Shown here in pieces: positions 1-64,000 of a stretch of 64,000 bases of DNA. The translations under genes and the position numbers were made by a program. The notes beneath the pieces are model-generated. The model made no database searches, had not been told where the DNA came from, and saw nothing but the letters and a program-made list of their open reading frames with translations. The stretch lies in the NCBI GenBank assembly GCA_965221605.1, contig CBDCSK010000014.1, positions 241,776-305,775 of the forward strand, written 5' to 3'. Origin of the DNA: Candidatus Aldehydirespirator sp. Its GTDB lineage: Bacteria; Actinomycetota; Acidimicrobiia; Acidimicrobiales; Aldehydirespiratoraceae. Numbering within the stretch: the first letter of the stretch is position 1; each line of letters starts with the position of its first letter.

Positions 1-1
1 C

Positions 2-571
2 GGTCCCCGCCTGGGCGGAGACGTGCAGGCCGTGTTCGCCGCGGCCCGCTCCGGCGACTGGGCCCGCAACGACGACGGGATGGTGACCGCCGCCGGGCAC
101 GTGCTGGAGGCCGGCAGCTTTGAGCTGTCCGTGGAGGCGTCCAGCGAGGGCGCCGCCGCCGGGCTGGCCTCCGGCGACGCGGTGGTCGTGCTCGACACCG
201 CAGTCACGCCGGAGCTGGAGGCCGAGGGCTGGGCCCGAGACGCAGTGAGGGCGATCCAGGACTGCCGCCGCATCGACGGCTACGTGGTGACCGACCGCAT
301 CCAGGTGTCGCTGGCGCTGTCCTCGGCCGAGCAGGCCGCCGCGGTCGAGCAGTGGCGCGACTACGTGGCCGAGCAGGTGCTGGCCACCGACCTGCAGGTC
401 GCCGCGTCCCGCGAAGGCAACGAGGCCGCAGGGAACAAGGCGACCGCGACGAGCCGCTGGCTGGCGGGCTTCGTCAGCCACGACGTGGTCATCGACGGCC
501 GGCCGGCCCGCTGCGATCTGGCCCCCAGCTCAACCCGGCCGCGCCAACCCGGCGACAGCACCCGGCGCTGA
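2..571 (+). CDS. ileS: Isoleucyl-tRNA synthetase, C-terminal part (5' end outside window)
   Basis: Frame is open from the window edge (GPRLGGDVQ...). VVLDTAVTPELEAEGWARDAVRAIQDCR...VTDRI is typical of the IleRS type 2 C-terminus. Confidence 0.8.
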   Translation, partial: GPRLGGDVQAVFAAARSGDWARNDDGMVTAAGHVLEAGSFELSVEASSEGAAAGLASGDAVVVLDTAVTPELEAEGWARDAVRAIQDCRRIDGYVVTDRIQVSLALSSAEQAAAVEQWRDYVAEQVLATDLQVAASREGNEAAGNKATATSRWLAGFVSHDVVIDGRPARCDLAPSSTRPRQPGDSTRR

Positions 572-630
572 GCAAGAGCGTGCGCCCCGCCGGCTCGCGC
601 CGGCCTCGTCAGCGGCGTGATCCGCCGGAC

Positions 631-942
631 TCAGCAGTCACTCATGGCTGCGAGGGCACCACAGATCTCGTGGCTGCGAGGCCCAAGGTCGCCCATGCGG
701 CGAGTAAGCCAGGCCTTGCGTACCGGACGCAGGTTGTCGAATGAGGCGGCGCAGGGCTCGGGCAGGCCCTCGTCGCGACCCAACGGGATCTCGGTCGGAA
801 TGCCCCGCACCGTGCGGGTGACCGGCGCGACGAGAATCGCCCCCAGCACCGGAATGGCCGCGTCGCGTGTCACCACCAGCACCGGTCTGCGCAGATCCTC
901 GGTCTCGGCCCACCAGATCTCGCCGAGCCCAGGGGTCATCAC
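631..942 (-). CDS. PemK/MazF family toxin
   Basis: GEIWW...RRPVLVVTRD...VAPVTRTVRGIPTEI...CAASFDNL motifs; lies downstream of an RHH antitoxin. Confidence 0.9.
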   Translation of the reverse strand: MMTPGLGEIWWAETEDLRRPVLVVTRDAAIPVLGAILVAPVTRTVRGIPTEIPLGRDEGLPEPCAASFDNLRPVRKAWLTRRMGDLGPRSHEICGALAAMSDC

Positions 943-988
943 GGCCGCTCACCGCGCCCGGTGGTGGTCGCCTCGCCGCGGCCCCGAC

Positions 989-1237
989 TCACCACGGCTC
1001 CTCGGCGATCATCGCGGCAGCCGCACTGTCGGCCCAGGCCAGCTCCTCCTCGGTCTGGGGGATGCGCTTGTAGCCCTCGACGATCGCCTCGCCGATGCGC
1101 CGTCGCCGCTCCGACTCGATCCACCGCTCGAGGGCGCCGCGGACCGCGTCGGACCGCGATGACGCCAGGCCCGAGGAGACGAGCTCGTCGACGCCGGCCG
1201 CGAGTTCGTCACTCACACGCGTAACCAACTGCACCAT
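989..1237 (-). CDS. Ribbon-helix-helix antitoxin (MazE-like)
   Basis: 82 aa; N-terminal RHH pattern (LVTRVSDELAAGVDELV...SRSDAVR); acidic C-terminus ending in W; upstream of the toxin. Confidence 0.85.
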   Translation of the reverse strand: MVQLVTRVSDELAAGVDELVSSGLASSRSDAVRGALERWIESERRRRIGEAIVEGYKRIPQTEEELAWADSAAAAMIAEEPW

Positions 1238-1386
1238 GCGAACAGCATACTGTCTTAGTAGCTAGATCGCATTGCATAAGTGAAGCCAGCCGGCACCGAG
1301 GCGGGGTTCGCCCTCTGCCAGAAGGCTCACGCAGATCATCTCGTCGAGGGTGTCGGCCGAGTGTACGACCTGATATCGTCTTACGT

Positions 1387-1638
1387 ATGACGATGTTGAC
1401 CTGCCGAATGGGTGAAGCGGAAGCCGAACGGGTGCGGGAGGAAGCCGACGCTCTCGGAGTCTCGGTGTCGCACATGATCCGCGAGGCGCTGCGCCGCTAC
1501 CTCAACACGATCGGGGCCGAGCGGGATGCGGAGATCTACGAGCAATCACCGCTCAGGCCCGAGGAACTGTCGATCCTGTCCATTCAGAGCTGGCTCCCAG
1601 CCGAGGACTGGTCGGACTGGGCCGATGCATCGGGGTGA
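1387..1638 (+). CDS. RHH/CopG antitoxin
   Basis: 83 aa; GVSVSHMIREALRRYL; acidic W-rich tail; overlaps the toxin start. Confidence 0.85.
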   Translation: MTMLTCRMGEAEAERVREEADALGVSVSHMIREALRRYLNTIGAERDAEIYEQSPLRPEELSILSIQSWLPAEDWSDWADASG

Positions 1639-1933
1639 GGTCTGGTTCGCGGCCGTGCCTGACGGTGACCGGCCCGTGCTGGTGCTCACCCGGGATCCAG
1701 TGGCCGACCGGATCGATTCGGTGGTGGTCGCGGCCCTCACCCGCACCCGTAGAGGGCTGGTCTCCGAACTGCCCCTCACCGCGCGCCACGACGGTGTCCC
1801 GTCGGACTGCGTCGTCAACTTCGACACCATCCTGACCATCCCTCGAGACGCCTTCCGGCGACGGGTGGCACAGTTGAGCGAGAAGCGGCTGGAAGAGGCC
1901 TGCGACGTCCTGCGGGCCGCGACCGGCTGCTGA
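1625..1933 (+). CDS. PemK/MazF family toxin
   Basis: ATG at 1625 gives MHRGEVWFA...RPVLVLTRD...CVVNFD...ATGC. Confidence 0.9.
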   Translation: MHRGEVWFAAVPDGDRPVLVLTRDPVADRIDSVVVAALTRTRRGLVSELPLTARHDGVPSDCVVNFDTILTIPRDAFRRRVAQLSEKRLEEACDVLRAATGC

Positions 1934-1935
1934 CT

Positions 1936-2907
1936 TCAACCGTCGTCGAGGCGGCGGCCGTCCTCTACCAGGTTGATCTCCCAGATCACCTTGTCCAGGG
2001 CGTCGGCCGAGGTGATGGTGGGGAACCTCAGAGGGTGCTCGCCGGTCACGCATGTGGGCAACGGCTGAAGGATCGTCCACGGCGTGGGGTGGGCGAACTG
2101 CACCACCGAATAGCGGTCGCCGGTCTGACCCTCGGCCGCCACCACCCGGTGGATCCCGGCTCCTATGACCCCGTTGGTGAGGTGCTCGAGCATCATGCCG
2201 GTGTTGATGATGGCGCTGCCGGCGGGCGGGATGGCATCGACCCAGCCGTCGTCGGTGCGAACCTGGAGACCGGGCGCGGTGGCCCGGGGAAGCATGGTGA
2301 TGAGGTTGATGTCGCCGTGCTCGACGGCCCACATGAAGCCGTCTGAGGGGGCGGTTTCCATGGGCGGGTAGTGGATGGCCCGGGTGAGGGTCGCTCCGTA
2401 CTCGAGCATCGTGTCGAAGAACTCCTCGTGGATTCCCAGCCCCACCGCGATCACCCGCAGCACCCGGCGCTGGATGTCGATCACCCCGGCGTGGAACCGG
2501 AGCAGCAGATCGGTGACACCGGGCAGGTCGTCCTCGGGCAGGACGGGCGGCCCGTAGCGGTGCGGGTAGCGCTGGCGCAGCGGATGGCCCGGCGGCGCGG
2601 GCTCGCCCCAGTTGAGCATCTCCTTGAGGTCCGGGATGTCGGAGATGGCAGCCGTCTCGGTCATCATCGGCGTGTAGCCGGTCTGTCCGTGGGAGCCGGC
2701 CACGATGTAGCGGTCCTTGCGCTCCTGGGGCAGGCCGAAGAACGCTTGGAGCCGGCCGTATGCCTCGTCGATGACGCCCTCGTCCAGGTCGTGAGCCACA
2801 TACACAAAACCGGTGGCCAGGCTGCGCATCACGCCGTCGACCACCGAGACTCGCTCGGTCGGGCCACCCCGCTCGAAAGCCACCAGGTCGATATCGAGTA
2901 TCTCCAT
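1936..2907 (-). CDS. Isopenicillin N synthase-like 2OG-Fe(II) oxygenase
   Basis: Start re-called at ATG 2907 (MEILDIDL). HGD...GIHRV iron ligands, DRYS RxS motif, GFVYVAH N-terminal motif. Confidence 0.85.
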   Translation of the reverse strand: MEILDIDLVAFERGGPTERVSVVDGVMRSLATGFVYVAHDLDEGVIDEAYGRLQAFFGLPQERKDRYIVAGSHGQTGYTPMMTETAAISDIPDLKEMLNWGEPAPPGHPLRQRYPHRYGPPVLPEDDLPGVTDLLLRFHAGVIDIQRRVLRVIAVGLGIHEEFFDTMLEYGATLTRAIHYPPMETAPSDGFMWAVEHGDINLITMLPRATAPGLQVRTDDGWVDAIPPAGSAIINTGMMLEHLTNGVIGAGIHRVVAAEGQTGDRYSVVQFAHPTPWTILQPLPTCVTGEHPLRFPTITSADALDKVIWEINLVEDGRRLDDG

Positions 2908-3091
2908 CGTTGAGGACGCTAGCCGCGCCGGTCGCCGGCCCTGTCCAAGTGCCGGACGCGCTCGCTGGTGACCGGGACTTCGCGGGCAGCGGAGCTCGCG
3001 ACGCGCAGTCGTGCACGCGAGGTTCGCGACGCGATCCGCGACGCGCGACTTGGGCTCTGAAGTACACGAACTCAGAATTTCAAGCTTGTAG

Positions 3092-3121
3092 TTGACAAGG
3101 GTGTAATTCCTTTGGTGTAAT
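3092..3121 (+). promoter_or_regulatory. Putative sigma70-type promoter of nrdAB
   Basis: TTGACA (3092-3097), 18-bp spacer, TGTAAT (3116-3121), in an AT-rich patch. Confidence 0.55.
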
Positions 3122-3124
3122 TCA

Positions 3125-3171
3125 TACTCCGAAGTTGTGGCCGGTGTTTGAGCGGGGTCCACAGCTGGCGG
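3125..3171 (+). promoter_or_regulatory. Tandem NrdR boxes
   Basis: TACTCCGAAGTTGTGG (3125-3140) and GGTCCACAGCTGGCGG (3156-3171) resemble the NrdR consensus. They are offset by 31 bp, the usual spacing, and sit just upstream of nrdA. Confidence 0.65.
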
Positions 3172-3208
3172 GGGATTCCCTGACGACCGGCAAGAGGAGG
3201 GCACCGAC

Positions 3209-5653
3209 GTGACGATGATCCAGGACCGGCTGACCACCGTCGCCAACGTGCCTCCGGCTGTCTCCGCACCCAAGACCATGCAGGTCCGCAAGCGCAACGG
3301 CAACCTCGAGCCGGTCGACGTGAACAAGATCGTCAACGCGGTGGCCCGGGCGGCCGAGGGCCTGCTGGGCGTCGATCCCCTGACCGTCAGCACCCGCACC
3401 ATCGCGGCCCTCGCCGACGGGGCCACCACCCGCGAGCTCGACGAACTGAGCATCCGCACTGCGGCCGGCCTGATCGTGGAGGAGCCCAACTACTCGAAAC
3501 TGGCGGCCCGCATGCTGGCCACCTACATCGACAAGGAGGTCCGCAACCAGAACATCCCCTGGTTCTCCGAGTCGATAGAGACCGGCCACCGGCTGGGTCT
3601 GATCGGCGACGAGACCGCAGAGTTCGTGCGGGCCCACTCCCCCGCCCTCAACGCGGCCATCGACTCGAGCCGGGATCGCAATTTCGAGTTCTTCGGCCTG
3701 CGGACCGTGTACGACCGCTACCTGCTGCGCCACCCCGACACCCGCCTGGTTATCGAGACCCCGCAGTACTTCATGCTGCGGGTGGCCTGCGGGCTGAGCA
3801 CAGATCCCGATGAGGCCATCGCGTTCTACGACCTGATCTCGTCGCTGGCGTACCTGCCGTCGAGCCCGACGCTGTTCAACTCGGGCACGATGCACCCGCA
3901 GATGTCGAGCTGCTACCTGCTCGACTCCCCCGTGGACTCGCTGGAGGGCATCTACCAGCGCTACACCGACATCGCCCGGCTCTCGAAGTACGCGGGCGGC
4001 ATCGGCGTGGGCTGGCACCGAGTCCGCTCCAAGGGTTCGCTCATCAAGGGCACCAACGGGCTGTCCAACGGCATCGTCCCCTGGCTCAAGACCCTCGACT
4101 CCTCGGTGGCCGCGGTCAACCAGGGCGGTCGCCGCAAGGGCGCAGCCTGCGTGTACCTGGAGTCCTGGCACGCCGACATCGAGCAGTTCCTCGAGCTGCG
4201 CGACAACACCGGCGACCACGCCCGGCGCACCCACAACATCAACCTGGCCAACTGGGTGCCCGACCTGTTCATGGAGCGGGTGGAGAACGACTGGCAGTGG
4301 AGCCTGTTCGACCCCAAGAAAGTGCCCGAGCTCACCGACACCTACGGCGACGAGTTCCGGGCCATCTACGAGCAGGCCGAGAACGACAAGCGGTTCGAGC
4401 GCCAGATCTCCGCCCGCCAGCTCTACACCCGGATGATGCGGACCCTGGCCGAGACCGGCAACGGCTGGATGACATTCAAGGACGCCTCGAACGCCAAGTG
4501 CAACCAGACCGGGCCGGGAGCCACCGGGGCCGGTGGGGGAGGCGCCAACGCCAGGGACCGGGTGGTGCACCTGTCGAACCTGTGCACCGAGATCATCGAG
4601 ATCACCAGCGAGCATGAGACCGCGGTCTGCAATCTCGGGTCGGTGAATCTCGGCGCGTTCGTTCAGCGGACGACTTCCAACGGCAGCGCCCCGGCCGGCT
4701 TCGACTTCGAACGGCTGGGCGAGGTCGTCCGGCTGGTCGTCAGCTTCCTCGACCGTGTGATCGACATCAACTACTACCCAACCGACGAGTCCGAGGCCTC
4801 CAACCGGCGCTGGCGTCCGGTGGGCCTGGGCCTGATGGGCCTTCAGGACGTGTTCTTCAAGCTGGGGCTGGCCTTCGACTCGGCCGAGGCCCGGTCCCTC
4901 AGCCGCCGCATCTCAGAGGAGATCTACTTCAACGCCCTGTGGGCCTCCAGCGAACTCGCAGAGGTCAACGGAGCCCACCCCGGCTTCGCCGACACCCGCG
5001 CCGCGGCCGGCGACCTGCAGTTCGACCTGTGGAATGCCGAGCCGTCCGACGCCGGGCGCTGGACGCCGCTGCGGGAGCGCATCGCGGAGCACGGGCTGCG
5101 CAACTCGCTGCTGATCGCCATCGCCCCGACGGCCACCATCGCCGCCATCGCGGGCTGCTACGAGTGCATCGAGCCCCAGGTGTCGAACCTGTTCAAGCGC
5201 GAGACCCTGTCGGGCGAGTTCATGCAGGTGAACCGCTACCTGGTGGCCGAACTGAAGGCCAGGGGCCTGTGGGACGACAAGATGATCGCCGAGGTCAAGA
5301 AGGCCGAGGGCTCGATCCAGCAGATCGAACGCATTCCCGCCGACCTGCGAGCCATCTACCGCACCGCCTGGGAGATCCCGCAGCGATCACTCATCGAGAT
5401 GGCTGCCGATCGGGGCGCCTTCATCGACCAGAGCCAGTCGCTCAACCTGTTCATGGAGGCCCCGACCATCGGGAAGCTGTCCTCGATGTACATGGCCGCA
5501 TGGAAACAGGGCCTCAAGACCACCTACTACCTGCGGTCGAGACCGGCCACCCGGATCAACCAGACCACCACCAACGGCACCTCCTCAGCCGATGAGGAGG
5601 CCGCGGCGGCCTGCTCCTTGGAGAATCCTGAGACCTGCGAGGCCTGCGACTGA
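3209..5653 (+). CDS. nrdA: Ribonucleoside-diphosphate reductase class Ia alpha subunit with ATP cone
   Basis: VRKRNG ATP cone, SPTLFNSG, SSCYL, SNLCTEI, AIAPTAT, KTTYYLRS, C-terminal CEAC. Confidence 0.97.
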   Translation: MTMIQDRLTTVANVPPAVSAPKTMQVRKRNGNLEPVDVNKIVNAVARAAEGLLGVDPLTVSTRTIAALADGATTRELDELSIRTAAGLIVEEPNYSKLAARMLATYIDKEVRNQNIPWFSESIETGHRLGLIGDETAEFVRAHSPALNAAIDSSRDRNFEFFGLRTVYDRYLLRHPDTRLVIETPQYFMLRVACGLSTDPDEAIAFYDLISSLAYLPSSPTLFNSGTMHPQMSSCYLLDSPVDSLEGIYQRYTDIARLSKYAGGIGVGWHRVRSKGSLIKGTNGLSNGIVPWLKTLDSSVAAVNQGGRRKGAACVYLESWHADIEQFLELRDNTGDHARRTHNINLANWVPDLFMERVENDWQWSLFDPKKVPELTDTYGDEFRAIYEQAENDKRFERQISARQLYTRMMRTLAETGNGWMTFKDASNAKCNQTGPGATGAGGGGANARDRVVHLSNLCTEIIEITSEHETAVCNLGSVNLGAFVQRTTSNGSAPAGFDFERLGEVVRLVVSFLDRVIDINYYPTDESEASNRRWRPVGLGLMGLQDVFFKLGLAFDSAEARSLSRRISEEIYFNALWASSELAEVNGAHPGFADTRAAAGDLQFDLWNAEPSDAGRWTPLRERIAEHGLRNSLLIAIAPTATIAAIAGCYECIEPQVSNLFKRETLSGEFMQVNRYLVAELKARGLWDDKMIAEVKKAEGSIQQIERIPADLRAIYRTAWEIPQRSLIEMAADRGAFIDQSQSLNLFMEAPTIGKLSSMYMAAWKQGLKTTYYLRSRPATRINQTTTNGTSSADEEAAAACSLENPETCEACD

Positions 5654-6780
5654 TGGCCATCACCGACATTCCTGTCGAACACCTAGATCTCCCGGGCCGG
5701 GACTCTGACGCCGGTACCCCTCCCGCAGGCACCCAGCCTGATTCGGATGCCGGGGCCCGGCCCGGGCAACCCCACCTCCGGTCCAACATCCTGGACCCGG
5801 GTTTCGATCTGACGCTGCGACCGATGCGCTACCCGCAGTTCTTCGAGATGTACCGCGACGCGATCAAGAACACCTGGACCGTCGACGAGATCGATTTCTC
5901 CGACGACCTAGTAGACCTCGACCGCAAGCTCATGCCGGCTGAGAAGCACCTGATCCGCCGCCTGGTGGCTTTCTTCGCCACCGGCGACTCGATCGTGGCC
6001 AACAACCTGGTCCTGAACCTCTACGAGCACATCAACGCGCCCGAGGCCCGCATGTACCTGTCGCGCCAGCTGTTCGAGGAGGCGCTGCACGTCCAGTTCT
6101 ACTTGAACCTGCTCGACAACTACATCCCCGACCACGACGAGAGGGTCGAGGCGTTCGCGGCAATCGAGAACATCCCGTCGATCCGGGCCAAGGCCGAATT
6201 CTGCTTCAAGTGGATGGACTCGGTCGGTGACGGGCCGCTGCAGACCGCCGCCGACCGGCGGCGGTTCCTGATGAACCTGGTCTGCTTCGCGGCCTGCATC
6301 GAGGGTCTGTTCTTCTTCGCCGCCTTCGCCTACGTGTACTTCCTGCGGTCCAAGGGCCTGCTGAACGGGCTGGCCGCCGGCACCAACTGGGTATTCCGCG
6401 ACGAGTCGATGCACATGAACTTCGCTTTCGAGGTGATCAGAACCGTGCGCGCCGAGGAGCCCGAGCTCTTCGACGAGGAACTGGGCCGCGACATCAGCAA
6501 CATGCTGGCCGAGGCGGTGGACGCCGAGCACCAGTTCGCCGCCGACCTGCTGGGCGAGGGCGTGCCCGGCATGTCGGTGACCGACACTCGCTCCTACCTC
6601 GAGTACGTGGCCGACCAGCGGCTGATGCAACTGGGCCTGCCCCGCCGCTTCGGCAGCCACAACCCGTTCTCGTTCATGGAGCTGCAGGACGTGCAGGAGC
6701 TGTCGAACTTCTTCGAGCGCACCGTGTCCGCCTACCAGGTGGGCGTGGAGGGCGAAGTCTCCTTCGACGAGGACTTCTGA
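5653..6780 (+). CDS. nrdB: Ribonucleoside-diphosphate reductase beta subunit
   Basis: FFATGD, EALHVQFY (radical Tyr), IEGLFF, RDESMH, NFFE...Y; coupled to nrdA by TGATG. Confidence 0.96.
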   Translation: MAITDIPVEHLDLPGRDSDAGTPPAGTQPDSDAGARPGQPHLRSNILDPGFDLTLRPMRYPQFFEMYRDAIKNTWTVDEIDFSDDLVDLDRKLMPAEKHLIRRLVAFFATGDSIVANNLVLNLYEHINAPEARMYLSRQLFEEALHVQFYLNLLDNYIPDHDERVEAFAAIENIPSIRAKAEFCFKWMDSVGDGPLQTAADRRRFLMNLVCFAACIEGLFFFAAFAYVYFLRSKGLLNGLAAGTNWVFRDESMHMNFAFEVIRTVRAEEPELFDEELGRDISNMLAEAVDAEHQFAADLLGEGVPGMSVTDTRSYLEYVADQRLMQLGLPRRFGSHNPFSFMELQDVQELSNFFERTVSAYQVGVEGEVSFDEDF

Positions 6781-6782
6781 CA

Positions 6783-6880
6783 AGAGGCCGAGCGGGCAGG
6801 CGAGCGAATCTGCTTCCATACGGGCGAGGCCGTGGCCCGAGCGGCCCGTGAGCGCAGCGAACAAGAGCGGGAAACACCCC
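6783..6880 (+). repeat. ~97-bp dispersed intergenic repeat, copy 1
   Basis: AGAGGCCGAGCG-N~23-ACGGGCGAGGCCGTGGCCCGAGCGGCCCGTGAGCGCAGCGAACAAGAGCGGGAA; near-identical copies at 29889, 32224 and 40565. Confidence 0.9.
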
Positions 6881-6970
6881 CTCGCGACGCTAAGGCCTCC
6901 GACCTATTGGCGCTCGCTGAACGCGGCGCGGCTGTTTCGTAACGGCTGCCGGTGTGATACACAGGGTCCC

Positions 6971-7624
6971 ATGCTGAGATTCGCGGAAGAGATCATCCTG
7001 CTGATGCTGCACGACGACAACGGGAAGTTCGCGCCCGTGCCGTCGTGGTCGATGGACCGGGCCCTGGCCGGGGCAGTGCTCATGGACCTGGCTCTGGAGA
7101 ACCGGATCGACACCGACCCGGAGAACCTGATCCTCATCGACGACACCCCGGTCGGCGACAGCCTGCTCGACCCGACCCTGGCCGAGATCGCAGCAGGCGA
7201 ACAGCGCGACGCCCGCTACTGGGTCGAGCAAACCGCCAAGAAGGGCGAGCAGATCCGTGAGGAGGTCCTGTCCCGCCTGGTGGACGCCGGCATTCTGGAA
7301 CGGCAGGAGGACCGCTTCCTGTGGGTGTTCCGGTCCCGGCGCTATCCGCTGGTGGACGGCAAGGCCGAGCGCGAGGTGAAGCTGCGCATCATGGAGGTGC
7401 TGCTCTCGGACCAGATCCCCGAGCCCCGCGACGTGGTGATCATCGCGCTGGCCGACGCCTGCGGGATCTTCGGGGAGCTGCTGCCCAAGCGGGAGCTCCA
7501 GCGGGCCGCGGATCGCATCGAGCAGGTGCGCAAGCTCGACCTGATCGGCCAGGCCATGGCCCAGACCATCCAGGACATGCAGATGTGGCTGGCCGCCTCC
7601 CGCATAGAAGGCCGCATGTTCTGA
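6971..7624 (+). CDS. GPP34 (GOLPH3/VPS74-like) family protein
   Basis: ATG 6971; FAEEIILL, ALAGAVLMDLALENRID, LVDAGIL, FLWVFRSRRYP motifs. Confidence 0.85.
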   Translation: MLRFAEEIILLMLHDDNGKFAPVPSWSMDRALAGAVLMDLALENRIDTDPENLILIDDTPVGDSLLDPTLAEIAAGEQRDARYWVEQTAKKGEQIREEVLSRLVDAGILERQEDRFLWVFRSRRYPLVDGKAEREVKLRIMEVLLSDQIPEPRDVVIIALADACGIFGELLPKRELQRAADRIEQVRKLDLIGQAMAQTIQDMQMWLAASRIEGRMF

Positions 7625-7676
7625 CGCCCGAGCGGGGACGCGTCGCGCGTCAGCCACCGCTTGCCAGAATGAGAAC

Positions 7677-8120
7677 TTGACAGGGAGGCAGGGGCGGACG
7701 CGCAGGGAAGACTTCCGATTGTCTGTCCCGCTCTACACCGTGGGGGAGGCAGCACGCATCGTGGACGTTCCTACCACGACGCTCGCAAGCTGGGCTCGGG
7801 GATACGTGCGGCACTTCCCTGATCGCCCGGACGTCATCGGCGAGCCCGCAATCACCTGCCTTCCGCAGCGAACCCGTCAAGAGCCCTCGCTTCCGTTCAT
7901 CGGCTTGGCGGAGGCACTCGTGCTGGCCGCAGCCCGCCGGAGCGGGGTGCCGATGCAGCGAGTCAGGCCTGCACTCGACGAACTCGCGGACTCGCACGGC
8001 CCTGGCCCCCGCGGGCCGGAGGCCAGGGGGTGGCGCGTGAGCGCCACCCCCTTGGGATCCCCGGCTTTCCCGGGGAGTTCACCCAAGCAGCTTCACCGAG
8101 AGGCCGACGAGGGCGTATGA
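7677..8120 (+). pseudogene. Truncated Rv2018/VapB45-like HTH antitoxin
   Basis: PLYTVGEAARIVDVPTTTLASWARGY...SLPFIGLAEALVLAAARRSGVPMQRVRPAL resembles this family up to about 7990. The sequence then runs into hairpins; the DUF433 domain and partner toxin are absent. Confidence 0.6.
8000..8077 (+). other. Cluster of hairpins, candidate ncRNA or leader of the Abi-like gene
   Basis: GGGGGTGGCGC-GTGA-GCGCCACCCCC perfect stem with GNRA loop (8026-8051); competing stem CCCTGGCC/GGCCAGGG (8000-8028); TCCCCGG/CCGGGGA stem (8059-8077). Confidence 0.45.
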
Positions 8121-8121
8121 C

Positions 8122-8808
8122 ATGACGATACCACCGAGCACGGGTCCTCGCGCTCCGTATCGCTTTCGGTACGACGGGCAGACGATGAAGGCGTTGCGCC
8201 GAAGCGCGTCGTCCGAGAGATTCTCAACCTACTTGAGGATCGCAGGCGGTGACAGGCTCTACGCGTTCCACCTCTATACCCGCAACGCAGCGCTCGGAGC
8301 GTCGTTCCATGGCCCGCTCCAAGCGGTCGAGGTCACGCTGCGCAACGCGGCGCACGACGCGATGGCCGCAGCGCACGGTCCCTACTGGTTCGATAGCCCG
8401 CTGCTGACCGCCCCGGAGCCAGGTGCCGTGGCGAAGGCGTCCAGGTCATTGCAACGAGAACGCAAGGCCCGGACGGCGGGCAGCGTAGTCTCCGCGCTCA
8501 ACCTCGGATTCTGGGTCGCCCTCTTCAAGAGCAAGTACGACACGACCCTGTGGCGCACGATCCTCTACCGCTGCTTCGATCCGACGCCGCAGCGATCGGA
8601 CCTGCACCGTCAACTCGAACGACTGAAGACACTTCGCAACCGCATCGCGCACCATGAGCCGATCCTTCAGAGGAACCTCGTGGCCGACCATGACGCAGTT
8701 CTGTGGGTTCTGAGCATGCTGTCGCCGGAGACGGCTGCCTGGGCCGAGCACCACAGTCGGGTGCTGGAAGAGGTGGAGCGATCCCCTCGCAAGATCGCAC
8801 GGTTCTAG
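8122..8808 (+). CDS. Abi-like (Abi_2, AbiD/F-type) HEPN RNase
   Basis: ERFSTY...LY..N...EVTLRN, LNLGFW, and HEPN R-x4-H motif LRNRIAHHEPI. Confidence 0.8.
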   Translation: MTIPPSTGPRAPYRFRYDGQTMKALRRSASSERFSTYLRIAGGDRLYAFHLYTRNAALGASFHGPLQAVEVTLRNAAHDAMAAAHGPYWFDSPLLTAPEPGAVAKASRSLQRERKARTAGSVVSALNLGFWVALFKSKYDTTLWRTILYRCFDPTPQRSDLHRQLERLKTLRNRIAHHEPILQRNLVADHDAVLWVLSMLSPETAAWAEHHSRVLEEVERSPRKIARF

Positions 8809-8822
8809 GGAACGGCGGCGCT

Positions 8823-10274
8823 CTAGTCGGCGAGGATCAGGGTCTTGAGGTCGCTGTGGAAGTCGAGCGCGTGGTCGCCGCCCTCGCGGCCTATGCCGGA
8901 CAGGCCGCAGCCTCCGAAGGGGGCGGTCAGGTCGCGCACCAGGAAGGTGTTGGTCCACACGATCCCGGCCCGCACCGCTCGGCCCACCCGCTCGGCTCTG
9001 GCTGACGAGCCGGTGTAGACGATGGCCGACAGGCCGTAGCGGGTGGAGTTGGCATGCTCGACGGCTTCCGTCTCGGTGCCGAAAGTCTGGATGGTCAGCA
9101 CAGGGCCGAAGACCTCGCGCTGGACGATCTCGGAATGGTTGGAGGCCGGTTCGATGAGCGTGGGCTCGTAGTGGAGGGAGCCGGCTCTGCGTTGGCCGCC
9201 CCACACGATGGGGTCGCCCGCGGCCCGGGCCCGGTCCACGAAGGCCTCGACCCTGGCCAGATGGTCGGGATGGACCATCGGTGCGATGGTGGTGGCATCG
9301 TCGCGGCTGTCGCCCAGCACATGGGCCGCGGTGCGAGCCGCTAGAGCCTCCAGGAACTCGTCGCGGACCGCGGCCTCCACCAGCAGGCGGGTCCCGGCCA
9401 GGCACACCTGGCCCGAGTCCTCGTACTGGGCCGCGGCCTGCGTGGCTGCCGCCTCCAGGTCGCAGTCGGCGAACACGATGAGCGGGCCCTTGCCGCCCAA
9501 CTCGGCCGTGAAGGGCACGATGTTGGGGGCGGCGGCCGCGCCGATAAGCCGGGCCGTCTCCGGCGAGCCGGTGAAGCTGATGCGCCGCACCCTCGGGTCG
9601 GAGGTGAGAGCCGCACCCACCTCGGAGCCGATGCCCTGAACCAGGTTGAAGGCACCCGCGGGCAGGCCGGCCTCCACCGTCAGGTCGGCCAGCACCGAGG
9701 CCGACAGCGGCGACCACTCGGCCGGCTTGAGCACCACGCTGTTGCCGGCGGCCAGCGCCGGGGCCACCTTCCAGGTGGCCAGCATGAACGGCGCGTTCCA
9801 CGGGGTGATCACCACCGCCGGCCCGGCCGGCATGCGCTGCACGGTGTGGGTAGTGCCCCGGGCCGGCCAGCGGGGCTCGGCGTGAGCCTCGGCCATGTCC
9901 GCGTAGAAGCGGAAGTTGAGCGCGCCCCGGGCCACCAGCCGCTCCCGCATGGAGCGGTGCAGGAACCCCATGTCGAGCGTCTCGACCAGGGCGATGTCGT
10001 CATTTCGGGCCTCGATCAGGTCGGCCAGGCGACGCAGAGCCGCGGCCCGCTCAGCCACCGGCAGCGCGCCCCACACGCGGAAGCCGTCGACGGCCGCGCC
10101 CACAGCCCGCTCCGCGGTGACCGCGTCACCACTGGCCACGTCGGCAAGCTTGCGGTCCCAGCCCAGCGGCGAGCGGCATTCAAAGGTGTGGTCCGCGGCG
10201 ACCCGCTCGCCTCCGATCAGGTGGTCGACGCTGACGTCCACCCCGCCGATGGCGACCCGGTCCGACTCAGTCAT
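8823..10274 (-). CDS. Aldehyde dehydrogenase (HpaE-like semialdehyde dehydrogenase)
   Basis: ITPWNAP, KPAEWSPLS, FTGS, ELGGK, GQVCLAG, EVFGP motifs. Confidence 0.9.
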   Translation of the reverse strand: MTESDRVAIGGVDVSVDHLIGGERVAADHTFECRSPLGWDRKLADVASGDAVTAERAVGAAVDGFRVWGALPVAERAAALRRLADLIEARNDDIALVETLDMGFLHRSMRERLVARGALNFRFYADMAEAHAEPRWPARGTTHTVQRMPAGPAVVITPWNAPFMLATWKVAPALAAGNSVVLKPAEWSPLSASVLADLTVEAGLPAGAFNLVQGIGSEVGAALTSDPRVRRISFTGSPETARLIGAAAAPNIVPFTAELGGKGPLIVFADCDLEAAATQAAAQYEDSGQVCLAGTRLLVEAAVRDEFLEALAARTAAHVLGDSRDDATTIAPMVHPDHLARVEAFVDRARAAGDPIVWGGQRRAGSLHYEPTLIEPASNHSEIVQREVFGPVLTIQTFGTETEAVEHANSTRYGLSAIVYTGSSARAERVGRAVRAGIVWTNTFLVRDLTAPFGGCGLSGIGREGGDHALDFHSDLKTLILAD

Positions 10275-10361
10275 CCGCGCTCGAAATCCGCACGGGTTTT
10301 GCTCCTATACGAGGGGTTTCTCTACTGATTTGGCCGACGGCGACCCGCGGCGAGGTCGTCA

Positions 10362-11255
10362 TCAGCTGTCGTCCTCCACGGCTGACTGGTAGTGGCGGGC
10401 ACCGGGTCCCCGTGGAGCCCGCTTGCCCCGGTGTTCCCACTCGCCGCCCATGGCGGTGGACACGACCTCCTCGCTGTCCGAAGGCTGGGCGCCGACATCG
10501 GAGCGCACCGGCTCCGGACCGGCCACGATCGTGTTGGTCAGGGTGCCCAGGCCCTCTACCTCCACGGTGACCACGTCGCCGGGAACCACCGGGCGCGAGT
10601 TGGCAGGCGTGCCCGACAGCACCAGGTCGCCGGGGACCAGCGTGATGGTGCGGGCCAGGTCGGCCACCAGATAGTGCATGTCCCACTCCATCTCGTCGGT
10701 GTTGCCGTTCTGGCGGACCTCGCCGTTGACCAGCGTGCGGATCCGCTTGTGCCGGAAGTCCCAGCCGGTCACCAGCGCGGGCCCGACCGGGCACAGGGTG
10801 TCGCCGCCCTTCACCCGCAGCATCGACCCCGCGTCAGTGTCGCGGAAGTCGTGGAGCCCGTAGTCGTTGGCCACGGAGTAGCCCGCGATGTAGTCGACGG
10901 CCTCGCCGGGCGACACGTTGCGGCAGGTGCGGCCGATGACGATAGCGATCTCGCCCTCATAGTTGAGCCAGCGGCACGGCTCGGGCCGCACCACGTCGGC
11001 GCCGTGGGCGCCGAGGGCGGTGATCGGCTTGTGGAAGTACGTCGGAGCGGGCGGCAGCCGGGTCATGAACTCGGCGACTCGGCTCGAGTAGTTCAGGTGG
11101 ACGCAGACGATCTTGGTCGGCTCGCACGGCGCCAGATGCACGGCGTCGGCTGCGGCCACCCGCCGGCCGTCGCGGGCCAGCAGTTCGTCGCCCCGACGCT
11201 CGACAAGCACCGGATACCCGTCGAGCAGGACGCGACGATACTCGGTCACGGTCAT
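10362..11255 (-). CDS. Fumarylacetoacetate hydrolase family protein (HpaG-like)
   Basis: KIVCVHLNY, YEGEIAIVIG, AND, KGGDTLCPVGP, PGDLVLSGTP. Confidence 0.9.
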   Translation of the reverse strand: MTVTEYRRVLLDGYPVLVERRGDELLARDGRRVAAADAVHLAPCEPTKIVCVHLNYSSRVAEFMTRLPPAPTYFHKPITALGAHGADVVRPEPCRWLNYEGEIAIVIGRTCRNVSPGEAVDYIAGYSVANDYGLHDFRDTDAGSMLRVKGGDTLCPVGPALVTGWDFRHKRIRTLVNGEVRQNGNTDEMEWDMHYLVADLARTITLVPGDLVLSGTPANSRPVVPGDVVTVEVEGLGTLTNTIVAGPEPVRSDVGAQPSDSEEVVSTAMGGEWEHRGKRAPRGPGARHYQSAVEDDS

Positions 11256-11282
11256 GCTCCTTCCGCCGCTGCGATCACGGCC

Positions 11283-13157
11283 TCAACCAGCCGTCGCATC
11301 AGCGGCGGCACCCAGGTAGGCGGCCTGCACCACGGGATCGGCCTGGATCTCGGCGGGCGTGCCCGCGGCGATCACGCGGCCCTGGTCGAGGCAGTAGATC
11401 CGGTCGCACACCCCGGTGATGAAGGCCAGGTCGTGGTCGATCACCACCACCCCGGCAGCCACGGCAGCGGCCAGGGCCCGCACCTCGTCGATCATGGCCA
11501 CCGACTCGACGTTGCTCATGCCGCTGGTGGGCTCGTCGAGGAGGATGAAGACGGGCGCCAGCGCGGCGGCCCGGACCAGTTCCAGGCGGCGGGCGTTGCC
11601 GTAGTCGAGCTCGCGTGCCCGTTTGTCGCGCTGCTCCCACAGCCCGGCATGGACCAACAACTGGTCCGCGGAGGGCCGGTCACCGCCGGGCCGGTGCTGT
11701 GATGCGACCAGAGCGGCGATGCTGACGTTCTCGCGCACGGACAGCGCCGGGAAGAGCCGCAGGTTCTGGAATGTGCGGGCCAGCCCGGCCCGGGCGATCT
11801 CGAAGGGCTCGGCGCCGAGGATCGGGCAGGTCTCGGGACCGGCGGGGGTCGGCTCGGTGAGCGAGACCGAGCCGTCTGTTGCCTCAACCAGGCCGGTGAC
11901 CACGTTGAGCAGGGTCGTCTTGCCCGCGCCGTTGGGACCGATGAGGCCGACAACCTCAAGGTTGGAGGCCTCCAGCCCCGCCCGCTCCAAGGCTCGGAAG
12001 CCGCCGAAGTCGACGGTCACGCCGGTCGCGCCCAACTCGGCGGACGCGGGCGCGGGCGCGGCTTGCAGCGGGTCGGGCACGTCCTCGGACCGGGCGAGCC
12101 GCCTCCGCAGCCAGTGGTCGACCTCCCAGTCCTCGATCAGGCCCCTGGCCCTGAAGATCATGAACCCCAGCATCGACCCGCCCAGCACGATGTCGGTGAG
12201 GCCGGGCCGCAGCACGACGTCGAGGACCTCCGCGGGGCCGCCGTCGATCTCAACGTCGGCGAGGTGCCGGGTGGTCTCGTTGACGACGGTGATGAGTGCC
12301 GTGCCCAGCACGGCGCCGGCGATGCTGTTGCGCCCCCCGACGATCAGCATCACCAGTGTGAGCAGCGTGTAGTCGAAGAAGAACGTCGACGGGGCCACCG
12401 TCCCGAGTTGGAACACCCGCAGCGACGCGGCCACCGAGACGACCGCCACCGACAGGATCAGCGCCGCCATCTGGCCCCGTGCCGGGTTGATGCCCATGGC
12501 TCGGGCGGCCAGGTCGTCCTCGCGGGCTGCCTGGGCTGTGCGGCCGGTGCGGCTGCTCTTGAAGAAGCGGGCGACGACGATGGCGGCAAGCAGAGCCAGG
12601 TACACCCACAGTCGGCTGTCGAGCCCGCGCCCGACCGAGAACGAGATGCCGTTGCGGCCCCCGGTGAGGTCGGCGTAGGCCCCGCCCACCTCGTGGACCA
12701 TGAACAGCAGGGCGAGGGTGATGACCGTGGCGGCCACCGCTCCCGACTTGGCGCCGGAGCGGGCAAGGCCGAGCCCGACCACCACCCCGACTGCCACAGT
12801 GATCGCCACGGCCGCGGCGGCGGCGATGAGTGGGTTGAGCGACATGCCGTCGAGGCCGAGGGGCACATCGGGGACGATGCGCGCCTTGCGCTCGACGGTG
12901 GTGGCCAGCAGCGCGAAGGCGTATCCGCTGATGGCCGCGAACCCCATGTGCCCGAACGACAGCACGCCGGTGTTGCCGATGTAGATCTGCAGGCCGATCA
13001 CCATGACGGCGTTGATGAGCATCTGCGTGACCAGGATGTCGCGGGCCGGGGCTCCGCCGGAGGCGTAGGCGAGCCCGCCCAGCACCAGCACCGCGAACAG
13101 CGCGGCCGAGCCGGCCAGCTGCGACCCGACCCGGCTCGACACCAGAACCGGCATCAC
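11283..13157 (-). CDS. Branched-chain amino acid type ABC transporter, permease-ATPase fusion (LivM-LivG-like)
   Basis: Multi-TM N-terminal half (SFGHMGF, REDDLAARAMGIN), then GPNGAGKTT, RTFQN and LLDEP. Confidence 0.9.
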   Translation of the reverse strand: MMPVLVSSRVGSQLAGSAALFAVLVLGGLAYASGGAPARDILVTQMLINAVMVIGLQIYIGNTGVLSFGHMGFAAISGYAFALLATTVERKARIVPDVPLGLDGMSLNPLIAAAAAVAITVAVGVVVGLGLARSGAKSGAVAATVITLALLFMVHEVGGAYADLTGGRNGISFSVGRGLDSRLWVYLALLAAIVVARFFKSSRTGRTAQAAREDDLAARAMGINPARGQMAALILSVAVVSVAASLRVFQLGTVAPSTFFFDYTLLTLVMLIVGGRNSIAGAVLGTALITVVNETTRHLADVEIDGGPAEVLDVVLRPGLTDIVLGGSMLGFMIFRARGLIEDWEVDHWLRRRLARSEDVPDPLQAAPAPASAELGATGVTVDFGGFRALERAGLEASNLEVVGLIGPNGAGKTTLLNVVTGLVEATDGSVSLTEPTPAGPETCPILGAEPFEIARAGLARTFQNLRLFPALSVRENVSIAALVASQHRPGGDRPSADQLLVHAGLWEQRDKRARELDYGNARRLELVRAAALAPVFILLDEPTSGMSNVESVAMIDEVRALAAAVAAGVVVIDHDLAFITGVCDRIYCLDQGRVIAAGTPAEIQADPVVQAAYLGAAADATAG

Positions 13158-13197
13158 GCCTGACCCGCCCGGCTCGACACCAGACCCGGCCTCGCCA

Positions 13198-14088
13198 TCA
13201 GACCCGCTCCGCGGATCGGACGTGCATCAGCCCCTGTGGTCGGAATATGAAGAACAGCGCGATCAGCGCGAACACCACGCCATCGGTGATGCCGACCAGG
13301 TCCTCGGGCAGCCAGGACCTCAGCAGCACCTCGGACACTCCGAGGAGGATGCCTCCGTAGACGGCGCCCTGCATGTTGCCGAGACCGCCGATGATCGCGG
13401 CCAGGATGCCCTTCAGCAGCGGGCTGAGGCCGGTGGTTGGGCGGGCCTGGCCGGTGCGCATCAAGAAGAAGATCGCCGCGATGCCGGCCAGGGCGCCGGC
13501 CAGTATGAAGGCCTGTCGGATCACCCGGTTGCTGCGCACCCCCATGAGGCGAGCGGCGTCGAAGTCCTCGGCCGCGGCCCGCAGCGAAATGCCGAACATG
13601 GTGCGCTGCAGCAGGTACACGGTCGCCGCCAGCGTGGCCGCGGTGGCGCCGATCACGGCCATGTCCACGACCTGGAGATTGAGTTCGCCCACCGACCAGA
13701 CCCGGTCGGCCCACTCCGGGCGCGGGAAGCTGCGCACGCTGGCACCCATGGTCATGACGAAGATGGCCTGCACCAGGAAGTGGACCGCGAACGACGTCAG
13801 CAGCATGGTGAAGTCCGACGATCCCCGCACCCAGCGGAACGCTACGAACTCGATCGCGACCGACGTGGCGACCGCGCCGAGGAATATCAGCGGCGCCGCG
13901 GCCCACCAGCCCCACCCGGCGGTGACCACCACCCCGAAGGCGACGTAGGCGGTGACGGTGATGAGCTCGCCGTGAGCGAAGTTGACCATGTGCATCACGC
14001 CGAAGATCACCGCAATCCCCAGCGCCAGCAGCGCGTAGATCGAGCCCCGGCCCAAGCCGTCGATCAGGCTCTGGGCGAGGTCGATCAT
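13198..14088 (-). CDS. Branched-chain amino acid type ABC permease (LivH-like)
   Basis: ATG 14088; GSIYALLALG...VNFAHGE, AAIIGGLG. Confidence 0.9.
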   Translation of the reverse strand: MIDLAQSLIDGLGRGSIYALLALGIAVIFGVMHMVNFAHGELITVTAYVAFGVVVTAGWGWWAAAPLIFLGAVATSVAIEFVAFRWVRGSSDFTMLLTSFAVHFLVQAIFVMTMGASVRSFPRPEWADRVWSVGELNLQVVDMAVIGATAATLAATVYLLQRTMFGISLRAAAEDFDAARLMGVRSNRVIRQAFILAGALAGIAAIFFLMRTGQARPTTGLSPLLKGILAAIIGGLGNMQGAVYGGILLGVSEVLLRSWLPEDLVGITDGVVFALIALFFIFRPQGLMHVRSAERV

Positions 14089-14834
14089 GCCGGCTCGGAT
14101 ACGGGCAGGCCCGTTCGGCCCGACGGACGCACGTCGGACCCCACGAACGTGTCGAAGAGGTCCTCCCGGGCGAGCAAGTCCGCAGCCGGGCCCTCGGCCG
14201 CGATCTCTCCGGTGCGAAGGACGTAGGCCCGGTCGGCCACCTCGAGCAGGCGGGTGGCGTTCTGCTCGACCACCAGCATGGCGCGGCCCTCGGCCCGCAG
14301 CCGGCCGATGAGGTCGAACACGAAGTCGACCAGCACCGGGGCCAGGCCCAGCGACGGCTCGTCCATCAGCACGATACGGGGGCTGCTCATCAGCGCCCGG
14401 GCGATGGCGAGCTGCTGGGCCTCGCCGCCGGACAGGTATCCGGCCGCGGTGGCCCACTTGTCCTTGAGCACCGGGAACAGCTCGGCCATCTCGTCGAGGC
14501 GCCGCGACCGCTCGTCGGCCCTGACGGTCACCCCGCCGATGCGCAGGTTCTCGACCACCGTCATCTCGGCGAACAGGCGGCGGTGCTCGGGCACCAGCGC
14601 GACGCCGGTCCGCAGCATCCGGTCGGGGCTGTTGCCCGTGACCGGACAGGCGTCGAGGAGCACCTCCCCCTCGGCGGGCCGAAGCAGCCCGGCAACGGTG
14701 TTGAGCAGCGTCGTCTTGCCCGCACCGTTGGGGCCGATGAGGCCGACCACCTCATTGGCCCCAACTGACAGGCTCACCCGGCGCAGAGCCGAGATGGCGC
14801 CGTAGCGGGTGGTGAGCCCGGAGACTTCGAGCAT
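14085..14834 (-). CDS. ABC ATP-binding protein (LivF-like)
   Basis: GPNGAGKTT, LSGGE, MDEPSLGLAP, VEQN. Confidence 0.92.
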   Translation of the reverse strand: MLEVSGLTTRYGAISALRRVSLSVGANEVVGLIGPNGAGKTTLLNTVAGLLRPAEGEVLLDACPVTGNSPDRMLRTGVALVPEHRRLFAEMTVVENLRIGGVTVRADERSRRLDEMAELFPVLKDKWATAAGYLSGGEAQQLAIARALMSSPRIVLMDEPSLGLAPVLVDFVFDLIGRLRAEGRAMLVVEQNATRLLEVADRAYVLRTGEIAAEGPAADLLAREDLFDTFVGSDVRPSGRTGLPVSEPA

Positions 14835-14944
14835 CTTGGCACCCTACCCGAGGTCTTCGCCCGGCTCCCGGTGCCCGGGGCTGGCCGCGCCGAAGACGAC
14901 TCGCTGGCCGCGGTCGGCCCGCGCCCCTACTGCATCCCGCGCCC

Positions 14945-16339
14945 CTACTGCATGCGGGCGGCAAGGGCGGTCTCGCCGCCGACGATCTGCAGGATGTACA
15001 CCGGCGTGTCGGGGGTGCCGTCGGTGCCGGCGTAGCCGATCGTGTCGGTGACCGCCTCGACGCCGCTCAGGTTTGCGATCGCCTCGGCGATTTCCCCCGG
15101 GTCGGCGGAGCCGGCCTCGATGAAGCCCTGTATGGCCACGGTGATGGCATCGCCGGCGAGGGCCGCGAAGCCGGGCGCCTCGCTGGGCATGCCCGCGGCG
15201 GCCAGGCCCGCGTTGAGGCGCTCGTAGCGGTTGCCGTCGGCGCCGAAGCCGTGATCGGTCCAGTAGATGCCCTCGTTGTTGGGCATCGCGGTGATGCCGC
15301 TCACCCCGAAGGCGTCTGCGCCGAAGTAGGTGATGGAGTCGATGCCGCGCTCTTCGATGGCGCTCCGCAGAGCGTCGACCTGGGGGGCGATCATGGCGGT
15401 GTAGAGGATCTCGGTGCCGTCGGCCACGCCGACCACCTCGTTGGCCTGCGATGCGAAGTCGAAGTCCTCGAAGGGAACGTAGCTCTGGTCGAGCACGAGC
15501 TCGCCGCCGAGCTCTTCGAACTTGGCCGCGAACGTCTCGGGGTTGTAGCCGAAGTAGGGGCCCTCCGACGAGAACGTGATGGCGCGGGTGATGCCATTGT
15601 CGATGGCGAACTCGGCCGCGGCCTCGGCCTGCTGGGTGTCGCTGAACGTCGTCATGAACGAGTAGATCGACGGATCCGGCAGCACCGGCTCGGTGGAGGC
15701 CACGAAGATCACAGCCCTGCTGGCGTTGACCGTCTGCAGCACCGCGTCGCCGGTGTCGGCGAACGGCGGGCCCAGGATCACATGGGCGCCGGCGTCGATC
15801 AGGTCGGCGGTGGCCCGCTGCGACACCTCGGGGTCGCCCTGGACGTCCTCGATGACGAACTCGACGGGATGCCCGTTGACGCCGCCCGCGCAGTTGATCA
15901 GGTCGACGTAGTACTTGCCGGCCTCGGAGATCGGGATGTCCGCGAACCCGCCCACCTCGGACAGATCGGCCGCGAAGCCGATGATGAAGGGATCGCCGCT
16001 CGGCGCGGGGCCGCAGTTGTCGAGGTCTGCGTCGAGCGCGGCGTCGACGTCGAAGCCGGCCATCGCCATGTCGTCGTCGTGCATCTCGTCGTCGTGCATC
16101 TCGTCGTCGTGCTCGTGGCCATCGTCGTCGTCGTGCTCGTGGCCATCGTCGTCGTCGTGCTCGTGGCCATCGTCGTCGTCGTGCTCGTCGTCAGCCGCAG
16201 TCTCCGGCTCCTCCTCCACCGCGGGAGCGGCCGTGGTAGGAGCGGGTGCCTCGGCGGCGTCGTCCTCGTCGTCGCCGCAACCGGCAGCGACCAGCGCGAG
16301 CACGGCGAGCGAAGCGACGAGCAGCTTGTGAAGTCTCAT
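14945..16339 (-). CDS. ABC substrate-binding lipoprotein (LivJ-like) with a His/Asp-rich linker
   Basis: ATG 16339; lipobox AAGC; INCAGGVNGHPVEFVIED periplasmic binding motif; heads the operon. Confidence 0.88.
   Translation of the reverse strand: MRLHKLLVASLAVLALVAAGCGDDEDDAAEAPAPTTAAPAVEEEPETAADDEHDDDDGHEHDDDDGHEHDDDDGHEHDDEMHDDEMHDDDMAMAGFDVDAALDADLDNCGPAPSGDPFIIGFAADLSEVGGFADIPISEAGKYYVDLINCAGGVNGHPVEFVIEDVQGDPEVSQRATADLIDAGAHVILGPPFADTGDAVLQTVNASRAVIFVASTEPVLPDPSIYSFMTTFSDTQQAEAAAEFAIDNGITRAITFSSEGPYFGYNPETFAAKFEELGGELVLDQSYVPFEDFDFASQANEVVGVADGTEILYTAMIAPQVDALRSAIEERGIDSITYFGADAFGVSGITAMPNNEGIYWTDHGFGADGNRYERLNAGLAAAGMPSEAPGFAALAGDAITVAIQGFIEAGSADPGEIAEAIANLSGVEAVTDTIGYAGTDGTPDTPVYILQIVGGETALAARMQ
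16070..16192 (-). repeat. Coding tandem repeats giving (HEHDDDDG)n and (EMHDD)n
   Basis: About three 24-nt units and two 15-nt units, in frame. Confidence 0.9.
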
Positions 16340-16405
16340 GGGGATCCTCCAGAGATCTTGCGGACAGGTCCGCGTGATGTTGTGGGAAGAAGATAGCGTA
16401 GTATC

Positions 16406-16421
16406 CGTTTGGTAGCAAACG
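16406..16421. promoter_or_regulatory. Palindromic operator, putative MarR site 1
   Basis: CGTTTG-GTAG-CAAACG between the divergent SBP and marR genes; similar sites at 26204 and 37073. Confidence 0.7.
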
Positions 16422-16430
16422 AAATTGGTG

Positions 16431-16940
16431 ATGCCAGTGCAAGAGCGAGCCGACCCGCGTCTGCTCGACGCCGAGCGCCTCATCCAGGAACGCCTCGGCG
16501 ACCGGCGCCTCGACTTCGACTCGATGCTGGCCGTGTCGAACATCTACCGGGCCGCCACCGCGGTCCGCCGGCGGGCCGAGAAGGGTGTGCTGTCGGAGTT
16601 CGGCCTGTCCTGGGGCGGGTTCACGACGCTATGGGTCCTGTGGGTCTGGGGCGAGATGCAGTCCGCCGACCTTGCCGACGAGTGCGACCTATCGAAGGGG
16701 ACACTGACCGGCGTCGTGAAGACCCTGGAGAAGCGGGGCTTCGTGAAGCGGACGCCGGTCGCGGCCGACCGCCGGAAGGTGACCGTGTCTCTCACCGGCG
16801 CCGGGCTCGAGACGATCGAGCAGCTCTTCCCGCGCTTCAACCTCTACGAGGGCGAGATGGTGGGCAACCTCTCTACGAGCGAGAAGCGGGAGCTGGCCGA
16901 ACTCCTCCGTCGAGTGATCGTCGCTGCCGACTCGGGCTGA
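16431..16940 (+). CDS. MarR family transcriptional regulator
   Basis: GLSWGGFTTLWVL...LSKGTLTGVVKTLEKRGFVKR...DRRKVTVSLT. Confidence 0.92.
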   Translation: MPVQERADPRLLDAERLIQERLGDRRLDFDSMLAVSNIYRAATAVRRRAEKGVLSEFGLSWGGFTTLWVLWVWGEMQSADLADECDLSKGTLTGVVKTLEKRGFVKRTPVAADRRKVTVSLTGAGLETIEQLFPRFNLYEGEMVGNLSTSEKRELAELLRRVIVAADSG

Positions 16941-16958
16941 GCCGGCGGCCGGGCCCCG

Positions 16959-18374
16959 TCAGGCGCTGGCGTCGATCAGGTCCCAGAGCGCTTCGACATG
17001 GGCTCGGGCCGTCCAGGTGGAGCCCACCGAGACACGGGCGTAGCGCATCCCGTCGGCTGTCGAGGCGGTGATGTAGAACCGCCCGTCGTCGTTTATGCGA
17101 TCAACCAGCGCATCGGTAGCCCCGTTGCCGTCGACATGGGCGAATGACACCAGCGCGAACGGCGTGGGTGCGATGGTTGTGAGCTTGCGATGGGCGTCGA
17201 TGCGGTCAGCCAGCTCGCGGGCCCAGGCGACGTGGGTGCGGATCATCTCTCGCAGGCCCGCCGCACCGAAGCAGCGCAGCACGAACCACAGCTTCAGCGC
17301 CCGGAACGGCCGGCCGAGGGGACCGTGCCAGTCCCGGTAGTCGATCACCCGCCCGGACTCGGACGCGTCGTCGCGCAAGTAGGGCGGCAGGACGCTCAGA
17401 GCCTCGATGAGCGGCCGGCGGTCGGCCACCCACATCACCGAGCAGTCGAGGTTCGTGGCCAGCCACTTGTGGGGGTTGAACGTGTAGCTATCGACCAGCT
17501 CCAGACCGTCCTGGTGGTGGCGGAACTCCTCGCAGGTCATGGCCGAGCCCGCGTAGGCCGCGTCGACGTGGTGCCACATCTGCCCGGCCCGGGCGATCTC
17601 GCCGAAGCGGCGCACCGGATCGACGCCGGTGGTGCCGGTGGTGCCCACCGCCGAGCACACGAAGGCCGGGACGAGCCCGGCCCGGCGGTCCTCGGCAACG
17701 GCCGCGGCGAGCGCGTCGGGTCTGGCCGCGAACTCTCGGTCGGTCGCCAGCAGCCTGATGTGCCCGTAGCCGGCCATGCGGGCACCCTTCTCGATCGAGG
17801 AGTGGGCGTGACTCGACGTGTAGGCGACCATGTCCTTCGGGCCGGCTCCGCTGCGCAGCAGGCACTGCTCGCGGGCCACTACCAGCGCGGTGTGCGTCGA
17901 GGCCGACGCGCCCGACTGCAGCACCCCTCCGCCCGCACCTGTCGTCTTCCACTCCTGGGGCACGCCGAGGAGATCGACGAGCCAGTCGAGCACGTGGGAC
18001 TCGATCTCTGTCGCGGCCGGCGACGTCGACCACAGCATTCCCTGCACGCCGAGGCCGGCTGCGGCCAGCTCGCCCAGGATCGCAGGGGGCGACGACTGGG
18101 CCGGGAAGTAGGCGAACCATCCCGGGTGCTGCCAGTGGGTCAACCCCGGGACTACCACCCGCTCCAGGTCGGCGAGGACGGCATCGAAGGCCTCGGGATC
18201 CTCCGGTGCGCGGCCGGGCAGTTTGGCCCGCACGTCGCCCGGTTGCGCGGGCTCACGCACCGGTCGATCCTCCAGACCGCCGAGGTAGTCGACGACCCAG
18301 TCCACGAGCGCATAAGCGTTGCGCCGGAACGCTTCAAGATCGAGGGGGTCGCTATCCAAGTCGCCGCCCCTCAC
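16959..18374 (-). CDS. Aromatic L-amino acid decarboxylase (group II, PLP-dependent)
   Basis: PGLTHWQHP, WSTSPAATEIE, HVDAAYAG, FNPHKWL (PLP lysine), GRPFRALKLW. Confidence 0.92.
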   Translation of the reverse strand: MRGGDLDSDPLDLEAFRRNAYALVDWVVDYLGGLEDRPVREPAQPGDVRAKLPGRAPEDPEAFDAVLADLERVVVPGLTHWQHPGWFAYFPAQSSPPAILGELAAAGLGVQGMLWSTSPAATEIESHVLDWLVDLLGVPQEWKTTGAGGGVLQSGASASTHTALVVAREQCLLRSGAGPKDMVAYTSSHAHSSIEKGARMAGYGHIRLLATDREFAARPDALAAAVAEDRRAGLVPAFVCSAVGTTGTTGVDPVRRFGEIARAGQMWHHVDAAYAGSAMTCEEFRHHQDGLELVDSYTFNPHKWLATNLDCSVMWVADRRPLIEALSVLPPYLRDDASESGRVIDYRDWHGPLGRPFRALKLWFVLRCFGAAGLREMIRTHVAWARELADRIDAHRKLTTIAPTPFALVSFAHVDGNGATDALVDRINDDGRFYITASTADGMRYARVSVGSTWTARAHVEALWDLIDASA

Positions 18375-19306
18375 CCAGCGAGGCGGGCGCAGTAGTCGAC
18401 CATCCGCCGGCAGATGGCGGGCACCTCGCTGATGTCGTCGGTGTACTGCGACGGCTTCATGCAGAACAGCGTGTAGCCGGCTGCGACCTGCTCATCGATG
18501 GCTGCCATGGCGTCATCGACGTCCGCGACGGCGTCGGGAGCGGCGAAAGTGGCCCGGGTGCCGCCGATCAACTCGATCTCGGAGATGTCGCGGCCCGCGG
18601 CCGCGAGACCCTGCGCCAGTTGGGCGAGATCCTCGGCGGTGGGGGCCCCGAAGGGGTGAAAGCCACTGCCGTAGCGGGCCATGCGGCGGATCAGAGCCGG
18701 GTGCATCCACTCGCCGCCGAACCACATGCGAGGACCCTCGGGACGCCAGGCCTTCGGCTCGCAGTACGCGTCGGTGAAGCTGAAGTAGCGGCCCTCGAAG
18801 CTGGCGGGTGAGCCGGCCCAGAGCCGCGACATGGCCTCCAGGTGCTCGTCGAGGATGCGGCCCCGCTCCGAGAAAGGCACACCGTGGGCCTCGTACTCGG
18901 CCTGCTGCCAGGACACGGTGGGCTGCACCACCAGCCGGCCCTCGCACAGCAGGTCGATGGTGGCGAGGTCCTTGGCCAGCAGGATCGGGTGCCGCAACGG
19001 CGGGATGATGGCGCCGGCCACCACCCGTACCCGGTCGGTGGCCGCGGCTACCGCGGCCAGGCTGGCCACCGAGCTGGGCCAGGGCGTCATCGGGTCCTGG
19101 TTCCCGATGGCGGCGTACATCCGGGGATTGCTCATCAGCCCATCGATGGCGGCATGGGGGCCGAGCATGGTCTGCTCACTCACCATCACCGCGTCGAAGC
19201 CGCTGTCCTCGGCCATGCGGGCCAGTTCGACCATTCCCCGCATGTCGCGGGGATCGAGCATGGTGTGGTTCTCGGTGAGGATCATCAACATCTGTGGCGG
19301 CGCCAT
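18371..19306 (-). CDS. LLM class oxidoreductase, probably F420-dependent
   Basis: ATG 19306; AEDSGFDAVMVSE, PLRHPILLAKDLATIDLLCEGRL; paralog of 31178-32128. Confidence 0.85.
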   Translation of the reverse strand: MAPPQMLMILTENHTMLDPRDMRGMVELARMAEDSGFDAVMVSEQTMLGPHAAIDGLMSNPRMYAAIGNQDPMTPWPSSVASLAAVAAATDRVRVVAGAIIPPLRHPILLAKDLATIDLLCEGRLVVQPTVSWQQAEYEAHGVPFSERGRILDEHLEAMSRLWAGSPASFEGRYFSFTDAYCEPKAWRPEGPRMWFGGEWMHPALIRRMARYGSGFHPFGAPTAEDLAQLAQGLAAAGRDISEIELIGGTRATFAAPDAVADVDDAMAAIDEQVAAGYTLFCMKPSQYTDDISEVPAICRRMVDYCARLAG

Positions 19307-19307
19307 G

Positions 19308-20066
19308 TCAGCGCTCGACCATGTCGAAGGGGCCGAGGGCGACCGCGCCGCCGTCGAGGCGGAATGACACTCCGGTAGCAAAACGGCCAGCCGGGGCCAC
19401 CAGGTAGTGCACGAGCGCCGCGATCTCATCGGGTTCCCCGGCCCGGCCCACGATGTTCACGGACACGCCGGCCGCGTCGAGTTCGCGGATCACACCGCTG
19501 GCCATCGGCGTGTCCACGATGCCTGGGGCGACTTGCGTGACCCGGATCCCGTCGTCCCGCCACTCCTTGGCCAGCGCCACCGTGACCGCGGCCAGCCCGG
19601 CCTTGGTCGCGCCGTAGACGGCACCCCCAGCGGAGGGCCTCACGGCGTCGACCGAGCCGATCATCACCACCGCGGCCTCCTCGGCTGCGGCCAGATGCGG
19701 ATGGGCCAGCTGGCAGAGCCGGAGCGGCGCCCACAGGTTGAGCCCGACCAGCCCGTCGAAGTACTGGCGGTCCAGCTCGCCCAGCGGGAGCCAGTCGCCC
19801 CGGCCCGCGTTGTTCACCAGGATGTCGAGCCCGCCCAACTCGGCGACGGCCCCGTCGATCACCCCGTCGACGGCGGTGGCATCGCTCAGATCGGCGGCAA
19901 GGGGTCGTACCGAGCCCTCCGCCTCGGGCACCCGTCCCGACCGCGACACCGCGACCACATCGGCGCCCGCACCAGCGAGCCGGGAGGCGATGGCCGCCCC
20001 GATGCCAGCCGACGCACCGGTGACCACGGCGCGGCGGCCGGTCAGGTCGAAAGCGGTATCAGGCAC
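19308..20066 (-). CDS. Short-chain dehydrogenase/reductase
   Basis: TGASAGIG, NNAG, YGATK. Start is GTG 20066 (TATCGT -10 hexamer 6 nt upstream, possibly leaderless) or ATG 20090. Confidence 0.9.
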   Translation of the reverse strand: MPDTAFDLTGRRAVVTGASAGIGAAIASRLAGAGADVVAVSRSGRVPEAEGSVRPLAADLSDATAVDGVIDGAVAELGGLDILVNNAGRGDWLPLGELDRQYFDGLVGLNLWAPLRLCQLAHPHLAAAEEAAVVMIGSVDAVRPSAGGAVYGATKAGLAAVTVALAKEWRDDGIRVTQVAPGIVDTPMASGVIRELDAAGVSVNIVGRAGEPDEIAALVHYLVAPAGRFATGVSFRLDGGAVALGPFDMVER

Positions 20067-20204
20067 CGCGACACGATAGCTATGCGACATCCATGCGTGG
20101 ATGCCCGGGGAGTCTCGGCTAAGGCGTTGCTGAGCGTATGCCTGTCATACCCACTTGCGAACATGTGTCTGCAAGCAGGTATCCCCCACACGCAGGGCGG
20201 CACG

Positions 20205-21869
20205 ATGTCAGACTGCATTCAAGTGACACTCATCGACCAAGAGGCATGTCCACAGGCCAACGCCGAGGACGGGCCCTGCAGTGAGCATGACCTTGCCCAT
20301 GCTGCTTGGTCAATCGTCCGACAGGGCGGCCTTGCCGAGCTCTCGGAGCCCGAGTCCATACTTGTCCGTGCGCTGACCAGTGCCGAACGCGACTCTGACG
20401 ACGACGGATTGATCCATCTGATCCGCTCCGGCCGCGATCCTCTGGGTGACGCGCTCATGCGCATGCGCTCGCCTGATCAACGCAGACCGCTGGGTGCCAC
20501 CTACACACCTCCCGAGATCGTGTCCTCAATGGTTGGCTGGATTGTCGAGCACTCAAGGCCAGACCGCGTAGTCGATCCTGGAGCCGGCTCGGCGCGATTC
20601 CTTCTGACTGCGGGCCGCGCCTTATCCGATGCTCGCCTCGTCGGCGTGGAGATCGACCCACTGGCAGCGCTGCTTGCCCGTGCCAACCTCACGGCCATGG
20701 GCCTCGACCATCGATCGCAGATCCTGGTGCGGGACTACCGGGACGCCGATCTCGGCGAGTGCGGTGGCACCACGGCCTTCATCGGGAATCCGCCCTATGT
20801 TCGCCACCACCAGATCGAGCCTAAATGGAAGAAATGGCTCGCTACCAACTCGACCGCTCTTGGACTCAAGGCCAGCGGTCTGGCCGGATTGCACGTTCAC
20901 TTCATGTTGGCGACGGCCCTTCATGCCCGACCTGGCGACCTTGGTGTGTTCGTGACGTCGTCGGAGTGGCTCGATGTGAACTACGGCCACTTGCCAAGAA
21001 CGCTGTTTACGACCCAACTCGGCGGAGTGTCAATCCACTTGATCGATCCGCGCGAGGCGCCGTTCGCCGATGCGGCCACAACGGCAGCCGTCACGTGCTT
21101 TCAGGTAGGCGGGCCTGCTGCGTCGATCCGCATGAAGCGGGTTCCTAGCACTTCCGAGCTAGGCATGCTCGATGGAGGGCAACCGTTCAGTAAACGACAA
21201 CTGCGCTCCGCGTCGAGGTGGTCGCCCCTGCTCAACGGCTCACAGAAGCCGCCTGAGGGTTACGTCGAACTTGGAGAAATCTGTTGCGTTCATCGGGGTG
21301 CCGTGACAGGCGCCAACGCCACTTGGATAACCGACGCCAACGATCCCGCTCTTCCTTCAGAGGTGCTCTTCCCCTCCGTCACACGCGCGGTCGAACTGTT
21401 CGGTGCAACTGACGGCATCCTCTTGGACACGCACGGCTTAAGGGCAGTGATCGACCTGCCGGCCGATCTCGACGTGCTCGACGAGGCTGACCGTCCCCGC
21501 ATCGACCGGTTCCTGCGAGCCGCGGAGCGCGGCGGGGTCCGTTCCGGCTACATCGCTCGTAACCGCAAGCCTTGGTGGGCCGTGGGTCTACGGTCTCCTG
21601 CTCCAATCCTCGCGACCTACATGGCGCGTCGGCCACCGGCATTCGTTCGCAACCTAGCTAGCGCCCACAACATCAACGCCGTACACGGCATCTACCCCCG
21701 AGAACCAATGCCACACGCAACTCTGGACGCACTGGCAGGTGCTCTGCGCGCCGCGGCACCCACTGCGGTCGGACGTACCTATGCAGGTGGCCTACTCAAG
21801 TTCGAGCCTTCGGAGATGGCACGCATCTACGTCCCAGGCCCAGCCATGCTCCGGGAAACGGCGGCATGA
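20205..21869 (+). CDS. N6-adenine DNA methyltransferase (gamma class, M.XamI/Eco57I-like)
   Basis: GATYTP, VVDPGAGSARF (motif I), GNPPY (motif IV), GRTYAGGLLKFEPSE. Start uncertain; ATG 20205 preferred. Confidence 0.88.
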   Translation: MSDCIQVTLIDQEACPQANAEDGPCSEHDLAHAAWSIVRQGGLAELSEPESILVRALTSAERDSDDDGLIHLIRSGRDPLGDALMRMRSPDQRRPLGATYTPPEIVSSMVGWIVEHSRPDRVVDPGAGSARFLLTAGRALSDARLVGVEIDPLAALLARANLTAMGLDHRSQILVRDYRDADLGECGGTTAFIGNPPYVRHHQIEPKWKKWLATNSTALGLKASGLAGLHVHFMLATALHARPGDLGVFVTSSEWLDVNYGHLPRTLFTTQLGGVSIHLIDPREAPFADAATTAAVTCFQVGGPAASIRMKRVPSTSELGMLDGGQPFSKRQLRSASRWSPLLNGSQKPPEGYVELGEICCVHRGAVTGANATWITDANDPALPSEVLFPSVTRAVELFGATDGILLDTHGLRAVIDLPADLDVLDEADRPRIDRFLRAAERGGVRSGYIARNRKPWWAVGLRSPAPILATYMARRPPAFVRNLASAHNINAVHGIYPREPMPHATLDALAGALRAAAPTAVGRTYAGGLLKFEPSEMARIYVPGPAMLRETAA

Positions 21870-22792
21870 GTCCCGCCGAGCCCCCTAGGTGGAACGACCA
21901 ACAGTTCGAGGAACAACTAACGGTCGCCAAGGCTGCATTCTGCGAAGAGAGGCTTCGCGAGCCGACGGAGCAGTACCGCGAGGTCTTCGACGACTACGCA
22001 GCGCGTGTCAGAGCTCTATTGGCCCGGACAGATCACCTGACGAACTGGTCCGACGTTCTCGAGACCGTCCTCAGCGACGAAGTAGGCCTCGATGCTCTGA
22101 GATATGTGGCAGGTCCACCGATCTCTGCGGATGACCTCAAGACCCTGGCAGACGCTTCGCTCGCTCCCGGCCGGCTGCGCCGCGATCCTGAGATGACATC
22201 CAGGGTCCTCGGCGTCGTGCTCACCAGTCTCGATACCAAGCGATTCCCGTGGGTGGCGGAACAGCGTCTCCCCAATCCAGAAGAACGGCAGGCAGCGACC
22301 GTGGCCTCGGCGAGTCTCATGGCCACCCAGCGCGTCCAGACCGACAGGAAGAACCTCGCAAAGACCAAACAGGAGAGGCAAGTAGCGGACTATCTGTCTG
22401 ATACCGGCCTAACGCATGTCGGACCGAGAGACATCACGACGAGCGACGATGCACCGGAGCGAGGCTCGTTCTGTGGAGAGTGCGTGTTCGGAGACCGCAA
22501 GGCCGATCTCGTCGTGCGACTTCACGACGGACGCCTCATGCCCATCGAATGTAAGGTCTCGAACTCGGCGACGAACTCCGTCAAGAGGCTCAACAATGAC
22601 GCAGCTATCAAGGCTGAGGCTTGGATTAAGCAGTTCGGCACGCTTCAGACCGTCCCGACTGCCGTACTGTCAGGTGTGTTCAAGAGGCACAACCTCATTC
22701 AGGCGCAGGAGGCGGGGCTCACGATCTTCTGGGCACACGATCTGAATCCACTAGGCGAGTTCATAGGGTCCACAGCAGAGTTGGCTCAATAG
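21866..22792 (+). CDS. XamI family restriction endonuclease
   Basis: PPRW, LRYVAGPPISADDL, RKADLVV...MPIECKVSNSATNSVKRLNNDA; coupled to the MTase by ATGA. Confidence 0.85.
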   Translation: MSPAEPPRWNDQQFEEQLTVAKAAFCEERLREPTEQYREVFDDYAARVRALLARTDHLTNWSDVLETVLSDEVGLDALRYVAGPPISADDLKTLADASLAPGRLRRDPEMTSRVLGVVLTSLDTKRFPWVAEQRLPNPEERQAATVASASLMATQRVQTDRKNLAKTKQERQVADYLSDTGLTHVGPRDITTSDDAPERGSFCGECVFGDRKADLVVRLHDGRLMPIECKVSNSATNSVKRLNNDAAIKAEAWIKQFGTLQTVPTAVLSGVFKRHNLIQAQEAGLTIFWAHDLNPLGEFIGSTAELAQ

Positions 22793-23015
22793 TTGGAGTT
22801 GACGCGATGGCGGAAGCGACGTGCCCTTCCGCGATGCTCCTGTCGCCCAAGATCAAGGCGTCAACGGTTGCAGCGCAGGGGAAATCGACAGCCCTTTACA
22901 TGATTTGACATGCTGTTTCGTAAGTGCCAAGATGATCTAGAGCGCTCATCCCCTGCGAGACCCGCCTCGTCGGCCACTACGGTGCTCAAACCCCGCTGAA
23001 AAAGGGAACTGCCAC

Positions 23016-24080
23016 GTGATCCACCTTAGTTCACACCCAGTTGCGGCGATAGACCTCTTTTGCGGCGCGGGCGGACTCTCGTATGGCCTAGCGGCAGCCG
23101 GCGTGAACGTCCTTGCTGGCGCCGACATCGATCCATCCTGTCGATACCCCTTCGAGGCGAACATAGCGGGCGCAAGGTTTCTCGAACGCGACGCCCGCCT
23201 CCTTGCCCCTGAGGAACTCGCGGAGATCTGGCCTCAAGACTCCCTCAGGCTCCTAGCGGGCTGCGCTCCGTGCCAGCCCTTCTCTCCTTACCAGCGTGGC
23301 CGCGGGACGCCAAGTGACTCTCGATGGTCCTTGCTTCGCGAGTTCGGTCGCTTGGTGGGGGCCACACAGCCAGAACTTGTGACCACGGAGAACGTGCCCC
23401 GATTGATGGGCACGTCAGTCTTTCAGGCCTTCCTTGAACTCTTGCGTGAACTCGACTATTCGATTGCGTACCGCACATGCAACTGTGCCGACTACGGCTT
23501 GCCACAGAAGCGTCGGCGATTAGTGCTCATTGCATCTAGGCTCGGACCGATAGACATCCCAGAGGGACACCTCTCACGCTTACAGCCCCGAACGGTAGGA
23601 GACGCCATTCGTCGCTTGCCGCCTATTGCGTCCGGAGAGGCTAACGCCGCCGATCCGCTTCACCGCAGCCGAACGTTGCAGGAGATCAATAGACGGCGAA
23701 TTCAAGCATCAGTACCAGGCGGAAGTTGGCAAGATTGGCCTGAGGACTTACGAGCTCCGTGTCATCGTCGGGCGACCGGCAGAAGGTTCAAGAATGTGTA
23801 TGCGAGGATGTCATGGGATGAACCAGCACCCACACTTACCACCTACTTTTATAACTACGGTGCTGGACGGTTCGGTCATCCTGAGCAAAACCGAGCCATT
23901 TCAATACGAGAAGGCGCTATCTTGCAAGGGTTTCCGGCAGATTATGACTTCGTGAAACCTGGCTCCTCGCTTAGCCTAAACACTCTCGGCAGACTCATCG
24001 GAAATGCTGTTCCTCCACCGCTTGGAGCAGCAATTGGCAGAGCAATCATCGACCATATCAGAGGAATATACAACAAATGA
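23016..24080 (+). CDS. C5-cytosine DNA methyltransferase (M.HgiDII-like)
   Basis: DLFCGAGG, GCAPCQPFS, ENV, QKRRR, GRFGHPEQNRAISIRE, IGNAVPP. The variable region PGGSWQDWPE...VYARM resembles M.HgiDII as recalled. Confidence 0.9.
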   Translation: MIHLSSHPVAAIDLFCGAGGLSYGLAAAGVNVLAGADIDPSCRYPFEANIAGARFLERDARLLAPEELAEIWPQDSLRLLAGCAPCQPFSPYQRGRGTPSDSRWSLLREFGRLVGATQPELVTTENVPRLMGTSVFQAFLELLRELDYSIAYRTCNCADYGLPQKRRRLVLIASRLGPIDIPEGHLSRLQPRTVGDAIRRLPPIASGEANAADPLHRSRTLQEINRRRIQASVPGGSWQDWPEDLRAPCHRRATGRRFKNVYARMSWDEPAPTLTTYFYNYGAGRFGHPEQNRAISIREGAILQGFPADYDFVKPGSSLSLNTLGRLIGNAVPPPLGAAIGRAIIDHIRGIYNK

Positions 24081-26101
24081 CCGAAGATCACTTGTACACG
24101 ATGTCTGTAGATCTCGCAATAATCGAGTCTCTAGGAATCAACCTCTACAGCAACGCGGCTGCCGTCCTCTCAGAGTTGGTGGCGAATGCACACGACGCTG
24201 ATGCCACACATGTGAGAATTGCGTGGAAGACAGATGATGATAAAGATGTTGTCCAGGTTGTCGACAATGGTTGCGGGATGAACCTCAACGACATCAACAA
24301 CAAGTTTCTTGTGACCGGATACAAGAAACGACAAGTCGAAGGTAGCCATTCGCAACGCTGGCAGCGGCCCTACATGGGCCGGAAGGGCATCGGCAAGCTC
24401 TCTGTCTTTTCGATTGCACGAGATGTACAAGTCTATTCGACAACAGGCAACGAAGGTAGCCTCGGATTGAGAATAGAGATTGAGAAGCTAGAGGAACGTA
24501 TTCGGGCGAAGAAGGAGTACCACCCGGAACCCATAGAGGTTCCAGAGGAGTATCGTAGTGAAGGCACAGTAATAGTCCTCAGGGACCTAAAGCGGAAGCG
24601 TGCAGACCTAACCGTCGCGGCCTTGCGCAAGCGATTGGCCAGACGCTTCGACATCCTCGATCCGACACCGGAAGCAGAGGGTGGCTTCAAGATCTACATC
24701 AACGACGCCCAAGTTACTTACGCTGACCGCCAAGAACTGAAAAAGCTAGAGTACATCTGGGAATTTGGTCAGCCCACGCTCCCCGAATCGGCACTGCCTG
24801 GTGACATTACGAGGTACACCCTCAATGACCAACTTCCTCCGCCCTTTGATGACGAGGCCGTTGGCGGTTGGTTCGGCACGGCCCGTGTCCCGTCGGACCT
24901 GACGGAGGATGAGGAGGCTGGCTCACTCAAGAACATCATCGTTATTGCGCGGAAGCGGCCTATTCAGGAGGGAATTGTTGACAAATTAGACTTCTCGCGT
25001 GTCTTTGGCAACTACGTTACCGGCCAAATCGAAGCCGATTTCTTGGATCAGGATGATGAGGAAGATATCGCGACCAGTGATAGGCAACGGCTCATCGAAG
25101 ACGATCCACGCGTCAAGGTACTCCAAGCCTTCCTCAGAGATGCATTTCAAAGCGCTTCTCAAGTATGGAACCGGGAGCGGCCGAGGAGGAAGGCTAAGGA
25201 AGTCCTTGCAGACAATCCGAGCCTAAGGCAATGGGTTGATGGACTACCTGAATGGCAAAGGGAACCAGCCGAGAAGCTAATCGGCACGATCGCAGCACTA
25301 CCTATGGAGAAGGGAGTTGAACAACAACAACGAAGGGCACACCTGTTCCGTGCAGGTATCCTTGCCTTTGCTCGCATTGGCTTGAGGGAAACAGTCGATG
25401 AACTCTGCGCTCTTAGTGACCTCAATGCTGATCAGCTTCTTGAACTCTTAGGAGCCCAGGATGAGTATGAGGCGGCGCTGTGGGTGGATATCCTGAGATC
25501 GCGAGTTGAGGCTATCCGACAATTCGAGAATTTGACGGAGATCGACGAAAAGGAAAGAGTCCTCCAACAACATCTGTTCGGTCATCTCTGGCTCTTGGAC
25601 CCATCATGGGAGAGGGCAACCACGGACCCAAAGATGGAAGAGGATCTACGGAGTATCGATCCTGATAGCTTTCCCATTGATGCAGAAGGGAAGGAGATTC
25701 GTGGCCGTATCGACATTAGATACGCGAAGACTAGCGGCCTACATGTCATCGTTGAATTGAAACGATACTCGGTCAAGCCGAAGATCGAAGACCTCGTGGA
25801 GCAGGGCCGCAAGTATCGAGCGGCTCTCAGTGATATTCTAACTCGGCAACGGCGAGGTCACGAGAAAATCGAGGTCGTGTTCGTAATAGGTTCCGATCCC
25901 CGGGTGTCGGATCGAGGTAGGTTTCATTCAGACGACGATGCAATCGATCATTCGCTAGATGCCATAGCAGGACGATATGTGCTGTATGATGAATTGATCG
26001 CTAATGCATGCAACCAATATGACGATTACTTCCACGCCACCAGGCACGCGCAAGGCTTGGAGGAAGTCTTGAATTCACTCATCTTGAACGCTCCCGAATA
26101 G
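24077..26101 (+). CDS. GHKL ATPase plus PD-(D/E)XK restriction endonuclease (HgiDII/BbrUII-like)
   Basis: ELVANAHDADA, DNGCGM, GRKGIGKLS, GT (Bergerat fold); HLWLLDPSWERAT; GRIDI...VELKR nuclease motif; coupled to the C5 MTase. Confidence 0.8.
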   Translation: MTEDHLYTMSVDLAIIESLGINLYSNAAAVLSELVANAHDADATHVRIAWKTDDDKDVVQVVDNGCGMNLNDINNKFLVTGYKKRQVEGSHSQRWQRPYMGRKGIGKLSVFSIARDVQVYSTTGNEGSLGLRIEIEKLEERIRAKKEYHPEPIEVPEEYRSEGTVIVLRDLKRKRADLTVAALRKRLARRFDILDPTPEAEGGFKIYINDAQVTYADRQELKKLEYIWEFGQPTLPESALPGDITRYTLNDQLPPPFDDEAVGGWFGTARVPSDLTEDEEAGSLKNIIVIARKRPIQEGIVDKLDFSRVFGNYVTGQIEADFLDQDDEEDIATSDRQRLIEDDPRVKVLQAFLRDAFQSASQVWNRERPRRKAKEVLADNPSLRQWVDGLPEWQREPAEKLIGTIAALPMEKGVEQQQRRAHLFRAGILAFARIGLRETVDELCALSDLNADQLLELLGAQDEYEAALWVDILRSRVEAIRQFENLTEIDEKERVLQQHLFGHLWLLDPSWERATTDPKMEEDLRSIDPDSFPIDAEGKEIRGRIDIRYAKTSGLHVIVELKRYSVKPKIEDLVEQGRKYRAALSDILTRQRRGHEKIEVVFVIGSDPRVSDRGRFHSDDDAIDHSLDAIAGRYVLYDELIANACNQYDDYFHATRHAQGLEEVLNSLILNAPE

Positions 26102-26203
26102 AACCGCACTGCGAAGGAACCACAACGACCGCCGGGTGAGTAATCCCACTAGATCGCAGTTCCGTACTTGCGGGTAGATGCGACATCGACGTACCGGGTT
26201 GAT

Positions 26204-26219
26204 CGTTCGGTGCCAAACT
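26204..26219. promoter_or_regulatory. Putative MarR operator, site 2
   Basis: CGTTCG-GTGC-CAAACT next to a TAGGCT -10 hexamer upstream of the ADC-family gene. Confidence 0.6.
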
Positions 26220-26233
26220 AATAGGCTCGGAGG

Positions 26234-27046
26234 ATGGCCGAGCTCCAGGGGTTCATGTACCCGCGGACTCCGTCCGGGATCGCCGGAATCGTGCCCGGGC
26301 CGCCGTGGCACTACTCCGGCGACATGCTCACCGTTGAGTACCGCACTGATCCGGGCCGGGTGACCGACCTGCTGCCCGAACCCCTGGAGCCGGCCCCCGA
26401 CGATCCCGGCGCGGTGGCCATGGTCTGGGCCGAATGGCAGAGCTGCGGCGACACCTTCGACGAGCTGCTCGACCCTGTGCGAGCCCAGTACCGGGAGGTG
26501 TTCGCGGTGGTCCGCTGCCAATTCGAGGGCGAGACCTACAGCCGGGCCGCCTACATCTGGGTGGACAAGGACTTCGCGATGGCCAGAGGCCACTTCCAGG
26601 GCTACCCCAAGAAGATGGGCGAGATAGCCATGACCCGGCCGGTGACGGTGGGCCGGGCCGGACCCCGCCTGGAGCCGGGCGGCCGATTCGGAGCCACGCT
26701 GAGCACCTGGGGCCGGCGCGTCGCCGAGGCCCGCTTCACCATCACCGGCACCGCCGAGACCCCTGGCTTCGTGAACGGCCATCCGATGCTGCACAGCCGA
26801 CAGATGCCGGCCATGGAGGCCGACGGCACCGACTCGCTCGACGAACTGGTCACCATGCGGGGCTACGACGCCGACCTCGGCCCGGTGTACTCGGGCGACG
26901 CCGATCTGGTGCTGCCCGAGTGCCCCACCGAGGAGCTGCACCGCCTGGAGCCCGTCGAGATGATCGGCGGCTACTACCGCCAGGTCGGCCTGTCCATGGC
27001 CTCGGGCACCACCCTGTGGGCCGCCCCCAACCCCCGGGCCGGGTGA
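26234..27046 (+). CDS. Acetoacetate decarboxylase family protein
   Basis: GPPWHY, LLPEPL, YIWVD, RGHFQGYPKK (catalytic Lys motif). Confidence 0.85.
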   Translation: MAELQGFMYPRTPSGIAGIVPGPPWHYSGDMLTVEYRTDPGRVTDLLPEPLEPAPDDPGAVAMVWAEWQSCGDTFDELLDPVRAQYREVFAVVRCQFEGETYSRAAYIWVDKDFAMARGHFQGYPKKMGEIAMTRPVTVGRAGPRLEPGGRFGATLSTWGRRVAEARFTITGTAETPGFVNGHPMLHSRQMPAMEADGTDSLDELVTMRGYDADLGPVYSGDADLVLPECPTEELHRLEPVEMIGGYYRQVGLSMASGTTLWAAPNPRAG

Positions 27047-28323
27047 TGGGCCCGACAGCCACATTCGTGGACGGCTACCTCGACGACCACGGTGACGACG
27101 AAGCCGACCTTTCGTCGCACGACTCGTTCACCTCCGGTGTGCCCCACGCCACCTTCACCCGTCTGCGCCGCGAGGACCCGGTCCACTGGACCCCCGAGTC
27201 CGAGGGATCCGGCTTCTGGTCGATCACCCGCTACCACGACGCCCTGGCCGTCAGCCGCGACGTAGAGACCTTCACGTCCTCCCGGGGCATCCGCCTCGAG
27301 GAGATGGACGACGACGAACTCCGGGCCCGGCGCACCATGATGGAGCTCGACCCGCCGGAGCACACCCGGCTGCGCCGGCTGGTCAACCGGGGCTTCACCC
27401 GCCGCACGGTGGAGTCCTACGAGGACGCCATCCGGGCCCTGGCCGCCGAGGTACTCGACGAGGCTCTGACCGCCGGTGCTTTCGACTTCGTCACCGAGGT
27501 GGCCGCCAAGCTCCCCATGCGCATGCTGGGCCGCCTATTGGGCACCAGCGACGAGGACGGGCACCAGCTGGTCGAGTGGGGCGACGCATTCCTGGGCAAC
27601 AGCGACCCGGAGTTCACCACCCACGTCGTGGACACCGCCGACACCGAGGAGTTCCGGCTGATGCCGTTCCGCAGCCCCGCCGCGGCAGAGGTGTTCTGCT
27701 ACGCCGAGGAGCAGGCGGCCGAGCGCCGGGCCTGTCCCCGCGACGACGTGATCAGCCAGCTGCTGGCCCCCACCCGCGACGGCGAACCCCTCAGCGACCT
27801 GGAGTTCAAGAACTTCTTCCTGCTGCTCATCGCGGCCGGCAACGACACCACCCGCTACACCATGACCCACGGGCTGCGCACGATGATGCAGCATCCCGAG
27901 CTGTGGCGGGCCTGGCGGGCCGACCCGTCACTGACCGAGACCGCCGTCGAAGAGGTCCTGCGCACCAGCGCGGTGACCATGCACTTCCGCCGCACCGCCA
28001 CCCGGGACGTGACCGTCGGCGAGAAGCGCATCGCAGCCGGCGACAGGGTGGTCATGTGGTTCTGCTCGGCCAACCACGACGACGGCGGCTTCGCCGACCC
28101 CTGGCGATTCGACCTGGCCCGGAACCCCAACGACCACATGGCCTTCGGGCGCAACGGCCCCCACCTGTGCCTCGGCGCCTGGCTGGCCCGCATGGAGGCG
28201 CGTCTCGTGTACGAGGAGCTGATGAAGCGTGTCGACCGGCTCGAGCCCGACGGCGAGCCCCGGTACCTCCGCTCCAACTTCATCGCCGGCATCAAGCACC
28301 TGCCCGTGAGAGTGGTGGCCTGA
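27046..28323 (+). CDS. Cytochrome P450
   Basis: DPPEHTRLR, AAGNDTT, EEVLR, FGRNGPHLCLG. Confidence 0.95.
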   Translation: MGPTATFVDGYLDDHGDDEADLSSHDSFTSGVPHATFTRLRREDPVHWTPESEGSGFWSITRYHDALAVSRDVETFTSSRGIRLEEMDDDELRARRTMMELDPPEHTRLRRLVNRGFTRRTVESYEDAIRALAAEVLDEALTAGAFDFVTEVAAKLPMRMLGRLLGTSDEDGHQLVEWGDAFLGNSDPEFTTHVVDTADTEEFRLMPFRSPAAAEVFCYAEEQAAERRACPRDDVISQLLAPTRDGEPLSDLEFKNFFLLLIAAGNDTTRYTMTHGLRTMMQHPELWRAWRADPSLTETAVEEVLRTSAVTMHFRRTATRDVTVGEKRIAAGDRVVMWFCSANHDDGGFADPWRFDLARNPNDHMAFGRNGPHLCLGAWLARMEARLVYEELMKRVDRLEPDGEPRYLRSNFIAGIKHLPVRVVA

Positions 28324-29183
28324 TGGGATCGATCGTCGGCGCCGCGGTCGTGTCGCACGTCCCGCCGCTGGTCATGCCCGAGCACGAGCGCCGGGCCCTC
28401 AACGGCGGGGAGGACACGTCGCTGTTCGCGGGCCTGCACGCGCTGCGAGCCGAACGGCTGGCTCCGGCCGTGGCCGACACCGTGGTGGTGGTCGACACCC
28501 ACTGGTTCACCACCATCGAGCACATCGTCTCGGCCCACGAGCGGCGCAAGGGCGTGTTCACCTCCGACGAGCTGCCCCGGGGCATGAGCGCCATGCCCTA
28601 CGACATGCCGGGCGATCCCGAACTGGCCCACGCCTTCGCGGCCGCAGCCGACGGCCGGGACGACACCTGGGTGACCGCGGTCGACGATCCCCACCTGCCG
28701 GTGCACTACCCCACCATCAACCTGCTCGGCTTCCTGCAGGGCGACGAGCGCTGGATCTCGATGGGCGTGTGCCAGACGGCCGAGCCCGACGACTTCCTGC
28801 TGGCCGGCGAGCTCCTCGCCGCCACAGTGGCCGGACTGGACCGGCGGGTGGTGATCCTGGCCAGCGGCGGGCTCAGCCACCGGTTCTGGTCGCTGCGCCA
28901 GTTCCGCCGCCATGAGGGCGCCGATCCCGACCTCCACATCCGCACCCCCGAGGCCGCTGCGGCCGACCGCCGGGTGCTGGGCTGGATGGCTGAGGGCAAC
29001 CATGCGGCCATCATCGACTTCCTGCCCGAGTACTCACGCCACGCCCCCGAGGGGTACTTCGGGCACTACCTGACGATGGTGGGCGCGCTGGGGGGAGCGG
29101 CCTGCACCGCGAAGGGCACCCAGTTCGGCCAGTACGAGTCGGTGTCGGGCACGGGCCAGGCCCACGTATGGTTCGACGTGTGA
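28323..29183 (+). CDS. LigB-family extradiol dioxygenase (HpaD-like)
   Basis: SHVP, DTHW, PGDPELA, ASGGLSHRFW, GTGQ; ATG 28323 coupled to the P450. Confidence 0.85.
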   Translation: MGSIVGAAVVSHVPPLVMPEHERRALNGGEDTSLFAGLHALRAERLAPAVADTVVVVDTHWFTTIEHIVSAHERRKGVFTSDELPRGMSAMPYDMPGDPELAHAFAAAADGRDDTWVTAVDDPHLPVHYPTINLLGFLQGDERWISMGVCQTAEPDDFLLAGELLAATVAGLDRRVVILASGGLSHRFWSLRQFRRHEGADPDLHIRTPEAAAADRRVLGWMAEGNHAAIIDFLPEYSRHAPEGYFGHYLTMVGALGGAACTAKGTQFGQYESVSGTGQAHVWFDV

Positions 29184-29905
29184 CTCGACCGAAGCGGGCC
29201 CTGGTGCTCGCCCACGAGCCGCAGGGCACCAGCGCTCTGGTGGGTGAACGCCTGCAGCAGCGCGGCTACGACGTGCACGACCACGTGGTGACGGCCGACC
29301 TGGACCGCCCCAACGACGCGGTTCCCTTCCCCGACTTCGCCGACTACGACCTGGTGGTGCCGATGGGCTCGGTCCGGTCGCTCACCAACACCGGCGAGAT
29401 CGACAGCTGGATCTTCGACGAGATCGACCGGGTGCGAGCCGCCCATACTCGGGGCACGCCGATGCTCGGCGTCTGTTTCGGGGGGCAGCTGCTGGCCGCG
29501 GCCCTCGGCGGCGAGGTCGAGCAGGCACCCGTGCCCGAGATCGGCTGGTACGACGTGTCGGCGGTGGACGGCACACCCAACCCGGCCGGGCCGGGCCCGT
29601 GGTTCCAGTGGCACCACGACCGCTTCACGCCGCCGCCCGGCGCCGACGTGCTGGCCGTCAACGACAACGCCGTGCAGCTGTTCCGGCTGGGCCGCTGCGT
29701 GGGCACGCAGTTCCATCCTGAGGTGACGTACAACCATGTCGAGAGCTTCCTGACCGGGGCCGACGACGAGTACCTGGCCCAGCACGGTTTGACCCGGGAG
29801 ACCCTCCTCGACGGCATCCGCCGCCACGAGGACCGCAACGCCCGCCAGTGCTTCGCCCTGGTCGACTGGTTCCTCGACGAGGTGGCCCAGAGGCCGAGCG
29901 GGTAG
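29180..29905 (+). CDS. Class I glutamine amidotransferase-like protein
   Basis: LGVCFGGQL, EIGW, WHHD, QFHPE catalytic triad motifs. Confidence 0.88.
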   Translation: MTRPKRALVLAHEPQGTSALVGERLQQRGYDVHDHVVTADLDRPNDAVPFPDFADYDLVVPMGSVRSLTNTGEIDSWIFDEIDRVRAAHTRGTPMLGVCFGGQLLAAALGGEVEQAPVPEIGWYDVSAVDGTPNPAGPGPWFQWHHDRFTPPPGADVLAVNDNAVQLFRLGRCVGTQFHPEVTYNHVESFLTGADDEYLAQHGLTRETLLDGIRRHEDRNARQCFALVDWFLDEVAQRPSG

Positions 29906-29986
29906 GCACGCGAATCCGGCCCAGACGGGCGAGGCCGTGGCCCGAGCGGCCCAGTGAGCGCAGCGAACAAGAGCGGGAATGACACC
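29889..29986 (+). repeat. ~97-bp dispersed repeat, copy 2 (supplies the stop codon of the upstream gene)
   Basis: Aligns to 6783-6880. Confidence 0.9.
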
Positions 29987-30034
29987 GCCGCACCGCGACC
30001 GGCTCTCACGTATCCGCGCGGCCCCTACGTCCTA

Positions 30035-31194
30035 GTGCTCACGCGCGTAAGTCTTGTGGCTGTTGGTTCGGGCAGTAGGTCCATTTGAAGGGTTTGGCTC
30101 GGTTGTTGTAGTCGTCGATGTAGTCGAGGATGGCTCCGGCGAGGTCGCTGGTGTGGGCGAACTCGGCGGTGTGGAGGAGCTGTCGGGTCAGGATGGAGAA
30201 CCACATCTCGATCTGGTTGAGCCAGGATGCGTGGGTGGGGGTGCGGTGCAGGAACACTCGGTGGTGGTCCTCGAGGAACTCCTCGACGGCGGCGGTTGAG
30301 TGGGTGGCGAGGTTGTCGACGATGCAGTGCAGCTCGAGGTGGGCGGGCACCAGGGCGTCGAGTTCTGTGAGGAACGCCACGAAGTTCACCGAGCGGACCG
30401 AGTCGGTGGGCGCGGCGACGACCTCTCCGGTGGCGCACTCGAACGCGGCGAACAGCGCCTTGGTGCCGTTGCGCTGGTACTCGAACTGCTGCTGCGCGGG
30501 GCGGCCCTTGCCGCCGCCGGGGGCGGCGGGCTGCGCCGGCAGGGTCGGGTCGGCGCGGCTTCGGGCCTGTATGCCGGTCTTCTCGTCGACGCTGAACACG
30601 GCCCAGTTGTCCGGCGGCCGCAGGTAGAGGGCGCAGATGTCGGCGGCCTTGTCGTCGAAGTCGGGGTCATGCGACGTCATCCAGGACCGCACCTGCCACG
30701 GCTTGAGGCCCATCGAGGTGCAGATCCGCCAAACCTGCGAGTCCGAGATAGCGATGCCGAGGTCCTCGCGCATCACCCGGGCCACCTCCGGCATCGACAT
30801 GCGCGCCTTGAGCCGGCGCCCGCCGAGCTGGCCCGGCTCGCGCGGGCGGCTCGTGATCGTCTTGACCAGAGCCAGCCGCTCCGCGGGGCCATACACCCGC
30901 GGCCTGCCCGGCCGCGGCCGGTCCCTGAGCCCCGCGAGGCCCTCTGAGGCGTAGCGGCGCCGCCACACGTCCACCTGGTTGCGGTTCAGGCCCACCGCCG
31001 CGCCGATCACCGGCGACGACAGCCCCTCACGGGCCATCAGCACCACCTTGGCCCGCTGCCAGTCACGCCGCGGCGTCGTCGACGCCGCCACCCGCGCCTC
31101 CAGCACCGCCCGATCAGCCTCAGAAACCGCCACTGCCCTCGGCACAGTCATCACAGCATCCTAACACAGCCATATTACTAACGCGAGTATGCAC
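30035..31194 (-). mobile_element. IS630 family insertion sequence
   Basis: Imperfect terminal inverted repeats (CTAGTGCTCACGCGCGTAAG versus CTAGTGCATACTCGCGTTAG); TA duplication at 30033-30034 and 31195-31196 in a CTAG context. Confidence 0.9.
30039..31154 (-). CDS. IS630 family transposase
   Basis: N-terminal HTH, RPGRP, SVDEK...IVDNLATH...SWLNQIE (DDE), KPFKW. Confidence 0.95.
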   Translation of the reverse strand: MMTVPRAVAVSEADRAVLEARVAASTTPRRDWQRAKVVLMAREGLSSPVIGAAVGLNRNQVDVWRRRYASEGLAGLRDRPRPGRPRVYGPAERLALVKTITSRPREPGQLGGRRLKARMSMPEVARVMREDLGIAISDSQVWRICTSMGLKPWQVRSWMTSHDPDFDDKAADICALYLRPPDNWAVFSVDEKTGIQARSRADPTLPAQPAAPGGGKGRPAQQQFEYQRNGTKALFAAFECATGEVVAAPTDSVRSVNFVAFLTELDALVPAHLELHCIVDNLATHSTAAVEEFLEDHHRVFLHRTPTHASWLNQIEMWFSILTRQLLHTAEFAHTSDLAGAILDYIDDYNNRAKPFKWTYCPNQQPQDLRA

Positions 31195-32128
31195 TAGACG
31201 CCCGGGAAACGATGTGCTCGCAGAGGGCCCGGACCTCTCGCGGATCGTCGGTGTGCTGGGAGGGCTTGACGCAGAAGGTGGTGAAGCCGGCCTCGATCTG
31301 GTCGCCGAAGTCGGCCATGGCCCGGTCGATGTCGGCGGTGTCGCCGGAGCCCGAGAACACAGCCCGGGTGCCGCCCACCATCTCGATGCCGCCCGGGTCG
31401 CGGCCGGCCGCAGCCAGCCCGGCCCGCAGCGCGGCCAGGTCCTCCGCGCTGGCCGTGCCGAAGGGATGGAAGCCGTCGCCGTAGCGGACGAGCCGTCGCA
31501 GCAGCGCCGGATGCATCGACTGGCCGCCGAACCACATCCGGGGCCGGGCCGGCTCGGTCCGCCACGGCTTGGGAACGCAATAGACGTCCTCGAAGGCGAA
31601 GCGGGGCCCGGGATGCGAGGCCGGGGTGTGCTCCCACAGAGCCGCCATGGCCTCGAGCTGCTCGTCGAGGATGCGGCCCCGCTCAGCGAAGGGCACGCCG
31701 AGGGCGTCGTACTCCTCGCGGTGCCACGACACCGTGGGCTGCACCACCAGCCGGCCCTCGCTGAGCCGGTCCAGGGTGGCCAGTTCCTTGGCCATCAGCA
31801 CCGGATGGCGCAACGGCGCGATCACCGCGCCCATCACCAGCCGCACCCGCCGGGTGACCGCGGCCACCGAGGCCAGCAGCACGTTGGAGCTGGGCCAGCA
31901 AGTGGCCGGGTCCTGGTTGCCGGGAGCGGCGTAGGCCCGGGGATTGACCGGCCTCCCGAGCGCACCCGCGGAGGGACCGAGGACGATGTGCTCGCTGGCC
32001 ATCACCGCATCGAACCCGGCCGCCTCGGCGTCGACGGCCATTCGTACCAGCCCGACCAGGTCGCCGGGGTCGACCAGCGTGTGGTTCTCGGTGAGGATCA
32101 GCAGCAGCCGGGGCCGCCCCTCAGTCAT
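31178..32128 (-). CDS. LLM class oxidoreductase, probably F420-dependent
   Basis: ATG 32128; AEAAGFDAVMASEH, PLRHPVLMAKELATLD; last codons derive from the IS end. Confidence 0.85.
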   Translation of the reverse strand: MTEGRPRLLLILTENHTLVDPGDLVGLVRMAVDAEAAGFDAVMASEHIVLGPSAGALGRPVNPRAYAAPGNQDPATCWPSSNVLLASVAAVTRRVRLVMGAVIAPLRHPVLMAKELATLDRLSEGRLVVQPTVSWHREEYDALGVPFAERGRILDEQLEAMAALWEHTPASHPGPRFAFEDVYCVPKPWRTEPARPRMWFGGQSMHPALLRRLVRYGDGFHPFGTASAEDLAALRAGLAAAGRDPGGIEMVGGTRAVFSGSGDTADIDRAMADFGDQIEAGFTTFCVKPSQHTDDPREVRALCEHIVSRASSAYSR

Positions 32129-32183
32129 GGCCACCGCCGCGATCGCAGGGAACCTCGAGCCATCGGCCAGCAAGGAGTAGTTT

Positions 32184-32199
32184 CTTGTACCGATACAAG
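32184..32199. promoter_or_regulatory. Palindromic operator candidate
   Basis: CTTGTA-CCGA-TACAAG in the divergent intergenic region between the LLM gene and the ProW-like gene. Confidence 0.5.
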
Positions 32200-32223
32200 G
32201 AGCAGCTCATGCCGACCAAGATA

Positions 32224-32318
32224 AGAGGCCGAGCGAGTTGCGCGCGATCCGGCCCATACGGGCGAGGCCGTGGCCCGAGCGGCCCGTGAGCGAAGCGAAC
32301 AAGAGCGGGAAGCACCCC
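32224..32318 (+). repeat. ~97-bp dispersed repeat, copy 3
   Basis: Aligns to 6783-6880. Confidence 0.9.
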
Positions 32319-32412
32319 GCTGCAACGCGACGGGCTTGCACCTACCTGCGCACGTTCCAAGAGCTCGAGAGCATCACCACGACCGGACCGGCGAGAGCGT
32401 GAAGGGCCTGCT

Positions 32413-34398
32413 GTGAGGTCCGCCGTGGTGGCCACCGGTTTCTGGGACAACGCCACCCTCGACTCGTGGGAGATCCCGTTCGGCCTGTGGATCGAGGAGA
32501 TCGTCTTCTGGCTGACGACCCACACCAGAGGGCTCCTCGATGCCGTCGAGTGGCCGGTCGACAAGCTGCTCGAACTCATCATCGACGACCTACTGCAGGA
32601 CTGGCTCCCATGGCCGGCTGTGCTGCTGCTGTTCTTCGCGTTGGGAATGATCACCAGGAACTTCCTGGTGGGCCTCGGCAGTGCGGGCGGCCTCCTCTGC
32701 TGCGGCCTGCTCGGGACCGCGTACTGGGACCTCACCATGGAAACGCTCGGCATGATCATCGTGGCCGTGCTCATCTGCACCGTGATCGGCATCCCGCTCG
32801 GAATCCTCGCCGCCCGCGTCGATTCGTTCTGGAGCCGCTTGCGTCCCGTGCTCGACGGCATGCAGGTGATCCACCCCTTCGTCTACCTCCTCCCCGTCAT
32901 CTTCCTGTTCGGAGTCCGGCGGACTCCGGGCGTTCTGGCCACGCTGGTGTTCGCCCTTCCCCCGATCGTTCGCCTCACGAACCTGGGAATCCGTCAAGTG
33001 CCCGCTGATGTGGTCGAGGCAGCCAAGGCGTTCGGAGCGTCCGAGACCCGGGTGATGTTCGACGTCCAACTGCCGCTGGCCCGGCCCTCGGTCATGGCCG
33101 GGCTCAACCAGACCCTCCTGCTGTCCCTGTCGATGGTGGGGATCGTGGCCATCATCGCGGGCGGCGGACTCGGAAAGCCGATCCTCAACGCGCTCAACAC
33201 GGCCGACATCCCGCTGGGTGCGTCCGCCGGTGCCGGCCTCTACTTCGTCGGCGTGCTCCTCGACCGGATCTCGCAGCCCGAGGACAGCGACAAGCGCCTC
33301 AATCTGCTGGCGCGGATGCGTGAGGCCTGGACGAGGCGCGCCGACCCCGCAGTCCCCGCCCCCGCCGGCGTCGATGCCCCGACCCCGGCAGGGGCCCGGC
33401 CACCGGCAGCGCCGGTGCCGCACTTGATCTGGTCGCACGTGATCGGGGCGCTGGCGGCCCTCGCCGGCGGACTGGTGGCTGCGTCGTCGACCCTTCTGGC
33501 CTGGGGCCGCGACGCCGGACTGATCTCCAGCTACGCCCGGTTCGGCGACATCGACCTCCCCGGAGCCCACAGCGGCCTCGACGCCGCCGGCGGCTCGTGG
33601 TTCGGGATCATGCTCGGACTCGTCGGTCTCGCCGTGGCCTTCGGCGGCGCCTCGGCCCTGCGGCGTCCCAGGAGCAGTGACCGGTTCATCGCCAGCCCCA
33701 GCGCGTTCCTCGCGGGCGGGCTCGTGCTGGCAGCGCTCGCGGGCACCTACCTGACCGTCTCGCCGCGGGGTGACAACTACAGCCACGGTCCCGGCCCGTG
33801 GCTGGCGATGACCGGCGCCGCCGTGGTCCTCGCCGGGGGCGTATGGGCGACCTTCGGGGCGAGGACCGGCCATGAGCCTGCCCGTGTGAAGGCGCGGGAG
33901 GTGGTCGCCACCCTCATGCTCGCCGCTTTCCTGGTGTTCGCCGGGGCGTCGGGGTCGTGGATCCTCGACCAGCGCAGCGACGCTGCCGAGCTCGCGGCCG
34001 AGTTGGCCGCCGAGTCCGAGGGCGCCGACCAGGGCGGCCTGGCGGCAGAGCTCCTGGCCGAGGCCCTGGCCGAGACACGCCGCGTGACCGTGCGCGGCCT
34101 GGCCGGCGACGGACCGGGAATCGGATACTTCGTCCTGGCTCTCACCGTTGCCGGCACCGCAGCCGCGCTCGGCCGGCTGGTCCGCCATCGCCCTGCCCAG
34201 AATGTGCTGGGCTCGGTCGTGTTCGGGGTGGGATGCGCCATAGCCGCGGTCGGTCTGGCGTGGATCGCGACCTTCGTTCGCCTGGCGACACCGGCGCTCT
34301 CAGCCGGCGCCGGTGCCTTCATCGTGGTCACGGGCGGTCTGATCCTCGCCGCCCGGGGATGGCGCGCCAGCCGTCCTGGCCCTGATCCCAGCGCCTGA
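32413..34398 (+). CDS. Glycine betaine/proline ABC permease (ProW-like) with a long C-terminal membrane extension
   Basis: IPFGLW, GIPLGI, LDGMQVIHPFVYL, EAAKAFGA (EAA loop), MAGLNQT; about 350 extra hydrophobic residues. Confidence 0.85.
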   Translation: MRSAVVATGFWDNATLDSWEIPFGLWIEEIVFWLTTHTRGLLDAVEWPVDKLLELIIDDLLQDWLPWPAVLLLFFALGMITRNFLVGLGSAGGLLCCGLLGTAYWDLTMETLGMIIVAVLICTVIGIPLGILAARVDSFWSRLRPVLDGMQVIHPFVYLLPVIFLFGVRRTPGVLATLVFALPPIVRLTNLGIRQVPADVVEAAKAFGASETRVMFDVQLPLARPSVMAGLNQTLLLSLSMVGIVAIIAGGGLGKPILNALNTADIPLGASAGAGLYFVGVLLDRISQPEDSDKRLNLLARMREAWTRRADPAVPAPAGVDAPTPAGARPPAAPVPHLIWSHVIGALAALAGGLVAASSTLLAWGRDAGLISSYARFGDIDLPGAHSGLDAAGGSWFGIMLGLVGLAVAFGGASALRRPRSSDRFIASPSAFLAGGLVLAALAGTYLTVSPRGDNYSHGPGPWLAMTGAAVVLAGGVWATFGARTGHEPARVKAREVVATLMLAAFLVFAGASGSWILDQRSDAAELAAELAAESEGADQGGLAAELLAEALAETRRVTVRGLAGDGPGIGYFVLALTVAGTAAALGRLVRHRPAQNVLGSVVFGVGCAIAAVGLAWIATFVRLATPALSAGAGAFIVVTGGLILAARGWRASRPGPDPSA

Positions 34399-34516
34399 GA
34401 GGGTACGCGGGCAGGTGCGAGCCCGCCGCGTGGCACCGCGCGGCTACTATCGCATCCTGACGCCCGGCCCGAGTTCGTGAGGCCGGGCGACCGAGCACAG
34501 CGGGAGGAGGCCGCCC

Positions 34517-35638
34517 ATGCTGTTCCCCCACAGGCGAATCCTGTTCGCAGCAATCGTCTCGTTGACGCTGGCGGCAGTCGCTTGCGGCAGTGACAACGGA
34601 CCCGCGACGGACGCTGAGAGCCCCCCGGCCACCGCCGGGTCCGAGACGGCAGAGCCTGCGGAGGCCCAGCCGCAGGCGGCGCTGCCGGGCGAGGGCGTGA
34701 CCGTCACCATGGCCCGGGGAAACTGGATCGAGACGAACTTCCAGAACTTCGTGGTCCAGCTGCTGCTGGAGGAACTCGGCTACGAAGTCGCCGATCCCGA
34801 GGAGATCGCGCCGGCCACGTTCTACCCGGCGGCGGCTCAGGGCGACTACGACCTGTGGGCATCGGCGTGGCCGTTCAATCACACTCCGTTCCTGGAGAGC
34901 GAGAGCCCCGACGGCGGAACGCTCGGCGACAGGGTCCAGTACATCGGCACGATGATGTCCTCAGGGGCCCTGCAGGGCCTCCTCGTCGACATTCCCAGCG
35001 TCGAGCAGTTCGGATTCAAGACCCTCGGAGAGCTGCTCGACAATCCGGATGCCGTGGCCCACTTCGACACCGACGGCAACGGCAAGGCCGACATCAACGG
35101 CTGCGACGACGGCTGGGGCTGCCAGAAGGTCATCGACAACACGCTCGCCAAGAACGGCTGGGACGACCGCGCCAGCCAGGTGTCGGCCACGTTCCCGGCA
35201 CTGTTCGCCGAGTCTCAGGCGAGCTTCGCAGCCGGCGGCCCCGTCCTGCAGTACGTCTGGACGCCGACCGCCTTCGTAGGAAAGCTCGTCCCTGGGAGGG
35301 ACGTGCTGTGGCTCGCCGTCGACCCGGAGCAGACCCTCGAAGGCCAGGACGGCGTGTCCGACGTCGGCGATGCCTGCACCCGCGATCCCTGCACGACGAT
35401 GTTCACACCCTCCGACATCGTCGTCGCGGCCAGCAAGGACTTCCTGGCCGCGAACCCGGCGGCCGCGTCGCTGCTAGAGGATTTCAAACTGGACACGCTG
35501 GCGGTGGCCGTTCAGGCGGTCGCGATCGACGCAGGCGCCAACACCGACGCCGAGATCAAGGCGGCGGCCGCCGAATGGATCGCCGACAACCGCGACCGGA
35601 TCGACCCGTGGATCGACGCCGCTCTGGCGGCGGGCTGA
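34517..35638 (+). CDS. Glycine betaine/proline ABC substrate-binding lipoprotein (ProX-like)
   Basis: Lipobox AVAC, LEELGYEV, FDTDGNGKADINGCDDGWGC, YVWTP. Confidence 0.88.
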   Translation: MLFPHRRILFAAIVSLTLAAVACGSDNGPATDAESPPATAGSETAEPAEAQPQAALPGEGVTVTMARGNWIETNFQNFVVQLLLEELGYEVADPEEIAPATFYPAAAQGDYDLWASAWPFNHTPFLESESPDGGTLGDRVQYIGTMMSSGALQGLLVDIPSVEQFGFKTLGELLDNPDAVAHFDTDGNGKADINGCDDGWGCQKVIDNTLAKNGWDDRASQVSATFPALFAESQASFAAGGPVLQYVWTPTAFVGKLVPGRDVLWLAVDPEQTLEGQDGVSDVGDACTRDPCTTMFTPSDIVVAASKDFLAANPAAASLLEDFKLDTLAVAVQAVAIDAGANTDAEIKAAAAEWIADNRDRIDPWIDAALAAG

Positions 35639-35684
35639 GCCCGTCGGGACGGCCGGGCATCAGGGTGGTGGCGCACGCCCCCGC

Positions 35685-37043
35685 TCAGTGGTAGGGCAGG
35701 TACTGCTTCAACTCCCATCCGGTGAGGGGCTCGTCGCCACCGATGGCATCCCAGTCTTCGACGGCTTCGTCGCCCACACCGGCGGTGTAGCGGTCCCACT
35801 CGGCCCGCTTGTTGAACACGAAGTTGGCGCACAGCTCCGAGCCGACCGCCTCGCACAGGGCTTCGTCGGCCTCCATGTCGTCGAGGGCTGCGCTCAGGCT
35901 GTGGGCGCAGTGGACGTCGGTGTTGACCTCGTCGAAGCCGTCGCTGGTCATCGGTCCGGGGCAGTCCAGCCCGCCGACGACGCCTAGGCGGGCGGCCTGC
36001 AGCACGGTGGCCACCAGGGTGTGGACGTTGGCGGCGCCGTCGCCGACGCGGCTCTCGATGCGCATTTGAGAACCGGCGCCCCGGGGCACGCGGTTGCCGG
36101 CGCAACGGTGCTCGACGCCCCAGTTGGCCCAGTATCCGTTGAGCTCGCCGGGGCGCAGGCGCCGGTAGGCGTTGACGGTGGGCGCGGCCAGCGCGGTCAT
36201 CCCCTGGTGATGATGGACGAGGCCCGCCATGCAGCTGCGGGCCAGATCGGACATGCCGTGAGCGCCTTCAGAATCCGACATGGCGTTGTCGCCCTGAGCA
36301 TCGGCCAGCGAGAAGTTCACGTGGACGCCGGTGCCTGAGATGCCCGGGAACGGCTTGCCCAGGAAGGTCAGGTCAAGGCCCAGGGGCTGCCCTGCGGTAT
36401 CGGTGGCGGTCAGCACCGTCTCGCGGGCCAGCAGCCGGAACAGGAAGGCGTCGTCGACAGCCTGCATGGCGTCGCCGTACTCGAGGGTCAGTTCGAACTG
36501 GCCCTCGTCGTACTCGGCGTTGACCGATTCCATGGCAATGCCGGACGTCGCCGCCCGGCGCACCAACTTGGTGATCACACCAGTGGGATCGGACCCGACG
36601 CCGGTCCCGTAAACCATGGACCGCGGCGTCTCGTAGGGCCGGGGGTTCTCCAAGCCGCCGCTGAACACGTAGGCCTCGAACTCGATGCCGACCTTGGGGG
36701 TGTAGCCGAGGGCCTCCCAGTCGGCCACCGCCCGGCGCAGCGCCTCGCGGGGCGACTCCGGCAAGGCCTCGCCGTGCATCGACAGGTCGCCGATGACGAC
36801 CCCGGTGGCGTCGTCGTCCCAGCCTTGGCGGATGTCGGCGGTGTCGAAGCTGATCTGGGTGTCGGGCAGGCCGTCGAGCAGGTACGCGCCCGGTGCGGGC
36901 GCCATGCTGCGGTCATAGCCGAGCCCGAACACAGACACGCAGTGGCTGGTGCCCTTGTGGGCCAGCCGGGCCGGCAGGTACTTGCCTCGGGCCAGGCCGA
37001 GGTGGTCGGGCCAGAGCGCCCTGATGCGGTCCCAGTCGGTCAT
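35685..37043 (-). CDS. Glutamine synthetase family protein (likely gamma-glutamyl-amine ligase)
   Basis: GIEFEAY, EYDEGQFE, KPF...GTGVHVNFS, PTVNAYRR, IESR; lacks canonical GSI features. Confidence 0.85.
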   Translation of the reverse strand: MTDWDRIRALWPDHLGLARGKYLPARLAHKGTSHCVSVFGLGYDRSMAPAPGAYLLDGLPDTQISFDTADIRQGWDDDATGVVIGDLSMHGEALPESPREALRRAVADWEALGYTPKVGIEFEAYVFSGGLENPRPYETPRSMVYGTGVGSDPTGVITKLVRRAATSGIAMESVNAEYDEGQFELTLEYGDAMQAVDDAFLFRLLARETVLTATDTAGQPLGLDLTFLGKPFPGISGTGVHVNFSLADAQGDNAMSDSEGAHGMSDLARSCMAGLVHHHQGMTALAAPTVNAYRRLRPGELNGYWANWGVEHRCAGNRVPRGAGSQMRIESRVGDGAANVHTLVATVLQAARLGVVGGLDCPGPMTSDGFDEVNTDVHCAHSLSAALDDMEADEALCEAVGSELCANFVFNKRAEWDRYTAGVGDEAVEDWDAIGGDEPLTGWELKQYLPYH

Positions 37044-37072
37044 GGAGGCTCTCCCGGTTGCAGGACTGTGAA

Positions 37073-37088
37073 CGTTCGGCCCCAAACG
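37073..37088. promoter_or_regulatory. Putative MarR operator, site 3
   Basis: CGTTCG-GCCC-CAAACG about 30 bp upstream of the GS-like gene. Confidence 0.6.
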
Positions 37089-37110
37089 GTAGTCCGCGCC
37101 GGGCCGGTGG

Positions 37111-38316
37111 TCACACCGGCGCCTCGTCCTGTTCGGGGTAGAGGCCGGCGCGGCCCAGACGATCGAGGCACACCTCGACGCTCCAGGGGAGCATGGCGGC
37201 CCCGCAGCGGGCGTCGCGGTAGGCCTGCTCCAGATAGGACGGTCGCAGCATGCTGCGGCCACCGCACACCTGGAGGGCATCCGACGCCATCGCGGGCGCG
37301 CCCTCCATGACGGTGACCACCGAGGACCAGGCCCGCCGCACCTGCTCGGCGCTGGGGTCGATGCCGCACTCGGCCAGCACCCGGTAGGTGAGCGACTGGG
37401 CCCGGTCGTAGGTCAGGTTCATCTGGGCCCAGCCCTGCTGCTTGATGGGATGGTCCCGGCGGGCCGGTCCCCCGCCGCCGTCGCCCCGCAGGTAGGCGCC
37501 GGTGGCGTCGAGGATCCCCCGCATGAGCCCCAGGTAGGCGAACGACAGCGTCATGTAGAAGTAGGGCCAGCGGGTGGCGGCCTGATCGAAGGCGCCCGGC
37601 GGGAGCCACTCGTTGCCGGCCGGCACCAGGGCTCCGTCCATCACCAGGGTCCGGGAGTCAGTGCCCCGCATCCCGAGGGGATCCCAGTCCCCTTCGATGG
37701 CCGCGCCGTCGGCGTCGGCGGGCACCCCCATGAAGCGGATCCGGTCGTCGCCCGGTACCAGGCAGACGACGTTGTGGATGTCGGCCGCGCCCGACAGCGA
37801 GGCGAAGATCTTGCGACCCGACACCCGGTAGCCGCCGCCTCCATCGACGGGCACGGCCCGGGTGGAGTAGCCCGCGGTGGCCCCTGCAGCCGCTCCCTCC
37901 GAGAAGGGCTGGCTGTGGATCTTGCCGTCCTCGACGATGCCGCGCCGCAGCGCCGACCGGCGCTCGGCCAATAGCGACCGCTCGGCCGCGGTGAGGTCCA
38001 GGTCGTCGGCGATCTGGCCCACCAGGATGGTGGTGGCCGTGTGCATGTTGAAGGTGAGCGCGGTGGTGGCGCAGTGCCGTCCCAGCTCCTCGGCCACCAG
38101 CGCGTAGCCCACGAAGTCCCCACCGAGGCCGCCGTCGGAGGTGGGGATGCACAGCCCGAGCAGCCCTGCGTCCCGCAGGTCGGCCCAGTTCTGGGTGGGG
38201 AACGCGGCGTCGCGGTCGTAAATGTCGGCGCGCTCGGCGAAGAGCGGTCCCAGAGCGGCCATGCGCTCCACCAACTCGGCCCTCTCGGCGGTGAGGATCC
38301 CGTCGGTCGCTACCAC
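37111..38316 (-). CDS. Acyl-CoA dehydrogenase family protein
   Basis: YDRDAAFP, GGLG, SGRKIFAS, WDPLGMRGTDS, LEQAYRDAR; start GTG 38316. Confidence 0.88.
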   Translation of the reverse strand: MVATDGILTAERAELVERMAALGPLFAERADIYDRDAAFPTQNWADLRDAGLLGLCIPTSDGGLGGDFVGYALVAEELGRHCATTALTFNMHTATTILVGQIADDLDLTAAERSLLAERRSALRRGIVEDGKIHSQPFSEGAAAGATAGYSTRAVPVDGGGGYRVSGRKIFASLSGAADIHNVVCLVPGDDRIRFMGVPADADGAAIEGDWDPLGMRGTDSRTLVMDGALVPAGNEWLPPGAFDQAATRWPYFYMTLSFAYLGLMRGILDATGAYLRGDGGGGPARRDHPIKQQGWAQMNLTYDRAQSLTYRVLAECGIDPSAEQVRRAWSSVVTVMEGAPAMASDALQVCGGRSMLRPSYLEQAYRDARCGAAMLPWSVEVCLDRLGRAGLYPEQDEAPV

Positions 38317-38723
38317 GGAAGACCGAACCCCCGCTGCTCGAAGTCGGAGTCGAACGCCAATGCATAGCGGATGTCCTTCGCCCTCATGAGCTCGAACGAC
38401 GTCCAGTCGACCAACGAGACACCGCGATGACCGGATGCGAGCATCGCGGTCACGGCATGGCTGTGGAGTTCTTCGTCCACCCACTCCACGGTGAGCGCGC
38501 CGAGCAGCCCGTGGTGCAGTTCCTTGACCGCGTCCATGCCGAAGCGCCTCTGAACGAGCGCACTGGCCTCCACCACAACGCCGTAATGGGTCACGCCCCA
38601 GTACTCATCGGAACTGGCGCCTTCAAGGAGCCGGGACCATGCCGCTCGGGCTTCGGCGTGTCTGTTGTCGCCGCTGTCGAGGCCGGCGACGAGCGCTGAG
38701 GTGTCGACAAATATCGTCGTCAC
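38310..38723 (-). CDS. VapC PIN-domain toxin
   Basis: IFVDTSA, SLVDWTSF, LAFDSDF. Confidence 0.9.
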   Translation of the reverse strand: MTTIFVDTSALVAGLDSGDNRHAEARAAWSRLLEGASSDEYWGVTHYGVVVEASALVQRRFGMDAVKELHHGLLGALTVEWVDEELHSHAVTAMLASGHRGVSLVDWTSFELMRAKDIRYALAFDSDFEQRGFGLPW

Positions 38724-38959
38724 GCGGAGAAGGCATCCACAAGATGGGCGTCGTGGTCTTCGGCGAGGTTGCGGCAGCCCGACCGGTAGGCACCAAGAGC
38801 TGAGCGCGCCTGCTCGACGCGCGCGGCCAGCGACCTGCGGGCGAGGTACTCGTCCAGTGCATCCCGCACCAACGCCGCCTGAGAGACGCCCCTGTCGCTC
38901 GCCTCCGCCCGTAGACGTTCAGCCTGCTCGCTGGTTAGGGAGATCTGCGTTCTGACCAT
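38720..38959 (-). CDS. CopG/RHH antitoxin (VapB-like)
   Basis: MVRTQISLT...GVSQAALVRDALD, LAEDHDAHL; coupled to vapC. Confidence 0.88.
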   Translation of the reverse strand: MVRTQISLTSEQAERLRAEASDRGVSQAALVRDALDEYLARRSLAARVEQARSALGAYRSGCRNLAEDHDAHLVDAFSA

Positions 38960-39809
38960 CCGGTGATGATATCACTATGTGCCCATATGATGTAAACGAG
39001 TCGTTCGTCAGGAACGACCGCACAAGACGGTTCGCAAGCGCGGGTGCTTCCGAGACCGCCAGATGGCCCACGCCGTCGAGCACGACCAGTTCGGCGTCGG
39101 GCAGGCCCCCGGCGAGCGTGCGGGCGTAACTGGGCGGGGTCTCGGTGTCGAGCTCGCCCGCGATCACGAGCGCGGGGGCTCCGATCTCGCAGAGACGGTC
39201 GAGCAGGTTGTGCGTCGGCAGGCAGGCGACCGCGGCCCGCAGGCCCGCTTCAGGGATGCGAGCGAAGCCGGCCACCCGCATGGCCAGCGCATCGTCGGTG
39301 AGCGAGGGGCCCGCAATGGAGGTCAGCACTTGCGCGGCTATGTCGGCGGGAGTGAGTCCGGCGTCCAAGGGTGCCAGCCGGTCCGACCGCCAGGCATCGG
39401 GATCGGTGCCGTCGAGGCCGAACGCCGGGCTGGTGTTGGCCAGCACCAGCCGACCGACTCGATTGGGATGGCGCAGGGCGGTGTGCAGGGCGTGCATCCC
39501 GCCGAAGGACTCGCCCACCAGGTGGGCCCGCCGAACCCTGGCCACATCGAGCAGCCGGATCACCGCATCGGCGATGGCGGTTAACGTCAGCGGCTCCACC
39601 GGGGCGGATGCGCCGTAGCCGGGCATGTCCCATGCGATGCACCGGAACTCGCCGCCCAGACCGTTCAGTTGCGGCTCCCACGATGTCCGGCTGCCGCCCA
39701 GTCCGTGCAGGAACACCACCGGGTCACCGCGACCGTGTTCCCGCCACGCCAGCGGCCCGTCCACATCGGTAGCACCGGGTGCGACTCGGAGGGCGAATGG
39801 AGCGGGCAC
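38919..39809 (-). CDS. Alpha/beta fold hydrolase
   Basis: FLHGLGG, WDMPGYG, GESFGG, GELD, VGHL. Confidence 0.88.
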   Translation of the reverse strand: MPAPFALRVAPGATDVDGPLAWREHGRGDPVVFLHGLGGSRTSWEPQLNGLGGEFRCIAWDMPGYGASAPVEPLTLTAIADAVIRLLDVARVRRAHLVGESFGGMHALHTALRHPNRVGRLVLANTSPAFGLDGTDPDAWRSDRLAPLDAGLTPADIAAQVLTSIAGPSLTDDALAMRVAGFARIPEAGLRAAVACLPTHNLLDRLCEIGAPALVIAGELDTETPPSYARTLAGGLPDAELVVLDGVGHLAVSEAPALANRLVRSFLTNDSFTSYGHIVISSPDGQNADLPNQRAG

Positions 39810-39832
39810 GGCCGGAACCTACACTCTCACCC

Positions 39833-40543
39833 GTGGCAAACGCACCGCTCATCGGTATCACGGGCCGGACCAAGACCGCGGGCGAGCTCAACATGAAGCC
39901 CGAGACGTTTCGAGACTTGCACCTGGACGTGTACTACTGCGACTACGCCCGCGCGGTGATCGCGGCGGGAGGCTTGCCGGTTTTCCTTCCCGTTAGCGCG
40001 GACCCGGCCCGATATGCGGACCGCCTCGACGGCCTGCTGCTGAGCGGTGGGACCGACATCGAGCCGGAGCGCTACGGCCGGGCGCCCTGCCCCGAGCTGT
40101 ACACCCGCGAACCGGAACGCGACGCCTTCGAGCTGGCCCTGCTCGACGGCGCGGCCGACGCCGGGAAGCCCGTGCTCGGCATCTGCCGGGGCATCCAGGT
40201 GCTGAACGTGCACGGTGGGGGCACGCTGAACCAGCACATCGCCCCCCACGCCTGCCACGATCAGCCCCCCGACTCGATCGTCCACCGGGTCGATCTCGCC
40301 GAGGGGTCACTGGCGGCGTCGCTGTACGGTCCGTCGATCAAGGTCAACTCGCTGCACCACCAGACCATCGACGATCTGGCCGACGGCTACTCCGTGACGG
40401 GGCGCAGCGACGACGGCACCGTCGAGGTCATCGAGGCCCACCGCCGGCCGTGGCTGGGGGTGCAGTGGCATCCCGAACTGATGGACTCCCGCGACCGCGA
40501 CCCTGTCTTCGACTGGCTGGTGCAAACGGCCGCGACAGGCTGA
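39833..40543 (+). CDS. Gamma-glutamyl-gamma-aminobutyrate hydrolase family protein (PuuD-like, peptidase C26)
   Basis: PLIGIT, DGLLLSGGTD, RDAFE, GICRGIQ, VNSLHHQ, GVQWHPE. Confidence 0.9.
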   Translation: MANAPLIGITGRTKTAGELNMKPETFRDLHLDVYYCDYARAVIAAGGLPVFLPVSADPARYADRLDGLLLSGGTDIEPERYGRAPCPELYTREPERDAFELALLDGAADAGKPVLGICRGIQVLNVHGGGTLNQHIAPHACHDQPPDSIVHRVDLAEGSLAASLYGPSIKVNSLHHQTIDDLADGYSVTGRSDDGTVEVIEAHRRPWLGVQWHPELMDSRDRDPVFDWLVQTAATG

Positions 40544-40564
40544 GCAGGCCCTCGGACGCCGCCC

Positions 40565-40660
40565 GGGGGTTTCCCGCTCTTGTTCTCTGCGCTCACGGGC
40601 CGCTCGGGCCACGGCCTCGCCCGTATGGACGAGAGTCGGGCGCCTATTCGCTCGGCCTCT
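40565..40660 (-). repeat. ~97-bp dispersed repeat, copy 4
   Basis: Reverse complement aligns to 6783-6880; begins at the P450 stop codon. Confidence 0.9.
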
Positions 40661-42042
40661 CAGGAGGCGGCGCGCTCGACGTTGCCGCCGTAGCCGACGG
40701 TGCCGGACACGCCCGCCGCGGAGCCGAGGCGGTGCAGCGGCACGGTGTTGCGCGACGGCGAGGGCGTGTAGGCCACCGGCAGGCGCTTCACCCCGCCGAT
40801 GAAGTTGGATCTCAGGTAGTCGGGCTCGCCGTCTTGGCGGATGTCGGGCATCCGCCGGGCGATCTCCCGGAACATCAGGCGGATCTCCATGCGGGCCAGG
40901 CTGGCGCCCAGGCAGTAATGCGGGCCTCCGCCGCCGAAGCCGATGTGGTCGTTGGGGGTTCGCTCGATATCGAAGCGCCATGGGTCCTCGAAGGCCCGCG
41001 GGTCGCGGTTGGCGGCCACGTGCCACATGAGCACCTTGTCGCCCGCCGCGATCCTGACCCCGTCGATCTCGTGGTCGGTGAGGGCCTGGCGGCGGAAGTA
41101 CATCACCGGCGTGGCCCAGCGCACGATCTCCTCGACCGCGGTCTCCATGTAGCGGTCGGGATCCGACACGAACTTCGCCCACTGGTCCTCGAAGTCGAAG
41201 AAGGCCATCATCCCCCGGGTGATCGAGTTGCGGGTGGTCTCGTTGCCGGCCACGCACAACAGCAGGAAGAACATGTCGAACTCGAGCTCGCTGAGAGCCT
41301 GGCCGTCGATGTCGGCCGACAGCAGCGTGGTGACGATGTCGTCGGAGGGCGTGTCGCGACGATCCATCTGGAGCTGGTGGGAGTAGCCGAAGAGCTCGGC
41401 CGCGGCCTGGAGGATGTCGTCGCGGCTCTTGACGAACTCGGGGTCCTCGCCGCCGACCATGGCGTTGGTCCAGTCGAAGACCTTGGAGCGGTCCTCGACG
41501 GGGATGCCCATCATCTCGGCGATGGCCTGGAGTGGCAGCTCGGCCGAGATGTCCCGCACGAAGTCGCAGCGGCCCGCCTCCACCACCCGGTCGAGGATGA
41601 TGTCGGTGCGGTTCTGGAGGTAGTCCTCGAGCAGGTTGATCATGCGCGGGGTGAAGCCCCGGTTGACCAGCTTGCGATAGCGGGTGTGACGGGGCGGGTC
41701 CATATCGATCAGCGTGAGGTCGTTGGCGATGCCCGACGCCCACCTCCGCTGATCGGGATCGCGCATCTGGGTGCCGCTGTGGCCGGACGAGAACACGTCG
41801 GCCCGGCGGTTGACCTCCTTGAGGTGGGCCTGGCGGGTGATGGCCCAGTAGCCCGTGCCCTTGTCTCCCTCATCAACCCAGTGGATGCCGGGGTCGGTCT
41901 CGCGCAGCCGCTCCAGGGCCTCGTGATGGTCCTGGCGCTGGAACATGTCGAAGTCCCAGAAGTCAGCGTCCACGGCCGGACAGGAGTCCCCGTGGTTCAC
42001 CGGACAGGTCGCCATCTGTTCATCGACGATCGCCATGCTCAC
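40660..42042 (-). CDS. Cytochrome P450 (CYP125/CYP124-like)
   Basis: DPPRHTRYRKLVNRGFTPR, VAGNETTRN, EEIVRW, FGGGGPHYCLG. Confidence 0.95.
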   Translation of the reverse strand: MSMAIVDEQMATCPVNHGDSCPAVDADFWDFDMFQRQDHHEALERLRETDPGIHWVDEGDKGTGYWAITRQAHLKEVNRRADVFSSGHSGTQMRDPDQRRWASGIANDLTLIDMDPPRHTRYRKLVNRGFTPRMINLLEDYLQNRTDIILDRVVEAGRCDFVRDISAELPLQAIAEMMGIPVEDRSKVFDWTNAMVGGEDPEFVKSRDDILQAAAELFGYSHQLQMDRRDTPSDDIVTTLLSADIDGQALSELEFDMFFLLLCVAGNETTRNSITRGMMAFFDFEDQWAKFVSDPDRYMETAVEEIVRWATPVMYFRRQALTDHEIDGVRIAAGDKVLMWHVAANRDPRAFEDPWRFDIERTPNDHIGFGGGGPHYCLGASLARMEIRLMFREIARRMPDIRQDGEPDYLRSNFIGGVKRLPVAYTPSPSRNTVPLHRLGSAAGVSGTVGYGGNVERAAS

Positions 42043-42087
42043 ACCTCCGTCCGGCGGCCAGCGAACGGACTCGCCTTACCAAGTATC

Positions 42088-42134
42088 TATCTTCCTGTAT
42101 TTATCTTCCTGGGAAGATTACTTCCTGGGAAGAT
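42088..42134. promoter_or_regulatory. Tandem palindromic operators upstream of the P450
   Basis: ATCTTCC-TG-GGAAGAT (42103-42118), TACTTCC-TG-GGAAGAT (42119-42134) and half site TATCTTCCTG (42088-42097). Confidence 0.7.
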
Positions 42135-42195
42135 ACATCGCCGAGCGGCCAGCCGCAACTCTTGCCGGAGCAGACCTGAATCCGCGCGGGTGGGG

Positions 42196-43443
42196 TCAGC
42201 TGATGGGGCTGGAGGGGACGGTGGCCTGGGCGACGGAGGCCTCCACCACGGGCACCTCGTGGCGTTCCAGCGGGCGCATCCACTCCTTGCGAGCCAGAGC
42301 CTTCTCGATGTAGGGGGCCAGCTCTTCGGCCTTGGCCGCGTCGCGCTCCGAGCGTCCGGTCGTGAACTCGCCCAGCACGTCCGACCCGAACAGCCGCAGG
42401 CTGTCGCAGATGTCGCTGTGGCGGTTCCTGCCGCCCTGCTGGAGGAAGATCACGTGGTCGATGCCAGCGCTCTCGGTCTCCTTGAGCCAGCGTACGGCGT
42501 CGGCGGGCGTGCCGATGGTGTCGGCGTAGTCGTCGCCCGCGTCGAGCGCGGCGGCGACCGCGTCCTCGAGGGCCGAGCCCCTCTGCGCCTCGTAACGGTC
42601 CCAGATGTCGGAGTAGCCCGGGATGGTGTGATGCACCACCAGCTGGCGCAGCGCGTAGGCGAAGAAATGGAACCCGTCGAAGCCCCGGCGGATGGCTTCG
42701 GCCCGGTCCTCGTGCAGCGAGAAGCCGGTGACCACCGCGATGTTGGCGTTGACGCGGTGGCCGAGGGGCACGCACTCGTCGCTGCGGATGATGTCGTAGT
42801 AGAGGTCGGCCCAGTGACGAGCCTCGGCCGGGTCCACGAAGGCGAAGGCCAAGGCACCCAGGCCGAGGCGGGCGGCCAGCTCGATGGTGGTGCGGTTGGT
42901 GCAGGCGATCCACATGGGCGGATGGGGCTTCTGGACCGGCTTGGGAATCACGTCGCGGCACGGCATCGAGAAGAACTCGCCCTCGAAGCCGGGGTAGGGC
43001 GACATGGCCATCATGTTGGCCATCTGCTCACCCGCCTCGAGGCTCATGGCCCGCTTCTGCTTGGCCGGTATGCCGAACCCACCGAGCTCCAGGCGGGTGG
43101 CGCCCTCACCGATACCGAACTCGACCCTTCCGCCGGAGATCAGGTCCAGCGTGGCGACGCACTCGGCGGTGCGGGCCGGATGGTTGTAGGCGGGCGGCGC
43201 CTGGCGGATACCGTGGCCGAGGCGGATGCGCTTGGTGCGGGCCGCGCAGGCCGACAGGAAGACCTCCGGCGCGGAGCAGTGTGAATACTCCTCGAGGAAG
43301 TGGTGCTCGACCGCCCAGGCCACGTCGATGCCGACCTCGTCGGCCACCTCGACCTGCTCGATGGCCTCGGCCAGGAGGCGCTCCTCGGAGTCCGCGGCCC
43401 AGGGACGGGGCATCTGGAGTTCGTAGAAGACTCCGAATCGCAC
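42196..43443 (-). CDS. LLM class flavin-dependent oxidoreductase
   Basis: MRFGVFYE, AVEHHFLEEYSH, ATLDLISGGRVEFG, PKPVQKPHPP. Confidence 0.9.
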   Translation of the reverse strand: MRFGVFYELQMPRPWAADSEERLLAEAIEQVEVADEVGIDVAWAVEHHFLEEYSHCSAPEVFLSACAARTKRIRLGHGIRQAPPAYNHPARTAECVATLDLISGGRVEFGIGEGATRLELGGFGIPAKQKRAMSLEAGEQMANMMAMSPYPGFEGEFFSMPCRDVIPKPVQKPHPPMWIACTNRTTIELAARLGLGALAFAFVDPAEARHWADLYYDIIRSDECVPLGHRVNANIAVVTGFSLHEDRAEAIRRGFDGFHFFAYALRQLVVHHTIPGYSDIWDRYEAQRGSALEDAVAAALDAGDDYADTIGTPADAVRWLKETESAGIDHVIFLQQGGRNRHSDICDSLRLFGSDVLGEFTTGRSERDAAKAEELAPYIEKALARKEWMRPLERHEVPVVEASVAQATVPSSPIS

Positions 43444-43487
43444 GATGGCTCAACCTACCGGCGGCCTGAGAGGCCGAGCGGTCGGGC

Positions 43488-44387
43488 TCAGAACTCGAAG
43501 CCGGCCATGCCGAAGTAGCCGCTGGCCGCGGTCTTGTCGCTGCGGTACCGGTCCCACACCGGCACCCCGGCGGGCGGCTGCGGGTCGTCGCCCAGCACCG
43601 TGACCCGGTGCAGGATCCGGATGCCGTCGTCGGTGCCGATGTCGTCCACGATGGAGTGCAGCGTCACCCGCTCGTCCCACAGGGCCACATCGCCGGGCGA
43701 CCAGCGCCAGCGGCAGCTGAACTTGACCTGCTCCTGCCAGCGGTACAGGAATCCCAGCAGGGCCTGGCTCTCGGGTCGCGACAGCTGGGGGATGCGCCGC
43801 CCGTGCTGCTTGTTGACGTACAGGCTGCGGCGGCCGGTGCCGGGGTGGACCCGCACCACCGGGTGCTCGGCCCGCAGTGAGCCCTGCTTGCCGTCGTCGT
43901 GGACGCAGGTCAGCCCGGCCAGGAAGGCCTGCATGGGCTCCGACAGCGAATCGTGCACCTCGTAGCAGTTGGCCCACATGGTGTCGCCGCCCGCGGGCGG
44001 GCACTGCACCATGTGCAGCAGCGCGGCGATGGGCGGGTGCTCGCTGTAGGTGACGTCGGTGTGCCAGATGTCGGCTTTGGGGGTGGCCGACGTGTCGAGC
44101 ACGCACACCTCGGGGGTGTTCTCGTCGACCTTGTCGATGTAGGGGTGGACTTCCAGCTCTCCGAACAGCGCGCCGATGTCGCGCAGTTGCTTCACGCTGG
44201 GGTTCAGGCCCGGCAGGAACAGCACGAGGTGGGTGTCGAGGGCCTCGCGCAGCGCGGCCGCGGCGTGGGTGTCAAGACCGTCGGGATCGAGGCCCCTCAC
44301 CTCGGCCCCGAGCGCTCCCGCGATGGGATTGATGTCGAGATCGACAGCGGAATGAAGACCGGCCGACCGGGCTGGGGCGAGGGTCAT
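43488..44387 (-). CDS. TauD/TfdA family dioxygenase
   Basis: WHTDVT, GGDTMWA, HPVVRVHP, WSPGDVALWD...H...LHR. Confidence 0.92.
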   Translation of the reverse strand: MTLAPARSAGLHSAVDLDINPIAGALGAEVRGLDPDGLDTHAAAALREALDTHLVLFLPGLNPSVKQLRDIGALFGELEVHPYIDKVDENTPEVCVLDTSATPKADIWHTDVTYSEHPPIAALLHMVQCPPAGGDTMWANCYEVHDSLSEPMQAFLAGLTCVHDDGKQGSLRAEHPVVRVHPGTGRRSLYVNKQHGRRIPQLSRPESQALLGFLYRWQEQVKFSCRWRWSPGDVALWDERVTLHSIVDDIGTDDGIRILHRVTVLGDDPQPPAGVPVWDRYRSDKTAASGYFGMAGFEF

Positions 44388-44571
44388 GACGGTCAGGGTA
44401 CCGTCCGTGCTGCGCCCGAGCCGACCGGAGGACTCGCGAGCGAGCACGGGTCCCGAGGCCGAGCCGTCCGGAGCGAAGCGGTCGGGTTGGGACGGGGCGC
44501 TACCGTGGCAGGCGGCGGCCGACACCGGACCGCGGCGACGGGAGGACCTGAGACATGGCGGACCGGAGGCC

Positions 44572-45561
44572 ATGACCGCAACCATCGACGAATTGCTTGA
44601 GGCCAAGGGTCACGTCGTGGCCGACGGGGCCATGGGCACCCAGCTCTTCGCGGTCGGCCTGAGCGCCGGCGATCCGCCCGAGGCTTGGAACGTGCATCAC
44701 GCGGCTGAGGTCCGGGCGATCCACCGAGCCTACCTCCAGGCCGGAGCCGACCTGGTGATCACCAACAGCTTCGGGGGGACGGGCTTCCGCCTGGCCCTGC
44801 ACGACCTCCAGGACAGGGTGGCCGGGTTGAACGAGGCTGCGGCCCGCAACGCCCGCATCGAGGCCGACGCCGAGTCCGAGCGGACGGGCCGGACCGTGCT
44901 GGTGGCCGGCTCGATGGGGCCGAGCGGCGAGCTGCTCGAGCCGATGGGCAACATGTCGGTGGCCGCGTGCGAGGCCGCCTTCGCGGAGCAGGCCTCCGGC
45001 CTTGCTGCCGGCGGAGCTGACGTGCTGTGGATCGAGACCATGAGCGACCTCGACGAGGTGGAGGCGGCGGTGAGGGGGGCCCGCTCCGTGTGCGATCTGC
45101 CGGTGACCGCGACCATGAGCTTCGACACGGCCGGGCGCACCATGATGGGCGTGACCGGCACAGAGCTGGCCGAACGGCTGGGTGGGCTGGACCTGGCCGC
45201 GATGGGCGCCAACTGCGGCAACAACGTCGCCGACACCGAGGCCGCGGTGGCCGCGATCGCGGCTGCGGCGCCGGGCACGCCGGTGATCTCCAAGCCCAAC
45301 GCGGGCGTGCCGGTGTGGAGCGGCGACAACCTGGTCTACGACGGTACTCCCGAGGTGCTTGCCGCTCACGCCCACCGTGCCCGAGTCGCGGGCGTGACCG
45401 TCATCGGCAGCTGCTGCGGCAGCACCCCGGCCCACACCGCCAGGATCGCGGCCGTGCTGCGGGGTGACGAGCCCCCGCCCGACATCGAGGCGACCCCACC
45501 GGCGACCCCGCCCACCGAGGACCGCCTGGCCCGCCGCCGCACCCGCCGCCGCAACGGATGA
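44572..45561 (+). CDS. Homocysteine S-methyltransferase family protein (betaine-homocysteine type, stand-alone MetH Hcy domain)
   Basis: DGAMGT, TNSFG, GSMGP, IETM, GANCG, PNAG, GSCCG zinc motif. Confidence 0.88.
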   Translation: MTATIDELLEAKGHVVADGAMGTQLFAVGLSAGDPPEAWNVHHAAEVRAIHRAYLQAGADLVITNSFGGTGFRLALHDLQDRVAGLNEAAARNARIEADAESERTGRTVLVAGSMGPSGELLEPMGNMSVAACEAAFAEQASGLAAGGADVLWIETMSDLDEVEAAVRGARSVCDLPVTATMSFDTAGRTMMGVTGTELAERLGGLDLAAMGANCGNNVADTEAAVAAIAAAAPGTPVISKPNAGVPVWSGDNLVYDGTPEVLAAHAHRARVAGVTVIGSCCGSTPAHTARIAAVLRGDEPPPDIEATPPATPPTEDRLARRRTRRRNG

Positions 45562-45713
45562 CGCCGCCGCCCCACGGGGTGGCGGTGCTGCTTTGCGATG
45601 CTTCCGGCGACCCTCAACGGCTGCGGACAAGAGCGCAGTTCAAGGTGGCTTCGGCTGATCGCTTACTCAATCGCCGCGTTGGCCGGGTGAAGCACTCCGA
45701 GTAGCTTGACCGC

Positions 45714-45935
45714 GTGGACCCCGTGATCCTCGGGAGCGCCCGACGACACGGGATCACGGACCGAGCCATACTCCACGCCTACCGAAACCCTATGCGAAGA
45801 TTCGATCTTGGAAATCTCGACATGCTCGTCGGCCCCGACGAAACCGGGCGCTTCTTGGAGATCGCCGTGGCGAGCGCCGAAGGCCTTGATTTCGTTGTGC
45901 ACGCCATGCCAGCTCGCCGCAAGTTCCTAACGTGA
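45714..45935 (+). CDS. Small putative TA toxin (BrnT/RelE-like)
   Basis: SARRHGI...HAYRNP...GPDETGRFLEI...HAMPAR; coupled by GTGA to the next gene. Confidence 0.7.
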   Translation: MDPVILGSARRHGITDRAILHAYRNPMRRFDLGNLDMLVGPDETGRFLEIAVASAEGLDFVVHAMPARRKFLT

Positions 45936-47044
45936 CCAGCATGTTCCGATCGATCCAGCAGATTCTCGACGAAGCCGACGCACTGGCTGACCGATGCGAA
46001 GCCTACGAGCCAGCTCCGGATGACGAACGACCAGTGGCAGAGTACCTACTCAAGCGCGCAGCGTCCCAGAAGGCTCGCTGCGAACATCAAATTGCCCAAG
46101 CTGTGGCTGCCGCACGCGCTGACGGCTCATCCTGGCGTGACATCCGCAGGATTCTTGGTGAATCGGATGAACCACTAGGTCAGCAGGATCAAGCGGCTTA
46201 CGAGGGCACAGCCTCCGACGCCCGCTCTGGTGTATCCGTACAAGTGTGGGTGCTCCTCATCGAGCGCTCACTGGATACAGGAGCAGACTTGTCACTGTAT
46301 TGGCAAGAACTCGATGCACGCCGAGCGGCGCGGAGACACATGGAGTCGGACTGGCCAGTGGAGGCTGATCCGATGCCCAACGACGTGTATGCCGCGATCG
46401 AACAATTCAATTCTCTTCGTGACGGATATGAACACATATGGCTTGAGGCATCTCCTATCAGGGCCACGGCACATGAGGAACCGGGAACCCGCGAATATAT
46501 GGAACCTCAGAGGTGTGACAAGATCTGGCGTAGGGACTTTGTGCGAGATGACCTTGCATCGTCATCCGAGTGGAGCGAGATCCAAGAAATAGCAACAGCG
46601 CTGGTCGATCACATGAATGGTCCGGAGGTCTACGAAGAGCTCCTTAGAGCGAACGTTCCAGGATCCAAGAGTCAAGAGATTCAAGACATCATCAAGCACA
46701 AGACAGCAGAGCTAGGGTTCAGAGACGAGTCAAAGGGACTGTTCGCTGGCTACCGGACGAGAGGGCTTACGCCTGACTACTACCGAGAGGTCGGATGTAC
46801 GGGCGTGATCCTCGAGGTAGAACGAGGCAAGACGATCAATAACAACATGGACTTCTTGGACTTCTGGAAGTGTCACATATGTAGAGTTGCGTCGTTCCTC
46901 ATACTGATCGTTCCGGTTGAGTTGCGGCATAACGAGAAGGACCCGCCAACTCGGGCATTTCATGCTGCTTCAAACCGGCTCGAGTCGTTCTTCATCACAC
47001 AGAACTACACGAACGTGTGGGGCCTAGTTCTTCTGGGCTATTAG
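45932..47044 (+). CDS. Antitoxin-like HTH protein fused to a PD-(D/E)XK nuclease-like domain
   Basis: N-terminal AVAAARADGSSWRDIRRILG HTH; C-terminal TPDYY...ILEVERGK; 3' half more AT-rich. Confidence 0.55.
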   Translation: MTSMFRSIQQILDEADALADRCEAYEPAPDDERPVAEYLLKRAASQKARCEHQIAQAVAAARADGSSWRDIRRILGESDEPLGQQDQAAYEGTASDARSGVSVQVWVLLIERSLDTGADLSLYWQELDARRAARRHMESDWPVEADPMPNDVYAAIEQFNSLRDGYEHIWLEASPIRATAHEEPGTREYMEPQRCDKIWRRDFVRDDLASSSEWSEIQEIATALVDHMNGPEVYEELLRANVPGSKSQEIQDIIKHKTAELGFRDESKGLFAGYRTRGLTPDYYREVGCTGVILEVERGKTINNNMDFLDFWKCHICRVASFLILIVPVELRHNEKDPPTRAFHAASNRLESFFITQNYTNVWGLVLLGY

Positions 47045-47092
47045 TAGTTGAGCCCACCAGCCGGTCGGATCGTGACGGCATTTGGGTCTCCC

Positions 47093-47316
47093 CGATCAGC
47101 ACCGGTAGGCGTTGTCAAGAGTCACACGGAGCAGGCCTTGGGCATGGCAACCGGCTACCACCCGGGCGCAGTGAGGGCGGCGAGGCTGGCAGCAGACCGG
47201 ACTAGATCAGGGTCGACGGGAAGGCGGCGGTAGGCCTCGACTAGCGCTGCGTCGGCGGTGGCATCGGGATCCCGGGCCGGATCCTCTGGATCTGTTCTGC
47301 TGGCCTCGTTGGTCAT
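47093..47316 (-). pseudogene. Degraded mazEF-like remnant
   Basis: The 53-aa ORF 47155-47316 ends DAALVEAYRRLP...AALTAPGW, like the antitoxin at 989-1237. It is followed by a frameshifted fragment MPKACSV/TLDN resembling MazF. Confidence 0.5.
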
Positions 47317-47320
47317 CGTC

Positions 47321-48859
47321 TCAGTGGCGGAACTGGCGTTCTCCGGTTAGGAGCATGGCTAGGTTGCGCTCGTTGGCGGCTGCTATCACTGCGGCGTCGT
47401 TGACTGAGCCGCCGGGCTGGACCACGACCGCGACACCGGCGTCGGCGGCGGCGTGGATGCCGTCGGCGAACGGGTAGAAACCGTCGCTGGCGCAAGCCCC
47501 GCCTGCGGCCCGGCCGGCCGCCTTGGCCGCGGCCAGCTGGCCGGCCTCCACCCGGCTCTGCTGGCCGGCTCCTATGCCCCAAGCGGTCTCGTCGCGGGCC
47601 AGCACCACCGCGTTGGAGCTGGTGTGGGCGCACACCCGCCAGGCGAACACCGCGTCGGCCCGCTCGGCGTCGGTCGGCTCCCGGGCGGTGACCACCTGCC
47701 AAGTTGTGGGGTCGGCCTCCAGCGCACGGGGGGTCTGGACCAGGAAGTCGTCTCCCGAACCGCCGAGCGTCCGTAGCTCCCATTCGGGTTCGCCGGAGCG
47801 GTTCCAGGACGCTTCAAGCAGGCGGGTGTTGGCCCGGCGGTCGGCCAGGCGCTCGATCGCAACGTCCGCGTAGCCCGGTGCGATCACCACGTCGGCCTGG
47901 GCCGCGGCGACCATGGCTCCCGCAGTGGCCTCGTCGACCACCGAGTTGACCGCCACCACTCCGCCGAAGGCGCTGCGGGGGTCGCAGTCGAATGCCCGGG
48001 AGTACGCGGTGGCCAGACCGTCGGCGACCGCGGCCCCGCACGGGTTGGCGTGCTTGACGATCACCGCGGCCGGTCCCTCGCCCAGGGCGTGGGCCAGGCG
48101 CCAGGCCGCCTCGGCATCCATCAGGTTCAGGTAGCTCAGCGCAGCTCCGCCGTGCTGGACCACGCCGTCGAAGAAGCTCTCGCTCCCTCGCCTCCGGTAG
48201 CGGGTGCCCCGCTGGTGGGGATTCTCGCCGTAGCGCAGCACCTCGGCTCGCTCCAGTTCCAGCCTCAGCGTCGCCGGAAGGCCCGGCTCGCCCGAGTCCG
48301 TGCCGGAGTCGAGCCAGTCGACGATGGCCGCCTCGTACGCCGCAGTGTGGGCGAAGGCCTTGCGGGCCAGGCTGAGGCGGGTGGCCGCCCACAGGCTGCC
48401 ACTTGAGCGGAGTTCATCGAGGACGGGCTCGTAGTCGGCCGGGTCGACCACCACGCCGACGTGGGCGTGGTTCTTGGCCGCGGCCCGCACCATCGTCGGG
48501 CCGCCGATGTCGATCATCTCGATGCCGGGCGACGCCTGGAACGGGTACAGGTTCGACACCACCAGGTCGATCGGGTCGATGCCCTGAGCCTCCAGGTCGG
48601 CACGGTGGGTGGGGTCCTCGCGGTCGGCAAGGATCCCGCCGTGGATACGGGGATGGAGGGTCACCACCCGGTGCCCCAGCATGGCCGGCGAGCCCGTGTA
48701 GTCGGTGGTGTCGGTGACGGGCAGGCCAGCCGCCTCGATCACCCGGGCCGTGCCGCCGCTGGCGATCAGGTCCCATCCCAGCTCGACGAGACCCGCGGCC
48801 AACTCGACCACGCCCGTCTTGTCGTAGACGGAGATCAGCGCCCGCGGCGGTGCATCCAT
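47321..48859 (-). CDS. purH: Bifunctional AICAR transformylase/IMP cyclohydrolase
   Basis: RALISVYDKTG, TLHP, IDIGGP, LRYGENPHQ, KHANPCG, QPGGS, RQFRH. Confidence 0.97.
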   Translation of the reverse strand: MDAPPRALISVYDKTGVVELAAGLVELGWDLIASGGTARVIEAAGLPVTDTTDYTGSPAMLGHRVVTLHPRIHGGILADREDPTHRADLEAQGIDPIDLVVSNLYPFQASPGIEMIDIGGPTMVRAAAKNHAHVGVVVDPADYEPVLDELRSSGSLWAATRLSLARKAFAHTAAYEAAIVDWLDSGTDSGEPGLPATLRLELERAEVLRYGENPHQRGTRYRRRGSESFFDGVVQHGGAALSYLNLMDAEAAWRLAHALGEGPAAVIVKHANPCGAAVADGLATAYSRAFDCDPRSAFGGVVAVNSVVDEATAGAMVAAAQADVVIAPGYADVAIERLADRRANTRLLEASWNRSGEPEWELRTLGGSGDDFLVQTPRALEADPTTWQVVTAREPTDAERADAVFAWRVCAHTSSNAVVLARDETAWGIGAGQQSRVEAGQLAAAKAAGRAAGGACASDGFYPFADGIHAAADAGVAVVVQPGGSVNDAAVIAAANERNLAMLLTGERQFRH

Positions 48860-48871
48860 CTCGGCCAGTGT

Positions 48872-49752
<881 letters not shown>

Positions 49753-49756
<4 letters not shown>

Positions 49757-50916
49757 GGCTGCACCCCGCCCGCGCCGGCTTCGGCCAGCTCCACCGCCCG
49801 GCGGGCGGCGTCGAGCATGGTGGGCTCCATCGTCAGGGCGTCGTTCAGGTGGGGCTCCAGCAGCTCGCGGCCCTCGGCCGCGTTGGTGCCGTCGAGGCGG
49901 ATCACGATGGGCGAGTCGATGTCCACCCGGCCGGTCGCCTCGATGATGCCGTTGGCGATCTCCTCGCCCCGGGTGATGCCGCCGAAGATGTTGATCAGGA
50001 TGGACCGGACCGCCGGATCGTTGTTGATCACCTCCAGCGCGTTCGACATGACCTCGGCGTTGGCTCCGCCGCCGATGTCGAGGAAGTTGGCCGGCCGGCC
50101 CCCCACCTGGTTGACCACGTCCACCGTGCTCATGGCCAGGCCCGCGCCGTTGGCGATCACCCCCACCGACCCGTCCAGGCCCACGTACTGCAGCCCTTTG
50201 GCGTGGGCGGCCTGCTCCCGCTCGTCGCGGGTCTGGGTGGCGTCGTAGGCGGCGTAGTCGTCATGGCGGAAGGTGCTGTTGGCGTCCAGAGTGATCTTGG
50301 AGTCGAGCAGGACGACCTCGCCGGCGGAGGTCACGATCAGCGGGTTGACCTCCACCAGGTCGGCGTCGGCGTCCACGTAGGCCCGGTAGAGGGTCTCGAG
50401 GGCGTCGGCCACCGCCTCGGCGACGGCCTCAGGGATGCGGGCGGCCTGAACCCACCGGCGGCACGCCTGCTGCGACAGCCCGTCCACCGGATCGATGTGG
50501 ATACGGGCGATGGCCTCAGGATCTCGGGCGGCCACCGTCTCAATCTCCACGCCGCCCTCGACCGACAGCATCCCCAAGTGCTTGCGGGCGGAGCGGTCGA
50601 GCGTGAAGCTGGCGTAGTACTCCTCGGCTATGTCCGACGCCTCCTCGACCCATAGGCGCCGCACGATGTGACCGGAGATGTCTAGGCCCAGGATGTCGGA
50701 GGCGTGGCCGCGCACCGCGTCGAGGTCGGCGGCCAGCTTCACGCCCCCGGCCTTGCCCCGACCACCGGTATGGACCTGGGCCTTGACCACCACCGGCAAC
50801 CCGAGCCTGACGGCCGCGGCTACGGCCTCGGTGGGCGACAACGCCACCTCTCCTGAGGGCACAGGGAGCCCGTATCGGGCGAACAACTCCTTGCCCTGGT
50901 GTTCGAACAAATCCAC
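49753..50916 (-). CDS. sucC: Succinyl-CoA synthetase beta subunit
   Basis: GTG 50916 DLFEHQGK, KAQV..GGRGKAGG, NGAGLAMST, NFLDIGGG, NIFGGI. Confidence 0.97.
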
Positions 50917-50937
50917 GGGAGGCGATACTAGGCCGCG

Positions 50938-51405
50938 ATGCCTGTTTCCAGCGGACCCCGGCCGAGCCTGCGGGCTGCGGTGATGGTCGGCCTGGCCGGG
51001 GTGGTGGTGGCGCTGGGCCTGGTAGGGGCGGTGCTGCTGCTGACCCGCACCGGAACCGACGTCGAGATCCGGCTGGGCGACCGCGACTTCCGGGACATGG
51101 AGATCGGACGGATCAGCACCGAGATAGACGACCGGGGCCCCATCCTGTTCGGCGACGTGGCCGACGGCAGCCTCGACATCATCCTGCAGCACATCGGGGA
51201 AGACCCGGAGACGGGATGGTTCGCCTTCGAGGCCCGGCGAGTGGGCCAGAGCCGCGACTGCTTCTTCCGGTGGCGGCCCGACGAGGCCGACTTCGTCAAC
51301 ACCTGCGATGCCGACGACATCGTCGACGCGGCCGGAACCGGCCTGCGCCACTTCGAGGTGGCTGTGGTGGACGGTGATGTCCGGGTAGACATCAACCCAT
51401 CCTGA
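50938..51405 (+). CDS. Hypothetical membrane-anchored protein
   Basis: Single N-terminal TM segment, host-like codon usage, two Cys; fills the gap before the AlaX gene. Confidence 0.65.
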   Translation: MPVSSGPRPSLRAAVMVGLAGVVVALGLVGAVLLLTRTGTDVEIRLGDRDFRDMEIGRISTEIDDRGPILFGDVADGSLDIILQHIGEDPETGWFAFEARRVGQSRDCFFRWRPDEADFVNTCDADDIVDAAGTGLRHFEVAVVDGDVRVDINPS

Positions 51406-51426
51406 CTAGCCACACGGGAGGCCCGC

Positions 51427-52155
51427 ATGGCTGACGTGAACCCCACCGATCGCATATTCCTGCGCGACGCCCAGTGCCGGGCCTTCGACGCGACGGTCGT
51501 CGCGGTCGACAGCGACGGCCGGGTGGCTCTGGACGCCACCGCCTTCTACGCCACCAGCGGGGGCCAGCCCCACGACACCGGCACGCTGACCTGGGCCGGA
51601 GGCTCGGCGGCGGTGACCGACGTCCGCGGCCACGACGTGGTGTGGCACACCCTCGACGGCGACGCCCCGACATCCGGCACAGCCGTGCACGCCGAACTCG
51701 ACTGGGAGCGCCGCCACGCCCTGATGCGCACCCACACTGCGCTGCACATCCTGTGCGGCGTGATCTACAACACTTGGGGAGTCTCGGTGACCGGCGGCAA
51801 CATGGCGCCGCTGTCGGCCCGCATGGACTTCGAGTTCGATCCCCTGCCGGAAGGGTTCGCAGCCCAAGTCACCGAGTTGGTCAACGCCGAGATCACCGCC
51901 GACCGGCCCATCGAGATCTCGTTCCTGCCCCGGGCCGAGGCCCTCGCCGACGACGACCTGATCCGCACCAAGGTCAACCTGATCCCCGAGTCGGTGCAGG
52001 AGATCCGGGTGGTCGACATCGTCGGGCTCGACAAGCAGGCCGACGGGGGCACCCACCTGCGCTCCACCGGCGAGGTGGGCCGCTTCGAGGTGGTCAAGAC
52101 CGAGTCGAAGGGCAAGGCCAACAAGCGCCTCCGCATAGCCGTCCACGACGCCTAG
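51427..52155 (+). CDS. Alanyl-tRNA editing protein (AlaX-M type)
   Basis: FYATSGGQPHDTG, MRTHTALH, QADGGTH. Confidence 0.92.
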   Translation: MADVNPTDRIFLRDAQCRAFDATVVAVDSDGRVALDATAFYATSGGQPHDTGTLTWAGGSAAVTDVRGHDVVWHTLDGDAPTSGTAVHAELDWERRHALMRTHTALHILCGVIYNTWGVSVTGGNMAPLSARMDFEFDPLPEGFAAQVTELVNAEITADRPIEISFLPRAEALADDDLIRTKVNLIPESVQEIRVVDIVGLDKQADGGTHLRSTGEVGRFEVVKTESKGKANKRLRIAVHDA

Positions 52156-52178
52156 ACCGGCGAGTGGCGGCTCGTCGC

Positions 52179-52224
52179 AACTGGCGACGAAACGGGTGCC
52201 AGACACCCAGAATCGCAACCAATT
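52179..52224. repeat. Imperfect palindrome between convergent genes (REP-like or bidirectional terminator)
   Basis: AACTGG..CGA..GGGTG-CCAGA-CACCC..TCG..CCAATT. Confidence 0.4.
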
Positions 52225-52239
52225 TGGCCTGGCGGCCGG

Positions 52240-54468
52240 TCAGATCTTCTCCAGCGGCGCCCACGACAGGAGCAGGCGCTTCTCGCCGACGCTCGGGAAA
52301 CGAACCGACGCCTCGGGCTCACCCCCAGCCTCGTCGATGTCGACGATCACGCCCTCGCCCCACTTCGCGTGGCGGACATCGTCGCCCACCTTGAGGCCGA
52401 GGCGGTCGGCTCCCAAGGGTGCGGGCGAGGGCCGGGCTTGCCGGCCGGCGTCGAGGGCCCGCTGCACGATCTCGTCGCGGTTGACCGAGGCCCGGTCGAG
52501 GCTGCGCTCTCGCCGGCTGCGGCGGTAGTAGCGGCTCCGGGCCACCCGGGAGCCGTCCACCGTCTGCACCAACTCGTCGGGGATCTCCTTGAGGAAACGG
52601 CTGGGCGGGTTGTACTGGCGGCTGCCGTACAGCAGGCGGCTCCAGGCATGGGTCACGGTGAGCTGGCGCATGGCCCGGGTGATCCCCACGTAGGCGAGGC
52701 GGCGCTCCTCCTCCAGCTCATGGGGCTCGGTCAACGCCCGGATATGGGGGAAGACGCCGTCCTCCAGCCCGATGATGTAGACGTCGGGATACTCGAGGCC
52801 CTTGGCCGAGTGCAGGGTCATGAGCGTGACCGCGGACTCGTCGGATCCCGCATCGGCCAGGTCATCGGTGTCGGCCACCAGGGCCACCGCCTCCAAGAGG
52901 TCGTCCATGGTGTCGTGCTCGCCGGCCACGCCCACCAACTCGGCCAGGTTCTCGAGGCGGCCGTCGGCCTCGACCGACTTCTCCGAACGCAGCTCGTCGA
53001 GGTAACCGGAGCGCTCCAGCAGCTCCTGGAGCACCGCAGCCGGTGAGGCCTGCAAGGACGCGATGTCGTCGATCAGCGAGCAGAACTGTCCAGCACCGGC
53101 CACAGCCCGCCCGGTCACGCCGGCCTCGGTGCAGTGGCGGAGGGCCTCAAAGAAGGTGAGGCCGCGTTCCGCCGCGTGGGCGTCGACCTTGGCCACCGAA
53201 GTGGCACCGACGCCCCGCTTGGGGACGGCCAGGGCCCGCTTCACGCTCACCTCGTCTCCGGGGTTGGTGAGCGACTTGAGGTAGGCCATGGCGTCGCGCA
53301 CCTCCCGGCGGTCGTAGAAGCGGGTGCCGCCCACCAGCCGGTAGGGCACCTCGGCCTTGATCAGCTGCTCCTCAACCGCTCTCGACTGGGCGTTGGTGCG
53401 GTAGAAGACCGCCATCTCGTCAAGGCGCATCTGCTCATCCTGGTGGCGCCGAACGATCTCGCTGACGACGTAGCGGGCCTCGTCGGTCTCGTCGTCGGCG
53501 TGGTAGCGGACGATGGCCGGCCCCGACCCCTGGTCGGTCCACAGGTCCTTGGGCTTGCGGCCTGCGTTGTTGACGATCACCGAGTTGGCCGCGTCGAGAA
53601 TGTTCTGGGTGCTGCGGTAGTTCTGCTCCAGCACCACGATGCGGACATCGTCGAAGGCTCGCTCGAATTCGAGGATGTTGCGGATGTCGGCGCCACGGAA
53701 GGCGTAGATCGACTGGTCGGCGTCGCCCACGGCGGTCACCTGGCGGCTCTCGGCGCCCAGGCTGATCACCAGCTCGTTCTGCACCGGGTTGGTGTCCTGG
53801 TACTCGTCCACCAGCACATGGGCGAAGCGCTGCCGCCAACGCTCGAGCACCTCGGGGCAGTTCCGGAACAGCTCGACGGTCCGAAGCAGCAAGTCGTCGA
53901 AGTCCATGGCCCCGGCCGCGGCCAGGCGGCGCTGGTAGTGCGTGAACACCTCGGCAATGCGGCGCTCGTAGATGTTGGAGGCCCGCTCGGCGTACTCGGC
54001 TGCGCCGATGTTGTCGTTCTTGGTTGCGGAGATGACGGCGTGGATCGAGCGGGGCGGGAACCGCTTGTGGTCGAGGTTCAGGTCACGCAGGACGTAACCG
54101 CACAGGCGCACGGCATCGCCCTGGTCGTAGATGGTGAACCGGCTCGGGTAGTCGATGTAGGCCGCGTCGCGGCGCAGGATGCGCACGCAGGCGGCATGGA
54201 ACGTCGACACCCACATGCTCTCGGCCACCGGGCCCACCAGCCCGCCGACCCGGTGGCGCATCTCGCCGGCGGCCTTGTTGGTGAAGGTGATGGCCAGGAT
54301 CTCGAACGGCGACAAGTCGTGGTGCTCGATCAGATGGGCGATGCGGTGGGTGAGCACACGGGTCTTGCCCGATCCGGCCCCGGCCACCACCAGAAGCGGC
54401 CCGCCCTCGTAGGTGACGGCCTCCAGCTGGGCCGGGTTCAGACCCTCCAGAATCGCCAACTCCGCCAT
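52240..54468 (-). CDS. pcrA: DNA helicase PcrA/UvrD
   Basis: AGAGSGKT, DEYQD, QSIYAFRGA, QNYRS, TLHSAKGLE, EERRLAYVGITRA, C-terminal Tudor-like domain. Confidence 0.96.
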   Translation of the reverse strand: MAELAILEGLNPAQLEAVTYEGGPLLVVAGAGSGKTRVLTHRIAHLIEHHDLSPFEILAITFTNKAAGEMRHRVGGLVGPVAESMWVSTFHAACVRILRRDAAYIDYPSRFTIYDQGDAVRLCGYVLRDLNLDHKRFPPRSIHAVISATKNDNIGAAEYAERASNIYERRIAEVFTHYQRRLAAAGAMDFDDLLLRTVELFRNCPEVLERWRQRFAHVLVDEYQDTNPVQNELVISLGAESRQVTAVGDADQSIYAFRGADIRNILEFERAFDDVRIVVLEQNYRSTQNILDAANSVIVNNAGRKPKDLWTDQGSGPAIVRYHADDETDEARYVVSEIVRRHQDEQMRLDEMAVFYRTNAQSRAVEEQLIKAEVPYRLVGGTRFYDRREVRDAMAYLKSLTNPGDEVSVKRALAVPKRGVGATSVAKVDAHAAERGLTFFEALRHCTEAGVTGRAVAGAGQFCSLIDDIASLQASPAAVLQELLERSGYLDELRSEKSVEADGRLENLAELVGVAGEHDTMDDLLEAVALVADTDDLADAGSDESAVTLMTLHSAKGLEYPDVYIIGLEDGVFPHIRALTEPHELEEERRLAYVGITRAMRQLTVTHAWSRLLYGSRQYNPPSRFLKEIPDELVQTVDGSRVARSRYYRRSRRERSLDRASVNRDEIVQRALDAGRQARPSPAPLGADRLGLKVGDDVRHAKWGEGVIVDIDEAGGEPEASVRFPSVGEKRLLLSWAPLEKI

Positions 54469-54527
54469 CGCCGGCCACCCTACTGCCGCCCCATGACGCC
54501 CCTCACCGACGGTGCGGCCGTCAACTG

Positions 54528-55676
54528 CTAGGTGGAGTCAGAATCGTCGGCGAGCACGTCCAGGAAAGGCGAATACCGGTAGACGCGATTGCGCCTGCGT
54601 CCGGTGACCTCGTCAACGATGCCCAGTGAGACCAGTTCGTCGAGCATGCGCCCGACCGTCGCAGGCGTCGAACTCAGTCGCGCCGTCGCGTATTTGATGG
54701 TGACGACGGGCTGCTGAGCCAGCAGGTCGATCAGCGGCCAGCCGTAGCGCCCCAGGCCCTGGTCGGTGGCGATGCGGCGGTGCTCATCCATGAGCGCCGT
54801 CAGTTCGGCTGCCATCCGCACCGCGTCATTCGCGGTGGACTTCACGCCGGTCAGGAAGAACCTGAGCCAGCCCTCCCAGTCGCCCCGGATACGGATGGCG
54901 TCGAGGCGGTCGTAGTACTCGCTGCGGTTCTGCTTCAGGAAGAGGCTCAGGTACAGCAGCGGGCGGGCGAGAACCCGGCGCTGCACCAGCAGCAACGTGA
55001 CGAGGAGTCGCCCCACCCGGCCATTGCCGTCCAGGAACGGGTGGATGGTCTCGAACTGGGCGTGGGCCAGGGCTGCGAGCACCAGCGGAGGGTCGTCGCT
55101 GCCGTTGAGGTAGACCTCGAAGTCCCGGATCGTGCCGGGAAGGTCTTCCGGTGCCGGTGGCACGAACGTCGCAGACTCCAGGGTGCAGCCAGCCGAGCCG
55201 ACCCAATTCTGGGTCCTGCGGAACTCCCCCGGGTCGCGCTCCTGGCCCCGCACACCCTCCATCAACTCGCCATGGACCCTGCGGATCAGGCGACCCGACA
55301 GCGGTAACTCATCGAGGAGGCGCAGTCCCAGGCCCATAGCCCGCACGTAGTTGACCGTCTCGGCGATGTCATCAGGCGGCGTAGCCACTCGGGCCTCCAC
55401 CTCGTGGGCCAGCACATCGTCGAGACTGGATTGAGTGCCCTCGATCTGGGAGCTGAGCACCGCCTCGCGACGAACATACGACGCCACGAACAGATCGGGG
55501 TTCGGCAGGGTGTCCGCCATCCCGTCGAGCCGGCCCACCGCGGCGGTGGCCTCCGACAGCAACCCGAGCAGACCGTTGTCCCACCGTAGGGGCGGGTCGG
55601 GTGGCAGTGGCTTCGGCACGAACGCCTCGTACCCGGTCAGCTGACGACGGAACTGCCCGGCTCGCGTGCTTTCCAT
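54528..55676 (-). CDS. Fic family AMP transferase with N-terminal inhibitory motif and C-terminal wHTH
   Basis: SSQIEG inhibitory motif, HPFLDGNGRVGR catalytic motif, EVTGRRRNRVY tail. Confidence 0.93.
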   Translation of the reverse strand: MESTRAGQFRRQLTGYEAFVPKPLPPDPPLRWDNGLLGLLSEATAAVGRLDGMADTLPNPDLFVASYVRREAVLSSQIEGTQSSLDDVLAHEVEARVATPPDDIAETVNYVRAMGLGLRLLDELPLSGRLIRRVHGELMEGVRGQERDPGEFRRTQNWVGSAGCTLESATFVPPAPEDLPGTIRDFEVYLNGSDDPPLVLAALAHAQFETIHPFLDGNGRVGRLLVTLLLVQRRVLARPLLYLSLFLKQNRSEYYDRLDAIRIRGDWEGWLRFFLTGVKSTANDAVRMAAELTALMDEHRRIATDQGLGRYGWPLIDLLAQQPVVTIKYATARLSSTPATVGRMLDELVSLGIVDEVTGRRRNRVYRYSPFLDVLADDSDST

Positions 55677-55696
55677 CTGTGCTCCTTGTTCCGCTC

Positions 55697-55940
55697 GCTG
55701 GAATATCGAGCCCGACTTAGGACAGTTATTCTAATAAATGACTGAAAGCTAAAACAACAGCGCAGTCGTGGGCGCGCTAATTTAGGCGGCTGGAATAGCG
55801 ACAGTCGAATTTCAATCTTATTCTAACAAATCACTGATCGCTAAAATAAGTGTGTAGAACTGGGGCTGGTATTTTGGCTGCTGGAATAACGGCACCAATC
55901 GTGAAGCTTGTTCTACCGAAGGGTTGTTGACTAAAATAAA
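55697..55940. repeat. AT-rich array of about three 90-92-bp units upstream of fic
   Basis: GCTGGAATA at 55697, 55789 and 55880; TTRTTCTA at 55726, 55818 and 55908; RCTAAAAY at 55748, 55840 and 55930. Confidence 0.85.
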
Positions 55941-55975
55941 GCCCCGTCATTCCCGGCGCGGCCGGGAAGACGGGG
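55933..55975 (-). terminator. Intrinsic terminator after guaA
   Basis: CCCCGTC-TTCCCGG...CCGGGAA-T-GACGGGG stem followed by TTTATTTT on the minus strand. Confidence 0.7.
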
Positions 55976-56028
55976 AGTAATGGCTAGAAGCTACCAGGAT
56001 GCGCGAGCGCCGCGCAACCCTGGTTTCG

Positions 56029-57597
56029 TCACTCCCATTCGATGGTGGCGGGGGGCTTGGAGGTGATGTCGTAGACCACCCGGTTCACGCCGGGGACCTC
56101 GGCGATCACCCGGCTGCTCATGGCCTCCAGCACGTCGTGGGGCAGCCGGGCCCAGTCGGCGGTCATGGCGTCGGAACTGGTGACGGCCCGGATCACCACC
56201 GGGCGCCCGTAGGTGCGCTCGTCCCCCATCACACCCACCGTGCGGATGTCGGGCAGCACCGCGAACGACTGCCAGATCTCGCGCTCCAGGCCGGCGTTGC
56301 GCAACTCCTCCCGCACGATGGCGTCAGCGTGGCGCAGGGTGCCGGCCGCCTCGGGCGTGACCTCGCCGATGATGCGCACCGCCAGGCCGGGGCCCGGGAA
56401 CGGCTGGCGGTACACGATCTCGTCGGGCAGGCCCAGCTCCTCGCCCACGGCCCGAACCTCGTCCTTGAACAGCAGCCGCAGCGGCTCGACCAGCTCGAAG
56501 TCCAGGTCGTCGGGCAGCCCGCCCACGTTGTGGTGGCTCTTGATGGTGGACGAGTGGGTGGTCGCCCCCGACTCGATCACGTCGGGGTACAGCGTTCCCT
56601 GCACCAGGAAGCCGGCATCAGGAACCCGGTGGCGGGCCCGCTCGAAGGCCCTGATGAACTGCTCGCCCACGATCTTGCGCTTGGTCTCGGGCTCGGTGAT
56701 CCCCGTCAGAGCGCTGAAGAACTCGGTGGCCGCGTCGACCCGCACCAAGTCGATCCCGAAGTGACGGCCGAAGGTCTCCTCCACCTGATCGGCCTCGCCG
56801 AGACGCAGCAGGCCGGTGTCCACCAGCACGCATGTGAGCTGGTCGCCGATGGCCCGATGCGCCAGGGCGGCGGCCACCGCCGAGTCCACGCCCCCCGAGA
56901 GCCCGCAGATGGCGCGGCCCTCGCCGACCTGGTCACGGACCGAGGCCACCGAGGTGTCGATGATCGAGTCCATCGACCAGCTAGGCCCGGCGGCGCAGCC
57001 GCGCCGCAGGAACCGCTCGATCACCTGGAGTCCGTGAGGCGTGTGCTGCACTTCGGGATGGAACTGCACGCCGTAGAGGCCGCGGCCCGGATCCTCGAAC
57101 GCGGCCACCGGCGAGGCCGCCGTGGACGCGGTGACGGCTGCGCCCGGCGGCGGGTCGACGATGGCGTCGAAATGGCTCATCCACACCGGCTGTAACGCCG
57201 GGAGGTCCGACAGCAACGTCCCGCCGTGGTGGGCGACAGTCATCTCGGCCCGGCCGTACTCGCCCCGCTCGTTGGGCCCGACCGAGCCGCCGAGCTGCTC
57301 GGCGATGAGCTGGGCGCCGTAGCAGATGCCAAGAACAGGGACGCCGAGTCGGTAGATGTCGGGGTCGAGGCTGGGCGCCCCGTCAACGTGCACGGAAGCG
57401 GGGCCGCCGCTGAGGATCACGCCTGCCGGCCGGCGGGCGGCGACCTCGGCCGCGGTGATCGAGGAGGGCACGATCTCGCTGTACACCTCGCACTCGCGCA
57501 CCCGCCGGGCGATCAGCTGCGCGTACTGGGCGCCGAAGTCGACCACCAGAACTGTGTCGAACCCGCGGCCGGTGACCGCCGCGGTGCCGGCGGTCAC
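56029..57597 (-). CDS. guaA: GMP synthase (glutamine-hydrolysing)
   Basis: [48 protein letters not shown]. Confidence 0.98.
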
Positions 57598-58703
57598 GGC
57601 GAGACGATCGCGACCGCGGCCCGCTGGAAGTCCTTCACGTCGGTGTAGCCGCACTTGGCCAGCGACGTCCGCAGCCCGCCCATCATGTTGGTGGTGCCCT
57701 CGGGATCGAGAGCCGGGCCGTGGAGGATCTCCGCCAGCGTGCCGTGCGGCTCGACGTCGGTGATCCGGCCTCGTGGCAGCGTCGGGTGGCCGGCCGACAG
57801 GTCCCAGTGCCGGCCCGGGCAGGGTGAGTCCGATGCCAACGCCAGCGGCAGGCCCAGCATCACGGCGTCGGCGCCGCACACGACGGCCTTGGCGATGTCG
57901 CCCGCGGTGCGCATGGCTCCGTCGGCGATCACATGGCAGTACACCCCGGTCTCGTCGAGGTGGCGCATGCGGGCGGCGCGGGCATCGGCGATGGCGGTGG
58001 CCTGGGGGGCGTCGAGTCCCAGCACATGGCGGCTGGTGCCGACATGGCCCGAACCGGCCCCGACCAGCACCCCGGCGGCTCCAGTACGCATCAGGTGCAG
58101 GGCAGCCTGGTAGCTCACGCAGCCACCGACGATCACCGGGGTGTGCATGCGGCGGATGAACGTCTTGAGGTTGAGTGGATCGGCAACCGAGGACACATGC
58201 TCGGCCGACACGATCGTGCCCGAGATGACCAGCAGATCGATCTCGGCGCCGGTGGCGTGAGGGGCCAGCTCGACCGCCCGCTGGGGCCGGACCCGGCCCG
58301 CGGTGCGGACCCCGGTCTCGGCGATCTCCGCGATGCGGGTTGCCACCAACTCGGGCTGGATCGGGCGGGAGTAGAGCTCGCGCAGACGGCTGGCCGCGGT
58401 GTCCAGCGGCATGTCGCCCAGCTCGGCCAGTTCGGAGGCGGGGTCTTCGCAGCGGGTCCACACACCCTCAAGATCGAGCACCCCGATCCCGCCGAGTTCA
58501 CCCATCTGCACCGCAGTGGCCGGGCTGGTGACGCTGTCGGTGGAGGCAGCCAGCACGGGGATGTCGAAGCGGTAGGCGTCGATCTGCCACGAGATGTCGA
58601 CGTCGGAGGGGTCGCGGGTGCGCCGGCTGGGGATGATGGCGATCTCATCGAGCCGGTAGGCGCGGCGGCCGGACTTGCCCAACCCGATCTCTGTCTCAGC
58701 CAT
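57594..58703 (-). CDS. guaB3: GuaB3 family IMP dehydrogenase-related protein
   Basis: [42 protein letters not shown]. Confidence 0.9.
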
Positions 58704-58743
58704 GGCGGCGCCTCTGGTGCCGGAATCCGGGCACCGGGTGAGC

Positions 58744-59466
58744 CTATCCGGCGCCCACTCCCGCGATCGTGATCGTCAGCAGCCGGCGCAGCACGGCCGC
58801 GGTGGCCCCCCACACCGTGTCGCCCGGCAGCTCGAAGAAGGTCATGGCACGCTCGCCTCCGAATGCCTCGCCCAGCGACCAGACCTCCTCCCGCCAGGTG
58901 TCGGGGTGGGTCAGCTCCGACAGCGGGACGTGCAGCACTCGCTCCACCTCGGCCGGGTCGGGCACCAGCTCAGGACGCCGCTCGACCGTGGCCACGAACG
59001 GGCACACCAGCGAACGCGACCCCACAGTGACGAAGGTGTCGAGCGCTCCGACCAGCCGGGCCGTGCCGGGATCCAGGCTGATCTCCTCGGACGCCTCCCG
59101 CACCGCAGTGGCCCACAGGTCGTCGTCGCCCGGCTCGCGCCTGCCGCCGGGGAACGACACCTCGCCCGCGTGGTGGCGCAGGTGCCAGGCCCGCCGGGTG
59201 AGCACCACCCACGGCTCGCCGCCGTGCTCGTAGAGCAGGACCAGCACCCCCGACGGCGCCGATCCCGGTGGAACCGTCGCCCGCGACGCGATGTGGGTCG
59301 GCACGGTGGTCTCAACCGCATCGCGGACCTGAGCCAAGCTCGGGCAGCGTTGTGCATCCGGCAGCCCCGCCCACGGGGCAAGCCCTCCGAGACGCACGTT
59401 CGCGGGTCGGGGGATGTGCTGGGACCCGTCCCTGCCAGCAGGAGGACTCGGCGGCTCGAAGACCAC
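58744..59466 (-). CDS. Nudix CoA pyrophosphatase
   Basis: LTRR..HLRHHAGEVSFPGG...TAVREASEEI, VWGATA. Start uncertain (GTG 59466 or CTG 59493). Confidence 0.88.
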   Translation of the reverse strand: MVFEPPSPPAGRDGSQHIPRPANVRLGGLAPWAGLPDAQRCPSLAQVRDAVETTVPTHIASRATVPPGSAPSGVLVLLYEHGGEPWVVLTRRAWHLRHHAGEVSFPGGRREPGDDDLWATAVREASEEISLDPGTARLVGALDTFVTVGSRSLVCPFVATVERRPELVPDPAEVERVLHVPLSELTHPDTWREEVWSLGEAFGGERAMTFFELPGDTVWGATAAVLRRLLTITIAGVGAG

Positions 59467-59489
59467 CGTCGTCGATACAGCCGGCTCGA

Positions 59490-59654
59490 TCAGGACTCGT
59501 CCCCGCCGCCCGCGGCCCCGGCGAGGTCCCGGAGGAGGTCGCGTAGCCCGCCGGTCTTGAGGTCGCTCATCACCCGGCCGGGCGGGGTCTCGCCCCGCTC
59601 CCACTCCTCCCAGTGGTCCAGCAGCTTGCGCGGGTCCGGCGCGGGACGATCCAT
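59490..59654 (-). CDS. Small hypothetical protein (54 aa, below the ORF-track cutoff)
   Basis: MDRPAPDPRKLLDHWEEWERGETPPGRVMSDLKTGGLRDLL...; strong GC3 bias; directly upstream of the Nudix gene. Confidence 0.65.
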   Translation of the reverse strand: MDRPAPDPRKLLDHWEEWERGETPPGRVMSDLKTGGLRDLLRDLAGAAGGGDES

Positions 59655-59725
59655 CCCGGTGAGGCTACCGGTGCCGCTCGGAGTCGAGAGTTGCAGATCC
59701 CGGCGGGTGCTTGCATAATGAAAGC

Positions 59726-60019
59726 ATGCCTCATGTGCTTGTTCGAGACGTCCCTGAGGACGTCCACCGCAAGCTCACTCAGCGCGCCCGCGCCAACGGA
59801 ACCTCCCTTCAGCGCTACCTATCGTCTGAGCTGGCCAGGCTGGCCGAGACTCCGACCCTTGACGAGATCATCGCCCGGATCGAGCAGAACTCGGGCGGCC
59901 GTGTCGGATTCGCGCAGGCGGTCACCGACCTCGACGAGATCAGAACCGAACGCGACCAGGTCCTGCACGAGAGGTTCGAGGCGTTGGATGCACGCGAAGA
60001 CAGAGGACCGCGGCACTGA
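59726..60019 (+). CDS. FitA-like RHH antitoxin
   Basis: MPHVLVRDVPEDVHRKL..RA...GTSLQRYL; upstream of a PIN toxin. Confidence 0.88.
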   Translation: MPHVLVRDVPEDVHRKLTQRARANGTSLQRYLSSELARLAETPTLDEIIARIEQNSGGRVGFAQAVTDLDEIRTERDQVLHERFEALDAREDRGPRH

Positions 60020-60417
60020 TTGTCGTGGACGCCTCTGTACTGGCCAACTTTCTCGCCGAGGACGGACGAGCTGGTCGTGTCGCCCGGGCCGCGGTGAGCC
60101 GCGCCGAGGAGGTCTCGTTGCCGGACGTGGCCGATGTCGAGACGGCGGCGGTGCTCCGGAAGCGCTGGATCGCGAGGAGTCTCACGGACGAGCGCTTCGC
60201 CACTGCCCTGGCCACCCTGGCTGACTTGCCGTTTCAGCGGCATCCGGCTTTGACGATGCTGCAACGGGCGTACGAGTTGCGAGCCACCGTGACCGTCTAC
60301 GACGCCGTGTACGTCGCCTTGGCCGAGTTTCTGGGCTGCCCCCTCCTCACCGCCGACGCCCGGCTGGCCAAGGCTCCCGGACCGCGATGCGACATCCGGC
60401 TGCTGAGCCCGGCGTGA
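60016..60417 (+). CDS. VapC PIN-domain toxin
   Basis: IVVDAS, TVYDAVYVALAE, LLTADARL. Start is CTG 60016 (overlapping the antitoxin stop) or GTG 60025. Confidence 0.9.
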   Translation: MIVVDASVLANFLAEDGRAGRVARAAVSRAEEVSLPDVADVETAAVLRKRWIARSLTDERFATALATLADLPFQRHPALTMLQRAYELRATVTVYDAVYVALAEFLGCPLLTADARLAKAPGPRCDIRLLSPA

Positions 60418-60555
60418 CCGTCGGAATCGAAGAGCAAGCCCGCCCCCGCTCTCATCCTTCTGCCCGTGGGCCAAGGGATCCAGGTCAGGCCGTCCTCTCA
60501 TCATCGCGTCGACGTGCGTGACCCGAGTCGTCTCAGCTCGTGTTCGATAGCCGTC

Positions 60556-60693
60556 TTCGCGTCATGTTGCCTATAGCTCATACTGCTGCGAACTCGCCAT
60601 GATGGTCGGCTCACATGGCAACCTTTCGCGTCATGTTGCCTATGGCTCATACTGCTGCGAACTCGCCATGATGGTCGGCTCACATGGTAACCC
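60556..60693. repeat. 69-bp tandem duplication (2 copies)
   Basis: TTCGCGTCATGTTGCCTAT...CACATGGYAACC at 60556 and 60625, with about 3 mismatches. Confidence 0.9.
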
Positions 60694-60774
60694 TTGGCAG
60701 CCAACGCTCATTGAAGGTTGGGAGGGCTCAAGGGAGAAGGGGCGACTCTCGCGGTCAGGCACGGCCGGGCGAAC

Positions 60775-62379
60775 CTAACCCAATGCCTCTCGGACGGCGT
60801 CCCGCAGATGCTGTGGAGGCCCTGAGCCGTCCACCAGGCACCCCAAGAACCCGTCGGCGTCGAAGTACTGGAAGTCGTCGCCGTAAGCGTGGTGCTGCGG
60901 GTCGTAGTACCCGTCGTCCCAGAGGAACTCGCCCTCATGCCATCCGGACCGGTGGTAGGTGATGCCGCGGGTGACCATCACCATCGTGTCAGCAAGCAAC
61001 TCCCCCCGGAACCGCTCATCTGACATTCCGTCGCGGCGGCACCCGAGGTAGTGGTTGTGGAACCTAGAGCGCGCGTCCTCCCAGGCCGAACCAGCAAACC
61101 CCCGCCACCAAAGATCCTCCCAGATGTGACCTAGCTCGTGCAGCAGCACATCCTCAACGCGGTGCGGTGCCGAGCGCAACACGTCCAGGGTGAACCAGAT
61201 CTGTGGAGGCTCCCCCACGGGACCACCGGTCACTGCGCAGGCCAACGCGTCGCACCCGTGAGGCAGGCGGGGGTCATAGAACTGCACTTCGGCGGCATCC
61301 CAGGCTGTTCGCACCCACGGCCAGGACTGCTCATAGTGCAAGATCACGTCAAACAGCAGCTCGGCGCTCTGGGCGAACACGTTGGGATGGACCCGCAGTT
61401 GCATCACGCGGTCTTCGGCCTGGCTCAGTGCTTCGCTCAGGGCGCGTCCGTCCCGGGTCTGTAGCGCCGCCTCCCACACCTCGGTTCTAGTGGCCTCGTG
61501 CACCACGTCGACCTCCGCCGCCGCCAGTAGTTCATCGACGAAAGCGAACCACTCCAAGTCCGCCTCCGCCGCCCTCAGTTCCGACTTGATCGCCGATTCC
61601 TCGTGTTCGCCTGTACTAGCTGGTTGCGGCCCGTCGGAGATGATGATGAACACCTCCAGCCCGGCCGACACCGGGAAGCCGTGCGGCGGGTCGGTGTCGA
61701 TGATCTCCCCCTCCGGGACCTCGCTCGACGGCTCCCGCCGCTCCGCGACCCGGAACCCCTGACCGATGAGCGTCTGGATCGCATCGAAGGGCGACTGTCC
61801 CCGGACGTCGGGCACGAAGATCTGTCCCGGGCCGGTGGAGACGGTGATCGTCACCACCAGGTCGCCCTCGGTGATCTCGGTGCCGGAGGCGGGCTCCTGG
61901 AAGACCACGGTGCCGGCCTCGGCCTGGCTGGGGCCTTCGATCACGATGACACCGAAGCCGGCGTTCCTGAGCAACTCCTCGGCGTCGACCCGGTTGCGGC
62001 CCCGCACCGACGGCACCCTGGGAATCTCACCCTGGCTGACGGTCAGGGCCACGATGCCCTCCTCGGCGATGCGCTGGCCCGCGGGCGGGCTCTGCGCGAA
62101 GACCGTGTTCTCGGGCTGCTCGATGTTGACCTGGTAGCTCGGCTCCGGCTGCAACCCGAGGGCCCGTAGCTGGGCGTCGGCCTCTCCGTAGCTGAGCCCG
62201 ATCACATCGGGCACTTCCACCAGCACCGCCTCCGTCCTGATCACGCGCGAGGGTTGGCTTGACGTCGCGGTGACATCATCCCCATGAATCCTCGGCCAGT
62301 AGTGCATGACCGTTCCTGTCGTGGCCAAACCGACGAAGGGGCTGGCAACTAACACGACTCCGACCACCAAGGCCCTCAC
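60775..62379 (-). CDS. PASTA-domain protein with a C-terminal HEXXH zincin-like domain
   Basis: Hydrophobic N-terminus; three PASTA repeats (VPDVIG, VPSVRG, VPDVRG); LLHELGH...ELLAD. Confidence 0.75.
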   Translation of the reverse strand: MRALVVGVVLVASPFVGLATTGTVMHYWPRIHGDDVTATSSQPSRVIRTEAVLVEVPDVIGLSYGEADAQLRALGLQPEPSYQVNIEQPENTVFAQSPPAGQRIAEEGIVALTVSQGEIPRVPSVRGRNRVDAEELLRNAGFGVIVIEGPSQAEAGTVVFQEPASGTEITEGDLVVTITVSTGPGQIFVPDVRGQSPFDAIQTLIGQGFRVAERREPSSEVPEGEIIDTDPPHGFPVSAGLEVFIIISDGPQPASTGEHEESAIKSELRAAEADLEWFAFVDELLAAAEVDVVHEATRTEVWEAALQTRDGRALSEALSQAEDRVMQLRVHPNVFAQSAELLFDVILHYEQSWPWVRTAWDAAEVQFYDPRLPHGCDALACAVTGGPVGEPPQIWFTLDVLRSAPHRVEDVLLHELGHIWEDLWWRGFAGSAWEDARSRFHNHYLGCRRDGMSDERFRGELLADTMVMVTRGITYHRSGWHEGEFLWDDGYYDPQHHAYGDDFQYFDADGFLGCLVDGSGPPQHLRDAVREALG

Positions 62380-62552
62380 AGGTCTCGCAGGCTATCGGGC
62401 GTGCAAGAACGGAAAGAAACGTGCTGTCCAAAGGTACCCAAGCGTTAGCGCCGTCGCCGCTTCAGCCGCGGGGGTGCGCGAGCCCGCTAAGGCGGCTGTG
62501 CCAGAATGCGGAGCGTGCCCGCCCAAGCCCGCCCAATTGCCGCGACCCGCCC

Positions 62553-64000
62553 ATGAGCGCGGGCGACGGTGTCACCGTAGAGACCGCGCTGAACTTTCAG
62601 GTAGCGGAACATCTGCGAAGGTTCGGGTTGGACGCGGAAGCCGAGCAGCGCAATGTGGTCGACCCAGAGCGGCGACAGCACCAGGTCGATGTCCTTGTCG
62701 AGTTAGAGGACGAGTGCGTCGCCATAGAGGCGGAGTTCGCTCCCGCACGGGATGTCGAGAAGGACGCCTTGAAGCGTCTGCCCACCAATCGCCGCTTGCT
62801 GTGGCGGGGTCGCCCGATCACCAGAGCTTTCACGCTCGTGTATCCGAACGACTACCGGAACCTCGCTGTCAGCGTCAGCACGAGACAGCTAGAAGCATGC
62901 GAGACCTTGAGATTCAAGGAGATCACGCGCCAGCGTAAGATCATTAGGTTCGGCGGGGAGCAGATCGGAACGGTCCGCGATCTGTCAGATCTGCTCTTGA
63001 ATTACTGGACTCAGGCTCGCAGGCCAGCAGCCGTCGATCAAGTCGTCGCGACAGCGTCCGAAGCGATAGCCGCATCTGCGGTCATCCTGAAGGCTGACCC
63101 GTACATCCAGCAGCCCCATGATGACTCCGACCCGGCGGCGACCTGCGCTCTGGTGTGGTTGAACGCGCTCTTGTTCCAAGAGCTTCTAGCCGCGAACCTA
63201 TCTCCCTCGAGCATGCCCGTCGCCCACCAGGGCAAGTCCATACCTGTGCCGTCGAAGGAAGCCAGCGTCACTGAGACGCTCGCCGAGTGGACCTACATCC
63301 TGAGCATCAACTGGTATCCGATATTCGATCTAGCCAAGACAGCGCTCAGCAGGGTCTCTACCGCGCGAGCGCATCAGGTGTTGAGTATTCTGAGGGAATG
63401 CGCCAGCGGCATGGCGCAGGATCAAGTCATCAAGCAACACGACATCGCTGGTCGGGTGTTCCATCGGTTGTTGAACAGCCGCAAGTACCTCGCCACCAAC
63501 TACACGACCATTCCTGCTGCTGTGATGCTCGCCGGTTTGGCGTTCGGATCGCCCAACGGACCGCTCGCCTCGAGGTCGACTCGCGACACCGAAGCGCTGG
63601 CCGACGGGTTGCGGATCGTTGATCCAGCCTGTGGCAGCGGCACGCTGCTCATGGCAGCGTTGCAGGAAGTGCTCAAGGCCTGCCGCTCCAGCACTTCCGG
63701 CTCTCAGGCACCGGACATGAAACCGATCCTCGAACGCAGCCTGTACGGGTACGACGTAGTGCCAGGCGCGGAACATCTCACCAATACCACGCTGTCGATG
63801 GCAGAGACATCCCGAGTGCTCTCAGGCATCCATATCTACACCGTCCCCCATGACGTAGAGCCAACAACGAAGGTCCCGCGACTGGGCAGCCTTGACTTCT
63901 TGCGCCGAGCGCCGAACCATGAGTCTGTGGTTGCGATGGAGATGTTCCCTTCTGGGTCCACTGCTACCCGCAGTCAGATGAGTGGCGAGAAGCGCAAGGA
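62553..64000 (+). CDS. Type IIG-like fused restriction endonuclease/N6-methyltransferase (runs off the window)
   Basis: Open frame from ATG 62553, absent from the ORF track. QVDVLVE...AIEAEF nuclease-like motif, HDIAGRVFHRL, ATNYT, IVDPACGSGTLL (SAM binding), LYGYDV, RLGSLDFL. Confidence 0.85.
   Translation, partial: MSAGDGVTVETALNFQVAEHLRRFGLDAEAEQRNVVDPERRQHQVDVLVELEDECVAIEAEFAPARDVEKDALKRLPTNRRLLWRGRPITRAFTLVYPNDYRNLAVSVSTRQLEACETLRFKEITRQRKIIRFGGEQIGTVRDLSDLLLNYWTQARRPAAVDQVVATASEAIAASAVILKADPYIQQPHDDSDPAATCALVWLNALLFQELLAANLSPSSMPVAHQGKSIPVPSKEASVTETLAEWTYILSINWYPIFDLAKTALSRVSTARAHQVLSILRECASGMAQDQVIKQHDIAGRVFHRLLNSRKYLATNYTTIPAAVMLAGLAFGSPNGPLASRSTRDTEALADGLRIVDPACGSGTLLMAALQEVLKACRSSTSGSQAPDMKPILERSLYGYDVVPGAEHLTNTTLSMAETSRVLSGIHIYTVPHDVEPTTKVPRLGSLDFLRRAPNHESVVAMEMFPSGSTATRSQMSGEKRK

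Follow-up and report, generated by a model that had tools for sequence, protein, structure and literature searches.

Two adjacent restriction–modification gene pairs in Candidatus Aldehydirespirator sp., probably directed at the same GTCGAC site

Two complete restriction–modification (RM) systems lying side by side, one with an adenine and the other with a cytosine DNA methyltransferase (MTase), raise the question of whether they guard the same site and, if so, whether they act as a single device with two locks or as redundant neighbors. Such a locus is seen in Candidatus Aldehydirespirator sp. (contig CBDCSK010000014.1, 241,776 to 305,775 forward); the window is this entire stretch of 64,000 nt, and all coordinates are positions within it. 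A first-pass annotation had proposed a two-lock module, with self DNA marked by both m6A and m5C in GTCGAC and singly marked invaders still cut. The relatives of the locus suggest redundant stacking at a variable hotspot rather than a proven two-lock device.

The island and its four genes

Both RM gene pairs lie in an island of about 6 kb (20079..26198) between a divergent SDR gene on the minus strand and an acetoacetate-decarboxylase-like (ADC) gene on the plus strand, the two flanking genes being named by Pfam. The four genes (20205–26101) are placed as in the first-pass annotation, all intact, on the plus strand, and ordered as two M-then-R pairs: M1 (20205..21869, 554 aa) with R1 (21866..22792, 308 aa), and M2 (23016..24080, 354 aa) with R2 (24077..26101, 674 aa). 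The stop of each MTase gene overlaps the start of the nuclease gene in an ATGA read directly from the sequence. All four genes are under purifying selection (dN/dS 0.07–0.29), and the GC content of the island is 0.52–0.63 vs. about 0.70 in the flanks. The island is accessory, being absent from contigs of two sponge-metagenome runs: in one, position 20078 is joined to 26199 with 18 other letters between, in the other, to 26216 with 35 letters between.

The island leaves no room for a controller gene, its non-coding gaps being 115 bp (20091–20204) and 223 bp (22793–23015), and no plus-strand ORF of at least 80 aa is seen between its genes. A Vsr gene is also absent, so that the earlier statement on both holds for the island; four Vsr-family genes lie elsewhere in the host genome. 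No tRNA genes are found at 17000–32000, no Rfam families match at 19000–31000, and a consensus promoter scan called no promoter upstream of either pair. In the plus-strand spacer between R1 and M2 (22793..23015), the 3′ part of about 120 bp, starting from a TTGACA hexamer (22905–22910), is conserved upstream of M2 in the alignment of the window with G021, L026, and L025; no M1 remnant was found in the window's spacer.

M1 matches Pfam N6_Mtase and Eco57I, as well as the PADLOC MTase_II model (PDLC03222, 630.5 bits). Motif I (VVDPGAGSARF, residues 122–132), NPPY (motif IV, 195–198), and a C-terminal recognition region follow each other in the order of a gamma-class N6-adenine MTase; in a sequence comparison with PDB, M1 weakly matches residues 7–216 of M.TaqI, and dN/dS is 0.14–0.29. 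R1 scores 137.6 bits with Pfam RE_XamI (PF09572; cut-off 25) over model positions 9–256 of 256, and 235 bits with PADLOC REase_II. Across 62 homologues, residues D214, E228, and K230 of R1 show a conservation of 95% or more; they align with the D / E-A-K of a prototype-like member, so that the PD-(D/E)XK catalytic core is kept. Judged by its sequence, R1 is a small PD-(D/E)XK Type II enzyme of a distinct XamI subfamily: it resembles the XamI system in this core and in its pairing with a gamma-class MTase, but differs in its Pfam score (290–415 bits for prototype-like members, in one comparison 323–415) and in its low identity to them (24%).

M2 is a C5-cytosine MTase of the M.HgiDII/M.BbrUII type, matching Pfam DNA_methylase (PF00145, 170.6 bits) and TIGR00675 (118 bits), with all C5 motifs present: FCGAGG (I, FxGxGG), PCQ (IV), ENV (VI), QxRxR (VIII), and GN (X). 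In a comparison with 56 other M2-like MTases, its target recognition domain (TRD, residues 196–290) is conserved to the same degree as the core; these MTases were recovered from fetched loci, mostly adjoin an R2-family gene, and include one BbrUII-like, one Chlorobium, and one Cenarchaeum protein. The best PADLOC match of M2 is the DrmMII (C5 MTase) model of DISARM class 2 (328 bits). This assignment was rejected: M1, R1, M2, and R2 are the only genes of the island, which the SDR and ADC genes bound, and neither a helicase gene (DrmA) nor a DUF1998 gene (DrmB) nor DrmC accompanies M2.

R2 scores 761.7 bits with the equivalog NF050001 (“BbrUII/HgiDII family restriction enzyme”; cut-off 550), residues 7–668 covering model positions 1–659, and consists of an N-terminal GHKL ATPase, a middle domain, and a C-terminal nuclease. 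The N-terminus matches Pfam HATPase_c_3 (64.5 bits) and carries a GRKGIGK box; N37, D63, G65, G67, D546, E560, and K562 are invariant in 24/24 aligned homologues. An N-terminal GHKL domain, the same as in R2, is described for R.HgiDII in PMC2441816. For the full-length model (pLDDT 77.5), Foldseek ranks Hsp90, TRAP1, and MORC2 highest, the lowest E-value being 2.6e-12. Since this search reported the GHKL part only, the C-terminal domain (residues 485–674, about 25529–26098, plus strand) was folded alone. [quoted passage not shown] In proteobacteria, R2 homologues are seen in operons with a KAP NTPase, a GHKL protein, a 1321-aa helicase, and a DUF1998/MZB protein.

Likened through the family profile, the pair resembles HgiDII (Herpetosiphon) and BbrUII (Bifidobacterium breve; GTCGAC, m5C) in the full-length R2 score and in the C5 MTase directly upstream with the family TRD, an arrangement found in 41/80 R2 loci. 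Unlike these systems, it comes with an additional m6A MTase and a second nuclease.

Recognition sites of the two pairs

Both pairs probably guard GTCGAC, one via adenine and the other via cytosine methylation. For M2–R2, this specificity is well supported by family membership and the conserved TRD. M.HgiDII is a characterized m5C GTCGAC MTase (PMC5867850); the introduction of one paper calls M.BbrUII an N6-adenine MTase (PMC5829577), in conflict with PMC5867850.

For M1–R1, the earlier claim of the same site holds less firmly. It derives from the Pfam family level, the XamI prototype site being GTCGAC (Pfam/REBASE description), and we consider it somewhat favored: from one end to the other, M1 is collinear with the MTases of prototype-like XamI systems (30–32% identity), and this extends to the recognition half at its C-terminus. 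The homologue lists of R1 and M2 contain generic names only and no REBASE prototype. Literature searches gave no match for XamI together with GTCGAC, no specificity data for XamI alone, and nothing specific on Poriferisodalis or sponge-symbiont methylomes.

GTCGAC is frequent in the host DNA, as had been noted: the window has 58 sites, a single one of them inside the island, and the genome of 4.31 Mb has 4167. The genome-wide observed/expected ratio of 0.77, ranking 18th of 64 palindromes, gives no usable signal of avoidance. Self-site avoidance in the RM genes was assessed by synonymous-codon shuffling with R2 genes as the positive control; no avoidance was seen there (128 observed vs. 118 expected), hence the test lacks the power to identify the M1–R1 site, for which it gives 14 observed vs. 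18 expected in M1 and 8 vs. 5.6 in R1. M2 genes show some avoidance in the same test (19 vs. 34, z −3.0).

The SalI system of Streptomyces albus G also recognizes GTCGAC, methylates adenine, and has the gene order R then M. Compared by description only, it resembles M1–R1 in being actinobacterial, in the protein size class, the adenine MTase, and the presumed site, and differs from the M-then-R order of the window. SalI itself is listed as a 15-member PD-(D/E)XK family in PMC2441816.

Occurrence and turnover among relatives

M2 and R2 are absent from 80/80 M1 loci in metagenomes, a full R1 being present in 51 of the 68 metagenome M1 loci with at least 1 kb downstream. M1–R1 stand alone in 7/24 genus genomes; any M1 is absent from 71/80 R2 loci, and M2–R2 alone are common across phyla. 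Both families together were found in 0/400 other genomes of the phylum, and the pairing is limited to two Acidimicrobiia lineages. Outside the window, the pairing is seen at the same locus in two relatives, G021 and L026, and at another locus in L034; the four-gene arrangement has at least two origins, one at the SDR|ADC hotspot and the other in L034. Each pair is found alone far more often than together with the other.

An M1-type MTase accompanies R2 in 9/80 R2 loci, which form two groups, each syntenic internally but not with the other, at two unrelated chromosomal places, with a tight conserved spacing of 150–180 bp. Among Acidimicrobiia-type records, 9/10 surveyed R2 loci adjoin the M1 type; counted among the ten is a sponge MAG that carries the label Terriglobia and has the flanks of clade B. 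R1 is absent from seven of the nine loci, six of them being M1–M2–R2 without R1, and M1 of the M1–M2–R2 loci shows dN/dS of 0.14–0.23 at dS above 1. The conserved partner of M2–R2 in these lineages is the MTase M1, not a second nuclease.

The hotspot itself is variable. In G006, the 3.4-kb M2–R2 segment is replaced by 275 bp only; G012, G024, and L025 carry other cargo at the same hotspot, and the unrelated cargo includes a VapC PIN protein, a Schlafen/AlbA_2 protein, and an AAA_14-DUF4143 ATPase. In L026, M2 is split by a 1381-bp insertion sequence (IS), while R2 (672 aa), M1, and R1 are intact. The IS is recent (at least seven copies at 99–100% identity in that genome), and the genome has a second M2-like MTase elsewhere, 41–44% identical and of the same TRD type. 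The broken M2 next to an intact R2 is more in keeping with cross-protection, or with silencing, than with a strict two-lock; as evidence for cross-protection it is weak, since the IS is recent and R2 may be silenced by polarity.

Two metagenome contigs (X6 record 18 and X8 record 29) track the window to 23953 and then diverge. This position is an approximate recombination breakpoint, past which R2 and the last ~40 codons of M2 differ among close relatives. Between the window and G021, dS is 0.10 in M1, 0.095 in R1, and 0.31 in M2, and saturated in R2 (71% amino acid identity), which indicates that R2 alleles are swapped between near relatives. In L034, M2 is preceded by a 3′ fragment of another M1 copy, with an identity of 84% to M1 of an M1–M2–R2 locus and of 71% to the M1 of L034 itself.

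Competing explanations and their implications

The reading that we prefer, at roughly even chances, is that the island consists of two autonomous Type IIP RM operons stacked in a variable hotspot, redundant, isospecific, and probably cross-protecting, and is not a strict two-lock. M1 would write N6-methyladenine and R1 cut the unmethylated site; M2 would write 5-methylcytosine and R2 cut unmethylated GTCGAC; in each pair, the MTase would be transcribed first and the nuclease translationally coupled. The host would be doubly marked at about 4,200 sites, as M1–R1 presumably target GTCGAC too, and the two marks would at least partly cross-protect, giving a “belt and braces” arrangement within one incompatibility group. 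Such redundancy would account for the retention of R2 in relatives from which R1 has been lost or in which an IS splits M2, and also for the free exchange of R2 alleles. M2–R2 seems to move, in this lineage, as a unit of three genes that includes an M1-type MTase of its own, and homology between M1 copies may bring M1–R1 and M2–R2 side by side; hotspot clustering and M1 homology alone can explain the adjacency, even with no functional tie.

A strict two-lock, with both systems on GTCGAC, R1 blocked by m6A only and R2 by m5C only, so that DNA with one mark, such as that of an MTase-encoding phage, would still be cut, appears improbable. What stands of the earlier proposal is that the locus has two complete, by sequence apparently functional, systems of different methylation chemistry. 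The prototypes of both families have one 6-bp site in common, a match that would be unlikely if the two were neighbors by chance, and the repeated origin of the four-gene form and the purifying selection on all four genes also fit. M2-like C5 MTases (45–47% identity) occur in 14/50,697 phage records and M1-like MTases in none of them, hence a second, m6A-keyed nuclease would add cover; however, these phages infect Proteobacteria and not this lineage. Further counterevidence is the loss of R1 from most loci where the M1 type joins M2–R2, the tolerance of a broken M2 next to an intact R2 in L026, and the mostly solitary occurrence of each pair. Neither is insensitivity to the other mark the default, as SalI, the classical GTCGAC enzyme, is blocked both by its own m6A and by CpG methylation; a literature search for SalI methylation sensitivity gave nothing usable.

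It is possible, although on balance unlikely, that M1–R1 has diverged from XamI, recognizes a sequence other than GTCGAC, and merely shares a defense hotspot with M2–R2. This would agree with the low identity and Pfam score relative to prototype-like XamI systems, the unrelated cargo of the hotspot, and the failure of the two families to meet in metagenome M1 loci or in other genomes of the phylum. It agrees less with the end-to-end collinearity of M1, recognition half included, and with the persistence of the M1 type next to M2–R2, at a conserved spacing and at two unrelated places, unexpected for unrelated neighbors. More speculative, and to our mind quite unlikely, is that the HgiDII-type system of Acidimicrobiia is a three-gene “double-mark” module, M1′–M2–R2, that places both m6A, through a XamI-type MTase, and m5C on GTCGAC. 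The second mark would be kept by selection, M1 would serve as a homology arm recruiting the M1–R1 cassette to make a true two-nuclease, two-mark lock, and R2 would be swapped among deeply diverged alleles under an unchanged methylation code. The selection could act through safe establishment of a dangerous ATP-using nuclease, R2; alternatively, the second mark may be a vaccine against the widespread M1–R1 systems of the same lineage, or may defeat invaders mimicking one mark.

Redundant stacking has a counterpart in incompatibility theory. RM systems with the same site form an incompatibility group, either member of which can be lost without killing the cell (PMC3874152); the same source also summarizes the incompatibility of isospecific systems and the “vaccination” that solitary MTases provide (Kusano 1995; Takahashi 2002). 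Under this theory, systems that reside together and have the same site are expected to lose their addictive hold, leaving the genes of one free to decay, which matches the R1 loss, the IS-split M2, and the retained solitary M1; it assumes, however, that one methylation blocks the other nuclease, which for m6A vs. m5C is presumed here.

With isospecific RM systems of different methylation chemistry in one cell, nature itself puts to the test the rule that incompatibility groups are defined by their recognition sequence, and the family provides tractable natural variants for assays: four-gene, three-gene, M1–R1 only, M2–R2 only, and the empty site. It also shows an exchange of nuclease alleles while the MTase stays constant. 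Given cross-protection between the marks, the R1 loss, the broken M2, and the solitary M1 that persists would be the incompatibility rule operating in nature; otherwise, the locus would be a layered defense that no mimicking MTase can overcome.

Organization and integrity of the four-gene island

G+C content falls to 0.52–0.63 across positions 20079–26198 of the window, in a genome of 69% G+C (4.31 Mb, 16 contigs), and four genes lie there, all on the plus strand. M1 (20205–21869, 554 aa), a gamma-class N6-adenine methyltransferase (MTase), matches Pfam N6_Mtase and Eco57I and the PADLOC Type II MTase model (630.5 bits), with NPPY after motif I; R1 (21866–22792, 308 aa) matches Pfam RE_XamI (137.6 bits); M2 (23016–24080, 354 aa) is a C5-cytosine MTase (170.6 bits); and R2 (24077–26101, 674 aa) matches NCBIfam NF050001, "BbrUII/HgiDII family restriction enzyme", at 761.7 bits vs. 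a cut-off of 550, and has an N-terminal GHKL ATPase domain. In both pairs, M1–R1 and M2–R2, the MTase gene ends and the nuclease gene begins within a shared ATGA. The island is flanked by a luciferase-like monooxygenase gene and an SDR gene (minus strand) on one side, and by ADC-like, P450, and LigB genes (plus strand) on the other. As all four genes match their families, the observation of the first-pass annotation, two adjacent MTase-then-nuclease pairs, is right in every checkable particular.

Of the named relatives on public record, Acidimicrobiales MAGs and 'Candidatus Poriferisodalis/Poriferisocius' are the closest, and sponge metagenome runs contain parts of the region. Further G+C dips in the window, at 46001–47000 (0.551), 55001–56000 (0.616), and 63001–64000 (0.607), vs. 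approximately 0.70, may be other acquired segments. An interspersed repeat of ~130 bp (29885–30020 and 32224–32351) has at least 40 genome copies at 82–93% identity (243 candidates), its summed contig depth is very high in sponge metagenomes, and it matches neither a tRNA nor an Rfam family.

All four genes show pairwise dN/dS of 0.07–0.29 (our own Nei–Gojobori script). R1 retains D214, E228, and K230, each at least 95% conserved among 62 homologues; R2 retains the GHKL boxes, and its D546/E560/K562 are invariant in 24 of 24 aligned homologues. In the full-length AlphaFold model of R2 (pLDDT 77.5) the N-terminal two thirds resemble Hsp90, TRAP1, and MORC2, while the C-terminal 190 residues, modelled separately (pLDDT 78.5), match mainly PD-(D/E)XK nucleases: NucS (Z 8.4), AF1548 (7.6), SduA (6.7), N.BspD6I (6.6), FokI (6.4), LlaBIII (6.3), and McrC (6.1). 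These Z values are middling, yet the hits point the same way and fit the motif, so that a predicted PD-(D/E)XK domain is supported; a passage of a 2008 survey leaves the C-terminal domain of this family without assignment (PMC2441816).

R2 homologues of ~42% identity also occur in three proteobacterial loci (L047, L048, and L056, at ~5800–15800 of each), in an operon with a KAP-family NTPase, the R2-like GHKL protein, a 1321-aa helicase, and a 621-aa MZB/DUF1998 protein (Pfam search of the L048 ORFs). This context is DISARM-like, quite unlike a simple MTase–nuclease pair; sister loci have an M2-like MTase ~7.7 kb upstream.

Recognition sites of the two pairs

The case for GTCGAC as the site of M2–R2, made from family and target-recognition domain (TRD), is good. 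NF050001 is an equivalog whose name is taken from two enzymes of distant phyla, and M.HgiDII is described as a characterised m5C MTase of GTCGAC (PMC5867850), although one introduction terms M.BbrUII an adenine MTase (PMC5829577). Among 56 other M2-like MTases from the loci analysed, the majority beside R2-family genes in many phyla, the M2 target-recognition region (residues 196–290) shows the same degree of conservation as the catalytic core.

For M1–R1 the case for GTCGAC is weaker. Identity to prototype-like XamI-family systems, which score 290–415 bits on the Pfam model (R1: 137.6), is 24% for R1 and 30–32% for M1, while M1 can be aligned end to end with their MTases, C-terminal half included. 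Site-avoidance statistics for the window's genome and the RM genes gave no signal on the site. We consider it more probable than not that both pairs target the same site, partly because two random neighbours would be unlikely to come from families with a common prototype hexamer. The earlier proposal of one site under two chemistries (m6A and m5C) is plausible, with its firmer half in M2–R2, and unproven for M1–R1.

A second cluster, outside the window (contig C13, 282693–285800), combines a GHKL-type protein (70 bits on NF050001, N-terminal part), a C5 MTase, and a Vsr gene; the genome totals six C5 MTase genes and four Vsr genes, M2 being one of two MTases with no Vsr nearby. In phages, Peduovirus P24B2 (P2-like; L185, record positions 29078–30125) and nine Moraxella phages carry C5 MTases 45–47% identical over 96% of M2; the P24B2 gene is split in two in the annotation and has no R2-like neighbour.

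Hotspot location and recurrence of the pairing

The island is accessory and lies in a hotspot. Contigs of two sponge-metagenome runs link 20078 to 26199 (with 18 other letters) and 20078 to 26216 (with 35); these empty sites were placed on the window at 85% likeness and therefore derive from related strains. Among 24 other sampled genomes of the genus, eight have a XamI-family gene and two a BbrUII-family gene above cut-off. Five of the eight (G021, G006, G012, G024, and partly G003) have M1–R1 next to the SDR gene that borders the window's island; M2–R2 adjoins M1–R1 only in G021, and is found alone, at another place, in G013. Compared with G006, which has 275 bp there, the M2–R2 segment is a 3.4-kb insertion. 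Other cargo at this place (G012, G024, and the related locus L025) comprises an AAA_14-DUF4143 ATPase, an unknown ORF, a PIN protein, and a Schlafen/AlbA_2 protein.

The first-pass annotation called for a survey of co-occurrence. The pairing does recur, in Acidimicrobiia-type loci, but mostly with M1 and not R1. Of 400 other genomes sampled from the phylum, one has the R2 family, 11 have the XamI family, and none has the two together. Among the best 80 of 538 R2-family loci from 185,579 species genomes, an M2-like gene lies directly upstream of R2 in 41, an M1-type MTase within 8 kb in nine, and R1 in only two. Conversely, M2 or R2 occurs at none of the best 80 of 545 metagenome M1-type loci (41 with at least 3 kb downstream, 35 with at least 3.5 kb upstream), while a full R1 is present in 51 of the 68 loci that extend 1 kb or more downstream. 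These counts, taken in both directions, show that M1–R1 and M2–R2 are each an autonomous, widespread module, and that their association is lineage-specific; what stays constant in it is M1 (the MTase) rather than R1 (the nuclease).

All nine M1-carrying R2 loci are Acidimicrobiia-type records, one being a sponge MAG labelled Terriglobia. Two (L025 and L026, group A) have the window's flanks; the other seven (group B) share flanks with each other, not with the window. Six of group B are M1–M2–R2, with an M1–M2 gap of 150–180 bp and no trace of R1; their M1 is under purifying selection (dN/dS 0.14–0.23 at dS >1). In the seventh, L034, M1 and R1 are followed, after 532 bp, by the 3' part of another M1 copy and then by M2 and R2. 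This partial copy shares 84% identity with M1 of an M1–M2–R2 locus and only 71% with L034's own M1, and the full M1 clusters with a metagenome M1–R1-only locus (FastTree, midpoint-rooted, 102 M1 sequences), which indicates that an M1–R1 cassette replaced most of M1 in a resident M1–M2–R2 locus. Judged from these sequences, the four-gene state of L034 arose independently of the window's. L025 carries two copies of M1 (88% identical) upstream of M2–R2, one on either side of a PIN gene and a Schlafen-like gene. No M1 remnant is present in the window's R1–M2 spacer; the window, G021, L026, and L025 share ~120 bp of conserved sequence upstream of M2.

Possible redundancy, nuclease exchange, and the two marks

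In L026, the counterpart of the window's locus in genome G440, a 1381-bp IS (6450–7830, two-frame transposase) interrupts M2, while R2 (672 aa), M1, and R1 are intact. The IS is an active element in G440, with at least seven copies at 99–100% identity, hence the split is recent, and more at 84–93%. G440 has only one R2-family gene and another C5 MTase, 41–44% identical to M2, of the same TRD type. A broken M2 with an intact R2 fits protection of GTCGAC by M1, and also polar silencing of R2.

R2 alleles are exchanged between relatives. Window–G021 dS values are 0.10 for M1, 0.095 for R1, and 0.31 for M2, with R2 saturated at 71% amino acid identity; two metagenome contigs track the window up to 23953 and then diverge; and in two group B loci an R2 only 37–38% identical to the window's stands next to an M2 at 62–63%. 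These patterns and the L026 split agree with the published rule (PMC3874152) that systems sharing a site belong to a single incompatibility group and may lose parts without host death.

The genome of L025 (G441) has three BbrUII/HgiDII-family nuclease genes above cut-off (C1:2396803–2398785, C1:3454817–3456757, and C1:97159–99168; 762, 798, and 659 bits); each has an M2-like C5 MTase as its neighbour, and all three MTases share the conserved TRD. The MTases are 86, 50, and 47% identical to M2, the nucleases only 86, 38, and 31% to R2, a pattern that resembles several diverged nucleases with a single methylation code in common.

Under a strict two-lock arrangement, both pairs would act on GTCGAC and each nuclease would be blocked by its own mark only. 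A second lock would have a rationale, since M2-like MTases are present in 14 of 50,697 phage records and no M1-like MTase was found in them; however, the phages concerned infect Proteobacteria. We regard such an arrangement as unlikely. The explanation we favour is that two ordinary Type II systems have been stacked redundantly; homology between M1 copies would help to bring them side by side, in a hotspot of a lineage where genes of these kinds abound.
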